Below, piece after piece: positions 1-64,000 of a DNA stretch of 64,000 nt. The notes beneath the pieces were generated by a model that worked only from the letters and a program-made list of their open reading frames with translations, had not been told where the DNA came from and made no database searches. The position numbers and the translations under genes were made by a program. Each line of letters begins with the position of its first letter. Within the stretch, counting starts at the first letter, position 1. Source of the stretch: a virus. The stretch covers positions 143,986 to 207,985 of the IMG/VR virus record IMGVR_UViG_3300044846_005229. One strand, written 5' to 3'.

Positions 1-195
1 AAAGTATAACACCAACTCTCTGCGACCGCGAATATTCAGGTTCAAGATGGTGCAAGCCCGATTAAGCTCATCGCCGTCGGCCTGAACTTCCTCCACTTCG
101 CTAGGGGCCAGGGTCCTGAGGGAAGAACTCAGGTGGGAGTCTCCGATGTAACCCGATATGCGACGGCCGGTGTTAAGGGTGACGTGAATCATTGG
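1..195 (-). CDS. small hypothetical protein, truncated at the window edge; paralog of 1046..1279
   Basis: rc translation from ATG at 195 reads MIHVTLNTGRRISGYIGDSHL..., clearly similar to MIYVTLSTGHRISGYIGDPRL of ORF 1046..1279. A -10-like box and a GTCAAC motif lie upstream at about 225-262. Confidence 0.5.
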
Positions 196-280
196 GGTCC
201 GGGGTGGTTGCCCTTGGTTGGTTGACTCTGTAAGTGTAGCATAGGGCCGACACGGTGTCAACCCCCCCCCCCTTGGGCTT

Positions 281-583
281 TCAGCGACACTGACTTAGCG
301 GTGTAGGATCAAAGTGAATATCCCGCTCGATGCGGAGCCCAGCTGGTCCCCGAGTAGCTTCTAGGTCATTCAGGTTGAAGTACCCAAGTTCTCGTGCCTG
401 GCCGATAACCAACCCAAAGCATTGACCCGTCGCAGGGTCCATCTCGGTGAGGTACCATGTCCAATTGCCCCAGGGCGTGAAAAATTTGGCATAGGCGGTA
501 GCCTCCATGCCTTTGCCGTCTTGTGCGTACAGGGCTGGGACCTTGGTGGCGATTGCCATGGTTAGTAGCTTGGTGTTGGCCAT
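281..583 (-). CDS. DUF2958-family protein (about 100 aa)
   Basis: ORF track 100 aa. KFFTPWGNWTWYLTEMDP...FGLVIGQARELGYFNLNDLEATRGPAGLRIERD matches my recollection of the DUF2958 signature. Consensus promoter at 600-620 (attatagcac on plus = TGCTATAAT on minus). Confidence 0.6.
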   Translation of the reverse strand: MANTKLLTMAIATKVPALYAQDGKGMEATAYAKFFTPWGNWTWYLTEMDPATGQCFGLVIGQARELGYFNLNDLEATRGPAGLRIERDIHFDPTPLSQCR

Positions 584-746
584 GGTTGCCCTTGGTTGGT
601 TGACTCAGGTATTATAGCACGGATGGGGATGGTGCCGTTACGATCTGAAACAACAGGCATGGACCACAGGCAGGCAGGCCCCCGCCCGACAAGTTGACTT
701 CGGTATTATAGCACAGGCAGGCAGGGGGCGCAAGCCCCCCCACAGG

Positions 747-932
747 CTAGATATCAGAAGGGGGATTCTCAGTCAGCTCGAAGCTATAGGCCCCAGTGTC
801 GTTATTGCCGTGGCTGGAAGTATACCCTTCCCTAACAAGACGCAGCGCTTCCTCTAGGGCAATTTCGATGTCATCCAGGGTTTGACCGCTGGCAGTCAAT
901 TTCAGGACAAACGGGGCGTTAAGATCGTTCAT
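747..932 (-). CDS. small hypothetical protein (61 aa), start moved to internal ATG
   Basis: The track ORF 747..1064 overlaps its own promoter (atcatagcac at about 962-971). The first ATG downstream of the predicted TSS is MNDLNAPFVLKL... Confidence 0.5.
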   Translation of the reverse strand: MNDLNAPFVLKLTASGQTLDDIEIALEEALRLVREGYTSSHGNNDTGAYSFELTENPPSDI

Positions 933-1045
933 GGCGGTTCGGTGGTTGGTGACAGGGCAATCATAGCACAGGCAGGCATGGAACGCAAGCCCCTTGCCCT
1001 CCGAGCAAACAATCAAACTGGCAAGTTCCCAGTTAGCTCCGACCC

Positions 1046-1279
1046 CTAAACATCTCCACCCCAATTCATAACAATTTCCTGGGCGTTTGCCCCGAAAAAG
1101 CGGAACACACGGGTATGAACCTTACGGTTCAATATAGTGCAACAACCGAATAATTCAACACCGTCTGCCTGAACTTCCACTACTTCACTAGGATTCAGGG
1201 ATTTAAGTTCTGATATCAGGCGGGGGTCCCCGATGTAACCAGATATGCGATGGCCGGTGCTAAGGGTGACGTAGATCAT
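1046..1279 (-). CDS. small hypothetical protein (77 aa), paralog of 1..195
   Basis: ORF track; similarity to the fragment at 1..195; promoter-like aattatagcac at about 1318-1330. Confidence 0.55.
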   Translation of the reverse strand: MIYVTLSTGHRISGYIGDPRLISELKSLNPSEVVEVQADGVELFGCCTILNRKVHTRVFRFFGANAQEIVMNWGGDV

Positions 1280-1345
1280 TGTGGTTCGGGTGGTTGCCGT
1301 TTGGTGCGGTACCCCGTAATTATAGCACGGGAGGCCGGGGGGGGG

Positions 1346-1699
1346 CTAGTCGGACGGTAAAGCGTCAAGCGCCAAATCCCAGATCCAGTGGGTTTCGTCG
1401 CCCAGCGGGTCGCCAGCAAACTCAAAATTGGCTACCGCCGCTTCGGCTAGTTGAGTAGCGGTTTCGTAATCACTTGCGTTTGCTCGCATCCAAATTCTAA
1501 CGCTTTGTTTACTTACCGATGCCAATTTAGTAGGTGAATAGCCCAAATTCCCATGGCGCTGCAATGATAAGGACTCAATTTCTGATTTCCTCTGATTGCG
1601 TTCTCTTGCCGCCGCCATACTGTTTCGTAAATAGCGGTTTTCGGATCTTGCGCTCATTTTTCTAAGGAAGCGAATGGGCCGGGTTTGGTCCCGATGCAC
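1346..1699 (-). CDS. hypothetical protein (117 aa; start uncertain, could be the internal MSARSEN)
   Basis: ORF track; -10 box atcatagcac at about 1702-1711 lies immediately upstream. Confidence 0.45.
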   Translation of the reverse strand: MHRDQTRPIRFLRKMSARSENRYLRNSMAAARERNQRKSEIESLSLQRHGNLGYSPTKLASVSKQSVRIWMRANASDYETATQLAEAAVANFEFAGDPLGDETHWIWDLALDALPSD

Positions 1700-1735
1700 T
1701 AATCATAGCACATTGCCACGGGGTTGGGGCCTTGG

Positions 1736-2720
1736 GTAGGGGCCTTGGGGTTGTTGACTCCTGGGGTGTGGTGGTTGCTGTGGGGTTGCTGTGGGGGTTG
1801 AGTATCTGGGGTTGTTGACTCCCAAGGTGTGGTGGACAGTTTGTAAACTGTCTATTTGCGTTGGGAGTTTGGTACCGAGGGTGTGTTTTCGGAGTTAATG
1901 TGGAACCTCAGGGTGCATTTTCCGGGTAATGTAGAATGCCCCAAATTGAAAACCTGAAATTCAATCCCTGAGATCCATTGCGGGGGAACGGAGTTACTCC
2001 TAAAAAAATTAAAAATTTTAGGACCTAGTGAAAAACGATTCAAAAAATTCTACATTTGAATGCAAATTCTGCACCCTGGGGCTCTTTATATACACTTTTT
2101 CGCGAATATATGTATAATGAGTGTTTACCTTATGTTGTTATAGTTTGTTGTTGATGGGTCCAAGTAGTCAACAACTGGGAGTGGTCCCAACAGTCTCAGT
2201 TAAGTATCGGAATGAGTCTACATCGAGTAGTTTACAGTTGGTATTAGTCCCAACAGTCTCAGTTAAGTATCGGAATGAGACCCAACCGAACAGTCAACAA
2301 CTGGAATACGGTCTCAACAGTCTCGTTTCAGTCCCATAATGAGACCACACCTCAGGGTAAATATGGCAGGTATTTTCGGAGTTAATGTGGAACCTTGGGG
2401 TGCGTTTTGTGAGTAATGTGGAATGTTGAGTGCAGTTTTCGGAGTAATGTGGAAACCACAAAATCAAAAAACCAAAATCCATTCCTTGAAATCGACTGCA
2501 GGGCAACGGAGTTACTCCTAAAATTTTTGAATTTTTTAGGACCTAATGAAAAAACGATCCAAAAGTTCCACATTTGAATGCAAATTCTGCACCCTACTAC
2601 TATATACTCGCGTAAAAATTATTTATAGTACACCCTTATCTAAATATCCATAATCAATAAGTTACCCTTATCTATGTACCAACCAATGAGTAATAGCGGT
2701 AAAGCAACAAAAAAAGGAGG
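1736..2720 (+). repeat. composite repeat module copy A: IR element (about 1911-2076), plus-strand TATAAT (about 2113-2118), 24-nt direct-repeat array (2193-2343), second IR element (about 2380-2595), conserved AT-rich tail
   Basis: About 90% identical over about 950 bp to 5300..6240; partial third copy at 10085..10440. Seen directly in the sequence. Confidence 0.85.
2193..2343 (+). repeat. array of GTCTCAGTTAAGTATCGGAATGAG direct repeats (2 perfect and 1 degenerate terminal copy) with about 35-40 nt intervening segments, downstream of a TATAAT box
   Basis: Repeat starts at about 2193, 2256 and 2320; the promoter-like tgTATAATgag sits about 75 nt upstream. CRISPR-like or iteron-like layout. 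Confidence 0.6.
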
Positions 2721-2810
2721 GTCACCTTTCGGCAGCCCCCATATCAGTAAGTATTTATATTTACTGGGTGAAATTAGACCCCGGAACCAACAACCCCGGC
2801 AGCCCGACCT

Positions 2811-3134
2811 TCAATAGCCAGCAAAGTCGTATCTATCGAAAGGTACTGGATCCCGCTTAATTTCTGATTCGATAATTTTGCGTGATTCGCTGTCCCAATG
2901 GCGCACAGTGACGGACTCTGTAGCAAATCCCCAGTTTTCCTCAGGTTGCCGGGTATAGTGAACCTTGGCATCATCCAGGCTTGCCCATACGAAGGCTTCA
3001 GGATTAGCTACGATCTGCTCCACCGCTTCCATGGTTTGGCAGAGGGTAGTGCCATTGGCACCCCTAACAGTATAACCAGCAATGCGCTTGCCAACTTCAT
3101 CGGTCGTGACATAGCAGTAGTCGATGGTTGCCAT
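2811..3134 (-). CDS. hypothetical protein (107 aa)
   Basis: ORF track; consensus promoter at 3160-3195 (minus-strand GGGGTTGAC, 18 nt, TGCTATAAT). Confidence 0.6.
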   Translation of the reverse strand: MATIDYCYVTTDEVGKRIAGYTVRGANGTTLCQTMEAVEQIVANPEAFVWASLDDAKVHYTRQPEENWGFATESVTVRHWDSESRKIIESEIKRDPVPFDRYDFAGY

Positions 3135-3159
3135 TGGTGCGCCTCGGTTGGTTGACCTA

Positions 3160-3195
3160 GGTATTATAGCATGGGTTCCTGGGCAAGGTCAACCC
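3160..3195 (-). promoter_or_regulatory. representative consensus sigma70-type promoter (-35 TTGAC at about 3188-3192, extended -10 TGcTATAAT at about 3163-3171)
   Basis: The same architecture recurs before most minus-strand genes (e.g. about 610, 1320, 4316, 4811, 5245, 7003, 7035, 7885, 9160, 13995, 17845, 21465, 22035, 25690, 28215, 28730, 33955). Confidence 0.7.
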
Positions 3196-3234
3196 CTTGA
3201 GTTCCCCCCTACGGCAAGCAGATGCCAGGATCAA

Positions 3235-3513
3235 TCAACCTTCGTACAAGGAAACATCATAGCGATGGGAGTAAAAATCCCCTAGCCCCCCACTATCGAC
3301 CACCAACATAAAGTCAAAGTCCGGGTGAGTTAGCACCACTTGTGTGGACTCGCTTTCGTAAATATTCCCATTGGACACACCCACCTGATCAAGGAAATAC
3401 CCTAAACTCTCAATATTGTCCATGTCTGGTATTTCGTAGTCGATTATCCGATAGCTATTCTCACCTTGTTCAAACAAATCTGTGACGGAATCAGGGATTT
3501 CGTAGGTTGCCAT
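3235..3513 (-). CDS. acidic hypothetical protein (92 aa)
   Basis: ORF track; -10 gtagtatagcac at about 3550-3562. Confidence 0.6.
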   Translation of the reverse strand: MATYEIPDSVTDLFEQGENSYRIIDYEIPDMDNIESLGYFLDQVGVSNGNIYESESTQVVLTHPDFDFMLVVDSGGLGDFYSHRYDVSLYEG

Positions 3514-3588
3514 TATTGGTCAGGGTGTTGCTGGTGTGGTCGATGGTAGTATAGCACGGATAGGCGAGTTGCCGGGGACCCCCGAAAG

Positions 3589-4020
3589 TCAATTAAAGCC
3601 GAGGATAAACTTACGTGCCGCTTCCGGCGTATTAAGTTGTCCGCCCATCATCATCATCAAGCCCAAACTGCAACCTACGTGTCCAGCTGTTTCAGGGTGC
3701 TTTTCAAGGTCGCTAAACATCGAGGAGAGGGCATTTTCTGCATCACCACGATCGCAGTATTCAAGGGCGCGTTTCTTGCACCATTCTAAGTGTTCGGATC
3801 GGTTTATTTGGGGGGTGTTGGTGTCGGGTGTTTGACTTTGGATGTTTGTCAATGGCAGTATAGCACGGATGGTCAGGGGACCGTGGTTGCCATTATGGTT
3901 GGTGACGCTTCGTAAAGACAGGCACGGCAAGTTGCCGATGGGCTTTTGGGTTTTGTTGCATTTCGCAACAACAGGCAAGGAAGGGCCACCGGCAGGCAAC
4001 CCCCCCCCCCCCAAGATCAT
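3589..4020 (-). CDS. hypothetical protein (up to 143 aa); N-terminus ambiguous
   Basis: Its ATG overlaps the stop of the upstream gene 4017..4286 (ATGA junction), which suggests coupling. However, a TATACT box at about 3858 and a C13 tract lie inside the N-terminal region. The conserved-looking part begins around RSEHLEWCKKRALEYCDRGD. Confidence 0.4.
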   Translation of the reverse strand: MILGGGGLPAGGPSLPVVAKCNKTQKPIGNLPCLSLRSVTNHNGNHGPLTIRAILPLTNIQSQTPDTNTPQINRSEHLEWCKKRALEYCDRGDAENALSSMFSDLEKHPETAGHVGCSLGLMMMMGGQLNTPEAARKFILGFN

Positions 4021-4286
4021 GCCATGAACTTAGCAATAGCCTCTTCGGCATCGGCACCATCGGCACCATGATTTACCATAAACTCCAACACAAGGCCAGT
4101 ATCACTATCGAATCGCGTCAGAAGGGAATCCAACAGTTCATCTTGACTGACACCACCAGAGGCATTCTGAAGCTCTGACATCCTGCTGTCCATGGCTTCA
4201 TTCCTAAGCTCATCAAGGCTCATCAAATCGACATAACGTTGGCAATGGGCTTCGGCGATCTCACGAATCAAGGATTGGTCGAACAT
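4017..4286 (-). CDS. hypothetical protein (89 aa)
   Basis: ORF track; promoter cggtattatagcac at about 4310-4325. Confidence 0.6.
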   Translation of the reverse strand: MFDQSLIREIAEAHCQRYVDLMSLDELRNEAMDSRMSELQNASGGVSQDELLDSLLTRFDSDTGLVLEFMVNHGADGADAEEAIAKFMA

Positions 4287-4412
4287 GGTTGCGTGTGCGG
4301 TTGGTTGACTTCGGTATTATAGCACAGGGGGGGCCACGGTGCGAGGGATGTTACAGGGGTAACAACAGGCACGGCAAGGGGCCAGGGTTCACAACCCCGA
4401 CCCCCAGGACAG

Positions 4413-4787
4413 TCAACCAAGGGCCACAATGGCATGTAAATTGGTGCGCCACGTTCCAGGCAGCTTCTCACCACGACGACCTACGATCACGGGCAATTCC
4501 CCAACCATCTCAACTACGGTATCAATCTCAAATACTTGCAAGGTGGCCGCCAGCCAGGTTCCAAACCAGCGAGTCCGACCCGTGGCCTTGGCAATGTAAC
4601 GGCAGCCATGGGGGCCTTCCATGGCAAACTCTCCTTCCTCCAAACAAAGATCATGGGGCGCATCAGCCAGGACATCCCAGTGTCCCCACCAGCCTTTACG
4701 GACGCCACCAGGGGCCTTCTCGCAGGGCTCAGCGGTGAATGAACCGATGCGGTTGATGGGTGAGGTGGCGGCGGTTGCGAATGCCAT
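4413..4787 (-). CDS. hypothetical protein (124 aa), start moved to MAFATAATSP
   Basis: Track ORF 4413..4859 overlaps the promoter aaattatagcatg (about 4808-4820). First ATG after the TSS is at 4787. Confidence 0.55.
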   Translation of the reverse strand: MAFATAATSPINRIGSFTAEPCEKAPGGVRKGWWGHWDVLADAPHDLCLEEGEFAMEGPHGCRYIAKATGRTRWFGTWLAATLQVFEIDTVVEMVGELPVIVGRRGEKLPGTWRTNLHAIVALG

Positions 4788-4881
4788 TGTTTCCGGTGGG
4801 TGCGATACCTTGAAATTATAGCATGTTTCCAAGGGGGTCAGGGTGCATCCCAACCACAAAACTGCCTATTAGCAACAAAAC

Positions 4882-5217
4882 TTAACCCATAATGCCCCCA
4901 GGCCAACGTCCTCCCGGCGGGGTGCGCTCTGATGGGGATAGTTCGGGTGTTTCATCATAATAGCTAGGACACAATTTGGCGAGGCGCTCTGCGTCGGAGA
5001 CGCATTGGCAGCATGGATTGTGCCTATTTTCCGCCATATAATTAGCGCCGCGCTTTGTTCTGAATGGTCCGATAACTGCCATGAAGTGTGGGGTATTGGC
5101 TTTGGTAGGGGTAACTACCGATTTGAAAACCTCCAATTTACCTTGGCCGTATGGCAAACCCACATAGAATTTTGCCCGTTGGGGTGTGTTGGTGGTTGAG
5201 GGGGTTGCGGTAGCCAT
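4882..5217 (-). CDS. hypothetical protein (111 aa), Cys-containing C-terminal half
   Basis: ORF track; promoter cgtaattatagcac at about 5243-5256. Confidence 0.55.
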   Translation of the reverse strand: MATATPSTTNTPQRAKFYVGLPYGQGKLEVFKSVVTPTKANTPHFMAVIGPFRTKRGANYMAENRHNPCCQCVSDAERLAKLCPSYYDETPELSPSERTPPGGRWPGGIMG

Positions 5218-5299
5218 CGTTGCGGTGTCGGTTGGTTGGCTTCGTAATTATAGCACATGGACGGGTCTGGATGCGGTTCGGCATGTTGGTGCGGTTCGG

Positions 5300-6240
5300 C
5301 ATGTTGACTCCTGGGGTGTGGTGGACAGTTTGTAAACTGTCTATTTGCGTTGGGGGTTTGACTTTAGGGGCTTGATTCCAGGGTGTATTTTAGGGGTTAA
5401 TGTATAATCCGGGGTGCGTTTTCCGGGTAATGTAGAATGCCTAATTTGAAAAGTCCGAAAGTCAACCGCTGAGATCGATTGCAGGGCAACGAGTTTACTC
5501 CTAAAATTTTTGAATTTTTTAGGACCTAGCGAAAAACCATCCAAAAAATTCTACATTTGAATGCATATTTTGCACCCTGGGGTCTTTATATACACTTTTT
5601 CGCGAATATATGTATAATAAGTGTTTACCTTATGTTGTTGGTGAGTTGAATAGTTGACGACTGGGTGTGATCTCGTCAGTCTCAGTTAAGTATCGGAATG
5701 AGTTCACATCGAGTAGTCTACAGTTGGCATCAGCCCCAACGGTCTCAGTTAAGTATCGGAATGAGACTCCACCAAATAGTAAACAACTGGGGTACGGTCT
5801 CAACAGTCTCGTTTCAGTCCCACAACAAGACTCATCCAAATAGTAAACAACTGGGGTACGGTCTCAACAGTCTCACTTCAATCTCACAATGAGATCACAC
5901 TTCAAGAGTAAGCAGATGGGTGCGTTTTTCCAGTAATGTAGAAACCCAGGGTGCATTTCCCAAGTAATGCAGAAACCCTAAAATCAAAAACCCGAAACTC
6001 AATCCCTGAGATCGACTGCAGCGGAACGGAGTTACTCCTAAAAAAATTAAAAATTTTAGGACCTTTTCAAAAACAGCATGAAAAATTCTACATTTGAATG
6101 CATATTTTGCACCCTACTACTATATACTCGCGTAAAAATTATTTATAGTACACTCTTATCTAAATATCCATAATCAATAAGTTATCCTTATCTATGTACC
6201 AACCAATGAGTAATAGCAGTAAGGCAACAAAAGAAAGGGG
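5300..6240 (+). repeat. composite repeat module copy B (IR element about 5385-5575; TATAAT about 5613-5618; 24-nt repeat array 5679-5893 with 2 perfect and 2 degenerate copies; IR element about 5915-6115)
   Basis: Paralogous to 1736..2720. The intervening segments are homologous between copies and one is internally duplicated. Confidence 0.85.
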
Positions 6241-6279
6241 GGAATCACCCTAAGGCAATCCCTCCCCTAAAAACAGCAC

Positions 6280-6465
6280 CTATGCCCAAATGGTCTCAAC
6301 ACGGGCATCATGCCCTTTCATCTTCATCGCTTCGGCGATTCTCTGAGCCACGTTCCGATCATGGTAATCCGCCCTGGTGGTATAGCCAGGAGCCCCAGAA
6401 CCAGGGGCAATCGAACCAGTGGCAATCGAACCAGGGGCGATGGTGACACGGTGTAGTTGGGCCAT
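6280..6465 (-). CDS. small hypothetical protein (61 aa)
   Basis: ORF track; promoter (tcttagcac ... gtcaaccccccc) at about 6490-6535. Confidence 0.5.
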   Translation of the reverse strand: MAQLHRVTIAPGSIATGSIAPGSGAPGYTTRADYHDRNVAQRIAEAMKMKGHDARVETIWA

Positions 6466-6533
6466 GGTGCGGTTTGGTGCGGTTGGTATGGACGTATCTT
6501 AGCACAGGTCCGAGGGGAACGTCAACCCCCCCC

Positions 6534-6965
6534 TTACCCGTACCACCCATACTGGCGAACCCTCTCCAAATAGGTCTCCCAAACCGACGGATCCATGGCA
6601 CCTGCCGTTGTCTTAAAGTGATGGGAGAAAAACGTAATGGCAAGCTCCATATTGCGCCTACCAACAGGATTAGCAGAATGAATGACCACAGCCGGTGGAA
6701 TAAACCCACCATCAAAACCATTCTCATACACAATTTGCTCAATCCACTTGCAAACATCCATGCCAGTTCCCCTAGCGTCATCCCCGAGATCATGATCCAA
6801 GGATACAACTTCGACATTGCCAGTCTTCAGCAATTCGATAACCTCATCAGGCCAATAGCAACGGACCCACCCATCAGGGGTAGGCCTGATATCATCGAGA
6901 AATACTTTCATTGCCTTGGGTTTAGGTAGACTGTGGGCGTGGTTGCCATTGGGGGTGGTTGCCAT
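6534..6965 (-). CDS. CPR (cyclic-phosphate-processing receiver-like) domain protein
   Basis: MKVFLDDIRPTPDGWVRCYWPDEVIELLKTGNVEVVSLDHDLGDDARGTG resembles the Rec-like CPR domain described in RNA-repair gene neighbourhoods (recalled, not searched). Two tandem TATAAT promoters at about 7003 and about 7035. Confidence 0.5.
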   Translation of the reverse strand: MATTPNGNHAHSLPKPKAMKVFLDDIRPTPDGWVRCYWPDEVIELLKTGNVEVVSLDHDLGDDARGTGMDVCKWIEQIVYENGFDGGFIPPAVVIHSANPVGRRNMELAITFFSHHFKTTAGAMDPSVWETYLERVRQYGWYG

Positions 6966-7102
6966 TGGGGGTGGTCCGGTGGGTGACGGTAGGGGAATTA
7001 TAGCATAGGCCTGGCAGGTTAGTTGGTGGCCCCGTAATTATAGCACAGGGGGGTCAGGCTACGGGTGCCGTTACATTCCGTAACAACAGGTACGGCAAGG
7101 AG

Positions 7103-7216
7103 TCACTGGATGGCAACCCCTGTAAAGAATTGGCCAGGTTGTGGGGTTATGCTTTCGCTCCTGAAGGGTAGCCAGGCGAAGAAGGGCAGCCCTGCGGCTG
7201 ATAATCCTAATTCCAT
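7103..7216 (-). CDS. possible 37-aa hydrophobic peptide (MELGLSAAGLPFFAWLPF...)
   Basis: Small ORF found by manual rc translation, downstream of the TTGACA-17-TACAAT promoter at about 7262-7292. Not in the track (<60 aa). Confidence 0.25.
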   Translation of the reverse strand: MELGLSAAGLPFFAWLPFRSESITPQPGQFFTGVAIQ

Positions 7217-7460
7217 TTCCCACTATTTGCCTTCACGTCTACCTGTATTTTGGGTTGTTTAGCCATTGTAGCATGGGCCTGGCAGTGTCAACTCATGGCG
7301 TTAACTGAGTTTACTGCAACATGGTTGCCGTTGGTTGGTGGCGATTGGGTTTGAACCCATTGTTTGCGGGGGGCTGGTGGGCTGGTGATAGGGGAATTGT
7401 AGCATGGCCCGGCAGGTTGGATGGTTTACTTTGGTAGTATAATACGAACCCGATAGGCAG

Positions 7461-7826
7461 TCAATCCTTAGCGGTAATCTCAGCACCTTCCAGTAGTTTG
7501 GAAGCTAGGTCAGTATCACCCGCCTTAATTGCGTTTTGGATGCGTTCTTTCAAGGTTAGCTCGTATGACCATTTTCGGCCGTTGATGGTGCCCCTGACAT
7601 TGCCCCCGACAGAGCCCTCGACAGAGCCCCCGACAGAGCCCCCGACAGAGCCCCTGACATTGCCCCCGACAGAGCCCCTGACATTGCCCCCGACAGAGCC
7701 TAGGACATCACCCAAGACACCACCCCTGACATTGCCCCCGACAGAGCCCTCGACATCATTTACCCGCCATTCACCGCTGATTCTGGTGAAAGTAACTAGT
7801 TTTTTAATTTCTTCAATGCTTGGCAT
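7461..7826 (-). CDS. Gly/Val-rich octapeptide-repeat protein (GSVGGNVR x about 9), possibly a beta-helical or bactofilin-like fold
   Basis: ORF track; internal 24-nt periodicity visible in the DNA; promoter ggaattatagcatgg ... gtcaaccc at 7875-7915. Confidence 0.55.
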   Translation of the reverse strand: MPSIEEIKKLVTFTRISGEWRVNDVEGSVGGNVRGGVLGDVLGSVGGNVRGSVGGNVRGSVGGSVGGSVEGSVGGNVRGTINGRKWSYELTLKERIQNAIKAGDTDLASKLLEGAEITAKD

Positions 7827-8017
7827 TTCAATTTAGGGGTTTGATGATGTCATGGTGTGTCCGGTGGTTGGTGACAAAGGAATTATAGCATGGGTCCGGC
7901 AGACAGTCAACCCTTAGGGACCTGGGGCCACACCCCAAACAGCAAAAAAAAGGGGGGGGCCGATGCCAACGGCACCAACCCCCCCCCCAAGCAATCGGCC
8001 GATACCGACGGCTCCAA

Positions 8018-8275
8018 TCAGCTAGCCACTGCAAGCAGCCGATCAGCCACTGCACCCTTCGCAGTACGCTTCCCATCGAGATAATACAAGGTATAAACTC
8101 GCCCCGGCTTCACACTGGGGGTTACCGTAACGGTCAGGGCCTTGCCGTTGATGCGGATGGCAGTTTCGGCCTTTGCGCCGGATGCTGTAGCTTGTTGCAC
8201 GGTGTTGGCTTCAGTGGTATCAAGGCGGGCAAGCAGGGTGTCAAACTTACGGATGGTCAGAGGGGGAGTAGCCAT
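8018..8275 (-). CDS. hypothetical protein (85 aa), start moved to MATPPLTIRK
   Basis: Track ORF 8018..8323 begins inside the promoter (TTGACA-17-TATAAT at about 8325-8360 on the minus strand). Confidence 0.55.
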   Translation of the reverse strand: MATPPLTIRKFDTLLARLDTTEANTVQQATASGAKAETAIRINGKALTVTVTPSVKPGRVYTLYYLDGKRTAKGAVADRLLAVAS

Positions 8276-8440
8276 GGTTGTGGGTGGGTTGTGTTGTGGG
8301 GTGAATCCCCGGGACCTTGCCATTATAGCCCAGGTGAGAGACGGTTGTCAATGCTTGACTGGTGGCAAGATCCCCCGAGGGTCACCATATTATGGCATAT
8401 TGCCGGAGTTATTGCAACCTGCTGCGTTGGCGACCAGGGG

Positions 8441-8469
8441 TTGACAACCGCCGGAATCCACGCTATAAT
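8441..8469 (+). promoter_or_regulatory. perfect consensus plus-strand promoter TTGACA-17-TATAAT
   Basis: ttgacaaccgccggaatccacgctataat; it drives the conserved block listed next. Confidence 0.7.
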
Positions 8470-8475
8470 ATGCAC

Positions 8476-8545
8476 ATAACCAAACGAGGGGCGAGGTAGC
8501 CCTGAAGACGAAAAAGGTCGCCACGGAACCTGCTTGCTTATAGTT
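8476..8545 (+). ncRNA. candidate small RNA, copy 1 (conserved block GAGGGGCGAGGTAGCCCTGAAGACGAAAAAGGTCGCCACGG...)
   Basis: A near-identical about 50-nt block recurs at 10020-10075 behind a second consensus plus-strand promoter. No ORF. Followed by an A7G6 tract and a CCGGAGTCA short-repeat region. Confidence 0.45.
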
Positions 8546-8653
8546 ATTACCGGACAGTAAAAAAAGGGGGGTTGACCCTCGGGTTTTATCCCAGAGTCAT
8601 AGCCCCGGAGCCACAACCCCGGAGTCACAACCCCAGAGTCAAACCCCACGCAC

Positions 8654-9106
8654 TCAAGAATTACGGGCAATGACTTTTTTCAGGAAGTCCAAACCATCTT
8701 CATTGGTAACAAAGAAATGGGATCCAGCCTCATCACCTAGCAATAGTTGGCCAGCTGTAGAAGGCAATTTGGAGAATCCTACTTCCCCCGCCATCACTTG
8801 GGCGGTTCCCGCGATACAATGGACCGTACCACATTCGTTGAAGGCTTCTTTACCCGTAGTTTCTTTGCCAAGGTCGATACGAAACATTAAGGGACCCCAT
8901 GCCTGATGCCAATTAGCCATATCAAAGTTTTTCAAATCACGCTCTACAATCCAACGCGCCACATGGTGAAGGTTAGCCCTTTGTTGCTCGGGGGTGAGTT
9001 TGATGCTGAGGTTTTCAGGAATATGGGGCAACGGGGGAAGGCCGGGAGTAGTATCCAGCTTCTGGAGATTTAGGCGAGTAGCTTCAGTTAGGGAAAGGGT
9101 TTTCAT
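8654..9106 (-). CDS. hypothetical protein family X (150 aa; conserved NECGTVHCIAG motif), paralog of 45067..45525
   Basis: About 50% identity to ORF 45067..45570. Start moved to MKTLSLTEATRL, downstream of the promoter atcatagcac at about 9158-9167. Confidence 0.6.
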   Translation of the reverse strand: MKTLSLTEATRLNLQKLDTTPGLPPLPHIPENLSIKLTPEQQRANLHHVARWIVERDLKNFDMANWHQAWGPLMFRIDLGKETTGKEAFNECGTVHCIAGTAQVMAGEVGFSKLPSTAGQLLLGDEAGSHFFVTNEDGLDFLKKVIARNS

Positions 9107-9267
9107 GGTTTTGGAAGGGGGGGTTAGTTGCCTGGTTGGTTGGTTGGTTGACTCTGTAATCATAGCACAGGGCCAGGGGAAGGTCAACCCTTAGGGACCT
9201 AGGGCCACAACCCCGGAGTCAATACCCTGGAGTCATAGCCCCCAATCCCCAATCCCCAATCCCAAAG

Positions 9268-9741
9268 TCATGCCGCAGCAAACTGCTTATTCCGGGAATA
9301 GAAACGCTCACAGCCATACTTGACCGCAATTTCATCCAAACTACCCGGATTGGAGCGGCTCCGGCCCAGCCCTGCAGGCTTCCAGAACCAGCATTTCCGG
9401 CCACTATGCCAGCGGCACCCCAGAGCCTTAAGGTCTTCCTTAACGGGCTTGGTATCACCCGTGACCCATACCCATAGGCCAATCAGGCTGATATCAAGGT
9501 TGGGAATCTTAAGCAATTCCGCAATCTGATCCATGATGGCCTGCTCGGTTTTTTCCGTATAGCGGTAGGTCCGGCCATCGTCCTCTTGACCGTTGCAGGC
9601 TGCCAGGGCCTCGTGGTAGGCGGCATTAAGGGCCTTCATGGTTTCCAGATCGCCACCAAGATCAGGGTGGTGCTTGCGAGCCAGATCACGGTAAGCGCTT
9701 TTGACTTGCTCAACAGTGGTGAGGCCAGTGAAGAATGTCAT
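9268..9741 (-). CDS. J-domain (DnaJ-like) protein
   Basis: YRDLARKHHPDLGGDLETMKALNAAYHEAL carries the HPD motif. Start moved to MTFFTGL after the promoter at about 9770-9812. Confidence 0.65.
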   Translation of the reverse strand: MTFFTGLTTVEQVKSAYRDLARKHHPDLGGDLETMKALNAAYHEALAACNGQEDDGRTYRYTEKTEQAIMDQIAELLKIPNLDISLIGLWVWVTGDTKPVKEDLKALGCRWHSGRKCWFWKPAGLGRSRSNPGSLDEIAVKYGCERFYSRNKQFAAA

Positions 9742-9868
9742 TGCCGGTTCCAGGTGGTGGGTGACTTTGGTAGTGTAGCATGGTTGCCGGTGGGTCGTCA
9801 ACCCCCCCCCTTTTTTAGGGGAAGGTTAAAACCGCTACCTGCTGACCCATGAATTATAGCATGTCCGA

Positions 9869-9975
9869 GGGCCAACTGTGGATGGCCGGAAGTTAGTGCC
9901 CATAGGCTGACAGCGGGTTCGGGGGGCCAACTGTGGATGGCCGGGAGTTAATGCTCATGGGCCGACACATTGCCG
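9869..9975 (+). repeat. two direct copies of an about 45-bp element GGGCCAACTGTGGATGGCCGG(A/G)AGTTA.TGC.CAT.GGC.GACA
   Basis: Seen directly; contains the near-palindrome GGCCA-N9-TGGCC. Lies between a minus-strand promoter (gaattatagcatg, about 9851) and the plus-strand sRNA promoter. Confidence 0.6.
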
Positions 9976-9981
9976 AAGGGG

Positions 9982-10011
9982 TTGACAAGACTAGGGTAGT
10001 CGCCCTATAAT
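9982..10011 (+). promoter_or_regulatory. second consensus plus-strand promoter TTGACA-18-TATAAT
   Basis: gttgacaagactagggtagtcgccctataat. Confidence 0.7.
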
Positions 10012-10019
10012 AAGCAAAC

Positions 10020-10080
10020 AATCAGAGAAGGGGCGGGGTAGCCCTGAAGACGAAAAATGTCGCCACGGCCCCTACTTGCA
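10020..10080 (+). ncRNA. candidate small RNA, copy 2 (AAGGGGCGGGGTAGCCCTGAAGACGAAAAATGTCGCCACGGCCCCT...)
   Basis: Paralog of 8485-8540; contains a potential AGGGGC...GCCCCT closing stem. Confidence 0.45.
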
Positions 10081-10084
10081 ATTA

Positions 10085-10440
10085 AAGAGTTTATGCCATT
10101 GAGTTTATGCCATGGTGCATTTTGCGAGTAATGTAGAAGTCTAGGGTGTGTTTTCGGAGTTAATGTAGAATGCCAAGGGTGCTTTTTCTGGGTAATGTGG
10201 AAACCCCCAAATTGAAAATCGAAAATTCATTCCCTGAGATCCGTTGCAGGGCAACGGAGTTACTCCTAAAATTTTTGAATTTTTTAGGACCTAATGAAAA
10301 AACGATCCAAAAGTTCCACATTTGAATGCAAATTCTGCACCCTACTATCATATATTCGCGAAAAGTATATTTAATAGAAGACTCTTATGTATAGTTCCAT
10401 AACCAATAAGAAATCCTTATCACTGCACCCTCCATTCAAA
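10085..10440 (+). repeat. composite repeat module copy C (partial: one IR element with three GTGC.TTTT..G.GTAATGT.GAA direct repeats, hairpins GGAGTTACTCC and CCTAAAA...TTTTAGG)
   Basis: Homologous to the IR elements of modules A and B; lacks the internal promoter and array. Confidence 0.8.
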
Positions 10441-10441
10441 G

Positions 10442-10663
10442 TCAATCCACAGCCAACTCAAAGTCAACCTCAAAGGGGCCATCCCAATCCTGAGCCCATT
10501 GGGGGGCGCCCATGAAGCGAAGATCGTCCGACTGATGAGAGAATGGTTCAGGAACCGTGTCAACTACACAGACCCAAGTTGGAAGATTCTCCCGACGCAC
10601 GGGGTGGGCAGTGTCCCCGATCCATTCTTGAGCCAGGAAGGTGCAGCGTAGGGTGTGTGCCAT
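10442..10663 (-). CDS. hypothetical protein (73 aa)
   Basis: ORF track; promoter-like tagtttagcatgg ... gtcaaccccc at 10690-10740. Confidence 0.45.
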   Translation of the reverse strand: MAHTLRCTFLAQEWIGDTAHPVRRENLPTWVCVVDTVPEPFSHQSDDLRFMGAPQWAQDWDGPFEVDFELAVD

Positions 10664-10815
10664 TGTGAGGTCGGTGGGTTTCGGTTGGTATGGGCCTAGT
10701 TTAGCATGGTTGCCGTGGGAGCGTCAACCCCCTAGCTTCAAGGATTGGCAAGCATGGGGCCGGGAGTGCGTCAACCTATCGGCAACAACTCCACGGCCCC
10801 CAGCCCTGACAGCAA

Positions 10816-11199
10816 TCAGCGCCGGTACAAATATCCCCCAGCCCAATCAGCCCGCTGATAGCAACTCTCAGGGTCCTCCAACAAATTGTAACGAATTCCT
10901 TTGGCAGGAGACTTCCAATTGGCTGCCTTGTAAACGTCCCCGGTTACCCGATCGATGAAAGCATGAATAGAACGATTGCCGGACGTTGACATTATGATTT
11001 TCAGATACTTGCGCCCTTCCTCCACTGAGAATATCGGGGCATAACCCTTGCCAACCCCATCAGGATTAAACCGCGCCGAGCTATCAGCCAGAACCGCGCA
11101 TAGCTTGAGGGTGGCGGTGAGAACCGGGCTAGGTGCCTTAGGGGTGGTAACCTCAGGGGCGGTAGCTTCGGGATTCGTGGCCAGTTCGGTAGCAATCAT
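10816..11199 (-). CDS. hypothetical protein (127 aa), start moved to MIATELATNPEA
   Basis: ORF track 10816..11298; N-terminal 33 aa judged non-coding (GC-rich, no promoter spacing). Confidence 0.45.
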   Translation of the reverse strand: MIATELATNPEATAPEVTTPKAPSPVLTATLKLCAVLADSSARFNPDGVGKGYAPIFSVEEGRKYLKIIMSTSGNRSIHAFIDRVTGDVYKAANWKSPAKGIRYNLLEDPESCYQRADWAGGYLYRR

Positions 11200-11459
11200 G
11201 GCGGGTCGGGAACGGCGGTGTTTGGTTCCTTGCCATTTTACACCATTGGAACCCGGATCGTCAAGGGGCCACCAGGGGAATTGCCGAGGTATTGTCAAGG
11301 CATCGTCAAGGGGCCATCAGGGTCCGCTAAGGAAGCCATGCGACCAAAAAACACACAAAGTCAAGGGACCCCACCGAGCCGAGGCTCAGAAACCCAGTCA
11401 CTGTCAGGGATTTTCCCTTACTGTGGTTGTCTTCATTTGAGAATGCCCTAGGTGGGTGT

Positions 11460-11720
11460 TCCTAATTGTTGTTACCAAAGTTTCAAACCTGAAAAATTGA
11501 AAAATTTGAATTTATTATATTTTTCTATTATACCAACACACTATAATGTCATAATGCCATAACAGTATAACACTATCGTTATATGAGCATAAAGTCATTT
11601 TGATCTTGGGGGGCACCTTGACACTACATATCATGGCACCGTCTCACAGTAACTTCATTGCGCTAACACTATGCCATCATAACACTATCGTTATACGATT
11701 ATAGAGTCATTAACCCTGGG
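11460..11720. other. AT-rich non-coding region with direct repeats (ATAACACTATCGTTATA(T/C)GA x2, CATAA(C/T) runs); candidate origin or regulatory region
   Basis: Sharp GC drop; no ORFs; repeats seen directly. Confidence 0.4.
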
Positions 11721-11807
11721 GACTAAAGCGTGTCTGGGGGGCATAGGAGTAATGTGGCGCGGTAAGTTGCCAGTGGGCGATGATTATGGTATAGGCAGAC
11801 CCGGCAA

Positions 11808-12116
11808 TCAGGCGGATACCTCTTGTTTGGTTAGCCAGGCTTCTACGGCAGCCAGCGCCGACGGGGGGACCATGCGATGGCCGACGGGCTGCCATGAGTG
11901 ACTGGCCCATCCGCCGGCAGGCTGCTCATGCCATTCAGTCAACCTGCGGAACATATAGAAAACCGCTGTTTCATTAAGCGACAGTAAATCAGGAAAATAC
12001 TGATACTCTACCCGAAAAAGGAGATACCAAGAAAAAGCGTTTCTGGGCCAGGCTTGGACGGTCAAGCCGCTGGCGGGGTCAGTGTAGACGGTTGTAACGG
12101 CAAGGGTGTTGGTCAT
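11808..12116 (-). CDS. hypothetical protein (102 aa)
   Basis: ORF track only. Confidence 0.4.
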   Translation of the reverse strand: MTNTLAVTTVYTDPASGLTVQAWPRNAFSWYLLFRVEYQYFPDLLSLNETAVFYMFRRLTEWHEQPAGGWASHSWQPVGHRMVPPSALAAVEAWLTKQEVSA

Positions 12117-12149
12117 TGGTGGTTGGCTGCAGGGAAAGAAAGGCCAAAG

Positions 12150-12368
12150 TTAAGAATTGAAGTAGTCATATTCGTAATCACCTAAATCTAAATCCTCCAA
12201 GAATTGTTTAAAAAACTCTTCTTCGGTTAGTGGCATCACACTTTCTGGCAGCGTGGCATACGGGTTAGTTGGCCAGCTATTAAGGAGCCGATCTCTAAGC
12301 GCATGGTTGACTTTGCGTTTGCCCATGGGGATTGCGGTTTGTGGAATCTGACTCCCATAGTCTAGCAC
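12150..12368 (-). CDS. hypothetical protein (72 aa)
   Basis: ORF track only. Confidence 0.4.
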   Translation of the reverse strand: MLDYGSQIPQTAIPMGKRKVNHALRDRLLNSWPTNPYATLPESVMPLTEEEFFKQFLEDLDLGDYEYDYFNS

Positions 12369-12417
12369 ACATGGGCCAAACTGACCCGTACTCAGTCCGA
12401 TGCCAATTCATGCCAAT

Positions 12418-12618
12418 TCATGCCAATTCACAAACCGACACACAGTAACCCACACTCTCCACCCTCTCACAAACCATCCTAGCGCATTGCCTCTCAGCCT
12501 TCTCCTTAGATGTCGAAACATACATAACGGAAGCCCACGCATCGGGGTAACTCCCGTAAGCAACTACACTGTAGGTTAAGGTAGGGGCTTCATAGGCAAG
12601 AATTGAATCAGGATTCAT
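12418..12618 (-). CDS. hypothetical protein (66 aa)
   Basis: ORF track; promoter catagtatagcac at about 12635-12650. Confidence 0.45.
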   Translation of the reverse strand: MNPDSILAYEAPTLTYSVVAYGSYPDAWASVMYVSTSKEKAERQCARMVCERVESVGYCVSVCELA

Positions 12619-12715
12619 TGGTTGTGCCGTGGTTGCTGACTTTCATAGTATAGCACACGGGAGACCGAACCGAACCGAACCCCCCCTATGCCAGTTGCTT
12701 AATTGTCCTTAAATC

Positions 12716-13570
12716 TAAGATAAATCAATACCGTGGGTATCATACCACCATTCTTTTGTTTTATCTGGATGTTTATCTTTAATCTTCAAGTATCGTGAAG
12801 TTATTTTACTTTGTCGGTTAACTTCGTCAGCAAAAAATTGATGCTCAATAGTTTCCCCACTTTTGTATAGTTAGCGCAATAATTTACGCAAAACATACTC
12901 CTGTTTTTGGTTTCCAGGTTTATACCCAGACTCTATTATTTTGTAGATGGTTTCCTTTAGAGTTTCCGTTGAACTTTTTACTGGATTCCCTAAAATACTT
13001 TCAATTCTCTCTAAACCAAACCCAACATCAATAAACTGTCCAGATGTATTAACAATGTTACCAATTTCTATTCCATTCTTATAAAATTCAGTGCAGTAAC
13101 CACCGAGTTCACCATCACTCCAAACGCATTCTGAATCGTATCTAATTTCCAGATCAGGATAATCCAAATAAAAATATTTCCAAGAGTTGTACTTATCCGG
13201 GTGCATAGTTACATAATCTATGGAAACTTTTAGTATGTCATTAAAAAAATTTCATCCAAAAATGAATGGTTTGTTGCATCGTCAATTCACCAAAGGAAAA
13301 AAGACCCAACATATTAAAATACAATAAATGAGACCCATCACCAATTTCATCTAAATCCTGTAGGCGGATGCAAGATTGGCTATTAGCGATAGATGTATTA
13401 TCTGGATTTTTAAACTTGTCCTTAAACTGTTGCATTCCAGCAGGACAAAATAGGGTAGTGTCGTCATAAGGCTTCACGCTATCATCCACCTTAAATGAAA
13501 TGTTATTACTCTCGCAATAACTCCGGTATAGATCTATTACTTTAGTCATTTTTAACGTAGGATGAGCCAT
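12716..13570 (-). pseudogene. alanyl-tRNA synthetase N-terminal (catalytic-domain) fragment, disrupted by a +1 frameshift at a T7 run (about 13241-13250) and an in-frame TAA (12871-12873); nothing beyond the first about 300 residues
   Basis: TLFCPAGMQQFKDKF...SQSCIRL...HLLYFNMLGLFSFGE, then DVGFGLERIESIL and QEYVLRKLLR match AlaRS class-II motifs (established knowledge of AlaRS). Homology continues across the stop (R*LYKSGETIEHQFFADEV versus RRAVRHG..ETFFYKLV). AT-rich island. Confidence 0.6.
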
Positions 13571-13959
13571 TGCATTGCAAAGTGAATGGTTATGAGTAAA
13601 TAGTGGTCAGCTAAATTGTATAGGGTATCTTTAATCTTCAAAGTTATCCCCAAATTCTCTTCGCAGAACCCTATACTTTTGAAGCCGCCTTTTTCTTTCT
13701 TGGGCTGCACGTATCTCCTCCCTTTAATTCTCGCTTGATACTCAGCATCAGTTTCTTCACGTTGGAAATACGGTGTTAATCCGATGATGCACCCATCGTA
13801 GTTTTCACACTCTTCAAAATACACATACCCCTTGGTTTTCAATTCTTGAAACCTCTTAATTGCATCATCAATTGAGCCTGCTAAATGAGCAAAATAAATG
13901 CTGCTCCCACTGACTCTAACCATTTTCTTTTCAGTGTCGTTGATGTTGAACTTTTCCAT
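13552..13959 (-). CDS. hypothetical protein (135 aa), start moved to MEKFNINDTEKK
   Basis: Track ORF 13552..13992 begins inside the promoter ttgtagcatagg ... gtcaaccccc (13993-14030). Confidence 0.5.
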   Translation of the reverse strand: MEKFNINDTEKKMVRVSGSSIYFAHLAGSIDDAIKRFQELKTKGYVYFEECENYDGCIIGLTPYFQREETDAEYQARIKGRRYVQPKKEKGGFKSIGFCEENLGITLKIKDTLYNLADHYLLITIHFAMQWLILR

Positions 13960-14307
13960 TGGGGTTACGGTTTGTTCCGGTGATGGACTCATTGTAGCAT
14001 AGGGCCAACGGCAGCGTCAACCCCCTGGCTCCAAACCCGTAGTAAAACACCGGGGCGGAAACATTTGAACGTAACGGCGAACATCAGCCAAATAAATTGA
14101 CCTAGACATAACGGTTATGCCGTTCCCCCCATTTAGTCGAAATTGATAGACCAATCTGATGATGGTGCCGATGCAGGTATTATACGAGGCAGGTTAGGTG
14201 CCATTTGGGTCCGTGTGCCAGTTCTCAGGGTGTCACAAGCAATTTCAAGGGTCCCCACCGTTAATTATGCCGATGTCGGTTACTTGTACCAATTGTAACC
14301 ATGACAA

Positions 14308-14508
14308 TTAAACCCAAGACTCTGAGACTATAATATCAACCACCTTCAAATCATAATCATACCTAACCTGACAAACATCATAAGATACCCCACCAATAAG
14401 AATCATTTCGCCCTTTCGCGGAATAATGCTAGAGACATAATTTATGCCCAAGATGGGGCCACCATGGGTCTTAAACCCTAATTGAAATTGGTTAACGATA
14501 GAGTTCAT
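14308..14508 (-). CDS. hypothetical protein (66 aa), AT-rich island
   Basis: ORF track; 4-nt overlap with the upstream gene. Confidence 0.45.
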   Translation of the reverse strand: MNSIVNQFQLGFKTHGGPILGINYVSSIIPRKGEMILIGGVSYDVCQVRYDYDLKVVDIIVSESWV

Positions 14509-15269
14509 TGGTTGCGATGAGAGTTAATTCTAGTAGTCAGACCAACGACCAGCTGATACATCATGTCACGATGCTTTGTTGTCCATTGTTCATCAGAATA
14601 AGACGTTCCGACCTTATACACTCTCCCAGCACCAAGTTCCTTATTAAGATAATTAAACCATGCGGTGCAAAAATTCAATGCGACCCCTCGCACACATTCC
14701 GGTGATTTACTGCTAAGTAAGTAAACCTTAGAATACTCCTCAGAGAGTGGATAAGGTCTTACATATTTGTACTCGTCGCCACCACCATGCTCGGTTCTCA
14801 TTGGGTTATCCTCTTCGTTCACCAGCTGCTGATACAGACTGTCAACCGAAAGGTCATCCGGTGTAATCTCAGGAAAGACATACTTTGCAAGTTCCCCCTC
14901 AATGAATGCCTCTTTGTTCCAGTTATCCTCCCTTTCTCTGCCTACTTTTTTGTATATTTTTTCCAGCTCAAGTTCCCATTCTTCTTTCTCTTCTGCTCTT
15001 TTTTTAACCTTCTCTCTCCATCGCGGCATCATCTCTTTCGTCATTTCTTCCTTATTGAAATCGGGAAACAAATGAATTGGGTACCTATCTCCAATGCCAA
15101 TAGGCGACTGAGTTTCTTCATCCATCTCATAACCATTGCCGATAGTAAAGAAAATGTGATCAAGAACACTTGCAGCACTAGGGAAGATGCTGTGATATTC
15201 ACCCATTTGATACGAAACAAAATTACAAATTGATTGAATTGCCATGTCAGTTTTCCAATTGCCTCTCAC
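14505..15269 (-). CDS. hypothetical protein (254 aa), AT-rich island
   Basis: ORF track; 4-nt overlaps on both sides (operon-like). Confidence 0.6.
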   Translation of the reverse strand: MRGNWKTDMAIQSICNFVSYQMGEYHSIFPSAASVLDHIFFTIGNGYEMDEETQSPIGIGDRYPIHLFPDFNKEEMTKEMMPRWREKVKKRAEEKEEWELELEKIYKKVGREREDNWNKEAFIEGELAKYVFPEITPDDLSVDSLYQQLVNEEDNPMRTEHGGGDEYKYVRPYPLSEEYSKVYLLSSKSPECVRGVALNFCTAWFNYLNKELGAGRVYKVGTSYSDEQWTTKHRDMMYQLVVGLTTRINSHRNQ

Positions 15270-15625
15270 AAGTACAACCCGGGGTGAAAATGATCATTGC
15301 TATAGGACCTTACTTTCTGATTATCTGACATAAGAAAATAAGTCAAATTATCAATGAGATTTTTAGTAACTCTGGTAATCATCATCTGCCGATTAAGTTT
15401 GTAGTTCAAGTCCTTAAGAAGATCCCTAACAGCAACTGCAGAAAGAGTAACTTCAAAACCCCCTTGCTTACGGACTGATTCTTGCAAGTTGCTATAAACA
15501 AACTCACCTATATCAGTATAAACATAACCAACTTCTAATACAATTCTAAAGTCGGACAAAAATGCAGCCGCTTCTTGACGTTCAAGAAAAACCGTAAGAG
15601 ACGATTCCCGTTTTTTGAAGTTCAT
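15266..15625 (-). CDS. hypothetical protein (119 aa), AT-rich island
   Basis: ORF track. Confidence 0.55.
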   Translation of the reverse strand: MNFKKRESSLTVFLERQEAAAFLSDFRIVLEVGYVYTDIGEFVYSNLQESVRKQGGFEVTLSAVAVRDLLKDLNYKLNRQMMITRVTKNLIDNLTYFLMSDNQKVRSYSNDHFHPGLYL

Positions 15626-15825
15626 TGGTGGTAGGTGGTGGGGGGTGGTTGGTTGGTTGGTCCCGATTGGTTCCGGCTGGTTCCGGTGATAATCCCATTA
15701 TAGCACAATGCCAAGGCAATAGCAACCATCCCACTCAAACGGGGGTAGCAGGCTCAACCCCGCCGGCAGACACAAGCTCCCGCCAGCGTAAATCTGATGC
15801 CTCACCCACAAGATAATCCACACAA

Positions 15826-16041
15826 TCATGCCAATCCCCTTCCATAACTCCATAACTCCATAACTCCATAACTCAACAATCTCTGCAATGCCACAGCTAA
15901 AACCTCAGAAGTCGGCAACGGGCGGCCACTTTCCTTCCGAGACCTTGCCAATAAGGACACATCCCGGCAGGCTTCATTGCAAGCGGCTTCAATTTTGCGC
16001 GATTGGTTGCTGCTGGTGCGGATGGTGGCAGTAGTGTCCAT
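15826..16041 (-). CDS. hypothetical protein (71 aa)
   Basis: ORF track; promoter gcaggtattatacatgac at about 16085-16105, a near-copy of the one at about 14180. Confidence 0.4.
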   Translation of the reverse strand: MDTTATIRTSSNQSRKIEAACNEACRDVSLLARSRKESGRPLPTSEVLAVALQRLLSYGVMELWSYGRGLA

Positions 16042-16131
16042 GGTTGTTTGTAAGTGAGTGGGGTCAGAAGGTGGCCGATGCAGGTATTATACATGACAGG
16101 TTGGCAGCCGCACGGGGCCGATGCCAGCTAG

Positions 16132-16716
16132 TCAACTGGCCAAATCAGCAAACAGCGGCACGAAAACCGGATCATCAATACCTTCAATCAGTTCATAAGT
16201 GGCACACCCGACGGCACACCCGGCGGCATCGGCGGCGGCATCGACGGCGGTCGCTCCGGCGGCGGCGGCGGTGGCTATGGCGGCGGCGGCGGCGGCGGCA
16301 CCTAAGGCACGGCAGCGGCTAGCAACTTCTTTCCATTGGCCTCCGGTAAGACCGTCCACAAACCACCAAAACTTCATAACCGCTTGGTAGTTCTTGCCGA
16401 GGTATTTCTCAGGACTTGTCAAAACATCAGACGGGGCCCCCGGTTGACCGTCATTAATTAGACGCAGAAGAACCGAATGTGCCGCTGAAATATCCAAAAG
16501 TCTAGCAACTTCGCGATCTGCTTTATACTGTGTAATACTACGAAGATCCTCTTCGCTATAACCGCCAATCTTGTATAATGCCTGCCCTTGGGCGCACATA
16601 CAGGTTGTTGGCTCTTTACCGTCGCCAGGCGGCTCTTCGGAGATTAGTCTACGCTTAAAGGGGATATTCCGGGGATCTTCCCAAAAGGCCAGAAGTGTTT
16701 CGGCTGCGGTGTTCAT
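16132..16716 (-). CDS. hypothetical protein (194 aa) with poly-Ala C-terminal tract; N-terminal domain homologous to the central region of 41354..42730
   Basis: SAAHSVLLRLINDG...PEKYLGKNYQAVMKFWWFVDGLTGGQWKE versus SVIHSILLRRFNDL...PERVLGKNWNKVLEFWHFLDSLTQGQCKK. Confidence 0.55.
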   Translation of the reverse strand: MNTAAETLLAFWEDPRNIPFKRRLISEEPPGDGKEPTTCMCAQGQALYKIGGYSEEDLRSITQYKADREVARLLDISAAHSVLLRLINDGQPGAPSDVLTSPEKYLGKNYQAVMKFWWFVDGLTGGQWKEVASRCRALGAAAAAAAIATAAAAGATAVDAAADAAGCAVGCATYELIEGIDDPVFVPLFADLAS

Positions 16717-16787
16717 TGCTGATCTGGTTGTTTACTTAGTAATGGTAACAGAGAGCGGGGTCGTTCGGTTGGCTGGGGCACCAGTTG

Positions 16788-17552
16788 TTAAAGTGTCACT
16801 TCAAACGTTCCGTGAGAATCGTCCTTTGCATTCCTCTTAAGAAAGGGCGCAATTCCTAGCCAATCGTTATGCGTTACCGGGTAGAACACATGAAGATAAC
16901 TACTGATGTGCTCAGGAATTCTACTAGAAAAATACTTATCGGCTTTCACCAATTCGTAAATTTTTGCGTAGGTTTCTTGATCTGGACGAATGATAACCTT
17001 GCTGATGCATTGATCATAATCATATTCACAGCTATAATAAGAAATGTTCTCAATTTTCAAGTCATCTTTATTAAGAACCCAGGGATGTCCTTTAAGATAC
17101 TCCAAAAGTTCAGGAAGATTGAAGTATTTGTTGTTGAACTGAGAGTCAATGTAATTAAACCCACGCGGAAGAGTATAAGGAACAGCATTTGAATCAAAAA
17201 ACATATGGCCAGAACTATAAATCCAAACAAGATTCTCTTCAGAAATGTTACCTTCAAGAATCTCCTCATCACTCATTTCGTGATATTCATAGGTCCAGAA
17301 CGGATTATAAGTTTTAATGAATTCAAAGAATGAGTCCCTAACTAATGCCGGTCTGCATTCTTTAAGAACTTTCAGGCTTTTATCTTTGACCGCATTGATA
17401 ACTTCAACTACTGCGGAAGTCTTACCTGATGGCTCCACCGTGGTAGTCGTCACTTGAAGATAGGCAAGACTCTTATCCACACCGGGAATAATGTAAGATA
17501 CAATCTCCGTAAATGTTGTGTGACGGGTATTTTCAAATGGTGCGAGTTTCAT
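16788..17552 (-). CDS. hypothetical protein family Y (about 254 aa), paralog of 32610..33338; AT-rich
   Basis: Very high identity including a near-identical about 300-nt DNA stretch (compare the identical spurious plus/minus ORFs at 17057..17272 and 32843..33058). Start set at MKLAPFENTRH by analogy with MELTPIKITRH. Confidence 0.65.
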   Translation of the reverse strand: MKLAPFENTRHTTFTEIVSYIIPGVDKSLAYLQVTTTTVEPSGKTSAVVEVINAVKDKSLKVLKECRPALVRDSFFEFIKTYNPFWTYEYHEMSDEEILEGNISEENLVWIYSSGHMFFDSNAVPYTLPRGFNYIDSQFNNKYFNLPELLEYLKGHPWVLNKDDLKIENISYYSCEYDYDQCISKVIIRPDQETYAKIYELVKADKYFSSRIPEHISSYLHVFYPVTHNDWLGIAPFLKRNAKDDSHGTFEVTL

Positions 17553-17578
17553 GGTTGGTTGTGGGGAGCGGTTTAGTG

Positions 17579-17803
17579 TCAATCTGACCTAAGGCTACTA
17601 TAGCACGGTGCTAGAGCAGGGGCAATCCCTTCCCCCACCACATCTAGCAACATATCCCTAAGACGGCTCATTTCTTCACGATCACCAGCCATAAGCCATC
17701 CATAGCAAACATAATTGTTACTATACTCCTCATCCAAAATTGTGAACAGAACTTTAGCCGTCCTCTCTGGGAGAACAATTTTAACACCTTTAGAAACTTC
17801 CAT
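17579..17803 (-). CDS. hypothetical protein (74 aa)
   Basis: ORF track; 4-nt overlap with the downstream gene; promoter cactatagcac ... gtcaaccccc at 17838-17875. Confidence 0.5.
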   Translation of the reverse strand: MEVSKGVKIVLPERTAKVLFTILDEEYSNNYVCYGWLMAGDREEMSRLRDMLLDVVGEGIAPALAPCYSSLRSD

Positions 17804-17894
17804 GAACCCTCCGGGGTTGTGATTTGAGGTTGAACAAGCACACTATAGCACAATGCTAAGGCCCTGTCAACCCCCTTGCCCTACCGGAAGAGTG

Positions 17895-18059
17895 TCAATC
17901 ATTGGCGTTGCCTGTGATGATGGCCCTGATCCTGCCATGCCGCCTTCTTAATTCTCTCCTAGCGTCCTTCTCATTGGCTGCTATTACATAATCATAGCTG
18001 TGGACTCCAGGAACCTCGTTGTTATCGGCAGTAGTGAAATAAAGCAGGAAGGTTTCCAT
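17895..18059 (-). CDS. small basic-tailed protein (54 aa), start moved to METFLLYF
   Basis: Track 17895..18113; -10 tcttagcatgg at about 18082-18092. Confidence 0.4.
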   Translation of the reverse strand: METFLLYFTTADNNEVPGVHSYDYVIAANEKDARRELRRRHGRIRAIITGNAND

Positions 18060-18149
18060 GTTGGTTGTGAGGCGACAGTTGTGATACCATCTTAGCATGG
18101 TGCTGGTGGTCATGTCTATGCGATCAAGTGTTGTTGGCTGTGTAGGATT

Positions 18150-18372
18150 AGTAAGTATTTATACTTAGTGCTTGGCCAGGGTGGGCACCACCCGATGTCG
18201 TTGACTCCTATAAGTTGGTAAGTATTTATACTTAGTGCTGGTTAGGTTAGGGGCCGTCTAGTGTCGTTGACTTCTGGGGGTTTGTAAGTATTTATACTCA
18301 CTGCCGGCTAAGTCGGAGTCCCCCCGGTGTCGTTGGCTCCCCTCAAGTCAGTAAGTATTTATACTCACTGTT
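18150..18372. repeat. 4 tandem about 62-bp units, each ending in the palindromic motif GTAAGTATTTATACT(T/C)A and containing GTGTCGTTGAC
   Basis: Seen directly; single copies of the palindrome AAGTAT-WW-ATACTT also occur at about 2750, 21525, 23130 and 26640, always just upstream of minus-strand genes. Confidence 0.7.
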
Positions 18373-18527
18373 CAAAAACAAAAAACCTATAATTTTCGGA
18401 GGGGGCGTTAGCCCCCGACTGGTTCGGGCGCCGTAGGCGGTAACCCGAAGCTCAATCCCAGGGTCACCAATCCCCAGGGCTACCATTCCCTAGGCCATCA
18501 ATCCCCCGGCCATCGACCCAACAGCAA

Positions 18528-19913
18528 TCACAAAACCTCAGGTAAAACATAGCCTTTAATTTTCGCAACCCGCTTATTCAAAATAGCCCAATCATCCAAA
18601 TCCTTAAACCTAAAGTGAGCAGACCCCTTCAGGAATACCTTAAACTCAAAGAATCCCCAATCTTGCCATACCCCTGGTTCCAATCGGTCTTTGCCACAAA
18701 CAGGGTCCTTAACGGCATCATAATCTTTGCCAGTCAAAGTAGATAGGACCTTAATTAAGTCCGCTACCTTATAGTAATTAGTCTGATAGGATCTAACAGA
18801 TACGGTCCCCCCACTCCAATCTTTCTCCGCAAAGTACGGCAAAATAAACTTCTTCCCAAATAAATACTGCTCATTGGTCTTCCATCCTTCTACACCATGT
18901 CTATTATCGTGATAATGCTTAGTGAAAGCATCGAAAACTTGCTCTACAGTCCTATCCAATCGCTGATCCTGAGTTGCAATAACGATCTCCAACATCCTGT
19001 AGATATTCCTCATTGTAAACGGAACCTTACTTTGTTGCTCCACAAACCTGTTAATATCTTTAAGCAATTCCGTAGTTGCCAATTTCTCCATTCCCATCTT
19101 ACTAAATACAAATTCCCACGCTGATCTTTGCAGGTCTTTTTGAAAGTCATTCCTTGCTTTTGCCTGGCCATTTTCCGTACAAACAAATGCGATATTTGAT
19201 TTGTAAAATCCGCTCAGCACCCTATTTATACCAACTGCAGACTCAATCTGCCTATCATAAATCCTGCAGGCTTCCACGTATCGGTTGACAATATCCCTAA
19301 CAAAATTATACGGAATCAGACCTTCCCCTTCAGCTTCAATTGCATCGGGACCCATAAAGAACCCATTAAACTCAGCATCAGAACCCAAGGCAGGCTTCCT
19401 AAGGGTAACTAATCCTATTGCCACATCCGTAGAACGCTCCGCACCCTTAAAGACCTCACCCAAGTTCTCAACGTGCCCATAGTTTCTAATTAGGGTCCCC
19501 AATTGCCTACGCGCCAAAGAATATTCATTTCGTACAGTCTCCCAATTACATAATGACACAATTTGACACCCTGGCGGTGCAATCTCGAAGGCATAGTTAA
19601 TATGTTTTTCGTCCCCACTGAAAGGGGGATTCATTATGATGAAGTCCACATGGCTTATTGCTTCCGGTTGAACATCCAGGAAGTCGGTGCCAATTAGTTT
19701 ACATTGTTTTGCTGCCAGGATTGCCCTGAGGTTATCATCAATTTCACACGCCAGAACTTCACTAGCCCCATATTGCAAGCAACCTTCTACCAAATTGCCA
19801 GAACCTGCGGATGGCTCCAGAACAACTTTGCCATTCAAGTCGAATGGGGCTAGCATGTAGGATATTACGTGTTCCGGGGTCGGATAATAGTCTTTGTTGT
19901 TATAGGATGGCAT
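18528..19913 (-). CDS. N6-adenine DNA methyltransferase (motif order X-I-IV: TPEHVISYM ... VLEPSAGSGNL ... IMNPPF) with a large C-terminal region
   Basis: NPPF catalytic motif and FxGxG-like AdoMet motif. Start moved to MPSYNNKDYYPTPEHV; the track N-terminal 49 aa are Pro-rich and probably non-coding. Confidence 0.75.
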   Translation of the reverse strand: MPSYNNKDYYPTPEHVISYMLAPFDLNGKVVLEPSAGSGNLVEGCLQYGASEVLACEIDDNLRAILAAKQCKLIGTDFLDVQPEAISHVDFIIMNPPFSGDEKHINYAFEIAPPGCQIVSLCNWETVRNEYSLARRQLGTLIRNYGHVENLGEVFKGAERSTDVAIGLVTLRKPALGSDAEFNGFFMGPDAIEAEGEGLIPYNFVRDIVNRYVEACRIYDRQIESAVGINRVLSGFYKSNIAFVCTENGQAKARNDFQKDLQRSAWEFVFSKMGMEKLATTELLKDINRFVEQQSKVPFTMRNIYRMLEIVIATQDQRLDRTVEQVFDAFTKHYHDNRHGVEGWKTNEQYLFGKKFILPYFAEKDWSGGTVSVRSYQTNYYKVADLIKVLSTLTGKDYDAVKDPVCGKDRLEPGVWQDWGFFEFKVFLKGSAHFRFKDLDDWAILNKRVAKIKGYVLPEVL

Positions 19914-20096
19914 TGGGTTCCGGTGGGTAATGGTGGGATGACCGGTAGTGGGGGTTAGTGGCGGGGGGAATAGCTGGTAATGAGGGGTAATGGGGAAGGG
20001 TGGATAGGCAGGGTACCAGTTAGTTGCGGTGGGAATGATTGATAGCGACGATGGCCACAAGCGGTCAGACCCCCAAAGTCAACCCAAAGTCAAACC

Positions 20097-20390
20097 TCAG
20101 GCAATAACTTCTAACAATTCTAAATCAAAACAATCGTCAGGCTTCAAGTAGCCGGTTACCTTGACAAAGGAGCCTTCCTTCAATTTAAGGATCTGGCTCT
20201 CATATTCTGTCCCCCAAAACTCGCCGCAAGCCCTGAGAACTTTAGTAGGGCGCGGGTTACGGTTGACAGTCAAATGAAAGAAGACAATATAGGTGCCGCA
20301 ACTAGGATTAACAATCAACCTACTAATTTGGCCCGTAAGGGTAAGGCGATTGAAGCAAAAGTCATCATCGTCGTTGCCGGATTGAGTCAT
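20097..20390 (-). CDS. single OB-fold protein, SSB/PriB-like (97 aa)
   Basis: NRLTLTGQISR...YIVFFHLTVNRNP...EFWGTEYESQILKLKEGSFVKVTGYL follows the SSB OB-fold pattern (weak, pattern-level only). C7T9 tract in the 5' region. Confidence 0.35.
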   Translation of the reverse strand: MTQSGNDDDDFCFNRLTLTGQISRLIVNPSCGTYIVFFHLTVNRNPRPTKVLRACGEFWGTEYESQILKLKEGSFVKVTGYLKPDDCFDLELLEVIA

Positions 20391-20518
20391 TTTTTGGTGG
20401 GAATTGTTACCGTATGAAAAAAAAAGGGGGGGTGACCATTTGGTTTGAACCCACTATAGCACGATGCCAGGGCATCGTTAATTCCTGGCCTAAACCAAAC
20501 AGCAATATTAAAGCAAGG

Positions 20519-21442
20519 TCAAACCCAATCCTCAGCTTCTTTCCGAGTCATATAGAAATGAATACCGTTAGTACACTCAATCCGAATATCGTCATCATAA
20601 CTATCTGCAACCACAATCTCGCCTTCCTCGTATTCAAGGGCATTCCAAGTATGGATAGGGGAGTTGCCGGACCCTTCCAAGACTAAAACATGGGACGCCC
20701 TACATTTCCTACCCACCAATGTAGAAGTTCTCTTAGCATCTTCTGGGATCAGGATTTTGATAACCCCTGTATCAACTTTTTTGAACGCAATAAATGACCC
20801 CTCCTCTGGGACTAATTGAAAGGGGGGAAGAGTTGCACCCCGGAGATCAGCACCCTGGAGAATAGCACCCCGGAGAATAGCACCCCGAAGATTAGCATCC
20901 CGGAGATCAGCATCCTGGAGATCAGCACCCCGGAGATCAGCACCCTGGAGAATAGCACCCCGGAGAATAGCACCCCGGAGATCAGCACCCCGAAGATTAG
21001 CATCCCGGAGATCAGCTTCCTGGAGATTAGCACCCCGGAGATCAGCACCCCGAAGATTAGCATCCCGGAGATTAGCACCCTGGAGATCAGCATCCCGGAG
21101 AATAGCACCCCGGAGATCAGCATCCTGGAGATTAGCACCCCGGAGAATAGCACCCCGGAGATCAGCACCCCGGAGATCAGCATCCCGGAGAATAGCACCC
21201 TGGAGAATAGCACCCTGGAGAATAGCACCCCGGAGATCAGCACCCCAGAGAATAGCACCCTGGAGATCAGCACCCCGAAGATTAGCATCCCGGAGATCAG
21301 CATCCTGGAGATTAGCACCCCGGAGATCAGAAAACGGCCCAATAACGTACTCAGACCCGTTGATTAGCATTGTTTTGGAAGACATTGTTTTTGGAGAATG
21401 GGTATTGGTGGGGGGTTGATTGGGAGCGGTTTGCCCTGGCAA
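20519..21442 (-). CDS. pentapeptide-repeat protein (about 40 A(D/N)LRG repeats) with N- and C-terminal non-repeat domains
   Basis: ORF track; 15-nt DNA periodicity. The opposite-strand and alternative-frame ORFs here (20812..21342, 20816..21367) are repeat artefacts. Palindromic AAGTATAAATAC motif at about 21525 and consensus promoter at 21455-21495. Confidence 0.8.
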   Translation of the reverse strand: MPGQTAPNQPPTNTHSPKTMSSKTMLINGSEYVIGPFSDLRGANLQDADLRDANLRGADLQGAILWGADLRGAILQGAILQGAILRDADLRGADLRGAILRGANLQDADLRGAILRDADLQGANLRDANLRGADLRGANLQEADLRDANLRGADLRGAILRGAILQGADLRGADLQDADLRDANLRGAILRGAILQGADLRGATLPPFQLVPEEGSFIAFKKVDTGVIKILIPEDAKRTSTLVGRKCRASHVLVLEGSGNSPIHTWNALEYEEGEIVVADSYDDDIRIECTNGIHFYMTRKEAEDWV

Positions 21443-21561
21443 CGGGCCCCACTATCTCACTATAGCATGGTGCCGGGGCAGTGTCAACCCCCATAGCTTC
21501 AACCCCTAGGTCAGATAAGTATAAATACCTACCCACCCAAACAGTATAAGCACTAAGGCCA

Positions 21562-21987
21562 TCAGTCTATCCTAACAACAATAACCGCACTCTCCAGCAA
21601 GGTACCATCTGGCAACCTGCAAACTACAGAGCTAGTATAAGCCTTGCGCTTGCGATTACCAATCGAAACCACACCTTCCAGCCGATATCCCGTAGGAAAA
21701 CAACCCTGAAGTTGCCTCTCCCCGTACAACGTATAAGACTCAATGAGTCCACCCTCGCTATGGCAAATCGAAACTGCCGGAGCTTTGAATCCGATAATAG
21801 TATCATGGACTCCGACCTTATCACAAATGCCCCGACAATCTTCTAGGTTAGGGGAAATATATTGTTGCCATTGCGATACAGTAAGGGCCAAGGCGTTTTC
21901 TTTCCAGTGGGCTGTAATCGGCGGTTTTTGCTTTCGTGACTTTGGGGGTTTTGTGGTTTTGGGGGTGCGAAGGCTAAATGTTTGCAT
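21562..21987 (-). CDS. hypothetical protein (141 aa), start moved to MQTFSLRTPK
   Basis: Track 21562..22092 spans the promoter (cccataatagcacgg ... gtcaactcc at 22025-22065). Confidence 0.5.
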   Translation of the reverse strand: MQTFSLRTPKTTKPPKSRKQKPPITAHWKENALALTVSQWQQYISPNLEDCRGICDKVGVHDTIIGFKAPAVSICHSEGGLIESYTLYGERQLQGCFPTGYRLEGVVSIGNRKRKAYTSSVVCRLPDGTLLESAVIVVRID

Positions 21988-22154
21988 AGGTGCAGGTTGG
22001 TTGCTGTTTGGATGCTGTTTGGTTATGGGCCCATAATAGCACGGTGTCAATGCAGTGTCAACTCCGCGTAGCTTTAACCAAACGGCAATCATGGTGCCAA
22101 TGCAGTGTCAACCCCCATAGCTTCAACCAAACAGAAAGCATGATGCCGGGGCAG

Positions 22155-22397
22155 TCAACCCCCGGTGGTCTTACCAATTCGGTAGGCAATAATGGCAACA
22201 TCAACAAGAGCTTCACTCAAGGCATCAACATGAACCTCGTGAAAGTCTAATCTATCGCGGCCCCTACTTTTTAAGGTCGGGATACCTAATCTTTTCTTGG
22301 CAATCTGCTCTAGTTTTCTTTCTAAATTCTGAAAAAGGGGATCATCTAATGGATCGGTGTCAGGTGCCGGGTTACTTACCGAGTGAAGTTCTTCCAT
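22155..22397 (-). CDS. hypothetical protein (80 aa)
   Basis: ORF track; GTCAAC-containing upstream region at 22400-22470. Confidence 0.5.
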   Translation of the reverse strand: MEELHSVSNPAPDTDPLDDPLFQNLERKLEQIAKKRLGIPTLKSRGRDRLDFHEVHVDALSEALVDVAIIAYRIGKTTGG

Positions 22398-22472
22398 TGG
22401 TTGTTGGTTGCTGTTTGGTGACTGTTTGGTTATGAGACTATCCTAGCATCGTGCCGTGGCATTGTCAACCCC

Positions 22473-22688
22473 TTATTTTGCCATCCAGTTTTTACAATTC
22501 CAATCCCCTGGGGTTTTGATGAAAGTACCATTTGTGGCAATTCCACTTTTAACAACTAGCTTCCCATTCGGTTTACCCTTGGGTTGATTAGGAATAGAAA
22601 TAACAATGGAACTAGCCCTAATGCCAGAACAATCACCAATATTGAATCCCCTATAACTCCAATACCTGCATGTTTTACATTTTTTCAT
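22473..22688 (-). CDS. small Cys-rich protein (71 aa; CKTC...DCSG...WNC)
   Basis: Track ORF 22473..22814 overlaps the upstream gene; internal start MKKCKTCRYW chosen. AT-rich. Confidence 0.4.
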   Translation of the reverse strand: MKKCKTCRYWSYRGFNIGDCSGIRASSIVISIPNQPKGKPNGKLVVKSGIATNGTFIKTPGDWNCKNWMAK

Positions 22689-22698
22689 TTTTCTGATC

Positions 22699-23037
22699 TC
22701 AAACATCCAAAAGTTCTCTAATCTGTTCGGCAGTGAGCCTTGAAAGGATAAGCCCTTTTTCCTTTTCACTAAGGTTGTCAATTGTGACTTCTTTTTTCTT
22801 CCTGAGAATCTCAAGACAAGTCAAATACTTAGGATTATCGCCGTATGGAAAGGCACTATCTAAATCTTCATCTAAATCTTCTACACCCTCAATACAATCT
22901 TGAACTTCAATATTTGGGTTCTTATCATTATTAACAATTATATCACGATTTTCGTATGCGACAAAATAGGCATCTCCAAAATCGTCCGCCATGACTATTA
23001 CATCGTAAGTAATCTTTACCGAATAAAGTTTTTTCAT
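22699..23037 (-). CDS. acidic hypothetical protein (112 aa), AT-rich
   Basis: ORF track; palindromic AAGTATAAATACTT at about 23128-23143 and consensus promoter at about 23060-23100. Confidence 0.5.
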   Translation of the reverse strand: MKKLYSVKITYDVIVMADDFGDAYFVAYENRDIIVNNDKNPNIEVQDCIEGVEDLDEDLDSAFPYGDNPKYLTCLEILRKKKEVTIDNLSEKEKGLILSRLTAEQIRELLDV

Positions 23038-23142
23038 TGGTTGTTGGTGGCTGTTTGGTTATGAGACTACCCTAGCATGGTGCCGTGGCATTGTCAACCC
23101 CTTAGAATTGTTAACTACTGTGGGTCAAATAAGTATAAATAC

Positions 23143-24570
23143 TTACCCCGAAACCCTGACATCCCTAATCTCTATACCCTCAGCTTCCAGCAACTCCCGG
23201 AGCCTATCTGCCTCCTTAAAATCACGGTTAGCCCTTGCGATATTACGTTTTTCAATTAGTGCTTGAATACCATCGCTTTTTGGTTTTTGAGGTGCGGGAA
23301 CCTCATGAACTAATCCTAAAATTCCGGCCAATTCACATAAGAGCCTCCAACGATTTAGAATTTCCCTATTTTCATCGCCCGCTGATACGATGGGGCGAGC
23401 CAAATAGAACAATTCCCCGATGGCTACAGACGTATTAAGATCATCATTGAGTGCCGAAATGAAACGATCTTGACTATTTTTTAAGTCTGTAGTTAAAATC
23501 AAGGGTTCATTCGTTTGCTGACTATCGCCATGTTGACTAATTCCATGCCGACTAACATCATGCTGACTAGCCCCATGCCAACTATCACCATGCCAACCAA
23601 ACCCCAATGCAGCATTTAATACTTTCCAACCATTGATCGCGGGCACCATTGCTTCCGAATTAAAATCTATCGGCTTTCTATAGTGGGCTTGTAATACGAA
23701 TAATCTAATGGTCATAGGGCTAATTCCTGATCCAATTAGGTCTCTGATGGTTGTGAAATTCCCTAAGGATTTAGCCATTTTCTCTTCCCCAACCGTGACA
23801 AACCCATTATGAAGCCAATACCTGGCTAGTTCAGCCCCATTGGCGGCCTCCGACTGGGCTATCTCGTTTTCGTGGTGAGGAAAGATCAGGTCGGCTCCGC
23901 CCAAATGAATGTCAATCGTGTCGCCCAACTCCCCGCGCACCATAGCCGAACATTCAATGTGCCAGCCGGGACGGCCCCACCCCCATGGTGACGGGTACCC
24001 ATGGTCAATAGGCATTGCCCCTTTCCAAAGAGCAAAATCAAAAGGGTGGCCCTTCTTTGAGTCGCTATTAACCTGTTGTTGGCCAAGGTTGCGACCACTT
24101 AGTTTCCCGTACCCCTTAAACCCCACAACCGAGAAGTACATATCACCACCCATAGAATAAGCAAACCCTTTATCAGCAAGGTCTTGAATCATGGTGCGGA
24201 TTGCATCAAGACTACGGGTAACCCTTGGCATTTTGTCGGCAGGCAGGATGTTCAATGTGCCCATGTCTTCCTCAAAGGCCTTAATATTGCGCTCACTGAC
24301 GGCCCCGATTGTTACTCCTTCGGAGTTGGCTTTGGCTAGAATTTTATCGTCGATATCCGTATAATTTTGAACAAACGTAACCTCATACCCATGCCACATA
24401 AAATTACGCCTTAAGACATCCCACACGATATAACTACGGGCGTGCCCTAAGTGGCATAGATCATAAACGGTAACACCGCAACAATACATCGACACTTTGC
24501 CTGGAACCAGCGGGATAAACTTCTCTTTGGTTTTAGTTAGGGTGTTGGTTAGGGTAATGTCGTTAATCAT
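23143..24570 (-). CDS. cysS: cysteinyl-tRNA synthetase (class I; HIGH = CHLGHARSY, KMSKS = KMAKSLGN) with a low-complexity insertion WHGDSWHGASQHDVSRHGISQHGDSQQ
   Basis: Full-length alignment-level similarity to CysRS (zinc ligands and anticodon-binding region present). The insertion is encoded by about 15-nt tandem DNA repeats (catgYYgactaRYM) at about 23520-23600. Confidence 0.9.
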   Translation of the reverse strand: MINDITLTNTLTKTKEKFIPLVPGKVSMYCCGVTVYDLCHLGHARSYIVWDVLRRNFMWHGYEVTFVQNYTDIDDKILAKANSEGVTIGAVSERNIKAFEEDMGTLNILPADKMPRVTRSLDAIRTMIQDLADKGFAYSMGGDMYFSVVGFKGYGKLSGRNLGQQQVNSDSKKGHPFDFALWKGAMPIDHGYPSPWGWGRPGWHIECSAMVRGELGDTIDIHLGGADLIFPHHENEIAQSEAANGAELARYWLHNGFVTVGEEKMAKSLGNFTTIRDLIGSGISPMTIRLFVLQAHYRKPIDFNSEAMVPAINGWKVLNAALGFGWHGDSWHGASQHDVSRHGISQHGDSQQTNEPLILTTDLKNSQDRFISALNDDLNTSVAIGELFYLARPIVSAGDENREILNRWRLLCELAGILGLVHEVPAPQKPKSDGIQALIEKRNIARANRDFKEADRLRELLEAEGIEIRDVRVSG

Positions 24571-24588
24571 TGTGTTTTGCAGTATCGA

Positions 24589-24852
24589 TCATTTGTTGAT
24601 TTCCTGTTGATTTCCCGTTGATTGTTGGCATGAAAGAGCCACCCATTTCTCTAAATAAAGAATGTCTTCTTCCGTGAGAGGTTCCAATCCTTCGCAGATT
24701 TTCCTCCAATAATCATTTCCTTGGGGGGTTTCAGACCAAAGGAAGGCATACACTAAGGATTCAAGATCGCCATTAAGAACTTTGATGGCGTCTTCCCGAG
24801 TAAGACTCGGAAGTCTTTCAATTTTGGTTTCCAGTTGTTCGTATTTTTTCAT
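24589..24852 (-). CDS. hypothetical protein (87 aa)
   Basis: ORF track. Confidence 0.5.
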   Translation of the reverse strand: MKKYEQLETKIERLPSLTREDAIKVLNGDLESLVYAFLWSETPQGNDYWRKICEGLEPLTEEDILYLEKWVALSCQQSTGNQQEINK

Positions 24853-24956
24853 GGGGGGTCGATAGTTGGGTTTGTGGTTGCTTTGTGGTTTAGGGCCAAT
24901 CGTAGACTCAATGAGGGCTCAATGTGTACCTATTATAGCATGGTTCCGAAGCAAAA

Positions 24957-25646
24957 TCAATCCCTGCCCTTAGCAAGGTACATCCGGTCAAAAATCATAA
25001 ACGGCAATTCATTATTTGCAGTACCTAAACTACCTTCCACAAACTCAATAATAAGGGCCTGCATTACTTTGGCGTACTCCGGGTGAGACTCCACAAACTT
25101 GATTGCCCCTGGTGTTAATGCCGATGCAATCGTGGATAGGGCTTCGGGTTCCAAGGAATTAGCTTCTTTCGGTGTTTGTTGTGGCCCCTGTTCGGGGTCG
25201 GACGGGCTTGGACCCTTATCTAGAATTTCAATTTCCCTAATATTACGTCCTGTAGAACAATAGTTTTCTCCATCATTGTAATAAAGCAATGTTCCCCTAC
25301 CCTCCGGGTAGAACACATACGAGTTAGTGACATATGGGCGAAGCATCCCAGTGTAAACTTCATTATGACAAGTAGTTACTTTAACTACATTATCAACATA
25401 CTTAGAAAGGTCAATCATTGGTTGAGGTTCAAGGGTTGATAGTTGGATTTTCACAATGTCATTGCGATGGGGGGTCCAGCCGTCGTTGTAACAGCCATCT
25501 ATTTTATAGGATAATCCGCTGATAGTGTAAGGATATGATTCGGAGCTATTGGCTAATAATAGGGTATTAAGAAGAATTTCCCCGTTATGAAGCTCAACAT
25601 CAACTTCTTTGCCGACAAATTGTGAGAGGTTTAGTTTCAGTGCCAT
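24957..25646 (-). CDS. hypothetical protein (229 aa), start moved to MALKLNLSQF
   Basis: Promoter cattgtagcatgg at about 25688-25700 overlaps the track start; C6T8 tract immediately 5' of the ATG. Confidence 0.55.
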   Translation of the reverse strand: MALKLNLSQFVGKEVDVELHNGEILLNTLLLANSSESYPYTISGLSYKIDGCYNDGWTPHRNDIVKIQLSTLEPQPMIDLSKYVDNVVKVTTCHNEVYTGMLRPYVTNSYVFYPEGRGTLLYYNDGENYCSTGRNIREIEILDKGPSPSDPEQGPQQTPKEANSLEPEALSTIASALTPGAIKFVESHPEYAKVMQALIIEFVEGSLGTANNELPFMIFDRMYLAKGRD

Positions 25647-25788
25647 AGTAAAAAAAAGGGGGGTGTATTCGGGGCCCCGTGGCCCCATTGTAGCATGGTA
25701 TTAGGGGGAACGTAAACCCGTCTCTGTCCATGCCTAGCGACTTGCTGTAGGGGGGGTTAGCGATGGGCCGTGTCGTTGGCTCAGGGGG

Positions 25789-26508
25789 TCAACTACCACG
25801 CAGCGCTAACCCACGGCTGCCACCAACCTGAGTATTCAATCCCACTCCATTGGCCGCCTGAGCACCCATTTGGGTTCCACTGCGAGTAACACAGGTACTT
25901 TTAGTTGTAGTGATCTTGCCAAAAGAACCATCGACAAAGGAATTAACTGCTTTCAATTCTCTGGCATCTTTGTCGGCTACCGTAAGTCCGGGGGTTTTAA
26001 TGCCAGTGCCATAGCCATCTCTAGTTTCCTTCATATTACGCAAACGACTACCTATCGTAAGAGCAAAACCCTTTCTAAAATCAGCCTTAAATGACCGTGG
26101 CGAATAGGGATTAGCGGCTTTGGCATTATCCGCCAGCTTAGTCATAACCTCCATGATATACTCAAAGTACAATTCAATTTGAATTTGATTGCCTTTAGAA
26201 GCCACAATCTTTAGGGTAATTCCTTCGCGCCTGCCGCCAAATTGAATGAGTCTACCATTGAAGAATTTTGTAATCGAATTCAAAACCCAGGATTCGGCCT
26301 TATCCATGCGCTTACCCCGGAGAAGATCAATAACGACAACACCATCCCTTTCCGGGTCATAATCTGCGTTGATGTCATTGGCAGTAACACCATGCTGCCT
26401 ACAAAGTTTCTCAAGGAATTCCGTCGCATTGGCAGCTTCGTTTGCATTGGAGGATTCCTGCATCTTCATTACCTTAGCAATTTTGGCCTTGATTTCTGAG
26501 GAGATCAT
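25789..26508 (-). CDS. DUF2786-like protein (239 aa)
   Basis: N-terminal KAKIAKVMKMQESSNANEAANATEFLEKLCRQHG resembles the DUF2786 helical N-terminus (recollection). Start moved to MISSEIKAK after the TATAAT at about 26568-26580. Confidence 0.4.
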   Translation of the reverse strand: MISSEIKAKIAKVMKMQESSNANEAANATEFLEKLCRQHGVTANDINADYDPERDGVVVIDLLRGKRMDKAESWVLNSITKFFNGRLIQFGGRREGITLKIVASKGNQIQIELYFEYIMEVMTKLADNAKAANPYSPRSFKADFRKGFALTIGSRLRNMKETRDGYGTGIKTPGLTVADKDARELKAVNSFVDGSFGKITTTKSTCVTRSGTQMGAQAANGVGLNTQVGGSRGLALRGS

Positions 26509-26649
26509 TTTGATTGTCGGGGAAAGGGAACGGATGGGAACGGGGCACCAAAGCAGCGCCCTCACCCCGTTATTATACCATGCTGGGGAGACCTTGGCAA
26601 GATGCTATCGGGAGTCGTTGACTGTTACGGGTGAGATAAGTATTTATAC

Positions 26650-26952
26650 TCAGTGCCGTTTCTTTGAGTTCCTACCACTGTACCCACTGACTGGGATTGG
26701 GTTACCGTTTAGTTCCCTTTCATCTGCTAAATGCCACGCTATGGCCTCTGCTATTGCGGCTAATTTTTTACGTGCTGGTTTAGTGTAGAGGTGTAATCCT
26801 TCCGTTTCTTTGTTATTTGGGTCTCCTTCAATTTCGGATGTCAATTGGACAAGTTCCTGCTTAGAGTATCTTTTGTAGTATGTGTTTGAAGTTGGTACCA
26901 TGTTAAGGGAAAAAGAAAGGGCCATCGCCATGTAGCAACGACCCCATAGCAA
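26650..26952 (-). CDS. hypothetical protein (about 100 aa; start uncertain)
   Basis: ORF track; palindromic AAGTATTTATACT at about 26636-26650 just downstream. Confidence 0.4.
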   Translation of the reverse strand: MLWGRCYMAMALSFSLNMVPTSNTYYKRYSKQELVQLTSEIEGDPNNKETEGLHLYTKPARKKLAAIAEAIAWHLADERELNGNPIPVSGYSGRNSKKRH

Positions 26953-28209
26953 TCACTGATTAGCCCTGATTTGAACAGGCATCACCAGATAGGTGTATCT
27001 TGCCGTATCAATAGAACCAATCGGGAAAAAAACTGCCGGTGTTGTCGGGGCGTTCATTTGAATTTGAACTTTATCCGCACCCATAACCTTAGTTTTCAGG
27101 ACTTCAATCAGGTAACGCACATTAAATGCGATTGTGATTTCCGGACTATTACCAATGACCGTCAAACTCTCATTAAATGACATCATTCCTTCGGCTTGAG
27201 CACTAATTGTGGCCCCAACCTCAGTAAACTCAAACTTGACTACATTATTATGGGCATTAGCCACAATGGCAGCTTGCTCAAGTGTAGTCAGCAGAGAAAG
27301 ACGATCAAAGACAGCAACCGACTTGAAATTATCAGGAATCAACTGCCGATAGTTAGGGTATTGCCCATCTACCAATCGGAATTGAACCTTATAGTTACCA
27401 TACACTACGGTAACATCTTGCTTGGATACAGTGAAGGAAACCGGACTAAACTTAGGCTTAGCACCGATAATCTTAGCAATCTCTGCAAGGATCTTAGCGG
27501 GCATCGTAAAGTTAAATTCCGTTTCCCCGGTATCAACAATATCATCCAAAGTCAAAACCGACAACCTATGCCCATCCGTAGCAGCAAAAGACAAAGAATT
27601 GCCAGCAAGTTGCAGGTTGATCCCGGTAAGGAGCACCTTAGCTTGGTCCGAACTTGCCGAAAACAGGGTACTACCCAGGCCACCAACAAACTCAGCAGGT
27701 TGCACGCCGAACGTTATTGGATCGGTAGTAATACTGGCTGTGACTGGCAAACTCGGAAAATCGTCGGCAGGGATCGTATTGATCTTAACTGTCGCACCTT
27801 TATCTGCAGAAACCAACAACTTATCGTCAGAATCACCAGGATCAAAACTAAGGGTGACCGCCGAAGTCTTGGGCACCCCGTTTACGATATCCTTAAGGGT
27901 GAACACCGAAGCAGTAATTGAACCTGGAGACTCCACCGATGCAGCAATATCGACTGATACTTGTTTGATGAAACCGGAATTATTTCCTAGGTCAAATACC
28001 GTGGCCACTAACTTGCCTGAAGCACCATCAGCGGTAAGCAACACATTGAAGAGAACAGGGTGCTTAGCCCGCTTATCATAGTTCCGTGCCAGATCTTTAA
28101 GAGCCTGGCTGAGATCGGATTGGGCAACTACGGCTTTCATGTGACAGGGGGGTAGATGGTTTGGGAATGATGGACTCTGGGAGACAGCGGGCCAAAACCC
28201 GCTACTCAC
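26953..28209 (-). CDS. DnaN-like DNA polymerase sliding clamp (beta-clamp family); alternative start at 28140 (MKAVVAQ)
   Basis: MKAVVAQSDLSQALKDLARNY...HPVLFNVLLTADGASGKLVATVFDLGN parallels the DnaN N-terminus; three-domain length. Promoter -10 at about 28215-28220 and TTGAC at about 28240, so the upstream ATG at 28209 would be leaderless. Confidence 0.6.
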   Translation of the reverse strand: MSSGFWPAVSQSPSFPNHLPPCHMKAVVAQSDLSQALKDLARNYDKRAKHPVLFNVLLTADGASGKLVATVFDLGNNSGFIKQVSVDIAASVESPGSITASVFTLKDIVNGVPKTSAVTLSFDPGDSDDKLLVSADKGATVKINTIPADDFPSLPVTASITTDPITFGVQPAEFVGGLGSTLFSASSDQAKVLLTGINLQLAGNSLSFAATDGHRLSVLTLDDIVDTGETEFNFTMPAKILAEIAKIIGAKPKFSPVSFTVSKQDVTVVYGNYKVQFRLVDGQYPNYRQLIPDNFKSVAVFDRLSLLTTLEQAAIVANAHNNVVKFEFTEVGATISAQAEGMMSFNESLTVIGNSPEITIAFNVRYLIEVLKTKVMGADKVQIQMNAPTTPAVFFPIGSIDTARYTYLVMPVQIRANQ

Positions 28210-28379
28210 AAGGTAATTATAGGGGACAGGGGGCCAAATGTCAACCCCCTTGCCCTGGGTATCGGTGTTGGTATTGCTGGCATTGCTGGTATTGCTGGAA
28301 TTCGATCAACTCCTAGCCGACTCTTAGCCAACTCGTGGTCAACTATCAATCGGCCATTAGAATTAACGCATGGCCACAA

Positions 28380-28670
28380 TCAAACCGCTAGCATAGCCGC
28401 AAAACGAGCTGCTTGTTTCTGGCTACGGGCCTGCGCTTGACGGCGGTATTGGGCCTTTGCGGTTGCAGCCAAGGTAGTAGCTTCAAGCAAGTTGACTGCA
28501 AGGGAGGCAGCACCGACGGCATCCGCTCCGATGGCATTGGCCCACTTGAGCAAGGAAGCTCGATTCATGGCAACTGTGGGCCAGCCTGGCACATTATACA
28601 CCCCGTTAGCTATGACTTCGAGTGGTTGGTTGATGATATCCTGGATTTGAGCGATCGTGGTGATTTTCAT
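28380..28670 (-). CDS. hypothetical protein (96 aa), start moved to MKITTIAQIQ
   Basis: Promoter cattatagggtgg ... gtcaaccccc at 28725-28760. Confidence 0.5.
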   Translation of the reverse strand: MKITTIAQIQDIINQPLEVIANGVYNVPGWPTVAMNRASLLKWANAIGADAVGAASLAVNLLEATTLAATAKAQYRRQAQARSQKQAARFAAMLAV

Positions 28671-28780
28671 GGTTGTTGCGGGGGAGGTTCTAGCAATTGG
28701 TTGGAACCGGCGCTTTGCCGATGGGTGCATTATAGGGTGGATTCCCCGAGGTGTCAACCCCCATGCCCTGGGCATCGATG

Positions 28781-29197
28781 TCAACTCCCAATCTGACCGC
28801 TAGCATGTTGGTCGATATGGTAGTTTGCTGTTTGGTAACCTTCTCGCCATTGTGGTGACTGTTTATAATAATAGCTAAAGGTCGCTTTCCTTTTGCCTTC
28901 AAACCGTCTCCGGTACCCTTTTTCATACTCCTTGTTGTCGGCCACATCTTCCACAAAACCAAAGTCTATGATATTATGGTTGATTACTTCGCCACAGTAA
29001 TACTCACCGCCAGAAACCAAACGCAATTTGCCATCTCCAGTTACAAAACCCTTATGGGTGCCATCACTGGGCATACCAAAGCCAGGTCCGGGTACGAGGG
29101 TATATGTGACCTTGATAAAACTACCAGGCAACTTAGAATCTTCCCAATGGGTAATCCATTTGCCGCCAGAAATGTGGATTGTTTGGGTGGGGGACAT
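28781..29197 (-). CDS. hypothetical protein (138 aa)
   Basis: ORF track; 4-nt overlap with the downstream gene. Confidence 0.55.
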   Translation of the reverse strand: MSPTQTIHISGGKWITHWEDSKLPGSFIKVTYTLVPGPGFGMPSDGTHKGFVTGDGKLRLVSGGEYYCGEVINHNIIDFGFVEDVADNKEYEKGYRRRFEGKRKATFSYYYKQSPQWREGYQTANYHIDQHASGQIGS

Positions 29198-29284
29198 TTT
29201 GCTAGGGGTTGCAGGGACAGTGGTAGACTTTACTTTAGCACAGATTGGGCAGGAATGTCAAGTACCTGGGCCCCATTCGAGTCA

Positions 29285-29473
29285 CTAGCTCAATTCTTCG
29301 AACTCCCCTGATCCGTCAAAGATGCAAATCTCTAGCGAACTACACAAAAGTAAAATCGCAGCAAAAAGGAACTCACCATGCGCAGCAAGCAGGGCTACCC
29401 CAAATCCGAGCCCATTGAACATCGTTAAAAAGCCACAGATACATGAGATAAAATTCTGCACCATTTGTAGCAT
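29285..29473 (-). CDS. small hydrophobic (membrane) peptide (62 aa)
   Basis: ORF track; strongly hydrophobic. Confidence 0.35.
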   Translation of the reverse strand: MLQMVQNFISCICGFLTMFNGLGFGVALLAAHGEFLFAAILLLCSSLEICIFDGSGEFEELS

Positions 29474-29521
29474 ACCAAGCTAATGCTCTGGTGGTTTTTT
29501 GATTCATTGGGGGGATAGGGT

Positions 29522-29767
29522 TCAGGGTGCAAGTCGAAGGTAGTTAACCACATGGTTAACGAAGTAGTCATCGGTATGTCCGTTCCCGTTAATCAGAACA
29601 CACTCACGAAGTCCATTCCGAATTTCACTGTGAGTTACAGTGCCGTTATCGAGAAGATCAATCAGTTCTCCAGCGATGGATACGCAAAGTTCGTTTTCTT
29701 CACGAGCACTGAGGCACTGGATGCTGCCGAAGGGGGTTTCAGTCATTGAAAAGAATTCGTTTTTCAT
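29522..29767 (-). CDS. hypothetical protein (81 aa)
   Basis: ORF track. Confidence 0.5.
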   Translation of the reverse strand: MKNEFFSMTETPFGSIQCLSAREENELCVSIAGELIDLLDNGTVTHSEIRNGLRECVLINGNGHTDDYFVNHVVNYLRLAP

Positions 29768-29831
29768 GGTCCTATCCTAGCATAGGGCGAACGCCACAGG
29801 GTGCCATAGGGTGCCGCAGCATACCAGTTAG

Positions 29832-30146
29832 TCAGGTGTCCATTAGCCTATCGACTTCCTCGGGAACATTGACCAACCAAGCCAAACGAAATCCGGCACT
29901 AAATCGGTCTGAAATGTAAATGAGATTGTTCCCAATATTTTCAATTGATTTATAGCCGTAAGTCTCATGGCCGCTCCGATAATCATTTTCACTTCGTTGG
30001 TGATAGGACTTCATTCTTTGAAGGTATTTGCGATACTTTCTGATTTTTGAGCAAGTTACCTTGATGTCCTGGTCATTCATATCGCAATTATTGAAAACCT
30101 CTTTGAAAATAAGGTTCCAATACTTTCGGCGGATTCGGCGTTTCAT
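29832..30146 (-). CDS. hypothetical protein (104 aa), AT-rich
   Basis: ORF track. Confidence 0.5.
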   Translation of the reverse strand: MKRRIRRKYWNLIFKEVFNNCDMNDQDIKVTCSKIRKYRKYLQRMKSYHQRSENDYRSGHETYGYKSIENIGNNLIYISDRFSAGFRLAWLVNVPEEVDRLMDT

Positions 30147-30151
30147 TTTGG

Positions 30152-30433
30152 TTAGATATATGAAAAGTAAGGATTGATAACCGAATTAACAAGGTCTAAA
30201 TGCTCTTTTACTCTTTCTCTTTCGTGTTTAAGGTCTTCTATGCTATTCCATACCCCATCAGTATGCTGATTTACCCATTGATTATACCTTCGTCGTACTG
30301 CTTCGTGTCCACCATCAGGCTCATTAGTTTCTGGGTTGTAAGACAAACAAATGAAAGTTACCCAAGTTGGTGTTTGCCAAAGAGGAATTTGCGGCCCATC
30401 TTTGCCATTATGCAAAGTAAGATTGAGACTCAT
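30152..30433 (-). CDS. hypothetical protein (93 aa), start moved to MSLNLTLHNG
   Basis: Avoids the 70-nt overlap with 30435..30632. Confidence 0.45.
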   Translation of the reverse strand: MSLNLTLHNGKDGPQIPLWQTPTWVTFICLSYNPETNEPDGGHEAVRRRYNQWVNQHTDGVWNSIEDLKHERERVKEHLDLVNSVINPYFSYI

Positions 30434-30434
30434 T

Positions 30435-30632
30435 TCAGGAGTCTTCCTGATAACGAAATACTTTGGCAAACTCTTCTGCAGCTTTAAATGCTGTTTCTGC
30501 AACAAACTTTAAGACTGACCTTCGTTCTTCTTCAGTAGTGGATGTGGCATTAGTCATTGAAACTGAACTCAACCACTTAATATAGAGCGTCTGACCCAAA
30601 TCAACAAAGCGGTTTTGAGAAAATTCAGTCAT
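30435..30632 (-). CDS. hypothetical protein (65 aa)
   Basis: ORF track; about 60-bp promoter repeat at 30655-30720 (ggataataggttgaacgtgtccattatagcaagaag...), also present at 31140-31205. Confidence 0.45.
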   Translation of the reverse strand: MTEFSQNRFVDLGQTLYIKWLSSVSMTNATSTTEEERRSVLKFVAETAFKAAEEFAKVFRYQEDS

Positions 30633-30775
30633 TGGTTTTTGTGTATGAGGGGGGGGTTTGGGGATAATAGGTTGAACGTGTCCATTATAGCAAGAAGCGT
30701 GTTACTCCGGGGCAATGTGCAAGTTTACCGGGTGTCATAACCACGCCGGGGTTTCAATGAGTTCTTTAACATTTA

Positions 30776-31120
30776 TTACTCCACCCAAAGGTCTAATTTA
30801 TTGCAAATTTCCACTTTCGCCGCATCCATTTCAATTCTAATGTTCTCAGCAAGGCCACTAAGAATGTTTCCGACGCTCTGGAATTTTTCAGCAAAAAGTT
30901 CTTCTGCACGGAATTCAGCACTTTTGTCAAGTTTATCGTGCCAGGCCATAAAAACCTCCTCAACCGGAAGTTCAACACCATTAACCATAAGGGTTACATC
31001 GTATTCGTCAGGGTTGGGAATTTCAATCTGCTTTTCCATCGTAACTGCCATAGCCGAAAGCAAAAAGTGACCAAATACATCACCATCCATACTAACAATG
31101 CGGTTTCTGTGGACTTTCAT
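30776..31120 (-). CDS. hypothetical protein (114 aa), start moved to MKVHRNRIVSMDGD
   Basis: ORF track; duplicated promoter element upstream. Confidence 0.5.
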   Translation of the reverse strand: MKVHRNRIVSMDGDVFGHFLLSAMAVTMEKQIEIPNPDEYDVTLMVNGVELPVEEVFMAWHDKLDKSAEFRAEELFAEKFQSVGNILSGLAENIRIEMDAAKVEICNKLDLWVE

Positions 31121-31217
31121 TGGGGTTTTTCTGGGGGGGTTGTTTTGGGGATAATAGGTTGAACTTGTCAATTATAACAAGAAGAGTGTTACTCAGGGGG
31201 GGCAACGTGCCAGTTGG

Positions 31218-31478
31218 TCAATCGTCCCCATCTTCTTGAAACTCCAGTGAGCGATCCTCAACGATTTCGTGGAAATCCTCCTGACTCATAATCTTTTTGT
31301 CCGCAAGAAACTCAAGAAGGTTAGCTAGAATCTTTTGGGTAACTTCCAAACGAGTTTCAATTGTTACTTTTGCCCCATAGGAAAATCTATTCGTGGAATC
31401 ATAGGCTTTTTTATCAATAAGGCACTCAATTTCAGTTCCAAAATGGGAACCCCATTCTACCCGGCTCTTGAATCTCAT
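31218..31478 (-). CDS. hypothetical protein (86 aa), start moved to MRFKSRVEW
   Basis: The earlier ATGs fall inside the -10 box (atcatagcat at about 31509-31518). Confidence 0.45.
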   Translation of the reverse strand: MRFKSRVEWGSHFGTEIECLIDKKAYDSTNRFSYGAKVTIETRLEVTQKILANLLEFLADKKIMSQEDFHEIVEDRSLEFQEDGDD

Positions 31479-31571
31479 AATTGTGTAGTTCCTTTGTGGG
31501 TACGAAGTAATCATAGCATACGGCGCACCACCCCCGAAGGGGCAGTGTGCCAGTTGGTCAAGCGTCTTCAA

Positions 31572-32384
31572 TCACTTAAAGATATTATCGGAAAGTGAAA
31601 GAACGTTAGCGCCGTTAATTAGGATCTTCTGAATGCTACCATTCTTCATCGCTTCACGAAGAACTTCAAGGCGTTGATACTCAAGAGATTGTGCCGTCAC
31701 AGTAGATGCTAGTGCCCTGTTTTCCTCTGCTTTGAGTTGTGCAGTCTGCGTCTTAACTTGCTGTTCTTTATTTGCAGATTGTGCGGCAACAACACGATTT
31801 ACGGACGCAACCAAATCATCAGGAAGATCTGCCTTACCAACAATAATAGAATCGATGGTAATTTTACCTTCAAGACCATTTTTCTTCAAGGCATCAGAAA
31901 GATTGGCTTTAATTGTGTCTTGAATTTGCTCAAGGCTACTATTTACCGCAAGTGCAGAGAATTCATCTACAGATTGGTTTACGGCAGAAGTAATCAGGCG
32001 AGCAATATAACTACTCATAAGTTGAACTTGGTTACCATCACCAATCGCGTGATTGGTCATATCATAACCAGTATAAAACTCATAGAGAGAAGTAGGATTG
32101 ATACTGTAGGTTACAGTCACATCCATTTCCTTCATGATGGTGTTATCTTTAGTCTTGGGGCGGAGATCATTTGCCGTCACCGTAATCTTACGTGTATTGA
32201 AGACTTTGATGCTACCAAAGCCATCATATTTAATTCCGGGTGTAAGAACTTCATTCTTCACCTGGCCATCAAAACCTACGAATAGGCCATTTTCACCAGT
32301 GCTAATTGTGGTGAATTGTCCTGCCGTAAGTGCAAGAGCAAGAGCACCAACACCGACGCCAATACCAATTTTTGCGAGAGACAT
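31572..32384 (-). CDS. SPFH/band-7 (prohibitin/HflC-like) membrane protein
   Basis: N-terminal TM helix followed by an SPFH domain (FTTISTGENGLFVGFDGQVKNEVLTPGIKYDG..., coiled-coil C-terminus). Confidence 0.75.
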   Translation of the reverse strand: MSLAKIGIGVGVGALALALTAGQFTTISTGENGLFVGFDGQVKNEVLTPGIKYDGFGSIKVFNTRKITVTANDLRPKTKDNTIMKEMDVTVTYSINPTSLYEFYTGYDMTNHAIGDGNQVQLMSSYIARLITSAVNQSVDEFSALAVNSSLEQIQDTIKANLSDALKKNGLEGKITIDSIIVGKADLPDDLVASVNRVVAAQSANKEQQVKTQTAQLKAEENRALASTVTAQSLEYQRLEVLREAMKNGSIQKILINGANVLSLSDNIFK

Positions 32385-32422
32385 GATTAAGGGGGGGTAG
32401 TTAAGGGGGGGGTAAAGAACAA

Positions 32423-32584
32423 TTAGTCAGATGTTACGCCTGCGTATATAAACGCAATCGCAACAAAGAGTAGAAAAGCGAGAGGAATCATCTTAAGAAA
32501 GAACAACACTGGTAGTCCTCTCAAAAGAAGAATGTAGAGTAGAGAAGCTACTCCGATAGAGACACCTATAATTCGGATTACCAT
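32423..32584 (-). CDS. possible 53-aa two-TM membrane peptide immediately upstream of the SPFH gene
   Basis: Manual rc translation MVIRIIGVSIGVASLLYILLLRGLPVLFFLKMIPLAFLLFVAIAFIYAGVTSD. Below the track size cutoff. Confidence 0.35.
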   Translation of the reverse strand: MVIRIIGVSIGVASLLYILLLRGLPVLFFLKMIPLAFLLFVAIAFIYAGVTSD

Positions 32585-32609
32585 TTTCAATTGTAAGTGC
32601 AGAGTTGAG

Positions 32610-33338
32610 TCATACGGCCGCGTTCATAAGAAAGGGAGCAATTCCCAGCCAATCGTTATGCTTTTCACGGTTGAACAGATAAAGATAACTGCTGATGTTC
32701 TCAGGAATTCTACAAGAGAAAAACTTATCAGTTTTCACCAATTCATAGATTTTTGCATAGGTTTCTTGGTCTGGACAAATAAGGACACTGATATATTTAT
32801 CTCTACCATCGCTGCAATTATAATAAGGAACATCCTCAATCTTCAGATCTTCTTTATTAAGAACCCAGGGATGTCCTTTAAGATACTCCAAAAGTTCAGG
32901 AAGATTGAAGTATTTGTTGTTGAACTGAGAGTCAATGTAATTAAACCCACGCGGAAGAGTATAAGGAACAGCATTTGAATCAAAAAACATATGGCCAGAA
33001 CTATAAATCCAAACAAGATTCTTTTCGGAAATGTTACCTTCAAGAATCTCTTCATCACTCATATTGTGATATTCATAGTCCCAAAATGGGTTATTAGTTT
33101 TAATTCGTTCAAAGAATGAATCTTTAACAAAAGTAGGTCTGCATTGTTTAAGAACTTTCAGGTCCCTATCTTTGACCGCATTGATAACTTCAACTACTAC
33201 GGAAGTCTTGCCGGATGGTTGCACTGTGGAAGATGTTACTTTAAGATAAGCAAGATTCTCATTTACGCCTGGAATAATATAATCTACAATCTCCGTAGAT
33301 GTTTCGTGGCGAGTGATTTTAATTGGGGTGAGTTCCAT
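32610..33338 (-). CDS. hypothetical protein family Y, paralog of 16788..17552; AT-rich
   Basis: Near-identical C-terminal about 100 aa and DNA; start set at MELTPIKITRHE. Confidence 0.65.
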   Translation of the reverse strand: MELTPIKITRHETSTEIVDYIIPGVNENLAYLKVTSSTVQPSGKTSVVVEVINAVKDRDLKVLKQCRPTFVKDSFFERIKTNNPFWDYEYHNMSDEEILEGNISEKNLVWIYSSGHMFFDSNAVPYTLPRGFNYIDSQFNNKYFNLPELLEYLKGHPWVLNKEDLKIEDVPYYNCSDGRDKYISVLICPDQETYAKIYELVKTDKFFSCRIPENISSYLYLFNREKHNDWLGIAPFLMNAAV

Positions 33339-33418
33339 GGTTTGGTTTGGTTTGGATAGTTTTCTTGAGTAAGCCCAGTATAGCAGAATGCACATCGCGC
33401 AAGGCGAAGCAGAGACAG

Positions 33419-33625
33419 TTAGCCAAGTGTCATAGCCACAATAGCCCCAACCATCTTCACAATTGAATCAGCATTGGATTCTTCTGGTGCTAAAATGACG
33501 GATGTTCTGTCGTTGGCAAGTACCAAATCGCCGTCAAAATTGAAAGACAGGTATAAGCCAGGGATCAAACAAAGTTCCCCATGGTGATCCCCGTGATTCA
33601 AAAAGTGCTCAATTTTGTCTTTCAT
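33419..33625 (-). CDS. hypothetical protein (68 aa), start at MKDKIEHFLN
   Basis: The track ORF begins with a non-ATG codon and a poly-C tract (G13-15 on plus) that I judge to be 5' leader. Confidence 0.45.
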   Translation of the reverse strand: MKDKIEHFLNHGDHHGELCLIPGLYLSFNFDGDLVLANDRTSVILAPEESNADSIVKMVGAIVAMTLG

Positions 33626-33676
33626 TGCTGATTTGGACGGGTAGTGGTGGGGGGGGGGGGGGCAGTGGTAGAACAA

Positions 33677-33916
33677 TTAGATGGGATCATAAGCATCATC
33701 AACCACACCCATATACCGGTCAAATTCGTCCATGAAAGCAGTAACGTCAGCCTCGCAAGAAGAATCAGGATTCACCCAATCAAGTTCAACTTTCCGACTG
33801 ACATTTTCTGAAAAAATCAAATCAAACTTAGCTTCCCAAGATAGGTTAGAGTCGAAGATCTTCCTAGCCTCACTGTAGATTAAATGAAGCTCATCGTAGG
33901 TTGGTTGGTTTGTCAT
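33677..33916 (-). CDS. acidic hypothetical protein (79 aa)
   Basis: ORF track; consensus promoter at 33945-33990. Confidence 0.5.
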   Translation of the reverse strand: MTNQPTYDELHLIYSEARKIFDSNLSWEAKFDLIFSENVSRKVELDWVNPDSSCEADVTAFMDEFDRYMGVVDDAYDPI

Positions 33917-33998
33917 TGGTTTTGGTAGAGAATGGTTGTTGGCGGGTAGTGAACCGATCTTAGCACAGTGCCGGGGTCAGTGTCAACCCCTCATATCT

Positions 33999-34680
33999 TT
34001 AACCCGGCAGCAAGCACGGTGCCGAAGCATCGTCAACCCATAGGGTTTCCAAATCATAGACAGAACTTGGTTTGCCTTCTTCCAAGGTAACTCCAAGGTT
34101 CCCCGTATAGTAGTTACTGGTTACCCTAGCCACTGTGCCTATGGGCTTTACTGTCTTTTTCTTTTGCCTCCTGTAAACAGTTTGCCCCTTCAAATATGAA
34201 TATCCATTAGGATCACATCTGACAGGGCTATCACTTACTTTGGTGTACCCTTCGATATTGACCCCCCCCCTTAGTCTCACCATCGGCACGATTTGTTTGT
34301 TTATTACCCTTTCTGCACCCATAGGGCCGATCACCATTACCCTTCCTGAAATTACAGCCCGCGCACATTGGCTGAAGATTATTAAGGCCGTTACCACCCC
34401 CTTTGGACTTAGGGATAATATGATCAACAGTCAACGGATAAAGATCATCAGTATAAACATCCCAGTGTCTCCCACCACGGCCTTTACCCAATACTAACCT
34501 AGAGCCAACTTTGCCGCAAGTTACGCAAGTACACCCTTTGTTTGCAAAAACTCTTAGGCGCGGATGGAAACTAAATGATGGCAAACTTAATTTCTCAATT
34601 GGTTCCTCTCGAATGACCGTATAGTTAAAAATCTGGGTCTTTGCAATCCGGTTAACCCCTGTGGCCACGGCACCCATCAC
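33999..34680 (-). CDS. HNH endonuclease ([10 protein letters not shown]...[14 protein letters not shown]) whose reading frame switches at a G9/C9 homopolymer (about 34262-34270) into ORF 33999..34427
   Basis: The HNH motif lies in ORF 34231..34680; a well-composed C-terminal extension continues in the other frame immediately after the C9 run. Either a slippage/phase-variable site or an assembly error. Confidence 0.6.
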
Positions 34681-34808
34681 TTCACCCCCAACTTAATCAG
34701 CAGGCAAGTACGGCGAGCCCTAGCAGCCTTGGCCGCCTGTGGCTTACGTTTGCCCTTGGATTTACGACCCTTCTCACGGGGTCCTAGTTTGCTGTGGTTG
34801 CTGGTCAT
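34677..34808 (-). CDS. highly basic 43-aa peptide ([21 protein letters not shown]), translationally coupled (ATGA overlap) to the HNH gene
   Basis: Internal start MTSNHSK after the promoter gtattatagtatg ... gtcaaccccc at 34833-34870. Confidence 0.35.
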
Positions 34809-34934
34809 GGCCTTGGCGGTCCGATACTTGTGTATTATAGTATGTGGGGGCGGCTTTGTCAACCCCCTTGCCTTGACTTTGCCTTGACACCGTGGCCACA
34901 ATTTGTGTTAGATCCTGCCGAGGCAAAACCACAA

Positions 34935-35684
34935 TTACATTTTCATCGTGGCATCCAGACGCAAGCCCCCAGAGAAGATAACCTTAGCCATTGTGTCAGG
35001 CAGCGTCCCCAGTAGGTGCAGAGAGTCTAAAGTGGAAAACATAAACATTTTGTTAAGCTCTTCCCTTACCCTTTCCCTGGAGACGCAAGCTAGCATTTCT
35101 ACTGCCAAGTCACTGCGCAATACAGCATAAGTTTCATCATCGGGGACGAATCCTTTGGTAATTTGGAACCTGAACCCTCTTAGAACTCTGAGGCCGTCTT
35201 CTCTGATCCGGTCAGCAGGGTTCCCAACGAAACGAAGAATTTTATTCTTAACGTCGGAAACTCCCCCGAAAGGGTCAATCAGAGAGCCATCAATAGCTTT
35301 GGCGATTGCCCCACTGGTAAAGTCTCTTCTGGCCAAATCATCAAGTAAAGTCCCCGGCACCACCCAATCAGGACGGCGACCATCGGTGTAGGGGCCATCT
35401 TTGCGGGCTAGTACAAAGTCAGCGACGGTGGTGCGGGCTTCTAGCACATGGCCCTTTGGGACCCGCGCACGGATGGTTAGAAACTCACGGCGAGATTCGA
35501 AAATCTGGAAACCTTGCTCGGCAAGCTGAGCTTCCATTGCTAAGAAAGCGCTATCTGCCGTGGCGAAGACACCCTCGGGTGCAACAACGGAAAAATCAAT
35601 GTCCTTGGATGGAATCCCGAGCAAACTGTCACGGACGCACCCACCAACCTCAAAAAATTCAAATTTTTCTGCTTGGCTTGTCAC
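34935..35684 (-). CDS. class II tRNA nucleotidyltransferase (CCA-adding-enzyme-family) head/neck domain protein, only 249 aa
   Basis: GGCVRDSLLGIPSKDIDF, RRDFTSGAIA and DGSLIDPFGGVSDVKNKILRFVGNPADRIREDGLRVLRGFRF match the Pol-beta-superfamily CCA-enzyme head and neck motifs. Confidence 0.8.
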   Translation of the reverse strand: MTSQAEKFEFFEVGGCVRDSLLGIPSKDIDFSVVAPEGVFATADSAFLAMEAQLAEQGFQIFESRREFLTIRARVPKGHVLEARTTVADFVLARKDGPYTDGRRPDWVVPGTLLDDLARRDFTSGAIAKAIDGSLIDPFGGVSDVKNKILRFVGNPADRIREDGLRVLRGFRFQITKGFVPDDETYAVLRSDLAVEMLACVSRERVREELNKMFMFSTLDSLHLLGTLPDTMAKVIFSGGLRLDATMKM

Positions 35685-35819
35685 TTTATACTCCGGGGTT
35701 GGTTACGGGTATTTTAGCGTACGGGTTGGCAAGCTGTCAAGGGGTGGTGCTTATGGGGTAGCCGAGGGTGGCCGATGCGGTTGTTTACGCCTACCTTAAT
35801 ACATTAAGTTTTGTTACTG

Positions 35820-36053
35820 TCATAACCCCGTGTCAAAGTGACGTTTACAAACCTTGAGTAACACTGATTCCCCCAAATATCTATCACTGTGTTCCAAAAA
35901 TGCACTCATTGCTTCCCCTTCAGAATTATAACCACCATAGGAATTTAAACGTTCACCAAACATATTCCTATCGTCAGGATCTACAAGGCGCCCTTCATCT
36001 GTCAATTCGCGCCAAATGTAGGAAGTTGTTATTTTGGTAGGTTGTTTTATCAT
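35820..36053 (-). CDS. hypothetical protein (77 aa)
   Basis: ORF track. Confidence 0.5.
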   Translation of the reverse strand: MIKQPTKITTSYIWRELTDEGRLVDPDDRNMFGERLNSYGGYNSEGEAMSAFLEHSDRYLGESVLLKVCKRHFDTGL

Positions 36054-36077
36054 GGGGGGTTAATATACCGAGTACAA

Positions 36078-36836
36078 TCATATCTTAGGCAATTCAACTA
36101 CTTTGCTGATAGGTTCTGGGGGTACCATGGCATCAGCCCCACCATCGGCCCCACCAATCATCTTACCGTTATCAGCCATAGCCGCCATGGCATTCACACC
36201 ATAACTATGAGCAGTTTGGATAAAATGGGCTTCAACTTCTGCCTTGGCTCCTTCAACCATTTCCTCAGTTGCTTCTCTAAAGGATTCCACTGCAAAGTTA
36301 AGGTTTTTAGGTAGATTACTAGCTTGAGACTTCAAATTAGCTACAATTCCCTTCAGTTTAACTTTACTGATAGACTTATCATTTAGTATCTCTTCCAGTT
36401 GGCCTGCAATGGCATTGATTCCTTGCATAGCCTTATCAAGTTCAACCCCAAACTCCTTATCGAAACTATCTTTCCGGCTCTTTTCTGGGTGTTTAATCCC
36501 AGGAATAGCAACCAGTGGGCCCTCAGAAAGGCGATTCAAAGTAATTAGGGTAGCTTGACTTCTACCTGCTCCGGAGCCAAATCTCCCCCATTGGGCTTCA
36601 CTCATTGAGAACTCAACAACTTGACCCTTAGGAAATACCCAATCCCTATGCAAATCCCTTTCCAACTCCGCAGTTTGGATGGTTACCGATATGTAATGCC
36701 CATGGCTCAAGTCAGACCCGAACAAATTAACTCCGGGTGAACATTGCGGGCGAGTAACTGTGATCACCCCGTAAGCAGGATGACTGTAAACTTGGTTGTT
36801 GTCTTTGGTGGTGATGGTGGGGAGTTGATTGCTCAT
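36078..36836 (-). CDS. hypothetical protein (252 aa), start moved to MSNQLPTITT
   Basis: The track N-terminus is a Gln-rich low-complexity stretch (CAG/CAA repeats). Confidence 0.5.
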   Translation of the reverse strand: MSNQLPTITTKDNNQVYSHPAYGVITVTRPQCSPGVNLFGSDLSHGHYISVTIQTAELERDLHRDWVFPKGQVVEFSMSEAQWGRFGSGAGRSQATLITLNRLSEGPLVAIPGIKHPEKSRKDSFDKEFGVELDKAMQGINAIAGQLEEILNDKSISKVKLKGIVANLKSQASNLPKNLNFAVESFREATEEMVEGAKAEVEAHFIQTAHSYGVNAMAAMADNGKMIGGADGGADAMVPPEPISKVVELPKI

Positions 36837-36930
36837 TGTTTTTGTTGGGGTTGTTGTTGCTGGGGGTTGTTGCTGTCGCTGCTGTTGTCGCTGTCGGGTT
36901 ATATGGAAAGGGCCCATATCCACTATCTAA

Positions 36931-37386
36931 TCAACGATTGGCGGTGATTTTGGGACGACTAAAAATGGTAGCAACATAAATGCGCCCCCTTTTAGCCATA
37001 GCCGATACTGCTTTGTTGCGATTAAATACCGAAACTTTCTTAACCGTGGGTTCCATATTAGCCTTGGCAGCATCTTCTAGGGCCTTCAGTTTGGCTTTGG
37101 CAACTTCCACCGTTTGGGTAGCCTTTTGGATCTTAGCATTGCCAGAAAAATCGTATTCCTTGTCATCCCGCAGAATGAAATTACCATAAATTGTCTCAAT
37201 TTTCTTAAGTTTGGCGGCATTCAGTTTTCCCACAATGGAAGCCTTAACAGCATTCTTACGCTCAGTCAGAACAGCAATACGTTCTTCCAGCGAAGATAAG
37301 CGACGGACAAGATTCTCGGTGGTTTGGGTTTGGATTGTGGTTTGGATTGTGGTTTGAGCGATGGCTATGGCTTCGGTGTGTGTCAA
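36931..37386 (-). CDS. coiled-coil protein (151 aa)
   Basis: ORF track; heptad-like K/A/E-rich sequence. Confidence 0.5.
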   Translation of the reverse strand: MTHTEAIAIAQTTIQTTIQTQTTENLVRRLSSLEERIAVLTERKNAVKASIVGKLNAAKLKKIETIYGNFILRDDKEYDFSGNAKIQKATQTVEVAKAKLKALEDAAKANMEPTVKKVSVFNRNKAVSAMAKRGRIYVATIFSRPKITANR

Positions 37387-37487
37387 CTGAACCCATTATA
37401 GATGATGCCTGCCCCCTTGTCAACCCCCTAACCAAAACGCAACTAACACCAAGCATCTTGCTACGGGGGCAGCGGCGACAATGACTA

Positions 37488-37787
37488 CTAAACTAACTTG
37501 GCTTGAATTTTATCTAATTTCTCCAGTAGGATACTCATGGACTTGGCTTCCCCCACTGCAAGGTCTAATTGCCCCCTGGTCACATAAGTAGCAATACGCT
37601 CACTTTGTTTTGTGCGGAATACTGGGCAAAAAGACTCAGCACATTGTGCTAAGATGCCCCATTCTTCATTACTTAATTCAATCGAACGCTTGATCGGGTT
37701 ATCTACACCATTGTCAAAATCCCCGTAATCATTAAACTTTTTTCCGAACTCGAAAGTAACCAATGGGTATTCAATTGGTGTGGTCAT
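37488..37787 (-). CDS. hypothetical protein (99 aa)
   Basis: ORF track; 4-nt overlap with the upstream gene. Confidence 0.5.
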   Translation of the reverse strand: MTTPIEYPLVTFEFGKKFNDYGDFDNGVDNPIKRSIELSNEEWGILAQCAESFCPVFRTKQSERIATYVTRGQLDLAVGEAKSMSILLEKLDKIQAKLV

Positions 37788-38023
37788 TTGGTGTTATGCA
37801 ATTTATGAAGTTTATTCAGAAAGAGGAAACCAGCGTATTTATGGAAAACTTCAACAGGTCTCCAATCATTGAAGTATTCAGATGACAGAAACCATTTGCC
37901 ACTTTCCGATTTATATACTCTGCCACACTCTGACATTGTATTTGAACTGCGGTAAACGACCAGAGACGGTTTATTTACTGAGATGTAGAGGGGGGATTGG
38001 TATTTTGTTTGGGGTTTGTCCAT
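37784..38023 (-). CDS. hypothetical protein (79 aa)
   Basis: ORF track. Confidence 0.45.
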   Translation of the reverse strand: MDKPQTKYQSPLYISVNKPSLVVYRSSNTMSECGRVYKSESGKWFLSSEYFNDWRPVEVFHKYAGFLFLNKLHKLHNTK

Positions 38024-38073
38024 GGTGGAGGCGGAAAGGGGATGAGGATGGGCTTAAATAAATGTGGAAACAA

Positions 38074-38796
38074 TCAACTAAAGATATCCACTGTTTCTTT
38101 TTTCTTAATCTGCCAGTAAGTGTCTCGTGTAGCATTATACGCAGTTAAAATACCTGAGAATACAGCCCCGGTATCAATCCCGATACGGTCATTAGTTATG
38201 TCCGGATCTTTACCTACGATAGTATGACCATGGACAACTCTCTTTATTTTGGCGGTCCATTCATGCAGTTCAGGTCCCAGGCTAAGGAATGGTTCACGTA
38301 TCCATAGTAGGTTGTCGGCCTTTTTAGTTTTAATTTGTTCAAAGGGATCATGCCCAGGAAACACTCCAGCATGAATAAACATTGTGTCCCCCACAGTCAT
38401 GTAGATAGGTAGTTGTTTGATCCATTCATAGTGATTGGCCTTCATGTCTTCAAACTGTTTAAGATTGCCGCCATTCTTCACCCAAAGCGTCAAAGAATTG
38501 TATCCCCACGAGGTTTCGGATCCTACAACAACATCCATAAACATACGCTCATGGTTACCCCTCAGCACATTGAAACTTTCTAGTCCTGCACTTTCGGGGT
38601 CATCCATAAGCTCCTTGACTTTGTTAAGGACCTTCATATCTTCCCCGCCACGATCTATCAAGTCCCCCAGCAGAATCACTCGCGCCCTGGTTCCATTAAG
38701 CCACTTTAATGCGGCAGCTAAAACATCATAACGAGCGTGGATGTCACCAATGGCTACTACATCACCGGCATTTACTTTTTTCCTTAGTTTAGTCAT
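38074..38796 (-). CDS. calcineurin-like metallophosphoesterase (PPP/lambda-phosphatase-type: GDIHARYD ... GDLIDRGGED ... GNHE)
   Basis: Canonical metallophosphatase motifs I-III; directly downstream of the P-loop kinase gene. Confidence 0.8.
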   Translation of the reverse strand: MTKLRKKVNAGDVVAIGDIHARYDVLAAALKWLNGTRARVILLGDLIDRGGEDMKVLNKVKELMDDPESAGLESFNVLRGNHERMFMDVVVGSETSWGYNSLTLWVKNGGNLKQFEDMKANHYEWIKQLPIYMTVGDTMFIHAGVFPGHDPFEQIKTKKADNLLWIREPFLSLGPELHEWTAKIKRVVHGHTIVGKDPDITNDRIGIDTGAVFSGILTAYNATRDTYWQIKKKETVDIFS

Positions 38797-38891
38797 TTTA
38801 CTTCGGGGGTTTTACTTTGGGGTTAATACTTCGGTATTTACCCTGTGGATATCCTATGGGTAATCTTGCGGGGTCACCATACGGGACCATA

Positions 38892-39389
38892 CTACGGACC
38901 CTTGCGGCAACCAACATATTCTACCATAGAAAAACCTTCCGTGTCAACCCCCCTTAAGGACGCTTGCAAGGCAGAGTGCATCTTTTCAATAACCAACTCA
39001 GGTACATTGCGACCCCTAGCTGCATTTTGCTTAAGACAAATTTCCAGGGGTGGATTCACTATGATGGCTCTAATGTTAGGGTACCCATAACTCTGGAGCA
39101 AAGCAATTGCATCCTTGCGGTATTTTGCCCTATAATGGGTGCCATCCATAATTAACACCTTACCAACATTTTCCTCTATCAGGTTTTCAATACGATCTTG
39201 AATAACCATCCATTCGCCCTGAATATTGGCATCCCCATATAATTCTGCTCGGATTTGGTCCCCGGAGAGGATTACTGCGTTTTCACGTTCAGCAAGCCTA
39301 GCAGCATAGGTGGATTTACCGGAGCCAGGGGCCCCTACCATGATGTAGGCGTAGTTGTGGTTGCAGGTGAGGGTGTTTATAGGGACCAT
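38892..39389 (-). CDS. P-loop nucleotide/polynucleotide kinase-like protein (GAPGSGKST Walker A), about 165 aa
   Basis: IMVGAPGSGKSTYAARLAERENAVILSGDQIRAELYGD resembles the Pnk/zeta-toxin-type AAA kinase fold. ATG directly preceded by a C11T11 tract; start moved from the track position. Confidence 0.65.
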   Translation of the reverse strand: MVPINTLTCNHNYAYIMVGAPGSGKSTYAARLAERENAVILSGDQIRAELYGDANIQGEWMVIQDRIENLIEENVGKVLIMDGTHYRAKYRKDAIALLQSYGYPNIRAIIVNPPLEICLKQNAARGRNVPELVIEKMHSALQASLRGVDTEGFSMVEYVGCRKGP

Positions 39390-39499
39390 AAAAAAAAAAA
39401 GGGGGGGGGGGTTCAAGGACCAGGAGTGTAGGGGTTCAAGGACCAAGGATGCCATAACCACATCAATTACACTTAGTATAGCATACCGCCAACCAAAGG

Positions 39500-39742
39500 T
39501 CAACGCCCGAAAGTCAAAAACCTATATCTATCCAACCAATCCTTTAGCAAATCATCATCTTCGACTACTTGGGAGTTTTGATTTACAAAATCTTCAACTA
39601 CCCACGCAACTTCTTTGAATTGCAATTCATTGCAATCCGGTTTGAATGAGACTTTGAGATTGGGGTATTTGGGTAGTATGGCCGCTAGTTGTGACTTTAG
39701 ACTTGATGGTGTGCTCATTTTGCAACTGCCGGGATTCAACAA
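39500..39742 (-). CDS. hypothetical protein (80 aa)
   Basis: ORF track. Confidence 0.45.
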   Translation of the reverse strand: MLNPGSCKMSTPSSLKSQLAAILPKYPNLKVSFKPDCNELQFKEVAWVVEDFVNQNSQVVEDDDLLKDWLDRYRFLTFGR

Positions 39743-39757
39743 ACTTACCCATTATCC

Positions 39758-39988
39758 TCAAAGGTCAGTCTCTAAGGCAATTTCCCCCAAGTTAAACCTT
39801 TCCATAATGTCCAAATAACCTGCATTCAAGATACCTTGAATAAGGTCACCGTCATCTAGTTCCTTCAGATTTGCAGTCAAGGCTTCGCAATAAACACGAA
39901 TAAGTTCCTTAACTGGTGCATTTTCTGCAACACGGGACACCAAAATGTCGATCAGTTCGTTGCGATTTTCAATCGATTTAGGAGCCAT
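39758..39988 (-). CDS. hypothetical protein (about 76 aa), start at MAPKSIENRN
   Basis: The track start is a TTG; the N-terminal NRPNRPNRLNKLN is encoded by ggtctgtt tandem repeats. Confidence 0.45.
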   Translation of the reverse strand: MAPKSIENRNELIDILVSRVAENAPVKELIRVYCEALTANLKELDDGDLIQGILNAGYLDIMERFNLGEIALETDL

Positions 39989-40110
39989 TTTTTGTCTGTT
40001 TAGTTTGTTTAGTCTGTTCGGTCTGTTCGGTCTGTTTAGTCCGTTTGGTCCATCAATGTAATTATACAATTACCTTAATATAACCAAGATGTAACCCCCA
40101 GGGATTACAA

Positions 40111-40199
40111 AGGAAGAAGGGGGATTCGAACCCCCGGAGCCGCGAAAGCGACTCTGCAGTTTTCAAGACTGCTGCTATCAGCCACTCAGCCACTCTTCC
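40111..40199 (-). tRNA. tRNA-Ser(UGA), type II (long variable arm)
   Basis: Manual fold: acceptor GGAAGAG/TTCTTCC, D-arm, anticodon loop CUUGAAA, variable hairpin, T-loop GGGGGTTCGAATCCCCC. Confidence 0.75.
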
Positions 40200-40236
40200 A
40201 GTGGTTCATCTAATGGGCCTTCAATTGGGCCAGAAC

Positions 40237-41097
40237 CTATGACTTTATCTCACCTTGTTCTAATTCACTTGGGGTTTCTTTCTTTGGCCCCTTTGAAATT
40301 TTACGATTAGATTTGTAGCCGCACTTGCTTAATTTGTCTAGGAACAAAAATAGTCTATCTAACCAAGTTAGAGTGGGCAAGGTAGCTTTCGGTCCGAACA
40401 TCGGGGTTTTTCTGCCTTTCCAATTTAGGCCGATTCCGGCTTCACTTTCGATATGAATGACCACGATTTCCGGTAGTAACTCTCTTTTTTCTCGTGGCCA
40501 CTTTTTGCAATGCAAAACATCTGTGCGATCCGCAAATCCGTGCTTGCTCGGGTATTGACTTACCCCTGAACCTACTGGATTCCACATTTGGAAGTAACCG
40601 ATTGGCTCATAGCCCCCTTGCCAAGTTTTGTATTCAGCAATTCTGACCCCGACCGGATACCTGTCTAAATGGATAAAAATCCAAGAATCTTGAATGGGAG
40701 ATGGCTTATCTACAAACTTTATCCAATCTTCATAACCAGGGCACATCAAACGGTCGGCACCATAGATCTTTTCCTTATCTAGGGGTAAATTCTCTAGAAT
40801 TGATCGTGTTTGAGGGGGCAAGTAGATATCTGAGTCCAGGTGCAGAACCCATCCATCTAGGCTTAGTTTTTCTAACCCTGCATTTATTCCTTTGCCTTTA
40901 TTAAAGGAGTCACCGTTCTCATAAAAAACATCCGTTTGAACACACTCTACATTGTAGTATTCGCATAGCTTCTTAGTATCGTTATCCTTAGTATCGGTAA
41001 CGACTACGAGTTTATCAAATTGATTTCGGGTGCTGGGCAAGGTATGGGCCAGGAAGTCAGAGTAGTTGACGCAAATAATGACGGCTTCGAGTTTCAC
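40237..41097 (-). CDS. putative GT-A-fold glycosyltransferase (286 aa; DSD motif)
   Basis: VIICVNYSDFLAHTL...KLVVVTDTKDNDT...GINAGLEKL...LHLDSDIYLPP follows the nucleotide-sugar transferase GT-A pattern (pattern-level only). Confidence 0.45.
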   Translation of the reverse strand: MKLEAVIICVNYSDFLAHTLPSTRNQFDKLVVVTDTKDNDTKKLCEYYNVECVQTDVFYENGDSFNKGKGINAGLEKLSLDGWVLHLDSDIYLPPQTRSILENLPLDKEKIYGADRLMCPGYEDWIKFVDKPSPIQDSWIFIHLDRYPVGVRIAEYKTWQGGYEPIGYFQMWNPVGSGVSQYPSKHGFADRTDVLHCKKWPREKRELLPEIVVIHIESEAGIGLNWKGRKTPMFGPKATLPTLTWLDRLFLFLDKLSKCGYKSNRKISKGPKKETPSELEQGEIKS

Positions 41098-41146
41098 GGT
41101 TGGACGGGGGGGTAAGCCTACCTTAAATTTTACCCCCCCCCGTTCA

Positions 41147-41350
41147 TTAACCTTTCAAATTAGATTTGGCAAGGTCTAATGCGATCCAGTTTTTCAGGGT
41201 TTGAAGACTGCGAATTTTTGCCTGAAGGTGTGATAATCCTTCTTCGGAAAAAGACTCAGGACATAACTCTCGTTCAGCAATTAGTTCCCCTGCGTACATT
41301 TCAAGAGCTTCGATGGCTAGCTCTTTATCTTGTTTGGAAATTAGTGACAT
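41147..41350 (-). CDS. hypothetical protein (67 aa)
   Basis: ORF track. Confidence 0.45.
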   Translation of the reverse strand: MSLISKQDKELAIEALEMYAGELIAERELCPESFSEEGLSHLQAKIRSLQTLKNWIALDLAKSNLKG

Positions 41351-41353
41351 GGC

Positions 41354-42730
41354 CTATGAGTTGAAACCTTTGGGTGCGTTGAATCTTGGCTTGGACTTCT
41401 CTTTCTTGGAGCTAACAGCCCATTCAGACCCTTCTTTCGAAGATGAATTATCTGTCTCGCAAAATCTCTTTGCCCCCACGTAGAAAGTTTCTTTTAACTT
41501 TTGGGTAAGCTCATAGAACTTGGCGTCTGCCTCTGTATTTGAACCTAGTTTTGGTACTCTAAATCGCAAAGTTCCAAAAAACCTACCCTTGCCGACCTCG
41601 TAAGTTTCTTGAATTTTGTTGTATGCTTTTCCACTTACAATGTCATCTTCCGTCAGCTCTAAAAGACCCTCAATCATCTCTTTCGTTGGAGCTTGCTTAA
41701 CATTGGTGTCTTTGGACAAATTGCTGAAGATAAGATTGTCGGTAATACGGTAGAATCTGTTCAAATTACCTAACAAAGACCGCTTGTATTCTCGGACATT
41801 CCGTTGAACTTTCCTTAGGGTGTTACCCTTGGTAGGATCATAACCGATGATTTTACAAAAGTATAGGTCTTCATAACTTTGACCTTTTTCCAGGGTCTGA
41901 ATCTCATTCGTTGCACAAGCGAGTAAGACTTGAAGGTCCAGTGAGCCCATGTGACTACGGAGGTTAGAACGGGGGTAGTCATAAGGGGCAATCCATCCAA
42001 AATACGCACGAGAGTAATCACCTACCACTATTGCTTTTTCGGTTGAACACGGTGAGTCATTAGGGTATTTCGCCAACCGATCATAGCCAGGCAGGATTTT
42101 GGGCGCATGTTGGTTGTTAGAGTAAGTAACCTTAAATGACGGGAACACTTTAGCTACCTCTTCCTCAGTTTGTCTTTCTATAAGAGCAGGGTCTAACGGT
42201 GTTGAAGAATCCATAGTATAGTACAAGTCCGGAATAATAACATCTAAGGTTTCAGTTCGGAGTTTCAGGTCTCTCTTTCTTAATTCGTACTCTTTTGTTA
42301 TATTATTAATTGTCAATTCCTCCTGCAATTTTTTACATTGCCCCTGAGTAAGGGAATCTAAAAAGTGCCAAAATTCTAAAACTTTATTCCAATTCTTTCC
42401 GAGAACTCTCTCAGGTTCATTGAGTACGATGGCCGGGTTTAGGCTTGAAAGGTCGTTGAACCTTCGTAGAAGAATTGAGTGAATAACACTAATTCCTAGG
42501 GCCTTAGCTGTGATTTTATCTAGATTAGGGATACCTATAGAGAGATGCCCCTTCGCTAGAAAAGCCTGAAAGTCCATCACTCCCATGCCCTTAGAGAGCA
42601 TAATCGCTTCACTCTGGGCACAAGGGCTGAGACATCTTTCTTCTCTCACCAGTTCGTAACCCTTACCGGGCATACCCCCAGGCTGAGACCATTTTTTAGT
42701 TAGTTTGTTTATTAGTCCGGTGTTTGCCAT
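41354..42730 (-). CDS. large hypothetical protein (458 aa) sharing a domain with 16132..16716
   Basis: ORF track; internal paralogy noted above. Confidence 0.65.
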   Translation of the reverse strand: MANTGLINKLTKKWSQPGGMPGKGYELVREERCLSPCAQSEAIMLSKGMGVMDFQAFLAKGHLSIGIPNLDKITAKALGISVIHSILLRRFNDLSSLNPAIVLNEPERVLGKNWNKVLEFWHFLDSLTQGQCKKLQEELTINNITKEYELRKRDLKLRTETLDVIIPDLYYTMDSSTPLDPALIERQTEEEVAKVFPSFKVTYSNNQHAPKILPGYDRLAKYPNDSPCSTEKAIVVGDYSRAYFGWIAPYDYPRSNLRSHMGSLDLQVLLACATNEIQTLEKGQSYEDLYFCKIIGYDPTKGNTLRKVQRNVREYKRSLLGNLNRFYRITDNLIFSNLSKDTNVKQAPTKEMIEGLLELTEDDIVSGKAYNKIQETYEVGKGRFFGTLRFRVPKLGSNTEADAKFYELTQKLKETFYVGAKRFCETDNSSSKEGSEWAVSSKKEKSKPRFNAPKGFNS

Positions 42731-42816
42731 TTTTTTTATAGTTGTTGGTGTAGGTTGTTAATGAAAAGGATACAAATTTTGGTTACAAACCATGGTCATT
42801 ATTACCCAAAGTCAAA

Positions 42817-42906
42817 TAGGCGCGTAGGGAATCGAACCCTAACTAGCCGGTAATCTGCCGGAGAGGTCTTCATAAGGGACCCTGTGCTACCGTACACCAC
42901 ACGCCC
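42817..42906 (-). tRNA. type II tRNA (long variable arm) with anticodon loop reading CUUAUGA (apparent UAU) and a C31:A39 mismatch; identity uncertain
   Basis: Manual fold: acceptor GGGCGTG/CGCGCCT (two G:U pairs), T-loop TAGGGTTCGATTCCCTA, variable hairpin CCGG-N7-CCGG. Anticodon assignment is not secure. Confidence 0.5.
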
Positions 42907-43110
42907 GAATTTCCAGGAGTTAAACAATCGTGTTAATTACCCCGTTAGTTTCCAATTAGTTTTAATTAGGTGAAAAATCGCCCCTGGCTTTGTTAGAGCC
43001 ATTGTTTAATGGTGTTTGGTTATGGACGTATCCATGGAACCATGTAGTGTATTATCAATGGGGCATTTCCTAAACGTTAATCGTTTCTACAGCGGCCAAC
43101 TTAAATCAAG

Positions 43111-43260
43111 TCAACCAGCAACATCCTGATCGTAAAGATCAAGAGCCTCTAGAACTTCTACCCCCGTCTCAGCAGCATCTAGCCGAAGAAGCAAATCTGC
43201 AGCAGCAGGATTACTTTCAGACAGTACAGCTGCCTTAGCAGCAATCAGAGCATTAGCCAT
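43111..43260 (-). CDS. possible 49-aa Ala-rich peptide between two tRNAs
   Basis: Manual rc translation MANALIAAKAAVLSESNPAAADLLLRLDAAETGVEVLEALDLYDQDVAG. Confidence 0.3.
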   Translation of the reverse strand: MANALIAAKAAVLSESNPAAADLLLRLDAAETGVEVLEALDLYDQDVAG

Positions 43261-43319
43261 TTTTGTTTGTTTTTGTGAGCTTTGTTTAACACTTGGTATG
43301 GCTGCATCTCAGCAACCAA

Positions 43320-43391
43320 CACCCTGAGAGGGATTTGAACCCCCGACCGACGACTTAGAAGGTCGCTGCTCTTCCACTGAGCTACCAGGGC
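43320..43391 (-). tRNA. tRNA-Arg(UCU)
   Basis: Manual fold: GCCCTGG-TA-GCTCAGTGGAAGAGC-A-GCGAC-CTTCTAA-GTCGT-CGGTC-GGGGGTTCAAATCCCTC-TCAGGGT. Confidence 0.75.
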
Positions 43392-43510
43392 TTGATATTT
43401 GGTTGATGGCTGCGGGTGGAAGCACCCCCGGCATCTACACCTATTATAGCACGTTTTTGGGCAAAGTCAATGGGTGTTGCCGAACGCTGCCGGTCACTAC
43501 CCGATACCAA

Positions 43511-43795
43511 TCAAATAGTATAATAATGAATTAAACTGAACGATCCAGGGAATTTTCGGGTAGCATCATCCAAGGCAGCAATCTCCTGTATCTTCCCGTA
43601 GGCCCTATCCATGTTTTCCTGAGAATCCCAAAATAACAAGACCGTAACCTGACCGCCTCTAACTGAGTCTATTTGCTTTCTGATGAACCCTTGCTGTTGT
43701 CTTAGCCATGGTTCCCAAACTTTACCGTATGTGTCAAGAAAATCTGTGATGGATTGCGATGGTATAACTTGAAATGTTAAACTTTCGATTTTCAC
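43511..43795 (-). CDS. hypothetical protein (94 aa)
   Basis: ORF track. Confidence 0.5.
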   Translation of the reverse strand: MKIESLTFQVIPSQSITDFLDTYGKVWEPWLRQQQGFIRKQIDSVRGGQVTVLLFWDSQENMDRAYGKIQEIAALDDATRKFPGSFSLIHYYTI

Positions 43796-43825
43796 TTTGG
43801 GTGTAGGTGTGTTGTTTTTCTTAAC

Positions 43826-44137
43826 TTATTTGCCATCACTATCAGATCGCTTCCATTCTGTCCAATGATCTACTGGGCACCTCATGTTCGCCATTGTCGT
43901 TTTTAGTGGCATATAGCACCCACATCGCTCACAAATTGAACTCTTTTCGTTAAACGCCCCACAAGTATTACTTTCGCAAATTGCTAACCTATCCTTTGCA
44001 ACTTGGCGAGGAGCAATTGTAGGGTCGGCCAGCAATCTAGCAGCGGTATCTCTAATAGAAGCACCGAAGCTACGGCGGCAACACTCGGGGTTTTCGTTGG
44101 TGTTTTCTAAGTTTTTTAAGTTTTTTAAGTTTTCCAT
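43826..44137 (-). CDS. Cys-rich (zinc-ribbon-like) protein, start at MENLKNLKNL
   Basis: CESNTCGAF...ICERCGCYMPL...RCP. ORF track. Confidence 0.5.
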   Translation of the reverse strand: MENLKNLKNLENTNENPECCRRSFGASIRDTAARLLADPTIAPRQVAKDRLAICESNTCGAFNEKSSICERCGCYMPLKTTMANMRCPVDHWTEWKRSDSDGK

Positions 44138-44198
44138 AGTTGCCCTGGGTTGCCCCAATTGTTTAACATGATTACTTCCCGGTTAAATACTACCCCGA

Positions 44199-44660
44199 TC
44201 AATCTGTAAAAGAATCCAACGTGGTTAAATGGGTATGTAAAGTCGATTCTTTGTGGAACCTGTAGACCGACGAGAATTCACCCGTTTGCTGAAAATGCCT
44301 TAGTTCATCTAGCACCACCCTAACTACGGGGCAATCAGAAACCCATGCTTTCATCCAAAAAGTTTGGAACTTTTCCAGGTACTCCCACTTTTGGTCGTGA
44401 GGGGTCCAGACTTTTGTGTACTTTGGCGGGTTCCCCCTCCAAGGCTCACCATAAGAGGAGGGGTCATCAATAGCCAGTCCTTCAATAACATCGTGTGAAT
44501 CCCTTAGAAACCTGAAAAAATAAAAGTCACCTTCAGGGATTTTCCAAGTTACATTGACTATTAGGAATGGAATATCGGGGTAGTTGCCTTTGGATTTTGT
44601 AACTCTCTCAATTACCCTTAGGCTAGTTATTTGAGTGTCCATGATGTCATTCACCCTCAT
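44199..44660 (-). CDS. hypothetical protein (153 aa), start moved to MRVNDIMDT
   Basis: ORF track. Confidence 0.5.
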   Translation of the reverse strand: MRVNDIMDTQITSLRVIERVTKSKGNYPDIPFLIVNVTWKIPEGDFYFFRFLRDSHDVIEGLAIDDPSSYGEPWRGNPPKYTKVWTPHDQKWEYLEKFQTFWMKAWVSDCPVVRVVLDELRHFQQTGEFSSVYRFHKESTLHTHLTTLDSFTD

Positions 44661-44931
44661 CGCCATCCTGTTCTGAATCTTCGGGCACCATACCCAAGAG
44701 CAAGCAATCAAAAAACGCAACTACATCAAAGCGATTAGACGGGTCCACACCGACTTTACGGCAGACTTCAATCGCTGCCTCTTCGAAGGGTAAGTAAGGG
44801 TTTGCCAATCCAAAGGTTCTGAGACGTTGTAGGAAGCAGTCTCGGATTGCAGAATATAAGGATGGTAACTCGGACTCGTCAAGTTCGACTGTGCGTTCAA
44901 TGGCTGTTGGGGCTTTGTATGTGATTTGCAT
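44647..44931 (-). CDS. acidic-tailed hypothetical protein (94 aa)
   Basis: ORF track. Confidence 0.5.
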   Translation of the reverse strand: MQITYKAPTAIERTVELDESELPSLYSAIRDCFLQRLRTFGLANPYLPFEEAAIEVCRKVGVDPSNRFDVVAFFDCLLLGMVPEDSEQDGDEGE

Positions 44932-45066
44932 TTTTGGTCTTTAAGTAGGAAACGAATGTTTGCGTTTGTTGCCAGGGTTAAGTCTTTTGGCATTAAGATG
45001 GTGCCACCCCTCTCGATAAATCGGACAGATTTGAGGAAGGCATGAGGGCGGAGGTTTACAGTCATT

Positions 45067-45525
45067 TTAAGAATTCCTGGCAATAACTTCTTTCAGAAAC
45101 TCCAAGCCTTCTTCATTGCTATCATGGAAATAAGATTCAGCTTCTTCGCCCAGCAAATAGTAGCCAGCACAATCAGGCCAGTCTGAGAATCCTACTTCAC
45201 CCGCCATTACTTGGGCAAATCCTGCGATGCAATGGACAGTACCGCATTCGTTAAAGGCTTCTTTGCCCTCAATGGGTTTGCCAGTTAGCGTGCGGCCCCA
45301 CCGTGGACCCCATGCCTGATGGTAAAGCGCCATATCAAAGTTATCCAAATCACGCTCTACAATCCAAATCGCCACATGGAGAAGGTTAGCCTCTTGTTGC
45401 TCGGGTGTGAGCAGAATGTCTAGGCTCTCAGGGATATGGGGCAGTGGGGGGAGGCCAGATGTGATACCCAGGTTCTGGAGGTTAAGGCGAGTGGTTTCAG
45501 TCAGGGAAAGAGTGGTAGTTGTCAT
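45067..45525 (-). CDS. hypothetical protein family X, paralog of 8654..9106
   Basis: TTLSLTETTRLNLQNLGITSGLPPLPHIPESL...NECGTVHCIAGFAQVMAGEVGF. Start moved to MTTTTLSL. Confidence 0.6.
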   Translation of the reverse strand: MTTTTLSLTETTRLNLQNLGITSGLPPLPHIPESLDILLTPEQQEANLLHVAIWIVERDLDNFDMALYHQAWGPRWGRTLTGKPIEGKEAFNECGTVHCIAGFAQVMAGEVGFSDWPDCAGYYLLGEEAESYFHDSNEEGLEFLKEVIARNS

Positions 45526-45604
45526 TTTTGTGTTTGTGGATAATGTGGGTTTATTGATGGTGTTAGACAAAGTGGTAAGAAAACTATTTCCCCCCTTTTT
45601 TATC

Positions 45605-46069
45605 TTAAAACGTTACGACCCTGAAGGGCCTTACACTAAATTTAAAAAGTTTAGGGACAACATCATCATAATTTTGGCGGACATTCACTGCATGTGCGTC
45701 CAAGAAACTAAATTCAGATGAACTCCAATAGCGGTGGTTGCCACCGAAGAACTGAGGAATTTGTTTGTGTGCCAGGAGCAGAAGATCTTTTGACGGAATG
45801 AACCATTCTGGATCGAATTTTCTGTCCCACTCGTTCTCGTCCCAGACCCTACTCATTATGGTACCCCAATCAGACTCAAACTCTTTTTCCTTGGAGCAAA
45901 CGACAATAGCGTGATTGTCACCCTTAACCAAGACGATGCTTCCATCTTCAAGTACGTCCCCTACGCAAGCATCGGAAACTTTTTTGTAGTTGCGTAGGTC
46001 TTGCCTTAAGGTTTCTAGATGTCTCTCGGCTTCTTGAATTTTTTGAGTGATGCCAGTCAAACGATCCAT
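45605..46069 (-). CDS. hypothetical protein (154 aa)
   Basis: ORF track. Confidence 0.55.
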   Translation of the reverse strand: MDRLTGITQKIQEAERHLETLRQDLRNYKKVSDACVGDVLEDGSIVLVKGDNHAIVVCSKEKEFESDWGTIMSRVWDENEWDRKFDPEWFIPSKDLLLLAHKQIPQFFGGNHRYWSSSEFSFLDAHAVNVRQNYDDVVPKLFKFSVRPFRVVTF

Positions 46070-46168
46070 GTTACTGTTTGGGTGATTTTCCTAGGGAAAA
46101 AGATGGGGAGCCAAATGGTTTTAATCTCTACTAAAGCAATGGTCAGCAGTGGCACCATACCACAAAAC

Positions 46169-46498
46169 TCAAGGAAAGGCAATGCGGTAAGACATAATGA
46201 CCCACTTCTGGATTTGGATAATTGCTTCATCTGATAGGGGCTTACCGTACAGTTGATAACTATCACGCTCATATTCCCAAAAGTCAAAACCTTGAGGGGT
46301 GGTATCCCAGTGGAAAGTTTGAGTTAACAGGGACACTTCAAATCCCGTTGGATTATCTAAAATCGACATGAGGGACTCCCTATCGAACCCCTTTGGCAAG
46401 GTGTGAGACAGCTCTTCCGCTCTTTCTGCTTCCGTTGCCACCTTAAGTTCGCTCTCAAGTTGGGCGATTTGAAGCTTGATTTGTTCTGATTTTTTCAT
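46169..46498 (-). CDS. hypothetical protein (109 aa)
   Basis: ORF track. Confidence 0.5.
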   Translation of the reverse strand: MKKSEQIKLQIAQLESELKVATEAERAEELSHTLPKGFDRESLMSILDNPTGFEVSLLTQTFHWDTTPQGFDFWEYERDSYQLYGKPLSDEAIIQIQKWVIMSYRIAFP

Positions 46499-46602
46499 GG
46501 GTCTTTGGGGTTGGTTTCGGCTGGTTGGTTACCAATGATAGTATAGCACAAGGTTAAAACCAAGTCAAGGGGGCCAACCCTAAGGTCAACCCCCCAAAGG
46601 AT

Positions 46603-47433
46603 TCAGACAGCCGCCATTTCCAAGGCTACCCGCATCGCCCGCTGATTGATAGATACACCTTGGCCAAAATTAGCATAGTTAAAACAACCGTCGTTAGTCT
46701 TACGGACTTCGTGACTAGAAAATTCTGTCACGCTATTGAGCGCATCATATAGGGTGTGCCCCTCGTTGCCTTTACCATTATAGAAAAGGTCGTTAAGCCT
46801 CTCAATGTTGCGAATCTTGTCACCCTCCTTCTTATTGTAGGTAGCTTCCATGAAGCGGGTGAATTGTGCCCCGGTGCAAGTGGCATTGGCAATGGTTTCT
46901 ACGTTTTGGGCATAACGTGCCATGTCTTCATTGACGAGATCCATTACCATACTAGACCCAATAACAAGCTCGTTTACGCCCCTATTATGTCGGAATTTTT
47001 GACCAATATCCCTGTAGGCCATGGTGAACGTATTAGCACAGATAACGCGAACTGCTGATGAACCGATAGCCACCGATGCGTTGGCTGTGTGGCCGTTTAG
47101 TAGTGTAATAAAGGCATTGTAATTCTCACCAATAACTTGGAATCCTTGGCTAATGCGAGCCTGGACGAATACCTTAGCCCCGTTCTGAAGGTGCCCCATG
47201 TTTTCCACTGTAAGAATACCTTCTTCCACCAAGGGGCTAACTTTATTTAGAAGGACTTCGTTTTGAACAGATTCGTAGCCCGTGGTAACATACCCGAGGC
47301 GATAATCATTGTCATCACGGTGAACAGCAACCGTGGAAGGATCAACTTCCCACTCCCCTTTGAAATTCATGGATGCGACGGCCCGATTAGAAACGGTCCA
47401 GTCTAGGTTGTCAGTGATGGCGAAAGCAGTCAT
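46603..47433 (-). CDS. DUF932-like (phage/plasmid-related) protein
   Basis: TDNLDWTVS..., LLNGHTANASVAIGSSAVRVICANTFTMAYRD resemble the DUF932 signature (recollection). Confidence 0.45.
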   Translation of the reverse strand: MTAFAITDNLDWTVSNRAVASMNFKGEWEVDPSTVAVHRDDNDYRLGYVTTGYESVQNEVLLNKVSPLVEEGILTVENMGHLQNGAKVFVQARISQGFQVIGENYNAFITLLNGHTANASVAIGSSAVRVICANTFTMAYRDIGQKFRHNRGVNELVIGSSMVMDLVNEDMARYAQNVETIANATCTGAQFTRFMEATYNKKEGDKIRNIERLNDLFYNGKGNEGHTLYDALNSVTEFSSHEVRKTNDGCFNYANFGQGVSINQRAMRVALEMAAV

Positions 47434-47640
47434 GGTTGGTTTCGGCTCGTTGGTTGCGGTTGGGTGGTTACTGGGTTATTCTAGCAGGGTTGGTCCCGGT
47501 TGTCAATGCCTGCCGGGGGGGGTGAAGGCTAACTGGGAACCAATCTCAAGGTAGTTTAGCGTGGTATGGGGTAATTGTCAATGCCTGCTAGGAGCTACGG
47601 GTTAGGGGTCGTGGGGGGTGCTAAGTTAGCGCAAAGTAAA

Positions 47641-48081
47641 TCAACAGTCATAGTCATAACCATAGGCAGAGGAAAACCTATACTCGTCGCCATCTTCCCC
47701 GTCGATTTCATCCTTAAAGCCATACTTGATTGCTGTTGCTTTGAAAAGTGGCAAACCATATTGAGCGTAATTATCATCTGGCCAATCTTCAAGTCCTTCC
47801 TCAAGAACCCAATTCCACATCTTGACGACATTGAACATTAACCCTGAGCTAATCCCACGCTGATTTAGTGCCTTCTCAAAGCCAAAGGCAACATCTTTTT
47901 CAAGCTGTGCAAGAACATTCTCCCGTGTGTACGGAATAGCTTCATGAGTTGCGCCCTCTTGAAGGGTTAATCCAAAGTCCTTAAGCTGCTCTTGTGGGAT
48001 AAACTGGGCAAGTCTATAAATATCGCGTCCGTCGAGGGTTTCCGATTTGTAAAGCTTTTGGACCTGTTCAAGAGTTTTCAT
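47641..48081 (-). CDS. hypothetical protein (146 aa), start moved to MKTLEQVQKL
   Basis: The track N-terminal 71 aa cover the promoter (TTGACA-17-TCAATG at about 48105-48140) and a GC-rich spacer. Confidence 0.5.
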   Translation of the reverse strand: MKTLEQVQKLYKSETLDGRDIYRLAQFIPQEQLKDFGLTLQEGATHEAIPYTRENVLAQLEKDVAFGFEKALNQRGISSGLMFNVVKMWNWVLEEGLEDWPDDNYAQYGLPLFKATAIKYGFKDEIDGEDGDEYRFSSAYGYDYDC

Positions 48082-48221
48082 GGTTGAAGAAATTGGTTGT
48101 AGGGCCATTGAAGCATGGTGCGTCGGGGATGTCAATGCCCCCAGGTGCGATTGTTTGGTGTGCCGCCTAACGGCGCCCAAACCCGGTCGGGGGCTTGCGC
48201 CCCCTCCCGAAAATTCCGGGT

Positions 48222-48998
48222 CTATATCAGGGGGTGGAGCCTGCCATCGTGGCCAAAATACCGGAGCACCTTGGTTTCCACATCGTACAGACAAAGTTTG
48301 GTATCTTCAGGGTCGATTTCGCTATGGGAAGACCCACCCATTTGACCGTCGAGGACGATGTTTTTCTCGCTGATGTAAACATTATGATAATGTCCAGCGA
48401 CCCGGACCCATTCCTTATCATCATCTTCCAGCCACCATGGGAGGCGATCAGACGTAACTTTGCCATCTTCCAGGGTAACCTTATAGAAAGGACCATAAAT
48501 CATGGTATTCAGTTCCTTGCGGGTAATAGCATTGGGCATTACTTGGTGGGTGCCATTATATTTCGGGATGGGCAATCTGCGGGGGAAACAAGCGTGAGCG
48601 CACCGGTATTCGGTCCCTTCCGCATCCCTAAATACAAAGCCATAAGGCATCGAGTCAAGCCAAGGCAATACTTCACCGACTAAGTCAATTCCGCCTCTCT
48701 CAAAGTCATCTAAGGTAGTTCGCAAGTCTTGGAAAACCTTGACCTTGTTTCCCTTGAGGCATCGAACCAGTTTATTTTGGTGATTGCTTTGTAGGATAAT
48801 AGTGCCAGGAATTTCCCTTTGAATTTGCCTCACTGCATGGTAAACTCCGACAGAATCCGAGGTTTCGCACCTTGAATCAAAAAGGTCCCCCAGTAGAATC
48901 GGGGTCAATCCTTCCGACAAGCAGTGCCCTAGGGCCGCTTCCAGGGGGGGCAACTGGGAATGGATGTCACCAATGATGGCGTAACGAATGTGTGTCAT
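48222..48998 (-). CDS. second metallophosphoesterase (IIGDIHSQ ... GDLFDSR ... SNHQ)
   Basis: Metallophosphatase motifs I-III with substitutions; paralogous fold to 38074..38796. Confidence 0.7.
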   Translation of the reverse strand: MTHIRYAIIGDIHSQLPPLEAALGHCLSEGLTPILLGDLFDSRCETSDSVGVYHAVRQIQREIPGTIILQSNHQNKLVRCLKGNKVKVFQDLRTTLDDFERGGIDLVGEVLPWLDSMPYGFVFRDAEGTEYRCAHACFPRRLPIPKYNGTHQVMPNAITRKELNTMIYGPFYKVTLEDGKVTSDRLPWWLEDDDKEWVRVAGHYHNVYISEKNIVLDGQMGGSSHSEIDPEDTKLCLYDVETKVLRYFGHDGRLHPLI

Positions 48999-49152
48999 GG
49001 GCCCATTGTAGCATGTTTGATGGGGGTTGTCTTTCAGGGTATGACTGCCGGGGTATGACTGCCGGGGTCATCACTAGAGAAAGTCTGAGTCGGTACTAGA
49101 TCCCCGTCCTAGCCATTGGGGGGGTATCACTGAGGGCATTATATCCCGTGAT

Positions 49153-49614
49153 TTAATAGTCCCAGTACTCATGGTTTAAAAAGTCTAGTAAAAGTTGGAT
49201 GATATTTCTTTTGCGTTTTTTGCTCTGTGGAGTAAACCTACCAAATTTCTCAAGTTCTTCGACAGATGCTTCCTGAAGCCAATAATGGAAAGAATCCATT
49301 TCCATGGAGCAAATTTCATTGAAGGCTAGGTCGGTGGCTTTCTTTGGGGGTTTGATGGACCGTGCGTAGTGGCTATTTGAATTATAAGTGTCAAAAACGC
49401 TAATTTCTTGAACTGGCTCAACCTTAACTTTTTCTTTCCCTCTTTTTGTAGGTAGAGATTTTAGTTCTAGTTCCTTTTCCAAGGCACCTATGAAGTTATT
49501 ATACTTAATGTTTTCATCAACGCGACTCAAGAAACGACTGTATTCATCGTCCATTTCATCTTCTGATTGGGAATGCTTTCTGAAATAATCAGGATCTATG
49601 ATTGACATTTTCAT
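49153..49614 (-). CDS. hypothetical protein (153 aa), AT-rich
   Basis: ORF track. Confidence 0.5.
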   Translation of the reverse strand: MKMSIIDPDYFRKHSQSEDEMDDEYSRFLSRVDENIKYNNFIGALEKELELKSLPTKRGKEKVKVEPVQEISVFDTYNSNSHYARSIKPPKKATDLAFNEICSMEMDSFHYWLQEASVEELEKFGRFTPQSKKRKRNIIQLLLDFLNHEYWDY

Positions 49615-49867
49615 CTAGTACGGCCTGAACAGCAAGGGAAAGATTATCCATTGGTCGGAAACTCCATCGGGATCAGAACTTGGCAATTATTTCGCCGGAT
49701 AAACATCAGGGGGATACAACTGATTGATTGCGTCTCTAATTAGGAGAGCAGCGCTTTAAGGTTGTGATAGGCATTTTGCTGTGGGGGTTGTTTGGAACTG
49801 TTATCAGTGCCACTCTAGCATGGTTGCTGCTAGGTGTCAACTCTTAACCAAGTTATAAATGTAGTGA

Positions 49868-49980
49868 ATGGGACCAGTAGGATTTGAACCTACACCTCTC
49901 CTTTAACGTAGGAATTTAATTGCTGATGTATCTTTGACAAGATAACTTTCTTTAGCGCTCTGTCGTTGAGCTATGGTCCC
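49868..49980 (-). tRNA. tRNA-like gene with canonical acceptor, D and T arms and a candidate anticodon arm (TTCCT-ACGTTAA-AGGAG, GUU?), interrupted by an about 41-nt insertion between the D and anticodon arms
   Basis: GGGACCA-TA-GCTC-AACGACA-GAGC-G-[CTAAAGAAAGTTATCTTGTCAAAGATACATCAGCAATTAAA]-TTCCTACGTTAAAGGAG-AGGT-GTAGGTTCAAATCCTAC-TGGTCCC-A. The insertion contains its own hairpin TATCTT-GTCA-AAGATA. Confidence 0.5.
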
Positions 49981-50456
49981 TTGTTTGCTTCGCAAATAGC
50001 TTGTTGAAACATGGTTTAGCTAGATAGTTGGTTTTCCGATTTTGAAGGGGATGGTTGCTGAACTATCTACGTTTGCCGAAGGCAAAGTCGAAGAGGCAAG
50101 ATTCGAACTTGCGTATGGCGGTTCCTTTAGCGCATTTGGTGTTGCTGAGCTACCTAAAGCATAACTAGATAGTCCTTTTGCATTACCGCCGCCTTACCAC
50201 TTGGCTACTCTTCGTTTTGGGTGTCTGGGTGTCTTAACCGTTAAAGGTCAACAAGGTGAGTTTTGCTGGATTTGAACCATTCCCCTTTGTTGCCCTGGTG
50301 AACTACCAGGGAAGCTAACTTTATTTAAACAAGATGGTTGGTTTTTCTGTTACAAAGAAAGGTTAGATTGCTGAACCATCTTACGGGATTGCCTTACTTA
50401 CCGCCCATTAACCCTATTTCCATCAGGCGAATACCATACCCACAGAGTCATACCTT

Positions 50457-51929
50457 TCAGTATATACCGCGTCCCGCATCAGGGACAATGGGGGTAATTG
50501 CATTGCCGGTAAGAACTGCGGTCAGGATTGACGGAGAGCAACCGCTAACGAGAGCGGTACCGGAATCATGGACCTTCATCGGGACGTTATCTGAGGAATT
50601 GACATTCCAGAAGATGACATCAGGCAAGCTATAACCAGCTTGGGCATACTTGATTCGAATTGCTTCGTAGTTAGTGACTTTTTTTCCGCTATACCCCCAA
50701 CCAGAACCAGTGCCACCCATGACAACACAGTCATCAAACTGCATGTCTGAGACAATAATCAGTTTGCGGGGCATGTCTGACTCTGGAATGTTGTTCCGAA
50801 CTGCAGTATCCAGAATAAGGTCAAACGTCTTTTGGATGTCAGTGTTACCACCCCAATCTGCTCGGCTCAGGTTTCTAACCTTGCTGGAGAGACTATTGCC
50901 AGTCACAGTTTGTAGGGAGGGGTTACCCGAAAATGTTAGAAACTTGTTTTTCCAGATGCCAGTATTACGCTCTGCGATATACATCGCCAGAGAGATGGAT
51001 ACTGCCATCGGACGACCCTCCATGGAACCGCTAACATCGGCAACAACAAGCCCATTCAATTCCTTGCCTTCCATGTAGTTGGGTAGAGCCTGCCAGAGGA
51101 GTTCAAGAGTATCGTTTGATTCGTTGTTATAGAGACACTTCTCAACGATGTCATACGGGTACAAAGTACCGGCATTGATTTTTGCCTCGCCTTTCTTGAC
51201 TGCATCGAGGTAAGACTGGTAGCGAGCACCATCATGGTTAGCAAAAGCTTTCCGATACATGAAGCCTGCACGAGAAGGCAACTTGCTATACTCAATGGCG
51301 TCCCACTCACGGGCACACATTGGTTGTTCTACGATATTGATTTGGGTGCGAAGCGCAGTCAGGGCCTTGCGGTATTGACGCTCATTCCAACCCATTGCCT
51401 TAGCGATAAGACGGCCAACCCGCTTGGATTCCTTGCTAGAAGCGTTAATGGAAGGTAGCCATTTTGCTAGTAGTGACACTGGGTTTCCAACTTCGGTGTT
51501 CAGGTCAGTATTAAGCTGCGTCTTAATTGCTTCTAGGGCGATGACCCAAACTAGCGTCCCTTCGAGGGCCACAACATCGTCCCAGCGACCGTACTGCGGG
51601 ATCAGGCCTACCAGCTTAGCTCCAATGGTCGCATCATTGCGAACCAGCTCCTTGAAGACTTCCCGGAAGATTTTTCGTTCTCCTTGCCCAATCCCCCTAA
51701 TATCACGTGCCCAAAACAGGATCCGGGTCGCAGTTTCAGGATCTTCGGCATAGGCTGACTTAAAGAGTTTAATGGCTGCATCAACATTATCACGGCAAGC
51801 TGCGATTTTACCGAAAAGGTCTAGGTTCTTTTGGCCCGTGGACCTATAGGCCTTTGCGCCGTTTGCAGTTGTGGTGATATTGGAGTTGGTATCCAGTTGG
51901 TTCTCAAGTGCATTCAAAAAGGTTGTCAT
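50457..51929 (-). CDS. vWA-domain protein with a large N-terminal helical (TROVE/DUF2828-like) domain; Ro60/Rsr-like architecture
   Basis: MIDAS motif VVADVSGSMEG plus downstream vWA strands; N-terminal about 330-aa helical region. Start moved to MTTFLNALEN. Confidence 0.65.
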   Translation of the reverse strand: MTTFLNALENQLDTNSNITTTANGAKAYRSTGQKNLDLFGKIAACRDNVDAAIKLFKSAYAEDPETATRILFWARDIRGIGQGERKIFREVFKELVRNDATIGAKLVGLIPQYGRWDDVVALEGTLVWVIALEAIKTQLNTDLNTEVGNPVSLLAKWLPSINASSKESKRVGRLIAKAMGWNERQYRKALTALRTQINIVEQPMCAREWDAIEYSKLPSRAGFMYRKAFANHDGARYQSYLDAVKKGEAKINAGTLYPYDIVEKCLYNNESNDTLELLWQALPNYMEGKELNGLVVADVSGSMEGRPMAVSISLAMYIAERNTGIWKNKFLTFSGNPSLQTVTGNSLSSKVRNLSRADWGGNTDIQKTFDLILDTAVRNNIPESDMPRKLIIVSDMQFDDCVVMGGTGSGWGYSGKKVTNYEAIRIKYAQAGYSLPDVIFWNVNSSDNVPMKVHDSGTALVSGCSPSILTAVLTGNAITPIVPDAGRGIY

Positions 51930-52079
51930 TTTTCTTCTCTCAAGTTGATTGTTTTGTGTTTGTGTTTCGGATACAAATAATAGCTGTATCAACTTTGCCC
52001 CTAGGAGTTAATTTTAGGGGTGGTGGTGGGGGGCACTGACGGCCCCGATATTGGGCAGTTTGTAACTTAGCTGGGTCAA

Positions 52080-52280
52080 TCAGCGCAGGTTGTCCACACC
52101 GGCAATTTCTCCTTGGAGACGTTCTACGGCTTCACGGGCCATATCTTCCCAGAAGGAAGGATTGAGGGCTAGGTTAATGCCTTTTTCAATCCAATCGGTC
52201 GTCTCTGCGCTGTGGATAGCTTCCCTTCCGGTTTTGGTAAATCGACCTCGGGATTCGTTCCAGATTTGTTCAAAATTCAT
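52080..52280 (-). CDS. hypothetical protein (66 aa), start moved to MNFEQIWNES
   Basis: Promoter gctagtatagcatgg ... gtcaatgcc at 52310-52355. Confidence 0.45.
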   Translation of the reverse strand: MNFEQIWNESRGRFTKTGREAIHSAETTDWIEKGINLALNPSFWEDMAREAVERLQGEIAGVDNLR

Positions 52281-52369
52281 GATTGTTACTAGGGACTCAA
52301 TGTTTAAGCATTCATTGCTAGTATAGCATGGGTGACCCAAAAGTCAATGCCTGCGAGGGAATCCTACGA

Positions 52370-52912
52370 TTAGTACCCTAAATCGGGAGGAGCTTTGCCC
52401 CCAACTACAGCCGGTGAAAACCTAACTACGGTTACCTCCCCCATGTCCCCCAAATCTTCGGCAAACTTGTTCAAGCTAGCGAGAACCCTATCGGGGTTTC
52501 CACCTGCCAAACCACACCCAATCATTGGGAATCCGATTTTAACGGGAATTCTTGTTTCAGGGGGTAAACCCTGGCGACATACCTTAGCATATAACCTATT
52601 GAGAAATGTCTCAAAGGCTTCGTACTCAAATATGTCTTTGCCACGCCCAAATGTAAACTGGGTATAGGCGTTAATAATCGTAAAGCCACAACCATTTGCC
52701 CCCACAACGTCAACTTCGGAAAAGGTCCCGAGTTTATTCCGGGTGCCATACTTTGTCTGTCTATCGGCGATAGCCACCTCTGGCCACCTCTTCACAATTT
52801 GACCGGCGATACCGCTAGCCATCGTATGGAAGCAATTGGCACCATGACAAATAATGTCGAAGTCACCATTGTCTGCCATTGTGAGTAGGTTGTTGTCAAT
52901 AATTGTTAACAT
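52370..52912 (-). CDS. Macro-domain (ADP-ribose-binding/hydrolase) protein
   Basis: DFDIICHGANCFHTMASGIAGQI matches the N.AAN..L.GGGGV.GAI signature, and IGFPMIGCGLAGGNPDRVLASLNKF the C-terminal Macro motif. Confidence 0.7.
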   Translation of the reverse strand: MLTIIDNNLLTMADNGDFDIICHGANCFHTMASGIAGQIVKRWPEVAIADRQTKYGTRNKLGTFSEVDVVGANGCGFTIINAYTQFTFGRGKDIFEYEAFETFLNRLYAKVCRQGLPPETRIPVKIGFPMIGCGLAGGNPDRVLASLNKFAEDLGDMGEVTVVRFSPAVVGGKAPPDLGY

Positions 52913-52965
52913 CCGATTAGGTCCAATTTGGGTGGGGAATTTGTGAGATGGCGATACCCTACCAC

Positions 52966-53793
52966 TCAAAGTGGCGGGTGGTTAAGTTTATTGAGCACAT
53001 ATTCAAGTCTGGTGGGCTTTAGATCAAGGGGGATGTTATCTAAATTACCTGATGCGCCCGTACAATCGCCTTCTACTCCTGTGCAGTCCCCAATTAAGTT
53101 AGAGCAGTCCCCAATTAAGTTAATTACCCTCCCGTATAAACCAGTGCAATTGCCGGTTAGGCCAGAAATAAATCCCCTCAGATTGGAGCAATCACCAAAT
53201 AAATCCGGGTTAATGGTCCCTAAAGCCCCCGATAGGTCACCTGTTAATTTAGGGTTAATCATCCCTTTAACACCACTCAAGTCCCCGGTTAAGTCTTTAT
53301 TAAGAGTACCGGATAAGCGTCCCCATGGGTCAATACCTAAACCCATATTACCGTACAAATTAGAAACATCCCCCTCCAATGATGGCAAGATTCTTCCCCT
53401 AAGATCGGAGTTTATCTCACCTGTCAAATAACTCACATCTCCAATAAGCCTAGGATTGATCGTTCCACTGAGGTTAGAACAATCACCGAAGAGGAAAGGG
53501 CTTAGTTCGTCATAGGAGAGGCTCGGGTTTAACCCCTTTTGTACAGCCCCCTCACCATCTAACCAAAAAAATCTTTCGCTAGATTCAAAGAAGTCATGTA
53601 TCTTGCTTCTCATTTCTAAGATTTCCGGCTCCAGGGGTATTTGAGGGGTTGCTTCAAATAAGGGTACAAGCTTGCCAACCGCTTCATCCCATGCGTAAGG
53701 TGTACGGATATTGTCACCTAGCTTAAACCTGACTTCATTTAAGTCATAATAAAAGTCTAGCAGAACATTAAGATTGTCTTGTAACTGAGTCAT
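52966..53793 (-). CDS. repeat protein with about 14 tandem 11-residue G(D/N).S.L.G.I(N) units (LRR or beta-helix-like); possible fibre or adhesin
   Basis: ORF track; repeats visible at protein and DNA level; start moved to MTQLQDNLNV. Confidence 0.5.
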   Translation of the reverse strand: MTQLQDNLNVLLDFYYDLNEVRFKLGDNIRTPYAWDEAVGKLVPLFEATPQIPLEPEILEMRSKIHDFFESSERFFWLDGEGAVQKGLNPSLSYDELSPFLFGDCSNLSGTINPRLIGDVSYLTGEINSDLRGRILPSLEGDVSNLYGNMGLGIDPWGRLSGTLNKDLTGDLSGVKGMINPKLTGDLSGALGTINPDLFGDCSNLRGFISGLTGNCTGLYGRVINLIGDCSNLIGDCTGVEGDCTGASGNLDNIPLDLKPTRLEYVLNKLNHPPL

Positions 53794-53822
53794 ATGTTGG
53801 GAGTTTGTTGGTTTGTCAATCA

Positions 53823-53895
53823 AGGGGGCAAGGAATCGAACCCCCCCCCCCCCATCAGGCAGCAATACCCTGCGATGCCAACCATCGGTATGCCC
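53823..53895 (-). tRNA. degenerate tRNA-like remnant (T-loop GGTTCGATTCC, partial acceptor), disrupted by a C13/G13 homopolymer
   Basis: Manual inspection; T-stem and acceptor pairing incomplete. Overlapped by the C-terminus of ORF 53855..54097. Confidence 0.3.
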
Positions 53896-54093
53896 CAAGG
53901 CCGGAAGGAGAATCAGGTTCGGATGCTACGAGTTGACGAAGGGTACCAATCTGGGCCTTGCGGTTGCCTTCATAAATCACAAATACTGAAGCAAAACCGG
54001 AAACATCGTTAGTTCCGAAAAAGGCGCCGGGGGCTTGCATGGTGGTACGAATTGGGATGATGTTGTTGGTGGCGGTAGTAGCGGCGGAGGAGG

Positions 54094-54387
54094 TCATTGT
54101 GGGTTGGTAGTTTCTGAAGGGTTGAGAAGTTCAAACTTCAATTCATTGACATCATTAAGGGCACTCATTGCAGATCGAACGTAGGTATTAGAATTAGCCA
54201 ACCCCCAAGTAAGACCAGTGGCAACTTGTTCAATGGAATAACTACAAGCACCGTCTCGGTTAATTGCCCTTTCAGCCTCATCACAAGCTTCACGCATCGT
54301 TTTAATTGATAGGTGCAGATTGCGAATGATCCTTTCTTCTTGTTGTTGAAGTTGCCGCTCAATGATTATTTTGACTTTGGGATCCAT
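54094..54387 (-). CDS. hypothetical protein (97 aa), start moved to MDPKVKIIIE
   Basis: ORF track. Confidence 0.5.
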   Translation of the reverse strand: MDPKVKIIIERQLQQQEERIIRNLHLSIKTMREACDEAERAINRDGACSYSIEQVATGLTWGLANSNTYVRSAMSALNDVNELKFELLNPSETTNPQ

Positions 54388-54483
54388 TTTGATGGGTGTG
54401 TTTTTGAACAGGTGATGTAGTCGCGGGGTCAATACCATTGTAGGGTATGCCCACCCAATAATCAAGGGCGGTAAACCGACCAT

Positions 54484-54588
54484 TGCCCCTGGTTGAGGGT
54501 TCGGAGGAACTTAGCTGTATCCTCAATACATACCATTTAGTTGGATTCCCGATAAATGGCATTTAGTTGGATTCCCGATAAATGCGAT
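54484..54588. repeat. three tandem about 25-bp repeats CATTTAGTTGGATTCCCGATAAATG
   Basis: Seen directly; intergenic between 54589..54984 and 54094..54387. Confidence 0.7.
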
Positions 54589-54984
54589 TTAGCTGGATTC
54601 CCTATATTTGCTCCCGTTTGCTCTAAACTTGCGGCTGAGGCGTTCAAATTCCTTGCGATCCTTTTCATCTTGACTGGCTTTTAGCTTCTTGGCGTTTTCC
54701 CTCTTGATTCTCTCAGCTTCTTGCCATGTGGCTACGCGGGCTTCAAATTCTTCGTCCGTTTCTTCTGCATAGTGCCATGCTGTAAATTCCAAATCGCCGA
54801 TTAGGTAATCGTCACCCCATACCCGTACTAATAAATTAATTTTATCGTGGCCTTCGCTCTTGGCTTGTTGCAGTTTAGAAATGACTTCATCAATGTCGAT
54901 GTCATCACCATAGGTTAACAGATTAGGCAAATCTGTAAATTTGTAAATCTGCGTAAGTTTTTCAGTTGGTTTTTTAGTCATTTT
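54589..54984 (-). CDS. hypothetical protein (131 aa), start moved to MTKKPTEKLT
   Basis: ORF track. Confidence 0.5.
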   Translation of the reverse strand, partial: KMTKKPTEKLTQIYKFTDLPNLLTYGDDIDIDEVISKLQQAKSEGHDKINLLVRVWGDDYLIGDLEFTAWHYAEETDEEFEARVATWQEAERIKRENAKKLKASQDEKDRKEFERLSRKFRANGSKYRESS

Positions 54985-55013
54985 GCTATGGGAGATAGGG
55001 GGGTGGTTATGCT

Positions 55014-55238
55014 TTATTTGACTTTGCGAATGATGAGGGTAACCCCAAAACTGCAGCCGCATCCAATCATTTGATCCGACTCTATGCCCACAAGTTCATA
55101 ATCCGAATCGTCTTCGGGATCATCGGTGCAGACTAGCACATGGGCGGCGAGGCTATGGCTAGCAATCGTCCCATCCGGTTTCATACCAATGTCATCCAGA
55201 ATAAGGGAATATTCTCGGTTAAAGTCTTTTAGTTCCAT
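55014..55238 (-). CDS. hypothetical protein (74 aa; C-terminal CGCSFG), start at MELKDFNREY
   Basis: ORF track. Confidence 0.45.
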   Translation of the reverse strand: MELKDFNREYSLILDDIGMKPDGTIASHSLAAHVLVCTDDPEDDSDYELVGIESDQMIGCGCSFGVTLIIRKVK

Positions 55239-55277
55239 GTTATGTGGTTCAGGTTGAACTAGGCAAAGTCTAAACAA

Positions 55278-55730
55278 TCAAATCCCCATCGAAAGGTGCG
55301 CTTCATCGCGAATCCCCTCAAGGATGACCCCAAGTTTGTTGGCGCCATCTCCGGTCACAACATCAACACCCCAATAAGTGTCTCCCCAAGTGTTGCCTTC
55401 GATTAGCTTTGCGTTCCCTGTTTGTGCTAGGAGGTTTTTTAGATCTGGGTTCTGAAATTTAATGCGTAGTAACTCTTCCATAACTTTGTCTTTTCTAAGT
55501 TCCCACCCTATAGGGTCAAAGTCCTTTAAAATGCCGTTGCGGTTCCCGGCGGCTTTAGCCTCGCTTGGAGACTGCATCTTTGCGATTTGGTGGCGAGTTT
55601 CGGAGTCCTGAGTCTTAGCTGCTTGAAAGGCGTGTTCGACTGTGGGGTATTTGATCCCTTCGTATTCTAGAACGCTCTCATAAAAGTTTGACAGAAAGCT
55701 GAATTGGCCTGAGAATTTGGTAATGGTCAT
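55278..55730 (-). CDS. NADAR-domain (YbiA/DUF1768) protein
   Basis: FSFLSNFYESVLEYEGIKYPTVEHAFQAAK ... EGNTWGDTYWGV matches the NADAR signature. Start moved to MTITKFSG, giving an ATGA overlap with the upstream gene. Confidence 0.75.
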   Translation of the reverse strand: MTITKFSGQFSFLSNFYESVLEYEGIKYPTVEHAFQAAKTQDSETRHQIAKMQSPSEAKAAGNRNGILKDFDPIGWELRKDKVMEELLRIKFQNPDLKNLLAQTGNAKLIEGNTWGDTYWGVDVVTGDGANKLGVILEGIRDEAHLSMGI

Positions 55731-56077
55731 TTGTCTCCGAATTCGATAAACAGATTCATTTCCCAATAGTCAAATTGATCTTGGATGGCGTCCTTCGCTT
55801 CGTTGTATTCTTCCTCGGTAAGGCAGCCGGGGTTCTGATATAGGACCTTCATTCTTTCTAAAGAATTTTGCAGGCCCCGGATATATTCAGATTTGTACTT
55901 GCGTTTTTGGTATTCTTCCAAAGATTCCTTGACGCCGTCAGGCCAATAAATGGTGTCGGTTCGGGAGTCAAATCCTGGTAAGTCTCTGCTGAGGGCTTTG
56001 GAATTTTTAGCGGCTTGCTGATTGCACCATTCTTGTGCCCAGGAGAGTGGGCGAGTTGAGTCTGCTTCGAGTATCAT
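55727..56077 (-). CDS. hypothetical protein (116 aa), operon partner upstream of NADAR
   Basis: ORF track; 4-nt overlaps at both ends. Confidence 0.55.
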   Translation of the reverse strand: MILEADSTRPLSWAQEWCNQQAAKNSKALSRDLPGFDSRTDTIYWPDGVKESLEEYQKRKYKSEYIRGLQNSLERMKVLYQNPGCLTEEEYNEAKDAIQDQFDYWEMNLFIEFGDK

Positions 56078-56298
56078 TCTTTACCGTGAGGGTTGTAGTC
56101 TTTGTCGAGATTACATGTGACCCAGTTGATTTCATCTCGCATACTATACATTCTTCCGGACACAAAACCTCTCAGAAAAGTCTCAAAGGTTGAACCCAAA
56201 CGAATGTCATCTTCGGGGGTTTGTCCCCACATGGTGCGGAAGGCTTCGATTGCTTCCGGCGTGGTTCCGGGCGGATATAGGTAGGTAGTGACTGTCAT
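56074..56298 (-). CDS. hypothetical protein (74 aa), start moved to MTVTTYLYPP
   Basis: 4-nt overlaps with neighbouring genes. Confidence 0.45.
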   Translation of the reverse strand: MTVTTYLYPPGTTPEAIEAFRTMWGQTPEDDIRLGSTFETFLRGFVSGRMYSMRDEINWVTCNLDKDYNPHGKE

Positions 56299-56519
56299 GT
56301 GTTGTGAATGTTGGGGCGATGAATGTAGCAGGTAAGAGCAAGGAGTGTGATGCCGTATGACACCGGGATAGAATTCACAGGGGTTGACATGACCCCTACG
56401 GCCAAGGAAATACAAGCAATCAAACAATGGAAAGCAAAAATAATTGCTAGCTCCAGAGTGGAATTTCTTTGCCTATAACGGCGAATGTGCCAGTTTGCGT
56501 AGCGAATTAGGGGGAGCAT
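56295..56519 (-). CDS. small membrane protein (74 aa)
   Basis: ORF track; two hydrophobic segments. Confidence 0.4.
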   Translation of the reverse strand: MLPLIRYANWHIRRYRQRNSTLELAIIFAFHCLIACISLAVGVMSTPVNSIPVSYGITLLALTCYIHRPNIHNT

Positions 56520-56575
56520 TTTATTTCAGGGATAAACTTTTGGGCATCAGCCAACGGGTCCTTTGGGCACTGGCA

Positions 56576-57667
56576 TCAGCCACTCTTCTTCCCCTTAGAT
56601 AGCAACCACTCATTACTAATGGCCTTAAAGGAAAACTCAGAGTCATTGGACTTGAATACTAAGCCCTCACGTTTAACGTTAGGATTCATGGACGGGCCAT
56701 CGGCGTACGCTAGTAGCTCATCTAGGTTGGCGAAACTATCGGTTACACACATTGCGGGGTGTAGGACAGGGGCATGGGTTAAATCAGCGCCTAATGGAAC
56801 CAGGTACTTGTCCAAGAGGTTCATTCTGGCCCCTGGCTTCATGTAGGTCTGGTTGTCGATATCGAAGATGTCGAACAGATATAGCCGTTGTCCCTTGATT
56901 CCTTCCTGATTGCCCTGGATGCCTTCTCCAAGGGTTTCCGACTGCAAGGCAATACTGTGACCAGTCTTCCCATTGTATGCAAGCATAGCATCGATAATGC
57001 CCTGGTCCCTAGCAGCCTTCCAGAAACTATTGCCTTCGGTTTCCTTGAGATCAAGGTTACGGCTGCAAACCCCAATGTCACCGTCTTTGACGTAAATCGT
57101 ACATGAAGATCCGTCGAGCTTCAGGGTAACTTCGTAGGTCTCATTCCTGTGGGTCTCAAAGATTTCGCTAGCGATATTCTGACAACGTTCCTGGTCTGTC
57201 TTCACAAGGAAGCTCGGGAAGTTGCCTTTTGCAATGCCAGCCAAACAAGCCGGTACAGGAGCCTCCCATTTCTGAATGCCGAGAATTTCGGTTACGTCGT
57301 CTCCTTCCTGAAGGCCCCTCTCAAATGCGGTGACATAGTAACTGAAGTCTACATAGAGCTTTAGAGAAATAGGCAACAGCAACCCTTGGCTGAGTTGCCC
57401 ACGGAGCTTAACGGTCTTGAGACGTTCGCCCTTCACGCCGTTATACTCACGGGGCTCTTTCCCATTAGAAAGGAAGGGCGCCAACTCGTGAGGAATAAAT
57501 GAGTCGGGTTCTGCGTAAATTACCAAATCCCCTACTTCATACTTCCCCACAGAATCCACAACCCACCAGCCATTCACACGGTAGGCACAGATTCTATCGG
57601 CTTCAGGGATGGGGCGAATCTCAGCAATGCGCTGGACAGATGCAAGTTTGCGTTCGATGTTTGCCAT
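56576..57667 (-). CDS. ATP-dependent RNA (or DNA) ligase-family protein, nucleotidyltransferase motif I KLDGSS, with an N-terminal OB-like extension
   Basis: KxDG adenylyltransferase motif in VTLKLDGSSCTIYVK. N-terminal IAEIRPIPEADRI...VNGWWVV...KYEVGDLVIYAEPDSFIP resembles Rnl-family ligases with an N-terminal domain (pattern-level). Confidence 0.65.
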   Translation of the reverse strand: MANIERKLASVQRIAEIRPIPEADRICAYRVNGWWVVDSVGKYEVGDLVIYAEPDSFIPHELAPFLSNGKEPREYNGVKGERLKTVKLRGQLSQGLLLPISLKLYVDFSYYVTAFERGLQEGDDVTEILGIQKWEAPVPACLAGIAKGNFPSFLVKTDQERCQNIASEIFETHRNETYEVTLKLDGSSCTIYVKDGDIGVCSRNLDLKETEGNSFWKAARDQGIIDAMLAYNGKTGHSIALQSETLGEGIQGNQEGIKGQRLYLFDIFDIDNQTYMKPGARMNLLDKYLVPLGADLTHAPVLHPAMCVTDSFANLDELLAYADGPSMNPNVKREGLVFKSNDSEFSFKAISNEWLLSKGKKSG

Positions 57668-57729
57668 GTTGACTTCGGGGTTTGACTTTGGGTGTTAAGT
57701 GGGTGAAAATTTACGAACTAAGTTTATTT

Positions 57730-57999
57730 TCAGATAGGGTTCCTTGGCACTCTACGAATTTCACTATAATGGCCATCATAGCAAACTTCAAAATAGACGT
57801 AGTCCTTTGACCATGCTAGGAACTCCCTACCGCAACTAAACCCGAACCCGAACCCCATTACCTCACCACTCCCCATACTGACGGGGTTATTCATTTCCCG
57901 GTCTGACAGGGAGATTTTCTCAATGTCGTCCAACGTCTCCCCAAATTCAGAAAGAGCTTGTTTGAACCAGTCAAGGTTAGTAATTGTTGATGATTCCAT
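57730..57999 (-). CDS. hypothetical protein (89 aa), start at MESSTITNL
   Basis: ORF track. Confidence 0.45.
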   Translation of the reverse strand: MESSTITNLDWFKQALSEFGETLDDIEKISLSDREMNNPVSMGSGEVMGFGFGFSCGREFLAWSKDYVYFEVCYDGHYSEIRRVPRNPI

Positions 58000-58032
58000 T
58001 GATCTCCTAGAAGTAAATGTCATTGTGGGGTT

Positions 58033-58353
58033 TTACGCCTGGGGGCCATACATAGGGCTAAGAAATGCGCCTAAGTTGCCATCCGGCTGGACTACATCCG
58101 CTACCTTCATAATTGCCCTATGGCAGTCCCGTCTTTGACGAATTCCGCCTAGTTTGTATGCAGATAGGGCGTAAGATTGGGCTAATTCTAGGAACGAATC
58201 CCGGATACCTGGTGGTAACTTTTCAATTTTGTTTCGGGTTTCCTCGGGAATACCCAACCAAAGTGCTTCTAGGTCGGCTTCCGTTTTAGGGTCGGGGATG
58301 GAAATCAGGATGTTGGTCATTGGGGGTGATGGGGATGTGGTGGGATGATGCAA
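58033..58353 (-). CDS. hypothetical protein (106 aa)
   Basis: ORF track. Confidence 0.5.
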   Translation of the reverse strand: MHHPTTSPSPPMTNILISIPDPKTEADLEALWLGIPEETRNKIEKLPPGIRDSFLELAQSYALSAYKLGGIRQRRDCHRAIMKVADVVQPDGNLGAFLSPMYGPQA

Positions 58354-58378
58354 TCATCATAGCACGTTTTCCTGGAGT

Positions 58379-58747
58379 TTATGCCTGGCTAGCCTTAGCA
58401 GCTTCCACAACCTGACGCAACCGGAACACTGTTGCGCGGTCTGGCAAGAGCCTACTGTGCCAATCGTAATTGAGGTCGAAATTAATAATATCCTCCCAAG
58501 TGTAACCATAGGCGAACGGAAAATTACCAACCCAAAGCCTTAAGTCCCCTAACAGGATTGTGCAGACCACTCTACTATTATAACTCCGCTCCAAAATAAG
58601 GCCCGTATCAGGATCATCCAGAAGTTGATTTATTTTTTGAGAGTGAGTTTTAGAAGTCCTATAGTTGCGTATGTATGTTCCAAAATGTGTCCAATAGAGA
58701 ATTTTATCCCTAATACTAGATTCGATAGCAATGTCAGAGATTTTCAT
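58379..58747 (-). CDS. hypothetical protein (122 aa)
   Basis: ORF track; upstream palindrome GAGCGGTTAACCGGCC at about 58838-58855. Confidence 0.5.
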   Translation of the reverse strand: MKISDIAIESSIRDKILYWTHFGTYIRNYRTSKTHSQKINQLLDDPDTGLILERSYNSRVVCTILLGDLRLWVGNFPFAYGYTWEDIINFDLNYDWHSRLLPDRATVFRLRQVVEAAKASQA

Positions 58748-58855
58748 TGTTTGTCTTTTGGTGTTTGTTTTGGTGGGGTTTACGCGGTAAACCTAGCATT
58801 TTCGCCATGCAAAAACAAGGGTGCGAACCGAACCGGCTAGGCCGGTTAACCGCTC

Positions 58856-59749
58856 TCACGCCAATAGTTCCTGGCGGACTTCTTCCCTTAACGCTGCGAT
58901 TTTGCCAAGAGCAGAAGTGTAAGCAGAACGAGAAGTTTTCACGGGTGAAATACCCGACACCACCCTATAAATATCATCAAGGTCGCTAAGCACTTCTCCA
59001 GCATTTTTCAGATTTGGCTTAGTTCTGTGCTTCGCAATGAATAGTTTTACTCCGGTTTCTACTCGCTTCTGGAGCCGTTCCTTTTCGTGCTTGCACTGCT
59101 CTAACGTACCGATGAAAGCATTGGCACGAGAATAATCCATATCGTTAAACCCTAGGTAAATACCATCGATCTGTGCGAATCGAATCCCAGATTGGGTACT
59201 TCCACCCAGAGTGTAGGTTAGCTCACGGGATTCACAATAAGCCTTAAACTCTCGAACCGAAATTGCAAGGCGATCTAGAGAGTATAAGTGTGCCTTAGAG
59301 ACCATTCCGGGTGCGTTCCATAGGCTCCGGATATCAGGATCTCCAGAATTCGTTCTAATCTCAGTCAGTTCGACTGTTACAGGCTCTCTTTCGAATTTGT
59401 CCTCAGTATAAACTGGAGTCCAGGTTTTGAGGAAACGTCTATAGGAGAACTCCTGGTCAAGATCCGAAAAAGAATAACAATCGCTGTACTCGCTGTCTTC
59501 TGTAGCTCCGACTAAAAGCGAACTCTTTTCCGACGTATAGGATTCAACAGATTTAATCTCCCCCTGTTCATCCACGTAATGTGAAATTACGCCAGGGATT
59601 TTTCGGACGCTTTTGATGCTTAATGGGTCTGAAACAACGAAAGTATTTGCACTTACTGGGACCCCGTCTACTTCCAGGCTGCGATAGTCTCTAGTAACAA
59701 GGTAGCTCCCCTCATTAACAAGGTGGATGGCTTTTAGGTTTACGGTCAT
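58856..59749 (-). CDS. hypothetical protein (297 aa), start moved to MTVNLKAIHL
   Basis: Upstream TATACT (about 59810) and palindrome GGGCGGTTAACCGCCC (about 59843-59858). Confidence 0.55.
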   Translation of the reverse strand: MTVNLKAIHLVNEGSYLVTRDYRSLEVDGVPVSANTFVVSDPLSIKSVRKIPGVISHYVDEQGEIKSVESYTSEKSSLLVGATEDSEYSDCYSFSDLDQEFSYRRFLKTWTPVYTEDKFEREPVTVELTEIRTNSGDPDIRSLWNAPGMVSKAHLYSLDRLAISVREFKAYCESRELTYTLGGSTQSGIRFAQIDGIYLGFNDMDYSRANAFIGTLEQCKHEKERLQKRVETGVKLFIAKHRTKPNLKNAGEVLSDLDDIYRVVSGISPVKTSRSAYTSALGKIAALREEVRQELLA

Positions 59750-59890
59750 TGGTTTCGGGTTGGTGTTGTCGGGAGCCCTTGTCCACAATGGTCGGGGCTT
59801 TTCTTCGGAGTTTCCCCAAGTATAGGGCTTTTTCTTTGCTAAGCAAAGGGCGGTTAACCGCCCTCAGGGCAACGCGAAGAGTTGGGGGAT

Positions 59891-60202
59891 TTATTCAACG
59901 TCTAATTTGTATATATTGTTTAAAATAACGCTAACATCAATTTCTTCTTCTGGCTCATCTTCCCCGTCAACCCGAAAGTAATCATAGTAATTCTCTAGAT
60001 ATGTGGCCAAGTCTTCCAGTGCCTCTTCCATCGTATGGAATCCAAACCATTTCGACTCATGGTGTCTTCTCGCAAGGTTCGAAGAAGGATTCAACTGCCA
60101 AGTCCACCGTTCCCACCATTCACCCTCATCTCTTTTCGGAGCGTTGGAAATTGTGAAGGTGTAACCGGGTGGAAAAATATCGTAGAAGCGGTTTAGGTTC
60201 AT
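59891..60202 (-). CDS. hypothetical protein (103 aa)
   Basis: ORF track. Confidence 0.5.
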   Translation of the reverse strand: MNLNRFYDIFPPGYTFTISNAPKRDEGEWWERWTWQLNPSSNLARRHHESKWFGFHTMEEALEDLATYLENYYDYFRVDGEDEPEEEIDVSVILNNIYKLDVE

Positions 60203-60220
60203 TGTTTGTCTTCAGTTACC

Positions 60221-60535
60221 TTACGAGTCAATTACAGGATACAGCAGTTTTAAGGTGTTTTCCGCGCCCCAACTTTGTATTAGGGGCCCACACTTACGTT
60301 CTGTCAGTTTCCGTTTGTCCCTGTTGTAAACCTTAAAGCATTGCACCATAGCGTAACCTGGTGCGCCGGGATGAGGGAAGTATTCCTCAACAATTTCAAA
60401 AAGTTCAAAGTCCAGGTCATCATTTTTAGTAAAGTAGCATATATGTTTCGTCTTTAATGGAGGATCATTAGTGTTTACAAAATAAACATGTGTTTGCTCT
60501 TCGTTATTCTCTGTAACTTGTTTACGGTCAGTCAT
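60221..60535 (-). CDS. hypothetical protein (104 aa)
   Basis: ORF track; upstream TACAAT/TATACT plus palindrome GGGCGGTTAACCGTCC (about 60600-60615). Confidence 0.5.
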   Translation of the reverse strand: MTDRKQVTENNEEQTHVYFVNTNDPPLKTKHICYFTKNDDLDFELFEIVEEYFPHPGAPGYAMVQCFKVYNRDKRKLTERKCGPLIQSWGAENTLKLLYPVIDS

Positions 60536-60658
60536 TGTTAGCGATCAGAAAAGTCGGGAGTATCCAAATAAGTATAGCGGCATTGTAGACCTATGGCAAG
60601 GGCGGTTAACCGTCCTGATCCCCTCTTTTACTTTCTGGGGCCGACCGCAGACCCAAAC

Positions 60659-60871
60659 TTATTGTAAGTCTTGACATCGACTCAAGGTCTTCACGACATC
60701 TTTTAGTTCTAAAATTTCCAGTGAGTCTACCCGTGTGCCACCCCACTCATTAATGTAAACTTTGTGGTGATCCCCGTCATTGTAACAACGGATCGTGGAT
60801 TCCCCCGTCTTTAACCAGTGGGCAGTGTCTTCGAGCCACTCTCCGAATTTTTGCCCCAGGGTTTCAAACAT
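60659..60871 (-). CDS. hypothetical protein (70 aa)
   Basis: ORF track. Confidence 0.5.
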   Translation of the reverse strand: MFETLGQKFGEWLEDTAHWLKTGESTIRCYNDGDHHKVYINEWGGTRVDSLEILELKDVVKTLSRCQDLQ

Positions 60872-60879
60872 AATGGCAA

Positions 60880-61089
60880 CTAGAAGGAATCCAAATCAAT
60901 ACAATCGTCTAAAATCAGTTCCTCAGGTAACAACCCCTTAGCAACAACCTCCTGATGGTCTATGCAACGATCAAAAGCCAAGGGCCTTGCCTTGTAACAA
61001 TCCCATAACAACAGATTCCGAAACCATTCACCCGGTCGCATGTCTAGTTTGGTTGCGATTTCAGGCGTTATCTTCTGGATTGGTATCAC
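60880..61089 (-). CDS. hypothetical protein (69 aa)
   Basis: ORF track; 4-nt overlap with the upstream gene. Confidence 0.5.
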   Translation of the reverse strand: MIPIQKITPEIATKLDMRPGEWFRNLLLWDCYKARPLAFDRCIDHQEVVAKGLLPEELILDDCIDLDSF

Positions 61090-61478
61090 AATGACTGGTT
61101 CAAGAATTTTCTCAGTAGGTCAACCCACAGATTGTCCTTAGGGTCATTAAAGTCAAAGTCAATCTCAACATAACCTAATTTACTACTGGGTAGTATAGCG
61201 TGAAACCATCCTGTTTTTTCTGGGGAAATGTCCAAGCTGGGTTGGAGCCCCGGCAGAAACCATTCCAGGACTAATCCGCCCTCAAACATCTTTATAAATA
61301 AGGTCGGGTAATCCAGCCCAGGAAAATTTTCTTTGTAAAAGTCAAAGAACCAACCTTCAAACCAATCTAGCAACTCGACTGTTGGGGCTTTCCCCTCGCC
61401 ATCCCGCCACCCATCTCGCAATGAGCGGACCCTAAGTAGGTTGGCTTTGAATTTGCTTTCGGTTTTTGCTTCAATCAT
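61086..61478 (-). CDS. hypothetical protein (130 aa)
   Basis: ORF track. Confidence 0.5.
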   Translation of the reverse strand: MIEAKTESKFKANLLRVRSLRDGWRDGEGKAPTVELLDWFEGWFFDFYKENFPGLDYPTLFIKMFEGGLVLEWFLPGLQPSLDISPEKTGWFHAILPSSKLGYVEIDFDFNDPKDNLWVDLLRKFLNQSL

Positions 61479-61653
61479 AGTAGTTTAAGGGGAAGCCAGA
61501 TTCAATCGTCAAGAAATGCAGCCAAAACCAGGGCCAAGTGATGTGGCCGGTAAGTTCCAGACCGATAAACAAAACAGTAAGCAAACCAGAGAATCCAATC
61601 CCTGAAGAAGATGATGATGACATTTGTGTGCGGCGGCGAGAACGGTAGGACAT
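61471..61653 (-). CDS. small membrane protein (60 aa, poly-Ser then TM)
   Basis: ORF track. Confidence 0.35.
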   Translation of the reverse strand: MSYRSRRRTQMSSSSSSGIGFSGLLTVLFIGLELTGHITWPWFWLHFLTIESGFPLNYYD

Positions 61654-61687
61654 TTGGTGTTCTAAGAGGTAAAATCATTTGAAGTTT

Positions 61688-62025
61688 TCAAGTTTTCGGA
61701 CAGGGAGATAATTTGATTTTATCACCGGTGTCCTGCCCCAACCCCAACCTCTTCACTGCTTGAATGATTTCTGCAGTTTTATCGTTGACTTCGGAAAGGC
61801 TGAACCGGCCATCAAACAAGATATCTTGAATCGCGGACTCTAGACTACCCCAAGTTGGGAGGCTACGTGTACTAAGAAAGGACTTTTTTGGGCCCAATCG
61901 TTGTACTCCTGGATAGTTAAATCTGTTTCATTTTTGTAGGGGGAACCCAGATAATTGCCTGAATACTTGAGTAATAACTCGCTCATGTCAAGGGCAATTC
62001 GTTGTAAATCTCTCGTTTTTGTCAT
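61688..62025 (-). CDS. two overlapping ORFs (61840..62025 and 61688..61897) that may be one about 125-aa gene split at a T6/A6 run near 61884-61889
   Basis: 58-nt out-of-frame overlap centred on a homopolymer; both halves have protein-like composition. Confidence 0.3.
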
Positions 62026-62031
62026 CGATTA

Positions 62032-62241
62032 TTACCAACCCTTGAGGGCATCATTTACCCCTTTAATGAAACGTTGGTAATTAGCCTCAGTTTCGGATTC
62101 TGAATCAAAATTCACTTCGACTTTTTCTCCATCTGATAATACGACCCAAACAAACCCTTTCAGGCTGCTGGTGCAGAAGTGATGGGAAACTCTCTTAACA
62201 TCTTTCGCTGATACTGCTTTATTTCCGATTGTGATTAGCAT
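62032..62241 (-). CDS. hypothetical protein (69 aa)
   Basis: ORF track. Confidence 0.5.
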   Translation of the reverse strand: MLITIGNKAVSAKDVKRVSHHFCTSSLKGFVWVVLSDGEKVEVNFDSESETEANYQRFIKGVNDALKGW

Positions 62242-62330
62242 GGTTTTGTGTTTTAGTTAGTTAGTTAAGTGAAGCTTTTTGTCCGTCGGTCTGTTGGTGG
62301 CTAGTCTTCGGTGTTGTTTGGGGGACCGTT

Positions 62331-62666
62331 TTAGGCAACATCACCATTGGTAACATTCCCGATGTCATTAACTTTAAGGCAATTGCCTTGGCATGGGCAT
62401 TCATAGATTTCATTTTCCATGGGTCGCCCAGCTCTGAGGTCACCTATGTAACAACAAGCTTCTCCCATTATGGTTGCCATTTCTGGCATCAACTCATCGT
62501 GATAATCTCCTAAGCAATCTTGAGCGGCTTTACAGGAAGGCAACCAGGACCAAAGATCGAAAGCTCTGTCTTGTCTTTCCTCCAATTGTTTGGAGAACCT
62601 AATTAAATCGTTTTCGAGTGACATTTTGATTGGGTGTAGGGTAGCTAAGGGGGTATGGACCCACAC
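62331..62666 (-). CDS. Cys-containing hypothetical protein (111 aa)
   Basis: ORF track. Confidence 0.5.
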   Translation of the reverse strand: MWVHTPLATLHPIKMSLENDLIRFSKQLEERQDRAFDLWSWLPSCKAAQDCLGDYHDELMPEMATIMGEACCYIGDLRAGRPMENEIYECPCQGNCLKVNDIGNVTNGDVA

Positions 62667-62732
62667 CCAGTATAGGAGACCCTAAGGCAAGTGACTAGTG
62701 GTGAAAACCGAACATGCCACCCTGGCCCATAC

Positions 62733-63029
62733 CTAACTATATTTAGCGGGGGGCACCAGATTTGTCAAATCTGCAGGCAGTAGTTCTATCATATAGATTG
62801 AATTCCGGAGGATAAACGGATTCAGCACAATTGCATTACCTTTTTCATCTTGCAAGGTATATGAGTTATCTTCCTTATGGCATCCATCCCCTAGCTCTTC
62901 CAACTCTGTGGTTAAGACTTCGTACCTCTCCCTGGAATAAGGCTCGTGTCTTGTTGCGATGATTCCGAAATCTTTTGTAATAATTTTTACTCTCATTTTG
63001 CTTGTGGGTGTGGATTCAGTTGTTGTCAA
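62733..63029 (-). CDS. hypothetical protein (98 aa)
   Basis: ORF track; 4-nt overlap with the upstream gene. Confidence 0.5.
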   Translation of the reverse strand: MTTTESTPTSKMRVKIITKDFGIIATRHEPYSRERYEVLTTELEELGDGCHKEDNSYTLQDEKGNAIVLNPFILRNSIYMIELLPADLTNLVPPAKYS

Positions 63030-63874
63030 TCTTCGTCGTTATCGCTGCCATCGGTATCGTACCAGCTATCGTCCCCATCGGTATCATCCTCGATGTCATC
63101 ATCCCCATCGGCATCATCATCACCACCGGTACCGTACCAGCCATCGTCCCCATCGGTATCTTCCTCGATATCGTCATCATCACTACCGGCATCATCATCA
63201 TCATCAGCATCCCTAAGTCTCAAAACTCTGGCTGATCTATAATTGAAGGTCTTGTTGGGGTCCCCACCTAATTTTTTCATCCTGTTATATTGAGCTTCAA
63301 TCTCACCAAATTCTACCATTTTAGCCAACAAGTATAGCCTCTCACAAGAGGAAATAAAAGTAGTGGCCGACCCGCAGAGGTAAGTCAAACGGGCTTCTTC
63401 CATAATTTTTTCTTTATCATCGGGGTTATCATCGAGCCAAACAAGCATCTTTTTATATGCGTCTTTGCTATTCTTGTGCCATATCTTACTAGATGTTTTT
63501 TCCTTCCCTTTCCAAGACGGCGATGGAACTTCTAGCCAATCTGGATATTCCCCTATGAAGCGACTTCGGACGATTCTGGTGATGCTTTGAGTATGCCTGG
63601 CCCCGGAAATTACCCTAATCTCTTCAATCAAGTCCTTGGCATCTTGAAATTCCTTGAATAGCTTTTTAAGACTCCTCATTGCATTAGGGTAGTTATCACT
63701 CCCCATTGCTTCGGTGAAGGCATCAAGCTTTTCTTTGTACCGGGCAAGGAGTTTAAATCTGGATTGTATTACCCTGATAGCATTAATTAGAAGCTTAGTG
63801 TCGGTTAGCTTCATTAGTTCGTCTTGAACTTCAAGGAGATAAGTCCTTGAGTATTTCATATTTTGTAACGTCAT
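63026..63874 (-). CDS. hypothetical protein (282 aa) with a strongly acidic, repetitive C-terminal tail (about 70 aa D/E-rich)
   Basis: ORF track. The tail is encoded by 3-nt-periodic repeats that generate several spurious overlapping ORFs on both strands (62946..63242 etc.). Confidence 0.6.
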   Translation of the reverse strand: MTLQNMKYSRTYLLEVQDELMKLTDTKLLINAIRVIQSRFKLLARYKEKLDAFTEAMGSDNYPNAMRSLKKLFKEFQDAKDLIEEIRVISGARHTQSITRIVRSRFIGEYPDWLEVPSPSWKGKEKTSSKIWHKNSKDAYKKMLVWLDDNPDDKEKIMEEARLTYLCGSATTFISSCERLYLLAKMVEFGEIEAQYNRMKKLGGDPNKTFNYRSARVLRLRDADDDDDAGSDDDDIEEDTDGDDGWYGTGGDDDADGDDDIEDDTDGDDSWYDTDGSDNDED

Positions 63875-64000
63875 TTTGTTTCGTAGTAGTTTTTGTTTAA
63901 GGGGATTTTACTGCTTAGATTTTACCCCTTGCTATTGGGTTAATTGCTGTTGGGCCGAATAGGATACAGGCTGACTCTCGCCTGAGTAAGATGTTCGTCA

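Follow-up and report, generated by a model that had tools for sequence, protein, structure and literature searches.

Tandem copies of a 24-nt sequence follow a promoter-like leader at two places in the viral DNA analysed here (the window, 64,000 nt from a freshwater cyanophage-like, jumbo-cyanophage-like virus), which raises the question of whether they form a CRISPR array, a decoy of one, or something else. The likeness to a CRISPR array is on the surface only. The reading that we put first, tentatively and at a little under an even chance, is that a regulatory cassette, non-coding, cis-acting and peculiar to this lineage, is present here in several copies and would launch antisense non-coding transcription; its role would probably be to control such transcription across early genes.

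Anatomy and placement of the cassettes

Each cassette is 250–900 bp long and consists, in order, of an element (E), a palindromic AT-rich promoter segment (P1 or P2) and a short non-coding downstream body. Five copies of E, of about 182 bp or about 190 bp, lie at 1896, 2414, 5397, 5934 and 10162. At least three more, one of them followed by P1 with a single repeat unit, lie within 7.2 kb to the left of the window start, in the same genome or a near-identical strain. This gives a total of at least eight in ~17.5 kb, all in one orientation and each just downstream of an operon terminator. The orientation of the cassettes against the genes is constant: P1 and P2 face outward from E, with all genes on the opposite strand, and the ORFs of the window sum to 13,784 aa on the other strand vs 2,176 aa. 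In a comparison set of 40 related element copies from lake metagenomes, all 39 that could be evaluated for their flank adjoined a promoter segment, P1 in 13 cases and a P2-type segment in 26. This one-to-one pairing and the uniform orientation within the locus argue for the cassette reading. Since the same promoter segment adjoins E on the right in every case, E does not end at its inverted arms, and the MITE-like selfish element considered in the preliminary description is not supported. The cassettes are confined to one phage lineage.

Within E, short invariant motifs at helically phased spacings are separated by variable blocks, which come as a few alleles shuffled among copies. The bipartite motif GGGTGY-N11-TAATGTRGAA occurs in two to four direct copies with a 31-bp period and in one inverted copy, which the P segment directly adjoins, and E also holds AACGGAGTTACTCCTAAAA, which does not vary, together with TTTTAGGACCT. 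Its arms (AATGTAGAAT/ATTCTACATT and GGGTGCA/TGCACCC), the internal palindrome GGAGTTACTCC and the hairpin CCTAAAA-N10-TTTTAGG, all described before, were found again.

The previously proposed composite layout, two elements around a promoter-like leader and a tandem repeat, was confirmed in modules A and B. In module A, a weak terminator-like site, read directly as the hairpin GACAGTT-TGTA-AACTGTC followed by TATTTGCGTT (1835–1852, plus strand) and not listed by the terminator scan, lies upstream of the first element; it recurs at module B (5324–5341, plus strand) and in many relatives. Element E1 of module A (1879–2076; no strand is assigned to the elements) comprises two direct motif copies (DR1, 1879–1905; DR2, 1911–1936), an A-rich stretch, the palindrome (1990–2000), the CCTAAAA hairpin (1999–2022) and the inverted copy (2048–2076). 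It is followed by P1 (2089–2118, plus strand), array A (2119–2351, plus strand; a conserved leader and three units of 63/64 nt, with dyads at 2193–2218, 2256–2281 and 2320–2345) and element E2 (2366–2594), in which one degenerate and two full direct copies (31-nt period, 2373–2454) precede the core palindrome and an inverted copy ending in TGCACCC (2588–2594). P2 and its tail (2595–2700, plus strand) contain TATAGT (2624–2629) and CTTAT-N17-ATAAG-N5-CTTAT, and the cassette is bounded by the terminator, a GC hairpin with a T run (2708–2740, minus strand), of the convergent minus-strand gene at 2811–3134. Module B repeats this order with E1 (5381–5577), P1 (5589–5618, plus strand), array B (5619–5900, plus strand; leader and four units, dyads at 5679–5704, 5742–5767, 5806–5831 and 5870–5895), E2 (5918–6114) and P2 with its tail (6115–6262, plus strand), ending at a minus-strand terminator (6262–6241). 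The earlier figure of about 90% identity between the two modules is close over aligned columns (87.6%) but too high once gaps are counted (77.6%); by part, identity is 98% for P1, 97% for P2 and its tail, 81–88% for the elements and 86% for the array. A third copy without an array was likewise borne out: module C comprises one element (~10113–10342), with three copies of the motif in direct orientation, the core palindrome and an inverted copy, and a P2-type segment with its tail (10343–10440, plus strand; CTTAT-N17-ATAAG-N5-CTTAT).

Promoter segments and their predicted transcripts

The plus-strand TATAAT boxes noted earlier belong to P1, which reads TATACA-18-TATAAT, ends at 2118 and 5618, matches the sigma-70 consensus at 10 of 12 positions and does not vary along a stretch of more than 40 nt among its 13 distinct copies; neither the P1 nor the P2 motif occurs elsewhere in the window. 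These properties favour the cassette reading, as does a consensus promoter, TTGACA-18-TATAAT (9982–10011, plus strand), that reads into module C. Behind it lie a conserved GC-rich segment and a 14-nt tandem repeat (10087–10113); the orthologue in L013 keeps this layout, and the fold is no better than that of shuffled sequences. P1 is also a palindrome (TATACA-N5-TCGCGA-N5-TGTATA), and a minus-strand promoter into E (TATACA-18-TATATA) is therefore about equally plausible on sequence alone. Downstream of P1, an invariant leader precedes one to five units. Downstream of P2, CTTAT-N16/17-ATAAG-N5-CTTAT extends up to the terminator of the convergent gene; this spacing is kept in 25 of 29 distinct tails, one CTTAT being altered in the other four, and equivalent hairpins follow most P2 tails. 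The palindromic P1 counts against the cassette reading, and so do two further observations: the plus-strand -10 of P2 is not conserved among alleles (TATAGT vs TAATAG), and no plus-strand intrinsic terminator was found after the arrays.

We propose that E would be a platform (operator or enhancer) to which one or more DNA-binding regulators bind, and that these could time the firing of P1 and P2 away from E. The resulting transcripts would be non-coding and antisense to blocks of small early genes; they might lower early expression or give rise to small RNAs. In this scheme the 63/64-nt array would be an amplified segment downstream of P1. No candidate regulator gene was found, and the flanking ORFs are without Pfam or PHROG annotation, which counts against the scheme. 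A well-known antisense phage promoter is Po of lambda, whose product OOP is a single 77-nt terminated RNA. Po sits past the 3′ end of an early gene, facing back into it, which is the geometry of P2; the present cassettes differ in having at least eight copies, a large upstream element and a tandem-repeat subtype, with no clear plus-strand terminators.

E lacks both a coding signal and base-pair covariation. Its arms do not covary (pairs at the variable R/Y position: AU 13, GC 5, AC 7, GU 10, the distribution that independent sites would give), RNAalifold yields weak energies for either strand, there is no conserved ORF, and variable columns lack codon periodicity (29/31/24). Together with the phased spacings, these results argue for the cassette reading. 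A small repetitive protein encoded by the array or by E, which we consider barely credible, could appeal to a plus-strand frame (VSVKYRNE) open over part of arrays A and B and to a minus-strand frame open through every copy of E. However, the mixed 63- and 64-nt units break the frame, and nine arrays agree neither in start and stop codons nor in ORF length; in E, start codons likewise vary and 1-nt indels occur. This reading was rejected after array frames and E codon periodicity had been tested.

The tandem array and its likeness to guide-RNA arrays

The exact 24-mer GTCTCAGTTAAGTATCGGAATGAG occurs only four times, on the plus strand at 2193, 2256, 5679 and 5742, and shuffled sequences gave no match even at three mismatches. 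The reported ~63-nt period holds (63 or 64 nt), but the count of two to four copies does not: each module has two exact copies, followed by one (module A) or two (module B) divergent units. The repeat is the whole tandem unit, and each unit carries a dyad GTCTCR-N14-YGAGAC. As the preliminary description had remarked, the intervening segments are related to each other, with 85% identity within the 64-nt class, and they recur in other phages; the supposed decayed last repeat is a conserved second unit type, the commonest in relatives. Conservation of the 24-mer amid diverging surroundings is seen within this genome only. Across 28 units from related phages its central hexamer ranks with the most variable stretches (0.83 bits per column), and the "spacer" core is the more conserved of the two (0.54 bits). 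The exact 24-mer is found in none of the other collections scanned and relatives vary it, which weakens the argument from its perfect conservation to function.

A guide-RNA or decoy array in RNA-guided defence or counter-defence, be it an orphan CRISPR mini-array, an RNA anti-CRISPR mimicking a repeat or a TIGR-type array, is largely refuted and, we think, very improbable. The promoter, leader and ~63-nt period fit such arrays, as do a repeat drawable as 33–35 nt with 28–30-nt gaps and two more variable stretches in each unit. One unit type reads GGGACTGAAAC on the minus strand, which may resemble the 3′ ends of cyanobacterial CRISPR repeats. Against this, the "spacers" are homologous and common to several phages, none of 50 ORFs has a Cas or Nop domain, Rfam CRISPR-DR models gave no match on the arrays at E up to 10, and scans of 185,579 prokaryotic genomes and of IMG/VR turned up no copy of the unit junction motif. 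CRISPR arrays, viral mini-arrays and RNA anti-CRISPRs (Racrs; PMC10651486) share with the cassettes a promoter-proximal phage array of ~63-nt period, in which a conserved dyad-bearing segment alternates with a less conserved one, but the intervening segments here are homologous and kept between phages, cas genes are lacking, Rfam CRISPR-DR families show no similarity, and the prokaryotic genomes scanned with the unit junction motif hold no matching repeat. TIGR arrays, which adjoin a Tas gene, consist of 36-nt units with 9-nt spacers or of stem-loops in which box C/D flanks two spacers (PMC12045711). They too are phage-borne tandem units with short variable stretches among conserved ones; however, the period here is 63/64 nt, no two spacers are enclosed by paired box C/D flanks, the variable stretches lack uniqueness, and a Nop-domain (Tas) gene is missing alongside.

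A transcribed decoy RNA and an iteron-type protein-binding array, two fallback ideas raised earlier for the array, are live alternatives. The array folds no better than shuffled sequences (z -1.6), and the dyad shows no significant covariation; both results count against the cassette reading, and any role of the RNA itself is therefore putative. Repeat-array regulatory RNAs include the ToxI antitoxin of type III toxin–antitoxin systems and the CsrB/RsmZ sponges. As in those, tandem repeats after a promoter could act as multivalent RNA decoys; here, by contrast, no toxin gene follows the array, and the 63/64-nt units are imperfect, share no loop motif such as GGA and fold at chance level.

Possible protein–DNA assembly, possible recombination and the relatives

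The same phased motifs would also fit sites at which a protein–DNA complex assembles and acts on the DNA, such as iteron-type origins, control loci (titration or handcuffing), or partition or packaging sites, a possibility that we consider unlikely but give real weight. Motif copies and 63/64-bp units would then be iterons, and the AT-rich P an unwinding region that the promoter merely assists. Periods of whole helical turns (31, 63/64, about 10 and 21 bp), invariant short motifs in a variable context without RNA covariation, and the AT-rich palindrome beside repeats speak for it. Changes in GTCTC/GAGAC fall at the inner and outer arm edges, a pattern that half-site conservation explains as well as G-U wobble does, and cumulative GC skew turns at ~10–12 kb, beside the cluster. 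Yet at least eight copies in one orientation, each after an operon terminator, would be an odd arrangement for origins, and the neighbourhood has no recognisable initiator, partition or terminase gene. Nor is the skew turn diagnostic, since gene and leader composition change at the same place. Among familiar iteron- or centromere-like repeats are P1 incA/incC, F sopC and the lambda origin. The cassettes resemble these in helically phased direct repeats, some with dyads, near AT-rich DNA and of varying copy number, but are numerous, dispersed in a single orientation and always attached to a well-formed promoter.

Under the cassette reading, array copy number would shift by unequal recombination between copies of E. 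Related genomes do vary, as the preliminary description had suggested checking: close relatives carry one to five units, one array has a truncated 20-nt unit, another a broken dyad, and at the orthologous positions of L051 and L036 arrays are absent. Such variation, with the reshuffled blocks of E and the unit-like fragments AATGAGTTAAGAACC in P2 tails, would also suit a functional recombination-promoting E-P cassette, of the PeSL kind known from T4-type phages (PMC2839356, PMC4122927), whose array is a neutral by-product, a tandem duplication of part of the downstream tail. We judge this improbable: across phages the two unit types recur in a constant order with a conserved linker core, linkers of the 64-nt class are 85% identical, 94% of dyad cells are paired, and the leader that follows P1 does not vary.

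PeSLs, mobile promoter/stem-loop cassettes, are short units of an early promoter plus a terminator that run in the same direction as the genes (PMC2839356, PMC4122927). Like the cassettes they are multi-copy intergenic regulatory units in a plastic region of small early genes, and content between copies varies in close relatives, consistent with recombination at repeats. The cassettes are larger, run counter to the genes and bear an extensive cluster of motifs that resemble binding sites; the ordinary early promoters of the window are the closer PeSL counterpart. Collinear relatives differ in cassette content: in L051, single E-P2 cassettes take the place of the E-P1-array-E-P2 of the window, and a P1 lies at the position of module C, as expected from recombination between copies of E.

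Architecture and distribution of the cassettes

The repeated sequences were found at the places given in the preliminary description. The 24-mer of the array units occurs exactly four times in the window, with a chance expectation of none, and the element of about 190 bp (approximately 182 bp as a repeat family) is present in five copies; its inverted arms, the palindrome GGAGTTACTCC and the CCTAAAA/TTTTAGG pair were all recovered, as was, at the level of sequence, a plus-strand TATACA-18-TATAAT site ending at 2118 and 5618. The two array-bearing cassette copies, modules A (approximately 1736-2720) and B (approximately 5300-6240), are indeed close relatives, with the identity previously put at about 90% amounting to 87.6% over aligned columns; their promoter segments are nearly identical and the remainder is 81-88% identical.

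Beyond the element, and at a constant spacing from it, all 39 evaluable copies have an AT-rich segment of one of two related types, P1 or P2. P1 (TTTATATACACTTTTTCGCGAATATATGTATAAT) is invariant among its 13 distinct copies and palindromic (TATACA-N5-TCGCGA-N5-TGTATA), and its TATACA-18-TATAAT site matches the sigma-70 site at 10 of 12 positions; as a predicted promoter of this type, it combines -35 and -10 hexamers, a spacer within the 16-18 bp range and conservation among copies. Downstream of P1 lie an invariant leader and then one to five array units. P2, for which 26 copies in three alleles were found, carries a -10 hexamer that is weaker than that of P1 and differs between alleles; it is followed by CTTAT-N16/17-ATAAG-N5-CTTAT, whose intervening sequence exists in several alleles, and then by the terminator of a convergent gene. 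The orientation is uniform among the copies of a locus and opposite to that of the ORFs. The element itself is a mosaic with the invariant stretches AACGGAGTTACTCCTAAAA, TTTTAGGACCT and ACATTTGAATGCA, in which the motif GGGTGY-N11-TAATGTRGAA recurs in two to four direct copies and one inverted copy at a 31-bp period, while the variable blocks between the motifs comprise a few alleles that are reassorted among copies. The grammar of the family is very regular, consisting of a cluster of putative binding sites, a palindromic promoter and phased downstream motifs.

A public contig from the same genome or a near-identical strain (L070) encodes the exact 107-aa protein of the gene at 2811-3134 and reaches 7.2 kb beyond the left end of the window. 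This extension holds, on the reverse strand of the contig, three more element copies, namely a single element-P2 cassette (approximately 8280-7990) and an element-P1-single unit-element-P2 pair (5600-4990), so that the cluster spans at least 17.5 kb and comprises at least eight copies. Elsewhere, the exact 24-mer was absent from IMG/VR and JGI metagenomes and a 19-mer from the element core had no match in GTDB genomes, while the conserved core of the element, used as a query, retrieved one IMG/VR contig (L036), later a second one (L013), and 18 loci from freshwater-lake metagenomes. Including L070, 40 distinct element copies were scanned, with 10 arrays and 30 units; these scans of the collections used exact patterns, which diverged relatives and diverged host repeats would escape. 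All members of the element family known so far come from a single lineage of freshwater viruses resembling jumbo cyanophages. No DNA match to cultured phages was obtained among 50,697 phage records (first 12 kb in near mode, module A in distant mode), and the neighbouring 107-aa protein had no relatives in IMG/VR. L036 also carries a second intergenic repeat family, beginning GGGTGCGATGTTACAAAACTTAACATT, at approximately 890-960, 1450-1560, 1990-2100 and 3190-3260, which has its GGGTGC start in common with the element motif and was not seen on reading window positions 1500-6500 and 9800-10700.

Collinear relatives differ by entire element-P1-array units, and the cassettes are also recombination points at which relatives diverge in early-gene content. 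For example, the collinear contig L051 has single cassettes where modules A and B sit, and a P1 where the window has module C (approximately 10085-10440), the copy that lacks an array. That the array is a neutral by-product of a recombinogenic cassette seems to us quite unlikely. Nor do the copies show the terminal inverted repeats or the unrelated flanks of a MITE: with P1 or P2 forming the right flank of every evaluable copy, the inverted arms lie within the cassette and do not bound it, and no target-site duplication was found around them. In L051 and L052, a single unit-like fragment lies downstream of P1, and then comes a convergent gene; this minus-strand gene takes the place of the array between P1 and the next element (approximately 8164-8800 in element-strand coordinates and 3913-4400, respectively). 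Its size is estimated at about 150 aa, the listed ORF 3913-4563 being a 216-aa read-through into the element, and P1 would be antisense to it. At module C, a consensus plus-strand promoter (TTGACA-17/18-TATAAT) reads into the cassette; downstream of it lie a conserved GC-rich segment and a 14-nt tandem repeat with two copies in the window and four in L013. The stretch with all three (9982-10113 in the window, 4073-4215 in L013) folds no better than shuffles.

Array units compared with known repeat systems

The arrays had previously been likened to a CRISPR locus, with a leader, repeats and spacers, and a decayed last repeat. This likeness did not hold up, given homologous linkers, a conserved second unit type and the absence of any Cas domain or CRISPR-DR match. 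The repeating entity is the entire 63- or 64-nt unit (one relative's array, in L044, also holds a truncated 20-nt unit), and two conserved classes can be told apart among the segments that separate the 24-mers. Mean linker identity is 85% within the 64-nt class (120 pairs, from different phages) and 58% between classes, which makes the 64-nt-class linkers more conserved than the segments forming the GTCTCR-N14-YGAGAC dyad of each unit (78%). The same kinds of linker turn up again in other phages, and near-identical repeats separated by unique, unrelated spacers are thus not what these arrays contain. GTCTCGTTTCAGTCCCATAATGAGAC, taken for a decayed last repeat, represents the unit type that relatives carry most often, and in the 24-mer, previously described as perfectly conserved, the central hexamer belongs to the most variable stretches in the units of related phages. 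The reported absence of cas genes, by contrast, was upheld: a Pfam scan of 50 ORFs yielded no Cas, Nop or TnpB-type domain. Likewise, no known repeat family was recognized, as the arrays of both modules had no Rfam CRISPR-DR match at E values up to 10, the sole such match (E 3.6) being to the minus strand of a stretch within the 190-bp element. No matching host repeat was found either: the exact unit junction pattern, drawn to fit the two unit types alike, does not occur in any of 185,579 species genomes of prokaryotes (GTDB) or in IMG/VR.

RNA anti-CRISPRs (Racrs) mimic the sequence and structure of a host CRISPR repeat (PMC10651486); the exact-pattern search of prokaryotic genomes, which diverged repeats would escape, and the Rfam repeat families offered no such counterpart. 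TIGR arrays are built either of units of 36 nt, each comprising two repeats of 8-12 nt and two spacers of about 9 nt, or of stem-loop units whose two spacers have box C/D flanks, and require an adjacent gene for a Nop-domain Tas protein (PMC12045711). The 63/64-nt units described here differ in period, spacer architecture and gene neighbourhood: their variable stretches (about 10 and 6 nt) are related variants without paired box C/D flanks, the small ORFs flanking the arrays (61-117 aa) have no Pfam or PHROG match, and none of the 50 ORFs scanned contains a Nop domain. We consider any CRISPR, TIGR or Racr reading of the arrays extremely improbable. This removes a false CRISPR-like lead and illustrates that a diverging tandem repeat can mimic a repeat-spacer appearance. 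In type III toxin-antitoxin systems, ToxI-like antitoxin RNAs comprise near-identical tandem repeats followed by a terminator and the gene of the toxin endoribonuclease. Here, another 190-bp element directly follows each array, with no plus-strand ORF or terminator, and a ToxI-like reading was therefore rejected.

Coding potential was equally lacking. Across six frames of nine arrays, no ORF was conserved and starts and stops varied, the reading frame shifting because 63- and 64-nt units are mixed. The element has one minus-strand frame that is open through every copy; its starts are not conserved, 1-nt indels occur, and the variable columns are distributed 29/31/24 over the three phases, that is, without codon periodicity. 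As for a structured RNA, the sole variable position of the element arms (AATGT(A/G)GAA versus TTC(T/C)ACATT) occurs in four combinations at exactly the frequencies expected under independence, so neither strand shows covariation or compensatory changes; consensus folding is weak (RNAalifold, -8 kcal/mol on the plus and -17 kcal/mol on the minus strand, 176 columns) and no Rfam family was matched. In the arrays, the GTCTCR/YGAGAC dyad is 94% paired on the plus strand, with 22 G-U cells that are C-A on the minus strand, and this pairing does not exceed that of shuffles (276/500). The changes lie at the arm edges, and conservation of DNA half-sites accounts for them equally well. Folding, which the preliminary description had proposed as a check, gave a signal for the whole array that is weak (z of -1.6 on the plus and -1.3 on the minus strand). 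ARAGORN and Rfam detected no tRNA-like or known RNA family in the cassette region.

A regulatory reading of the cassettes

Short invariant motifs, spacings of whole helical turns, and the lack of covariation together with reshuffled spacers argue for DNA recognized by protein and not for a folded RNA or a gene, and a well-formed promoter that is invariably attached, with its direction away from the element and opposed to the genes, suggests control of transcription. These two lines lead us to the tentative reading, which we rate slightly below an even chance, that the cassettes are predicted regulatory platforms launching non-coding, antisense-oriented transcription. Transcripts from P2 would approach the upstream early gene from its 3' end, as in lambda OOP, while those from P1 would run through the array and then the next element. 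Immediately to the left of modules A and B lies a weak plus-strand hairpin of terminator-like form, not among the terminator-scan calls, at which antisense transcription from the preceding cassette could stop. The predicted direction of the promoters is ambiguous, because P1 is palindromic and the P2 alleles differ in their plus-strand -10. Should the promoters be active as predicted, antisense transcription would be organized across early-gene blocks in these phages, a candidate mechanism by which cyanophages would switch from early to late expression.

We favour the view that the array is a segment downstream of P1 that became amplified, and it may act either as RNA (a stem-loop decoy) or as DNA (an operator or iteron array). 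A role of the cassettes in DNA transactions of the iteron type would agree with the phased direct repeats next to AT-rich DNA, given the 31-bp and 63/64-bp periods and the adjacent palindromic P segment; however, no initiator was recognized in the neighbouring ORFs by Pfam or PHROG, and we regard this model as rather unlikely. On the RNA side, the cassettes might form an undescribed phage control system, in which a dedicated enhancer-like DNA element would turn on promoters that face early genes head-on, and the P1 subtype would yield a multivalent stem-loop RNA of one to five units, with variable loops and C/A-rich linkers, acting as a decoy or sponge against either an RNA-targeting defence of the host or some RNA-binding factor. 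Such a system would fit the phage's unusually rich set of RNA-repair and tRNA genes, and we judge it very unlikely.

Genomic setting

The window is phage-like, with all tRNAs and almost all ORFs on the minus strand. Within its first 35 kb or so, a TTGAC-17-TGCTATAAT promoter with a C/A-rich leader occurs once per small gene; these early-gene promoters and leaders (GTCAACCAACC...ATG) accompany nearly every small minus-strand gene between 200 and 35000 (for example at 594-628, 3146-3192 and 21458-21494) and make up repeat families with 8-18 copies each; they can be likened to the PeSL early-promoter cassettes known from T4-type phages.

Besides a beta clamp gene and three tRNAs, the window is dense in genes related to RNA repair, tRNA and ADP-ribose (6534-6965, 23143-24570, 34935-35684, 38074-39503, 52370-52969, 55278-55766 and 56576-57667). 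Members of this set include a cREC_REC domain, cysteinyl-tRNA synthetase (CysRS), a CCA/poly(A) polymerase head domain, a metallophosphatase plus an AAA_33 kinase (the Pnk-like kinase being accompanied by phosphatases), Macro and NADAR domains, and an RNA ligase. For a Ro-like (DUF2828) protein (50457-51992), jumbo Synechococcus phages B3 and B23 supplied the best relatives (57% identity). Two minus-strand tRNA-like genes (49869-49980 and 50088-50214; Rfam tRNA, 47.8 and 47.6 bits), neither of which was called by ARAGORN, lie no more than about 500 nt from its gene. An insert replaces their anticodon arm, measuring 54 nt in the first gene against 13 in the model in the printed alignment. The pair resembles bacterial YrlA-type Y RNAs, and could alternatively represent intron-containing tRNAs.

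A 15-nt tandem repeat of about 33 copies (20519-21442) encodes a pentapeptide-repeat protein, a feature typical of cyanobacteria, and a 12/24-nt tandem repeat within an ORF (7461-7826) specifies a repetitive protein of the GSVGGNVR type. Two pairs of duplicated segments, 8656-9100 with 45069-45513 (77-81% identical) and 16835-17301 with 32624-33087 (86-90%), indicate paralogous genes 16-36 kb apart. Lastly, at approximately 10-12 kb the cumulative GC skew stops rising and begins to fall with gene orientation unchanged, in the same place where the cassette cluster ends and composition shifts.

Follow-up and report, generated by a model that had tools for sequence, protein, structure and literature searches.

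A duplicated, strongly promoted small plus-strand gene with a covarying hairpin and a possible tiny reading frame in cyanophages

We conclude, from sequence comparison, that two short plus-strand loci in a 64,000-nt stretch of viral DNA (hereafter the window) are genuine small genes and belong to a large cyanophage family described neither in Rfam nor in the searchable literature. Each is preceded by a perfect promoter, begins with a hairpin whose pairing is maintained by compensatory changes, and continues into a 3' half that evolves in a codon-like pattern. The explanation that we favour, tentatively and with considerable doubt, is that each copy is a self-contained early micro-gene that yields a micro-peptide and/or an RNA that engages the ribosome.

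Promoters, copies and distribution of the family

The sequence-only reading had placed perfect TTGACA-17/18-TATAAT promoters on the plus strand at the following positions, and both were confirmed:

8441..8469, plus strand: copy 1 promoter, TTGACA at 8441-8446, 17-nt spacer, TATAAT at 8464-8469, 12/12 consensus match
9982..10011, plus strand: copy 2 promoter, TTGACA at 9982-9987, 18-nt spacer, TATAAT at 10006-10011, 12/12 consensus match

Transcription would start at about 8476 for copy 1 and about 10018 for copy 2. When the whole window was scanned, these two promoters were the only plus-strand sites matching at least 11 of 12 positions, vs. 16 such sites on the minus strand, and every ORF of at least 100 aa lay on the minus strand once shadows of minus-strand ORFs were set aside. 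Within those two limits, the claim that these are the sole plus-strand units in the window holds. The distance from the -10 box (TAnnnT-like) to the GGGG of the hairpin was exactly 18 nt in every family member inspected or aligned, and both copies have the hexamers, a spacer within the 16-18 nt range and the fixed distance to the RNA of a sigma-70-type unit. This supports the view, at the level of sequence, that both loci are independent, strongly promoted small plus-strand units. The orientation of the small gene was opposite to that of the neighbouring genes in all conserved contexts.

The conserved block behind the promoters, which had been put at about 50 nt, measured 75 nt: positions 8463-8537 and 10005-10079 were 84% identical, from the -10 box through ...CTTGC (repeat family D4), while the sequence flanking the block differed between the copies. 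A 32-nt core with one N occurred exactly twice in the window, vs. 0.00 occurrences expected from shuffles. We found related sequences at no fewer than 148 phage or metagenome loci, comprising about 109 distinct variants, both in relatives of the window phage and in T4-like Synechococcus-type cyanomyoviruses (Kyanoviridae-like contigs). Two to four copies were carried by 38 of the 148 loci, indicating that duplication is a family trait; the copies within a genome, typically two to four, had diverged.

The Rfam search that had been proposed for the two copies was run and matched no family. With Rfam 15 at the gathering threshold, the whole window gave three tRNA matches only, and at E <= 10 there was no match on the RNA itself in 7800-10800, 8470-8600, L018:2160-2330 or L092:6005-6140, a negative result that covers Downstream-peptide/glnA, Yfr1/Yfr2, tmRNA, hammerhead and twister, among others. 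A blastn search in distant mode against 50,697 phage records returned no match to the family, megablast with window positions 7000-12000 likewise returned none, and the family was not found in GenBank phages or bacterial genomes. In a synteny search of cultured marine cyanomyoviruses (QB2, S-RIM8), the Gp96 gene was present and the RNA absent. No paper in the searchable literature matched any of three motif strings of at least 16 nt; the generic 10-mer GGTATCCCTG alone was matched, in unrelated papers. Among the neighbours of family members no linked partner protein was universal, Kyano_Gp96 and DUF6267 being the most frequent.

The 5' hairpin and codon-like evolution of the 3' half

Each copy contains one short hairpin (hairpin A) and, overlapping its foot, one short open frame:

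8488..8503, plus strand: copy 1 hairpin A, GGGGC / GAGGUA loop / GCCCU
10030..10045, plus strand: copy 2 hairpin A, GGGGC / GGGGUA loop / GCCCU
8502..8543, plus strand: copy 1 micro-frame, CTG AAG ACG AAA AAG GTC GCC ACG GAA CCT GCT TGC TTA TAG, read as (L/M)KTKKVATEPACL*
10044..10085, plus strand: copy 2 micro-frame, CTG AAG ACG AAA AAT GTC GCC ACG GCC CCT ACT TGC AAT TAA, read as (L/M)KTKNVATAPTCN*

We tested for compensatory change with 65 diverse homologues (alignment A1). The 5-bp stem of hairpin A was paired in 99.7% of cells, with compensatory changes in four of the five pairs and 44 double-change cells; none of 500 shuffles did as well, and slid controls were all far lower. The closing pair was C-G in 32 cases, A-U in 22, U-A in six and U-G in four, with further swaps of G-C to C-G, A-U and U-A. 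By this comparative test hairpin A is a proven, genuine RNA structure. It was also the only helix predicted by RNAalifold; no conserved structure outside it was supported by covariation in the family alignment, and thermodynamic z-scores were unremarkable (+0.26 to -1.1). The proposal of a structured RNA is therefore upheld for the 5' hairpin only. The family hexaloop, RRGGUA, resembles a Shine-Dalgarno (SD) site, and the GAGGU of the copy 1 loop is a perfect SD core.

Several other structures were considered and rejected. One, a long-range GGCGR/UCGYC helix around the core, fitted the first 22 variants, but the change of C5 to A/U covaries with G12 and not with the supposed partner G33. A local hairpin GACGA/UCGYC was broken in the 36-nt class and in GACGC variants, and a pseudoknot of loop GGUA with a downstream U(G/A)CC showed no covariation when the loop was GGUC or GGCA. 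A hammerhead or K-turn in CUGAAGA...CGAAA would have the wrong order and lack stem II, with no Rfam match; a tRNA-like or D-arm reading makes acceptor pairing impossible and was negative in ARAGORN. A hairpin CCGTTGC/GCAACGG in the RNA 3' of copy 2 had uncompensated breaks in L039 and L040.

The sequence-only reading had labelled the block non-coding and without an ORF. The latter is correct for ATG, GTG and TTG starts, none of which the window copies contain, but in each copy an in-frame CTG, 5 nt past the loop GGU, opens a frame of 13 codons. The non-coding label itself was not sustained: the 3' half shows codon-like evolution across the family and is possibly a tiny ORF. The frame is 8-13 codons long, and its last eight codons follow the pattern [V/I]-A-T-x-P-A-[I/L/M]-K-stop. 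With phylogeny handled by a minimum spanning tree only, changes at the three codon positions numbered 49/48/83, and the synonymous fraction was 0.34 in frame vs. 0.22 and 0.23 in the other frames (Fisher p = 0.008). Substitutions were conservative (V/I, A/V, P/A, A/T, K/N/R and I/L/M, this last group all with a middle U), and 76 of 109 variants had their stop at the same codon. The 20 nt upstream of the conserved frame held 38 ATGs in frame vs. four and one in the other two frames, and of the four variants whose codon 2 is TAG, three had ATG at codon 3. The 38-nt class behaved less clearly: about half of its variants have TAT for the stop, and frame statistics are weak there.

Canonical starts were in the minority. 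Among the 109 variants, 31 had an in-frame ATG, starting 8 nt past the loop GGU, two had GTG/TTG, 20 had CTG only, 52 had AUC/AUA only and four had none of these; the window copies lacked a canonical start with an SD at 5-10 nt, and ATG, GTG and TTG were all missing from about 70% of variants. The linker between hairpin and frame varied by 9-14 nt, not a multiple of 3, and L123 and L048 have an in-frame TGA three codons upstream of the conserved frame with no start between. Were the frame decoded without a canonical start codon, as in the speculative version considered below, the variants without ATG, GTG or TTG and the few with an upstream stop and no start would imply an unusual ribosome entry directed by the SD-loop hairpin. 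In the window-type subgroup the sequence from the hairpin to codon 4 was nucleotide-invariant, with no synonymous change, which implies constraint at the RNA level as well.

Under the favoured micro-gene reading, host RNA polymerase would, early in infection, make large amounts of an RNA of about 100-115 nt. A 30S subunit would dock on the hairpin loop and then translate a peptide of 8-13 residues, starting at the CTG at the hairpin foot in the window copies and, in relatives, at an in-frame ATG one to four codons downstream of the CTG position. The peptide, and perhaps the ribosome-bound RNA too, would act on a host target. A more speculative version, to which we give little credence, is that the [V/I]ATxPA[I/L/M]K-stop template may be decoded without a canonical start codon; a second speculation is that the peptide mimics the D1 tail. 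The peptide VATAPAIK* is similar to the very end of the D1 precursor of cyanophages and Synechococcus at its C-terminus (...PVALTAPAIG*); by copying the tail that the CtpA protease removes, it might allow the phage to tamper with photosystem II maturation.

Flanking sequence and alternative explanations

Three elements flank the copies:

8559..8590, found by a terminator scan of both strands: A7 run, hairpin GGGGGGTTGACCCTC and GGGTTTT tail
9864-9912 and 9919-9967: pair of 49-nt direct repeats, spaced 55 nt, on the upstream side of promoter 2 (repeat family D8)
10087..10440: conserved non-coding region that copy 2 transcription would enter, with 14-nt repeats (10087-10113), 32-nt repeats (10107-10202) and A/T-rich blocks

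The A7G6 tract that had been described at the end of copy 1 is present, and it makes up one side of a hairpin with terminator-like scores on the plus (8566-8580) and minus (8580-8564) strands alike. On this prediction, the copy 1 RNA, at about 115 nt, and the minus-strand gene that converges on it (8654-9106) probably both end in 8559..8590; an equivalent A-run, hairpin and T-tail was seen in 38-49 of the 109 variants. Upstream of copy 2, the direct repeat reported as 2 x 45 bp (9869-9975) exists, with measured dimensions of 2 x 49 nt (9864-9967). Each 49-nt repeat contains a palindrome, GGCCA-N8-TGGCC, and T4-like copies have analogous GTGCCA-N10-TGGCAC palindromes upstream, so that by analogy the repeats are candidate operators. 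The region 10087..10440 is conserved in L003, L037, L039 and L040 with variable repeat numbers and is absent from T4-like contexts; on sequence evidence it lies outside the RNA family, and it may be an origin or regulatory region.

These surroundings bear on two explanations other than a micro-gene. One is that the loci act in cis: the promoters would fire into minus-strand genes (copy 1) or into the repeat-containing, A/T-rich 10087-10440 (copy 2), serving antisense or collision control or the activation or priming of a replication origin, and the conserved block would be a promoter-proximal element placed like put or nut sites. That the gene always faces opposite to its neighbours, that transcription from copy 2 and its homologues in L003, L037, L039 and L040 would run into conserved non-coding sequence containing iteron-like repeats, and that a clear T-tailed terminator on the RNA strand is missing in about half of the family would all suit such a role. 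Yet a terminator-like hairpin closes the unit within about 100 nt both in the T4-like contigs and at copy 1, downstream sequence is not conserved across the family, the origin-like region is limited to window-type phages, and there is one covarying helix vs. the two stems of put RNAs, and we regard a cis-acting unit as improbable. We consider it very unlikely that the loci encode an sRNA with an anti-defence or antisense regulatory role linked to the adjoining repeat arrays, as the sequence-only reading had suggested. A small, strongly promoted gene located among early genes would fit this role, but the family occurs independently of the repeats: the same gene is found in T4-like cyanophage contigs that lack them, and the supposed functional tie is thus not borne out. 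The 24-nt array at 7589-7756 lies within a minus-strand gene, where it codes for a GSVGGNVR repeat. We found no likeness to CRISPR repeats or to any Rfam family, no conserved unpaired seed and no structure conserved beyond the hairpin, and an exact search for a 20-mer core and its complement in 185,579 species-representative genomes gave no cyanobacterial match and one chance match, in a spirochaete assembly. No support was found for either regulatory role.

The other two alternatives concern what the RNA itself does. It could act without any functional peptide, its SD-like loop and A-rich linker binding the 30S subunit, S1 or another protein as a sponge, decoy or translational-operator-type hairpin, and the codon-like conservation reflecting ribosome or protein contacts. 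We judge this possible but on the whole unlikely. The hairpin and loop are the most conserved part and the sole one that is structurally proven, canonical starts are missing from about 70% of variants, nucleotide invariance runs through the first codons, and classes offset by +1 or -1 nt retain the same downstream nucleotides, all of which an RNA-only effector would explain. The third-position and synonymous excess and the 38:5 bias towards in-frame ATG are hard to explain without decoding, however, and the middle-U I/L/M pattern and conserved stop position also favour decoding; moreover, no conserved single-stranded seed was evident, the most exposed segment, after CAC, being hypervariable (GGGG, CCCC, GAAC). 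Conversely, the frame might be decoded without initiation. Picocyanobacteria, the likely hosts, have a two-piece tmRNA, and the family could provide a tmRNA-like tag template that hijacks trans-translation in the host, the -1 triplet being RUC and the resume codon GCC. Most variants lack a canonical start, some have a stop just upstream, and the purine at -3 and C at -1 before GCC (Ala), with a hairpin and then an A-rich spacer upstream, resemble tmRNA (PMC2481249), in which a nearly invariant A lies four nt before the resume codon (A86), with a purine at -3 and C/U at -1, downstream of a hairpin and an A-rich spacer. In the family, position -4 is G, C or U (AGGUC, CCAUC, ACAUC), ARAGORN reports tRNAs only and Rfam nothing at E = 10, the 3' hairpin loops are not T-loops, the GGGGN pairs in cis inside hairpin A and not as an acceptor strand, and the tags would end in K or N vs. 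the hydrophobic ...AA. The absence of a tRNA-like domain and of an A86 equivalent already largely refutes this reading, which we rank as the least probable of all.

Likeness to known systems and significance

The micro-gene reading has partial precedents. Dual-function sRNAs such as SgrS/SgrT, RNAIII/delta-haemolysin and SR1/SR1P also encode a small peptide. Like them, the family has its own promoter, would be transcribed into about 100 nt, combines a structured RNA with a very short ORF, and is constrained in its RNA as well as in its codons; unlike them, its frame is 8-13 codons and mostly lacks a canonical start, it has no homology or Rfam match, and a base-pairing seed or target is not known. 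The bar minigenes of phage lambda are strongly expressed mini-ORFs after an SD-like element, consisting of AUG and one or two codons. The family shares with them a phage mini-ORF after an SD-like element, and many members end in the A-rich AUA AAA UAA. In contrast to the lambda bar arrangement (SD, AUG, 1-5 sense codons, stop), the family frame runs to 8-13 codons, and AUG is missing from both window copies and from most relatives; the conserved peptide pattern also favours a product over mere peptidyl-tRNA drop-off.

Other comparisons centre on the hairpin. The Downstream-peptide/glutamine-II riboswitch motif of picocyanobacteria and marine metagenomes likewise places a conserved RNA structure directly 5' of a very short ORF, but it is a two-stem pseudoknotted aptamer, whereas the family has a single 5-bp hairpin and no Rfam match at E = 10. 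Translational operator hairpins that contain a ribosome-binding site are known from MS2/Q-beta replicase and T4 gene 43. The family resembles these in having a short, covariation-kept hairpin whose invariant loop carries or abuts the SD and start codon; it differs in its unrelated loop sequence and in standing alone as a gene, with no long ORF for which it would be the leader, and no partner protein is known for it. The likeness to the mRNA-like domain of tmRNA extends to a startless frame, the purine at -3 and C at -1 before GCC, and a structured element and A-rich spacer upstream, with the differences that a tRNA-like domain, an A at -4 and an ARAGORN or Rfam match are absent and the tag end is another. 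The antiterminator RNAs of HK022 putL/putR form two stem-loops and act in cis on long downstream operons. As in that phage, two homologous RNA elements lie directly behind two strong early promoters; unlike put, there is one covarying helix, no co-oriented genes lie 3', and a terminator-like hairpin follows copy 1.

If the micro-gene reading is correct, freshwater cyanophages of at least two unrelated genome types would share a strongly expressed early micro-gene that would escape every annotation pipeline. Such strong conservation among phages that are not otherwise related would imply that it interacts with a conserved component of the host. The family would then offer a compact test case for initiation from a hairpin-loop SD with non-AUG starts, and for micro-peptide or ribosome-directed host takeover in picocyanobacteria. 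Even if only the RNA functions, the loci would represent a new covariation-supported phage RNA family, fit for adding to Rfam.

Two plus-strand units behind consensus promoters

Two plus-strand units in the window, hereafter copy 1 and copy 2, each begin at a perfect consensus promoter that is followed by a short hairpin, termed hairpin A.

8441-8469, plus strand: copy 1 promoter, TTGACA-17-TATAAT, 12/12 match
8488-8503, plus strand: copy 1 hairpin A, loop GAGGUA
8559-8590: A run, hairpin and T tail of copy 1, a bidirectional arrangement
9982-10011, plus strand: copy 2 promoter, TTGACA-18-TATAAT, 12/12 match
10030-10045, plus strand: copy 2 hairpin A, loop GGGGUA

Scanned along its full 64 kb for sites with at least 11 of 12 matches, the window has two on the plus strand, those of copies 1 and 2, versus 16 on the minus strand, and all its long non-shadow ORFs are minus-strand. 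The two sites are therefore the sole strong plus-strand promoters, in line with the sequence-only reading. The conserved block that it placed behind both promoters was likewise recovered: 8463-8537 and 10005-10079 are 84% identical across 75 nt, from the -10 box to ...CTTGC, the flanking sequences of the two copies are unrelated, and the window holds precisely two instances of a 32-nt core with one N, versus 0.00 expected. The A7G6 tract that had been noted 3' of copy 1 is indeed present and forms one arm of a hairpin that is terminator-like on both strands.

Within positions 1-48000, the minus strand carries 16 near-consensus (≥11/12) sigma-70 promoters, 5 of them perfect and many directly before single small genes. 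Among the intergenic spacers, several contain 14-nt repeats (CCCGGAGTCACAAC, at 8590-8647 and 9190-9276) and G8/C9 hairpin terminators (at 7950-7988). The 24-nt array at 7589-7756 is a coding repeat of GSVGGNVR-type units within a protein gene (7461-7826, minus strand) whose product varies greatly in length, from 121 aa in the window to 271 aa in the related contig L003 (579-1394, minus strand). Elsewhere, a tRNA-like RNA (49869-49980, minus strand; Rfam tRNA model, 47.8 bits; fold z-score -3.8; no ARAGORN call) has acceptor, D and T arms, but a 54-nt insert replaces the anticodon arm. Just upstream of this RNA is a 511-aa protein with DUF2828/DUF7788 (PHROG 850, "RNA-binding protein"; 50457-51992, minus strand), and an RNA ligase (56576-57667, minus strand) lies some 6.6 kb away; a Ro/Y-RNA-like or RNA-repair module is one possible reading.

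A large cyanophage family

Copies 1 and 2 belong to a large cyanophage family in which hairpin A precedes a micro-frame of 8-13 codons. A 21-mer core was present in 9 IMG/VR contigs and a 20-mer core in 31 metagenome contigs, including 3 chance matches within coding DNA (L013, L017 and L020); against 185,579 species-representative genomes, the 20-mer gave a single match, by chance, in a spirochaete assembly. The degenerate pattern GGGG-N3-GGTA-N-CCCT-N10-22-TCGCCAC matched at least 119 IMG/VR stretches, and an nhmmer profile run on the loci from earlier searches added further diverged copies, for a family total of at least 148 loci and 109 distinct variants. Among the matches listed, 38 of the 148 loci hold two to four copies. 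Neighbouring copies mostly share a strand and are 0.1-5.3 kb apart, so the 1542-nt spacing of the window pair is typical.

Two genome backgrounds were seen: syntenic relatives of the window phage with the same consensus promoters (L003/L037, L024/L040 and L039), and T4-like cyanomyovirus contigs where Kyano_Gp96 and DUF6267 are the neighbours. The Gp96 protein of the latter matched 396 Synechococcus/Prochlorococcus phage records, and the closest relatives of the window phage's beta clamp and DUF7717 protein are from Synechococcus phages. Wherever the context is conserved, the protein genes on either side are antiparallel to the RNA gene. The family motif was not found in cultured phages by blastn (including distant mode) against 50,697 phage records or by synteny checks, Rfam 15 gave no match to the RNA, including on short windows at E = 10, and three motif strings of at least 16 nt have no occurrence in the searchable literature. 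The unit belongs to none of the named known families, and we rate it as a phage RNA/micro-ORF family that is new, covariation-supported and widespread.

Clusters of three to four diverged copies within about 2 kb, one copy being inverted, occur in L057 (6046-8224), L132 (11489-13666) and L105 (1222-2446); compensation in their stems is complete (GGUG/CACC, GAGG/CCUC), and residue 2 of the conserved peptide is D instead of A. The single copy in L024/L040 combines a copy-1-like leader and promoter with a copy-2-like downstream region, a mosaic that suggests recombination between copies 1 and 2, and the duplication may flank an insertion made up of the two genes between the window copies (8654-9741). 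Just upstream of the copy 2 promoter, a 2 x 49-nt repeat (9864-9967) holds a GGCCA-N8-TGGCC palindrome twice, and GTGCCA-N10-TGGCAC palindromes lie just upstream of family promoters in T4-like contigs (L010, L011 and L092); these are candidate operator sites for some regulator.

Hairpin A and the downstream micro-frame

Hairpin A has the form G-G-G-G-N / R-R-G-G-U-A / N'-C-C-C-U. In all aligned variants a -10-type hexamer (TATAAT, TATACT, TATGAT, TATCTT, TAGGAT and others) lies exactly 18 nt 5' of the first G of GGGG, and this fixed distance puts the predicted start of transcription about 12 nt 5' of the hairpin. Across 65 diverse members, 99.7% of hairpin A cells are paired, and compensatory double changes occur at 4 of the 5 pairs: C-G closes the stem in 32, A-U in 22, U-A in 6 and U-G in 4, and inner G-C pairs are swapped to C-G, A-U and U-A. 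None of 500 shuffles was as good, and slid controls all collapsed. Folding energies of single sequences do not stand out (z = +0.26 to -1.1), so the case for structure rests on comparison rather than on thermodynamics. The short structured RNA proposed earlier stands as far as hairpin A is concerned, with RNAalifold predicting no other helix in the family. From the sequence of its Shine-Dalgarno-like loop, we infer complementarity to the anti-Shine-Dalgarno CCUCC.

An A-rich linker of 9-14 nt (G-NN-GAYGAMAA...) joins hairpin A to a frame-like segment, RUC GCC ACN nnn CCN GCN (AUA/UUG/AUG) AAA UAA. Next comes an A/T-rich stretch and, in 49 of 109 variants, a T-tailed hairpin, which a preceding A run makes bidirectional in 38 of the 49. 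In copy 2 and its orthologues, what follows is instead a stretch of conserved non-coding DNA, about 350 nt long (10087-10440), with 14-nt and 32-nt repeats in variable number and A/T-rich blocks; it is restricted to the window phage type and lies outside the RNA family. This region, conserved with varying repeat numbers in L003, L037, L039 and L040, looks like a replication origin or a protein-binding control region. Arrays of 31-32-nt repeats (…TTTTCGGAGTAATGTAGAA…) occur there and at 2373-2454 and 5918-5978, those at 10087-10440 alongside 14-nt GAGTTTATGCCATT repeats.

Several observations favour decoding of the frame. Over codons 5-13 of the first 21 variants, entropy at the third position is roughly double that at positions 1 and 2, minimum-spanning-tree changes per codon position are 49/48/83 (109 variants), and the synonymous fraction in this frame, 0.34, exceeds those of the two alternative frames (0.22 and 0.23; Fisher p = 0.008). 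Residue counts over the 109 variants give the peptide pattern (I 69 / V 38)-A 97-T 109-x-P 91-A 98-(I 39 / L 33 / M 7)-K 81-stop 76. In the upstream 20 nt, 38 ATGs are in frame (at codon -2, -4 or -5) vs. 4 and 1 in the others, and 3 of the 4 variants with TAG at codon 2 then have ATG at codon 3.

Simple translation, however, fits poorly with the available starts: ATG is present in 31 of 109 variants and GTG or TTG in 2, CTG alone in 20 (including copies 1 and 2), AUC or AUA alone in 52, and no start in 4. Linker length is out of register between variants, in L123 and L048 a TGA stands three codons ahead of the frame with no later start, and TAT often replaces the expected stop in the 38-nt length class. 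The window-type subgroup shows zero synonymous change from the hairpin nucleotides through codon 4, so constraint there acts on the RNA sequence as such. We read the segment as decoded, or at least ribosome-engaged; with codon-like evolution in the 3' half, the earlier label "non-coding" is doubtful.

The cyanophage D1 C-terminus ends in ...AAESTPVALTAPAIG in S-RIM2 and ...TPVALTAPSIG in Sf-CH3, the D1 extension given for psbA 3' ends of cultured Synechococcus phages (L157 and L156, both 241-318) being ...PVALTAPAIG. Minus one residue, this tail resembles the family's VATAPAIK and IATPPAIK, all directly before the stop. As this is a post hoc comparison of a low-complexity A/P/T motif, checked on two sequences, the resemblance is a lead only and may be coincidence. 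Micro-frames of window-type phages contain a Cys codon (…ACL-stop, …TCN-stop), unlike those of other family members; the window also encodes a full-length cysteinyl-tRNA synthetase (23143-24570, minus strand; tRNA-synt_1e, E = 1.7e-119, with DALR and CysS_C domains).

What the unit may do

We lean, at somewhat short of an even chance, towards a micro-peptide gene, possibly dual-function. Host RNA polymerase would transcribe the unit early, the 30S subunit would dock on the hairpin A loop, and translation from CTG would yield (M/L)KTKKVATEPACL from copy 1 and (M/L)KTKNVATAPTCN from copy 2. In how the unit works, the closest likeness is to a dual-function sRNA or minigene or, alternatively, to an RBS-containing operator hairpin.

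An RNA-only effector that binds the ribosome or a protein is the rival we take most seriously, albeit the less likely of the two, and a cis role for transcription itself, in units that run opposite to their flanking genes, is improbable. We give very little credence to the anti-defence or antisense sRNA of the sequence-only reading, whose anti-defence role and tie to the adjoining repeat modules both went unsupported. Least credible is a tmRNA-like template: it would accommodate the absent start codon, the RUC preceding GCC and the upstream structure with its A-rich spacer, but it fails because defining features are absent, namely the tRNA-like domain and an A at -4, the most conserved frame-choice determinant of tmRNA (PMC2481249). 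The unusual feature of this family is conserved, coding-like evolution in a frame whose canonical starts are largely missing.

Follow-up and report, generated by a model that had tools for sequence, protein, structure and literature searches.

A compact stand-alone alanyl-tRNA synthetase domain of phages and its probable, very recent inactivation in one freshwater lineage

In alanyl-tRNA synthetase (AlaRS), the G3:U70 pair is read by an Asn and an Asp, N303 and D400 in E. coli (PMC10036535). The 461-aa TuAlaRS of Tupanvirus, a eukaryotic giant virus, is without this Asn and Asp and consists of the aminoacylation domain only, with no editing or C-Ala domain, and it charges both tRNA-Ala and a microhelix (PMC10036535). 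A second reduced protein, AcmF from ascamycin biosynthesis, is a truncated AlaRS-like protein that retains only the aminoacylation and tRNA-recognition domains; it has lost residues for ATP and alanine activation (N219Q, D232E) and uses pre-charged Ala-tRNA (PMC12945691). Here we describe a locus related to these proteins in a phage sequence of 64 kb, the whole stretch analysed, hereafter the window. Minus strand 13570-12709 of the window corresponds to an AlaRS-like protein of about 280 aa (mini-AlaRS) whose frame is broken by an extra T and two stop codons.

The disrupted gene and its surroundings

The gene is laid out as follows:

13241..13570, minus strand: fragment 1, 109 codons, identified by Pfam PF01411 and by alignment to an intact ortholog
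13243..13249, minus strand: lesion 1, a T7 run inside A3T7; a one-base insertion causes a +1 shift, with UUU UAA U in the mRNA
12874..13242, minus strand: fragment 2, the middle of the gene in the +1 frame; the listed ORF 12871-13206 begins at ATG 13206
13204..13206, minus strand: lineage-specific ATG, the start codon of listed ORF2 (I122M, ATA to ATG)
12871..12873, minus strand: lesion 2, a premature TAA where orthologs have CAA or CAG (Gln)
12718..12870, minus strand: fragment 3, 51 codons of a compact tRNA-recognition-like helical region, without its own start codon
12715..12717, minus strand: lesion 3, a TAG where orthologs have TTG or TTA (Leu), two codons ahead of the ancestral stop
12709..12711, minus strand: ancestral TAA stop, placed by ortholog alignment

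The first-pass annotation had assigned AlaRS homology to two ORFs, and Pfam searches bore this out: ORF 13241-13570 matched the AlaRS class II core (PF01411) at 57.8 bits (E 9.8e-16, cut-off 30.3), with a weak continuation of the homology in ORF 12871-13206. Fragment 1, whose true start is likely ATG 13549 judging from the ortholog in contig L030, holds class II motifs 1 and 2, including the invariant motif-2 Arg69. Fragment 2 carries the alanine-pocket and motif-3 residues W150, N171, V173, D181, G183, and R188 (numbered as in P0001, an intact ortholog of 286 aa), and fragment 3 includes the family-conserved W274, W275, D277, T278, and G280. When corrected for frame, the window product is 96% identical to P0001 (E 1.5e-187), placing the AlaRS homology far beyond chance.

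The same annotation had put a +1 shift in the A3T7 run and an in-frame TAA downstream of it, with homology running on past that stop. All of this held, with the T run at 13249-13243, the ORF1 stop created by the extra T at 13243-13241, the second stop at 12873-12871, and homology for 51 further codons. Since orthologs have CAA or CAG at the second stop, lesion 2 is a C-to-T change. The TAG at 12717-12715, where the homology ends, is a third lesion that had gone unrecognised, as orthologs terminate two codons later. Relative to its orthologs, the gene thus has one frameshift and two premature stops in place of a full-length open frame. The earlier description of the locus as the first ~300 residues of an AlaRS was right as to homology and misleading as to extent, because the alignment of the intact 286-aa protein with the E. 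coli aminoacylation fragment (441 residues) extends over ~400 columns; mini-AlaRS is a condensed version of the whole domain.

The surroundings of the gene contain the following features:

13552..13992, minus strand: upstream ORF with no assigned function, probable start ATG 13923
13991..14020, minus strand: sigma-70-type promoter-like site, TTGACG, 18-nt spacer, TG-TACAAT; 10/12 matches, extended -10
13975..15693, minus strand: lineage-specific segment, missing from the related 284-kb contig L003, which has other genes there
15725-15697, minus strand: promoter-like site, 10/12 matches, extended -10, heading another gene group
15735..16041, minus strand: neighbour gene split into two ORFs relative to a 102-aa ortholog in L003

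The mini-AlaRS gene has the lowest GC content in the window (34.5-34.8%; other ORFs range from 36.6 to 57.5%). The first-pass annotation had set a locus and neighbours of ~35% GC against ~50% elsewhere; its figure fits the gene itself, but the neighbours are at 36-42% and the window mean is 46%. Nor does the locus lack the consensus promoter, as had been claimed: both promoter-like sites listed above lie there, and the one at 14020-13991 may, from its sequence, head a two-gene unit of the upstream ORF and mini-AlaRS. The upstream ORF had no Pfam, NCBIfam, or PHROG match. Compared with its 88-aa ortholog in L003, it differs by a 26-nt indel (13704-13729) and by A4 versus A5 in one run, differences that alter its C-terminus such that it overlaps the start of mini-AlaRS. 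The split of the gene at 15735..16041 traces to a 16-nt expansion of an 8-mer (GAGTTATG x4, 15843-15874). Relative to L003, only 13975-15693 is specific to the window lineage, and this segment holds three ORFs of unassigned function (15625-15266, 15269-14505, and 14508-14308), with its 119-aa ORF resembling gp219 of Synechococcus phages B3 and B23.

Intact relatives and the mini-AlaRS family

Orthologs 87-96% identical to the window gene occur as uninterrupted ORFs of 279-286 aa in the syntenic phage contigs L003-L010, L011, L012, and L030. At the three lesion sites these relatives carry T6 (L011 and L012) or TTCCTT (L003), CAA or CAG, and TTG or TTA, respectively. One further contig, L023, retains only the last ~92 codons of the gene. 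A 259-aa protein, P0004, was considered as an N-terminally truncated variant and proved to be an intact gene with a miscalled start. The position of mini-AlaRS is syntenic across related contigs diverged to dS 0.2-1.2. This speaks against the foreign island proposed in the first-pass annotation. Of its suggestion that the locus is a decaying, horizontally acquired synthetase, the disruption stands as real, but neither a recent foreign insertion nor the truncated remnant of a long AlaRS survives, as the members of a large phage family are ~280 aa long in their native, complete form. A divergent patch, GTAACTATGCACCCGGATAAGTACAAC, was scanned for a recombination donor and none was found, and isolate phages likewise gave no match to 50 kb of the window in a megablast search.

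A family search gave 878 hits, of which the best 120 are 255-311 aa long; the family forms ~60 clusters at 50% identity, and 61 score E<=1e-30. The breakage of one gene has, as a by-product, brought to light a conserved stand-alone AlaRS domain of ~280 aa in hundreds of contigs from uncultivated, often very large phages. R69, N171, V173, D181, G183, and R188 are invariant in the 120 aligned members, at least 90% of which also have W150; all seven catalytic or pocket residues are still encoded in the window. The intact ortholog P0001 matched PF01411 at 84.5 bits (cut-off 30.3), and its fit to the NCBIfam equivalog TIGR00344 (alaS) reached 85.5 bits against a cut-off of 457, covering model positions 16-165 of 847. 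An AF2 model (pLDDT 89.5, pTM 0.83) gave Foldseek matches of which the top 23 were all AlaRS, over ~400 aligned columns. The family is a widespread, compact, stand-alone AlaRS aminoacylation domain.

This family is apparently unstudied so far: a full-text literature search turned up no account of a ~280-aa phage AlaRS, neither PHROGs nor isolate phage genomes contain it, and tblastn of P0001 against isolate phages returned only LR745206 and bacterial AlaRS contaminants at ~25% identity. Since the class II motifs and the alanine-binding pocket are kept in intact relatives, along with a helical tRNA-recognition region in shortened form, we predict that these proteins most likely activate alanine and charge tRNA-Ala or its acceptor stem. 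As a separate observation, a tRNA-Ala(UGC) with G3:U70 lies ~370 nt downstream of the gene in the huge phage LR745206, and this adjoining tRNA is the only hint for alanine activation and tRNA-Ala charging.

Origin and consequences of the lesions

A one-base change in homopolymer length, as at lesion 1, is a classic type of sequencing error, and the first-pass annotation had raised the possibility that T6 and sense codons are the true state and the gene is intact. The other two lesions, however, are substitutions rather than homopolymer indels, and assemblies from comparable data recover the T6 alleles of relatives without difficulty. An exact-protein look-up called the 109-aa ORF1 product on at least 8 contigs, and the lesions of the window are shared by five loci, drawn from five different samples, at 99.95-100% identity: T7 is present in all five, in both Logan and JGI assemblies, and TAA and TAG recur wherever a contig extends to them. 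Recurrence of the same allele in at least five independent assemblies made with different assemblers excludes random sequencing error, and leaves the artefact reading extremely improbable and close to refuted. An exact-pattern scan of viral_contigs did not find the T7 allele, and a scan of metagenome_contigs found neither the T6 nor the T7 version of the window haplotype; because the look-up did find the allele, these collections simply do not hold the relevant samples.

Readings in which the stops are real and the full-length protein is still made fared poorly. UAA and UAG might be read as sense through an alternative code or a phage suppressor tRNA, given that orthologs have Gln opposite the TAA and Leu opposite the TAG and that an odd tRNA-like gene with a large insert lies at 49869-49980, its anticodon not readable with confidence. 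That candidate was rejected by ARAGORN even with an intron search, and the tRNAs recognisable in the 64-kb window, Ser(UGA), Ile(UAU), and Arg(UCU), include none that would suppress UAA, a check that the first-pass annotation had proposed. In addition, there are no in-frame stops in ~25 other genes compared with L003, all three stops terminate ORFs in the window (TGA 65, TAA 27, TAG 11), and the frameshift would stay unrepaired, so that this explanation is barely credible. Programmed recoding, also proposed in that annotation, would combine a +1 frameshift at UUU UAA U (13246-13240, minus strand) with read-through of UAA-C, a regulatory device by which a little full-length enzyme would be made. 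As in the prfB-type +1 frameshift (CUU UGA C), a shifty codon precedes a stop: while the stop occupies the A site, P-site tRNA-Phe can shift to the +1 frame with perfect pairing, giving KFFNDILKV as in relatives. Read-through at position 233 would also be harmless, since this position varies in the family (Q/E/L/M/I/K) and any inserted residue should be tolerated. Unlike prfB, however, the site is without an upstream Shine-Dalgarno-like stimulator at the right spacing, which would be about 3 nt ahead of the shifty codon: in the sequence before it, UUUUGGAUGAAAUUU, the sole purine-rich stretch is GGAUGA, ending 5 nt before the P-site UUU and a poor Shine-Dalgarno match. A stimulatory RNA structure after the site was dropped as a candidate, the local fold being ordinary (z = -1.5). 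The downstream frame is itself broken, and two independent low-efficiency events would be needed, the second at a TAA that is the normal terminator of 27/103 window ORFs. The frameshift is not conserved either, with single ORFs in L003-L012, L030, and the complete members among the 120 aligned, and T7 found only in near-identical contigs. Because the frameshift recurs in no relative and in-frame stops occur in none of the other genes compared, programmed recoding is unsupported and very unlikely.

Alternatively, fragment 1 and a fragment 2 started at ATG 13206 might be translated as separate products that come together in a partly active protein. The substitution I122M, at a position where the 120 aligned members all have I, V, or L and never M, creates this in-frame ATG 34 nt past the ORF1 stop, and reinitiation is conceivable because genes here are generally without obvious Shine-Dalgarno sequences. 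Such an enzyme would nonetheless lose residues 110-121 and the last 53 residues, among them W274, W275, T278, and G280, which are nearly or fully invariant; its break would separate motif 2 from motif 3 within the catalytic fold, and the family offers no precedent for it. A split enzyme is accordingly very unlikely as well.

We consider it likely that the window gene is instead a very recently inactivated pseudogene of a phage stand-alone compact AlaRS aminoacylation domain. Between the window gene and its ortholog in L003, dN/dS is 0.07 at dS 0.19, and 44/44 family-invariant residues are still encoded, indicating that inactivation is very recent. Three mutations, T6 to T7, CAA to TAA, and TTG to TAG, would have removed the full-length product; transcription probably still proceeds from the promoter-like site at 14020-13991, and translation would yield only a fragment of 102-109 aa with motifs 1-2. 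The broken allele persists among freshwater phages in a natural population, and both intact and broken forms apparently circulate across related samples; the gene is evidently dispensable, at least under some conditions. Also counted for dispensability are the absence of the 5' two-thirds of the gene from L023 and the frame-breaking 26- and 16-nt indels in neighbouring genes. The breakage is ordinary gene loss, and the lesion itself is routine, showing an accessory gene of a phage shortly after it was inactivated. Set against the pseudogene is the presence of two nonsense changes among ~4-8 nonsynonymous changes on the branch, which is above chance (P about 0.02-0.09). Together with the shifty stop and I122M, this excess leaves slight room for residual or split expression. 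We regard it as very unlikely that the gene is down-tuned or split, with a +1 slip, which would bring back the exact ortholog sequence, and UAA-C read-through, or reinitiation at the I122M ATG, supplying a little full-length or fragment-complemented mini-AlaRS; were this so, the nonsense excess would be a mark of selection for restraining an enzyme that is costly or triggers defence, and not of neutral decay.

Comparison with described AlaRS-like proteins

The mini-AlaRS family has the same fold as the bacterial AlaRS fragment (E. coli 1-441, PDB 3HXU; A. aeolicus 1RIQ; Foldseek E 1e-15 to 1e-16, TMq 0.76-0.78), and a motif alignment showed that the two share the class II motifs and the pocket residues. 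We take R69, W150, N171, V173, D181, and G183 of the family to correspond to R69, W170, N212, V214, D235, and G237 of E. coli. Both also contain the tRNA-recognition-domain motifs GYVLR and DT-G. In contrast to the bacterial fragment of ~440 aa, the phage proteins have 280 aa and only ~20% identity to it, having lost several helices and loops such as the GGKH insert of motif 2, and, compared with bacterial AlaRS, they are free-standing, without an editing or C-Ala domain. The bacterial GlyRS alpha subunit (GlyQ, ~290 aa) is of similar size, and among class II folds its own is the nearest to that of AlaRS. Its match is much weaker, with TM 0.44-0.48 and 10-13% identity as against a TM of 0.77 for AlaRS, and we rejected an assignment to GlyQ on fold and Pfam scores, Pfam placing the family in tRNA-synt_2c and not with GlyQ.

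The Asn and Asp lost in AcmF stay invariant in the phage family, which therefore looks like an activating enzyme; an AcmF-like transferase was rejected on this conservation of the activation residues. TuAlaRS is the closer parallel in being, like the phage family, a virus-encoded AlaRS cut down to its aminoacylation domain. It is the smallest AlaRS shown to be active, and the phage proteins, with an intact alanine pocket, fall ~180 aa below it. In contrast to TuAlaRS, they keep the equivalent of the G3:U70-reading Asp (D277) in 38/41 members and that of the Asn (N220) in 22/41, with Pro in 16/41, and their activity is predicted. If the family does charge tRNA-Ala, it would lower the minimum size known for an AlaRS that recognises the acceptor stem and offer a compact tool for aminoacyl-tRNA synthetase engineering.

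Lesions in a miniature AlaRS gene

Around the broken AlaRS-like gene, only the minus strand of the window carries genes; the gene itself is arranged as follows:

13570-13241, minus strand: fragment 1 ORF, 109 aa, matching the Pfam AlaRS core PF01411 (57.8 bits, E 9.8e-16)
13249-13243, minus strand: T run of an A3T7 tract, a lesion site
13206-12871, minus strand: second ORF, 111 aa, with a weak PF01411 match

Three-frame translation placed the C-terminus of fragment 1 (...FWMKFF-TAA) within the A3T7 run. Beyond the T run, the +1 frame reads NDILKVSIDYVTMHPDK... until an in-frame TAA at 12873-12871, past which 51 more codons continue in the same frame (...EWWYDTHGIDLS) to a TAG at 12717-12715, with a TAA (12711-12709) two codons further on. 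Because the translation shows both the +1 shift and the in-frame TAA, the core observation of the first-pass annotation, a disrupted AlaRS-like gene, was correct. That annotation had called the locus an AlaRS catalytic-domain remnant. The frame-corrected 284-aa window product (one T removed and the TAA bridged) matched 878 proteins at E ≤ 1e-5, and the best 120 of these were 255-311 aa long (median 280), almost all with PF01411 alone. The top match, P0001, is an uninterrupted 286-aa ORF with 96% identity to the query, encoded on a 284,095-bp JGI contig (L003) and at least 12 other contigs. The window is mostly syntenic with L003 from 1.8 to 23.6 kb, at 78-93% nucleotide identity (93% across the gene region, 12636-13974), and LR745206, an uncultured huge phage of 634 kb, has a more distant intact copy (60% identity). 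Since the native protein is ~280 aa, as seen in uninterrupted orthologs, the window copy is not a long AlaRS reduced to a truncated remnant.

Nucleotide alignments and codon-by-codon comparison with relatives fixed the ancestral states at the three lesion sites.

Sequence at the three lesion sites
T-run site: ATG AGA/GGA TTT TTT AAT (T6) in relatives L011 and L012; AGG TTC CTT AAT in L003; AAA TTT TTT T AA in the window
Codon 233: CAA/CAG (Gln) in relatives; TAA in the window
Codon 285: TTG/TTA (Leu) in relatives; TAG in the window

Measured against the states in relatives, the window gene has three independent disabling changes.

Error, recoding and the age of inactivation

At least eight contigs carry a gene call whose 109-aa product is identical to that of fragment 1, and we retrieved five loci, each from a different sample (four from Logan-assembled SRR runs, the fifth from a JGI assembly), that were 100% identical to the window across 1.0-4.2 kb (99.95% for one, L026). 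T7, TAA and TAG were present wherever these contigs extended to those sites, which excludes the homopolymer sequencing error previously put forward. As L026 differs from the window beyond 14155, the broken allele is found on two or more backbones that differ slightly.

Programmed +1 frameshifting or read-through had also been proposed, and in formal terms UUU UAA U makes an excellent shifty stop, at which a +1 slip would give the ortholog sequence. Recoding that restores the product is nonetheless unlikely: the two-frame arrangement was shared by no diverged relative examined, whether in nucleotide alignments or among 120 aligned family members, no prfB-like upstream stimulator was found before UUU UAA U, the RNA fold around the shift site was unremarkable (z = -1.5), and a full-length product would still need read-through of the second stop. 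Nor was a changed genetic code that reads these stops as sense supported, as none of ~25 other genes compared with L003 had in-frame stops, ORFs in the window terminate at TGA (65), TAA (27) and TAG (11), and the recognisable window tRNAs, Ser(UGA), Ile(UAU) and Arg(UCU), include no UAA suppressor.

The window gene is genuinely a pseudogene, inactivated very recently, and belongs to an uncharacterised miniature AlaRS-like (mini-AlaRS) family from large phages. Pairwise Nei-Gojobori comparison with L003, with lesions masked, gave a dN/dS of 0.07 at dS 0.19, the same as among intact relatives (0.05-0.08), and the window still encodes the right residue at 44 of 44 columns invariant across 120 family members, which together argue that constraint was lost very recently. 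The window branch carries two nonsense changes among ~4-8 nonsynonymous ones, above the expectation that 6.3% of nonsynonymous mutations are nonsense (P 0.02-0.09). Of 38 nucleotide differences from L003, 23 lie in codons 97-139, a stretch beginning at the frameshift site (82% identity, versus 97.9% elsewhere in the gene), and this clustering suggests a recombination patch. A lineage-specific I122M, seen in 0 of 120 family members, makes the ATG of the middle fragment. These three features may be coincidental; they leave a slim chance of residual or split expression. The same gene was lost independently in a relative, L023 (IMGVR_UViG_3300042301_005229, 1600-3350), where only the last ~92 codons are left, partly out of frame, and two unrelated ORFs (263 and 141 aa) replace the 5′ two-thirds or so; loss is thus not confined to the window lineage.

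Surroundings of the broken gene

The few kb around the broken gene are also in flux, given an indel in the upstream ORF, an 8-mer expansion, and a replaced segment (13975-15693), in place of which L003 has other genes.

13552-13992, minus strand: upstream ORF; versus its 88-aa L003 ortholog, a 26-nt indel (13704-13729) and an A4/A5 run difference
14020-13991, minus strand: promoter-like site, 10/12 matches, TG-extended -10, in front of the ORF that precedes the mini-AlaRS gene
15725-15697, minus strand: promoter-like site, 10/12 matches, TG-extended -10, upstream of a three-ORF cassette
15735-16041, minus strand: small gene split into two ORFs by an 8-mer repeat expanded by 16 nt
23143-24570, minus strand: intact, full-length CysRS, 475 aa, with catalytic, DALR and anticodon-binding domains

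These differences leave the upstream ORF with a C-terminus unlike that of the ortholog and running into the AlaRS start. The repeat at 15843-15874 is a perfect fourfold 8-mer (GAGTTATG x4) that may be slippage-prone; the L003 ortholog of the split gene is a single 102-aa ORF with two degenerate 8-mer copies.

The two AlaRS fragments have the lowest GC content of ~100 window ORFs (34.5 and 34.8%); their neighbours are at 36-42%, several other ORFs at 36.6-38.5%, and the window mean is 46.0%. Such a composition is consistent with acquisition long ago from an AT-rich source. Relatives diverged to dS ~1.2 nevertheless have the gene at this position, so it was not inserted recently and the "foreign island" of the first-pass annotation does not hold; the annotation's claim that the locus lacks a consensus promoter is wrong given the two promoter-like sites, which are two of the best within 12000-16500.

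The window derives from a jumbo phage, its closest relative being the 284-kb contig, and one ORF resembles a gene of the freshwater Synechococcus phages B3 and B23. The CysRS gene lies ~10 kb from the broken mini-AlaRS gene, so the phage keeps one aaRS while losing another. Also encoded are a DnaN-like clamp, an RNA ligase, a pentapeptide-repeat protein and several tRNAs. An Rfam tRNA call at 49869-49980 (minus strand, 47.8 bits), not called by ARAGORN even with intron search, has ~54 nt in place of the 13-nt anticodon-arm core and a possible anticodon loop ACGUUAA (GUU, Asn) after a ~41-nt insert; its G3:C70 acceptor stem means that it is not tRNA-Ala, and candidates are a tRNA-like element and a tRNA that is permuted or contains an intron. 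A family of GC-rich intergenic repeats, each 200-300 bp long, lies at ~1875-2077, 2372-2676, 5367-5648, 5918-6196 and 10114-10421. Every copy matches several L003 sites (14196-14504, 15057-15336, 19220-19494, 19763-19960) at 75-90% identity, and one copy was assigned a 53-aa ORF by a gene caller; the repeats may be regulatory regions, mobile elements or small RNAs. The paralogous ORFs 32616-33338 and 16824-17552 (minus strand; ~243-264 aa) are a duplicated gene, both matching one L003 protein (5430-6161) at 76-79% identity.

The mini-AlaRS family

A profile search of 1.84 billion representatives recovered 61 clusters at E ≤ 1e-30; canonical AlaRS sequences rank immediately after them. Among 50,697 deposited phage records the family was absent except from LR745206, and no PHROG matched it beyond a weak hit to an 897-position family. 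The LR745206 gene sits in a dense translation-related island, ~370 nt upstream of a tRNA-Ala(UGC) with G3:U70 inside a tRNA array. In this island (2575-3414 and 4854-5594, with tRNAs at 3516-7896), its flanking genes are a 246-aa class II core aaRS-like ORF (PF00587), one for a Thg1-like tRNA-His guanylyltransferase, and 13 for tRNAs. In three marine-type phage contigs, ARAGORN called an 88-nt "tRNA-Ala(AGC)" (L018 2338-2425, L019 1555-1642, L021 2326-2413) in a tRNA array 600-1400 nt upstream of the mini-AlaRS gene; with U3:A70 rather than G3:U70 and extra sequence in the anticodon region, the call is either an error or an unusual tRNA.

Invariant or nearly invariant in the family are the motif-2 Arg R69, W150, N171, V173, D181, G183 and the motif-3 Arg R188. 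By motif alignment to solved AlaRS structures, the pocket residues sit at the positions of the E. coli alanine pocket (R69, W170, N212, V214, D235, G237). An AlphaFold2 model of P0001 (mean pLDDT 89.5, pTM 0.83) had its best matches among aminoacylation fragments of AlaRS, including E. coli 3HXU (E ~1e-15, TMq 0.76-0.78), and matched GlyRS alpha subunits far less well (TM 0.44-0.48). As the alignments cover ~400 columns of targets of 425-441 residues, the protein is the whole aminoacylation domain condensed, a catalytic core with a shortened tRNA-recognition region. Editing and C-Ala domains are absent, and the protein scores 85.5 bits against the NCBIfam alaS equivalog, far below the cut-off of 457.

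Canonical AlaRS reads G3:U70 via two residues, N303 and D400 in E. coli (PMC10036535); of 41 family members, 38 have the Asp equivalent and 22 the Asn equivalent. Intact members are predicted to activate alanine, and they probably charge tRNA-Ala as well. The family differs from the ascamycin enzyme AcmF, which has lost the activation residues (PMC12945691), and the phage protein is ~180 aa shorter than the 461-aa mini-AlaRS of Tupanvirus (PMC10036535).
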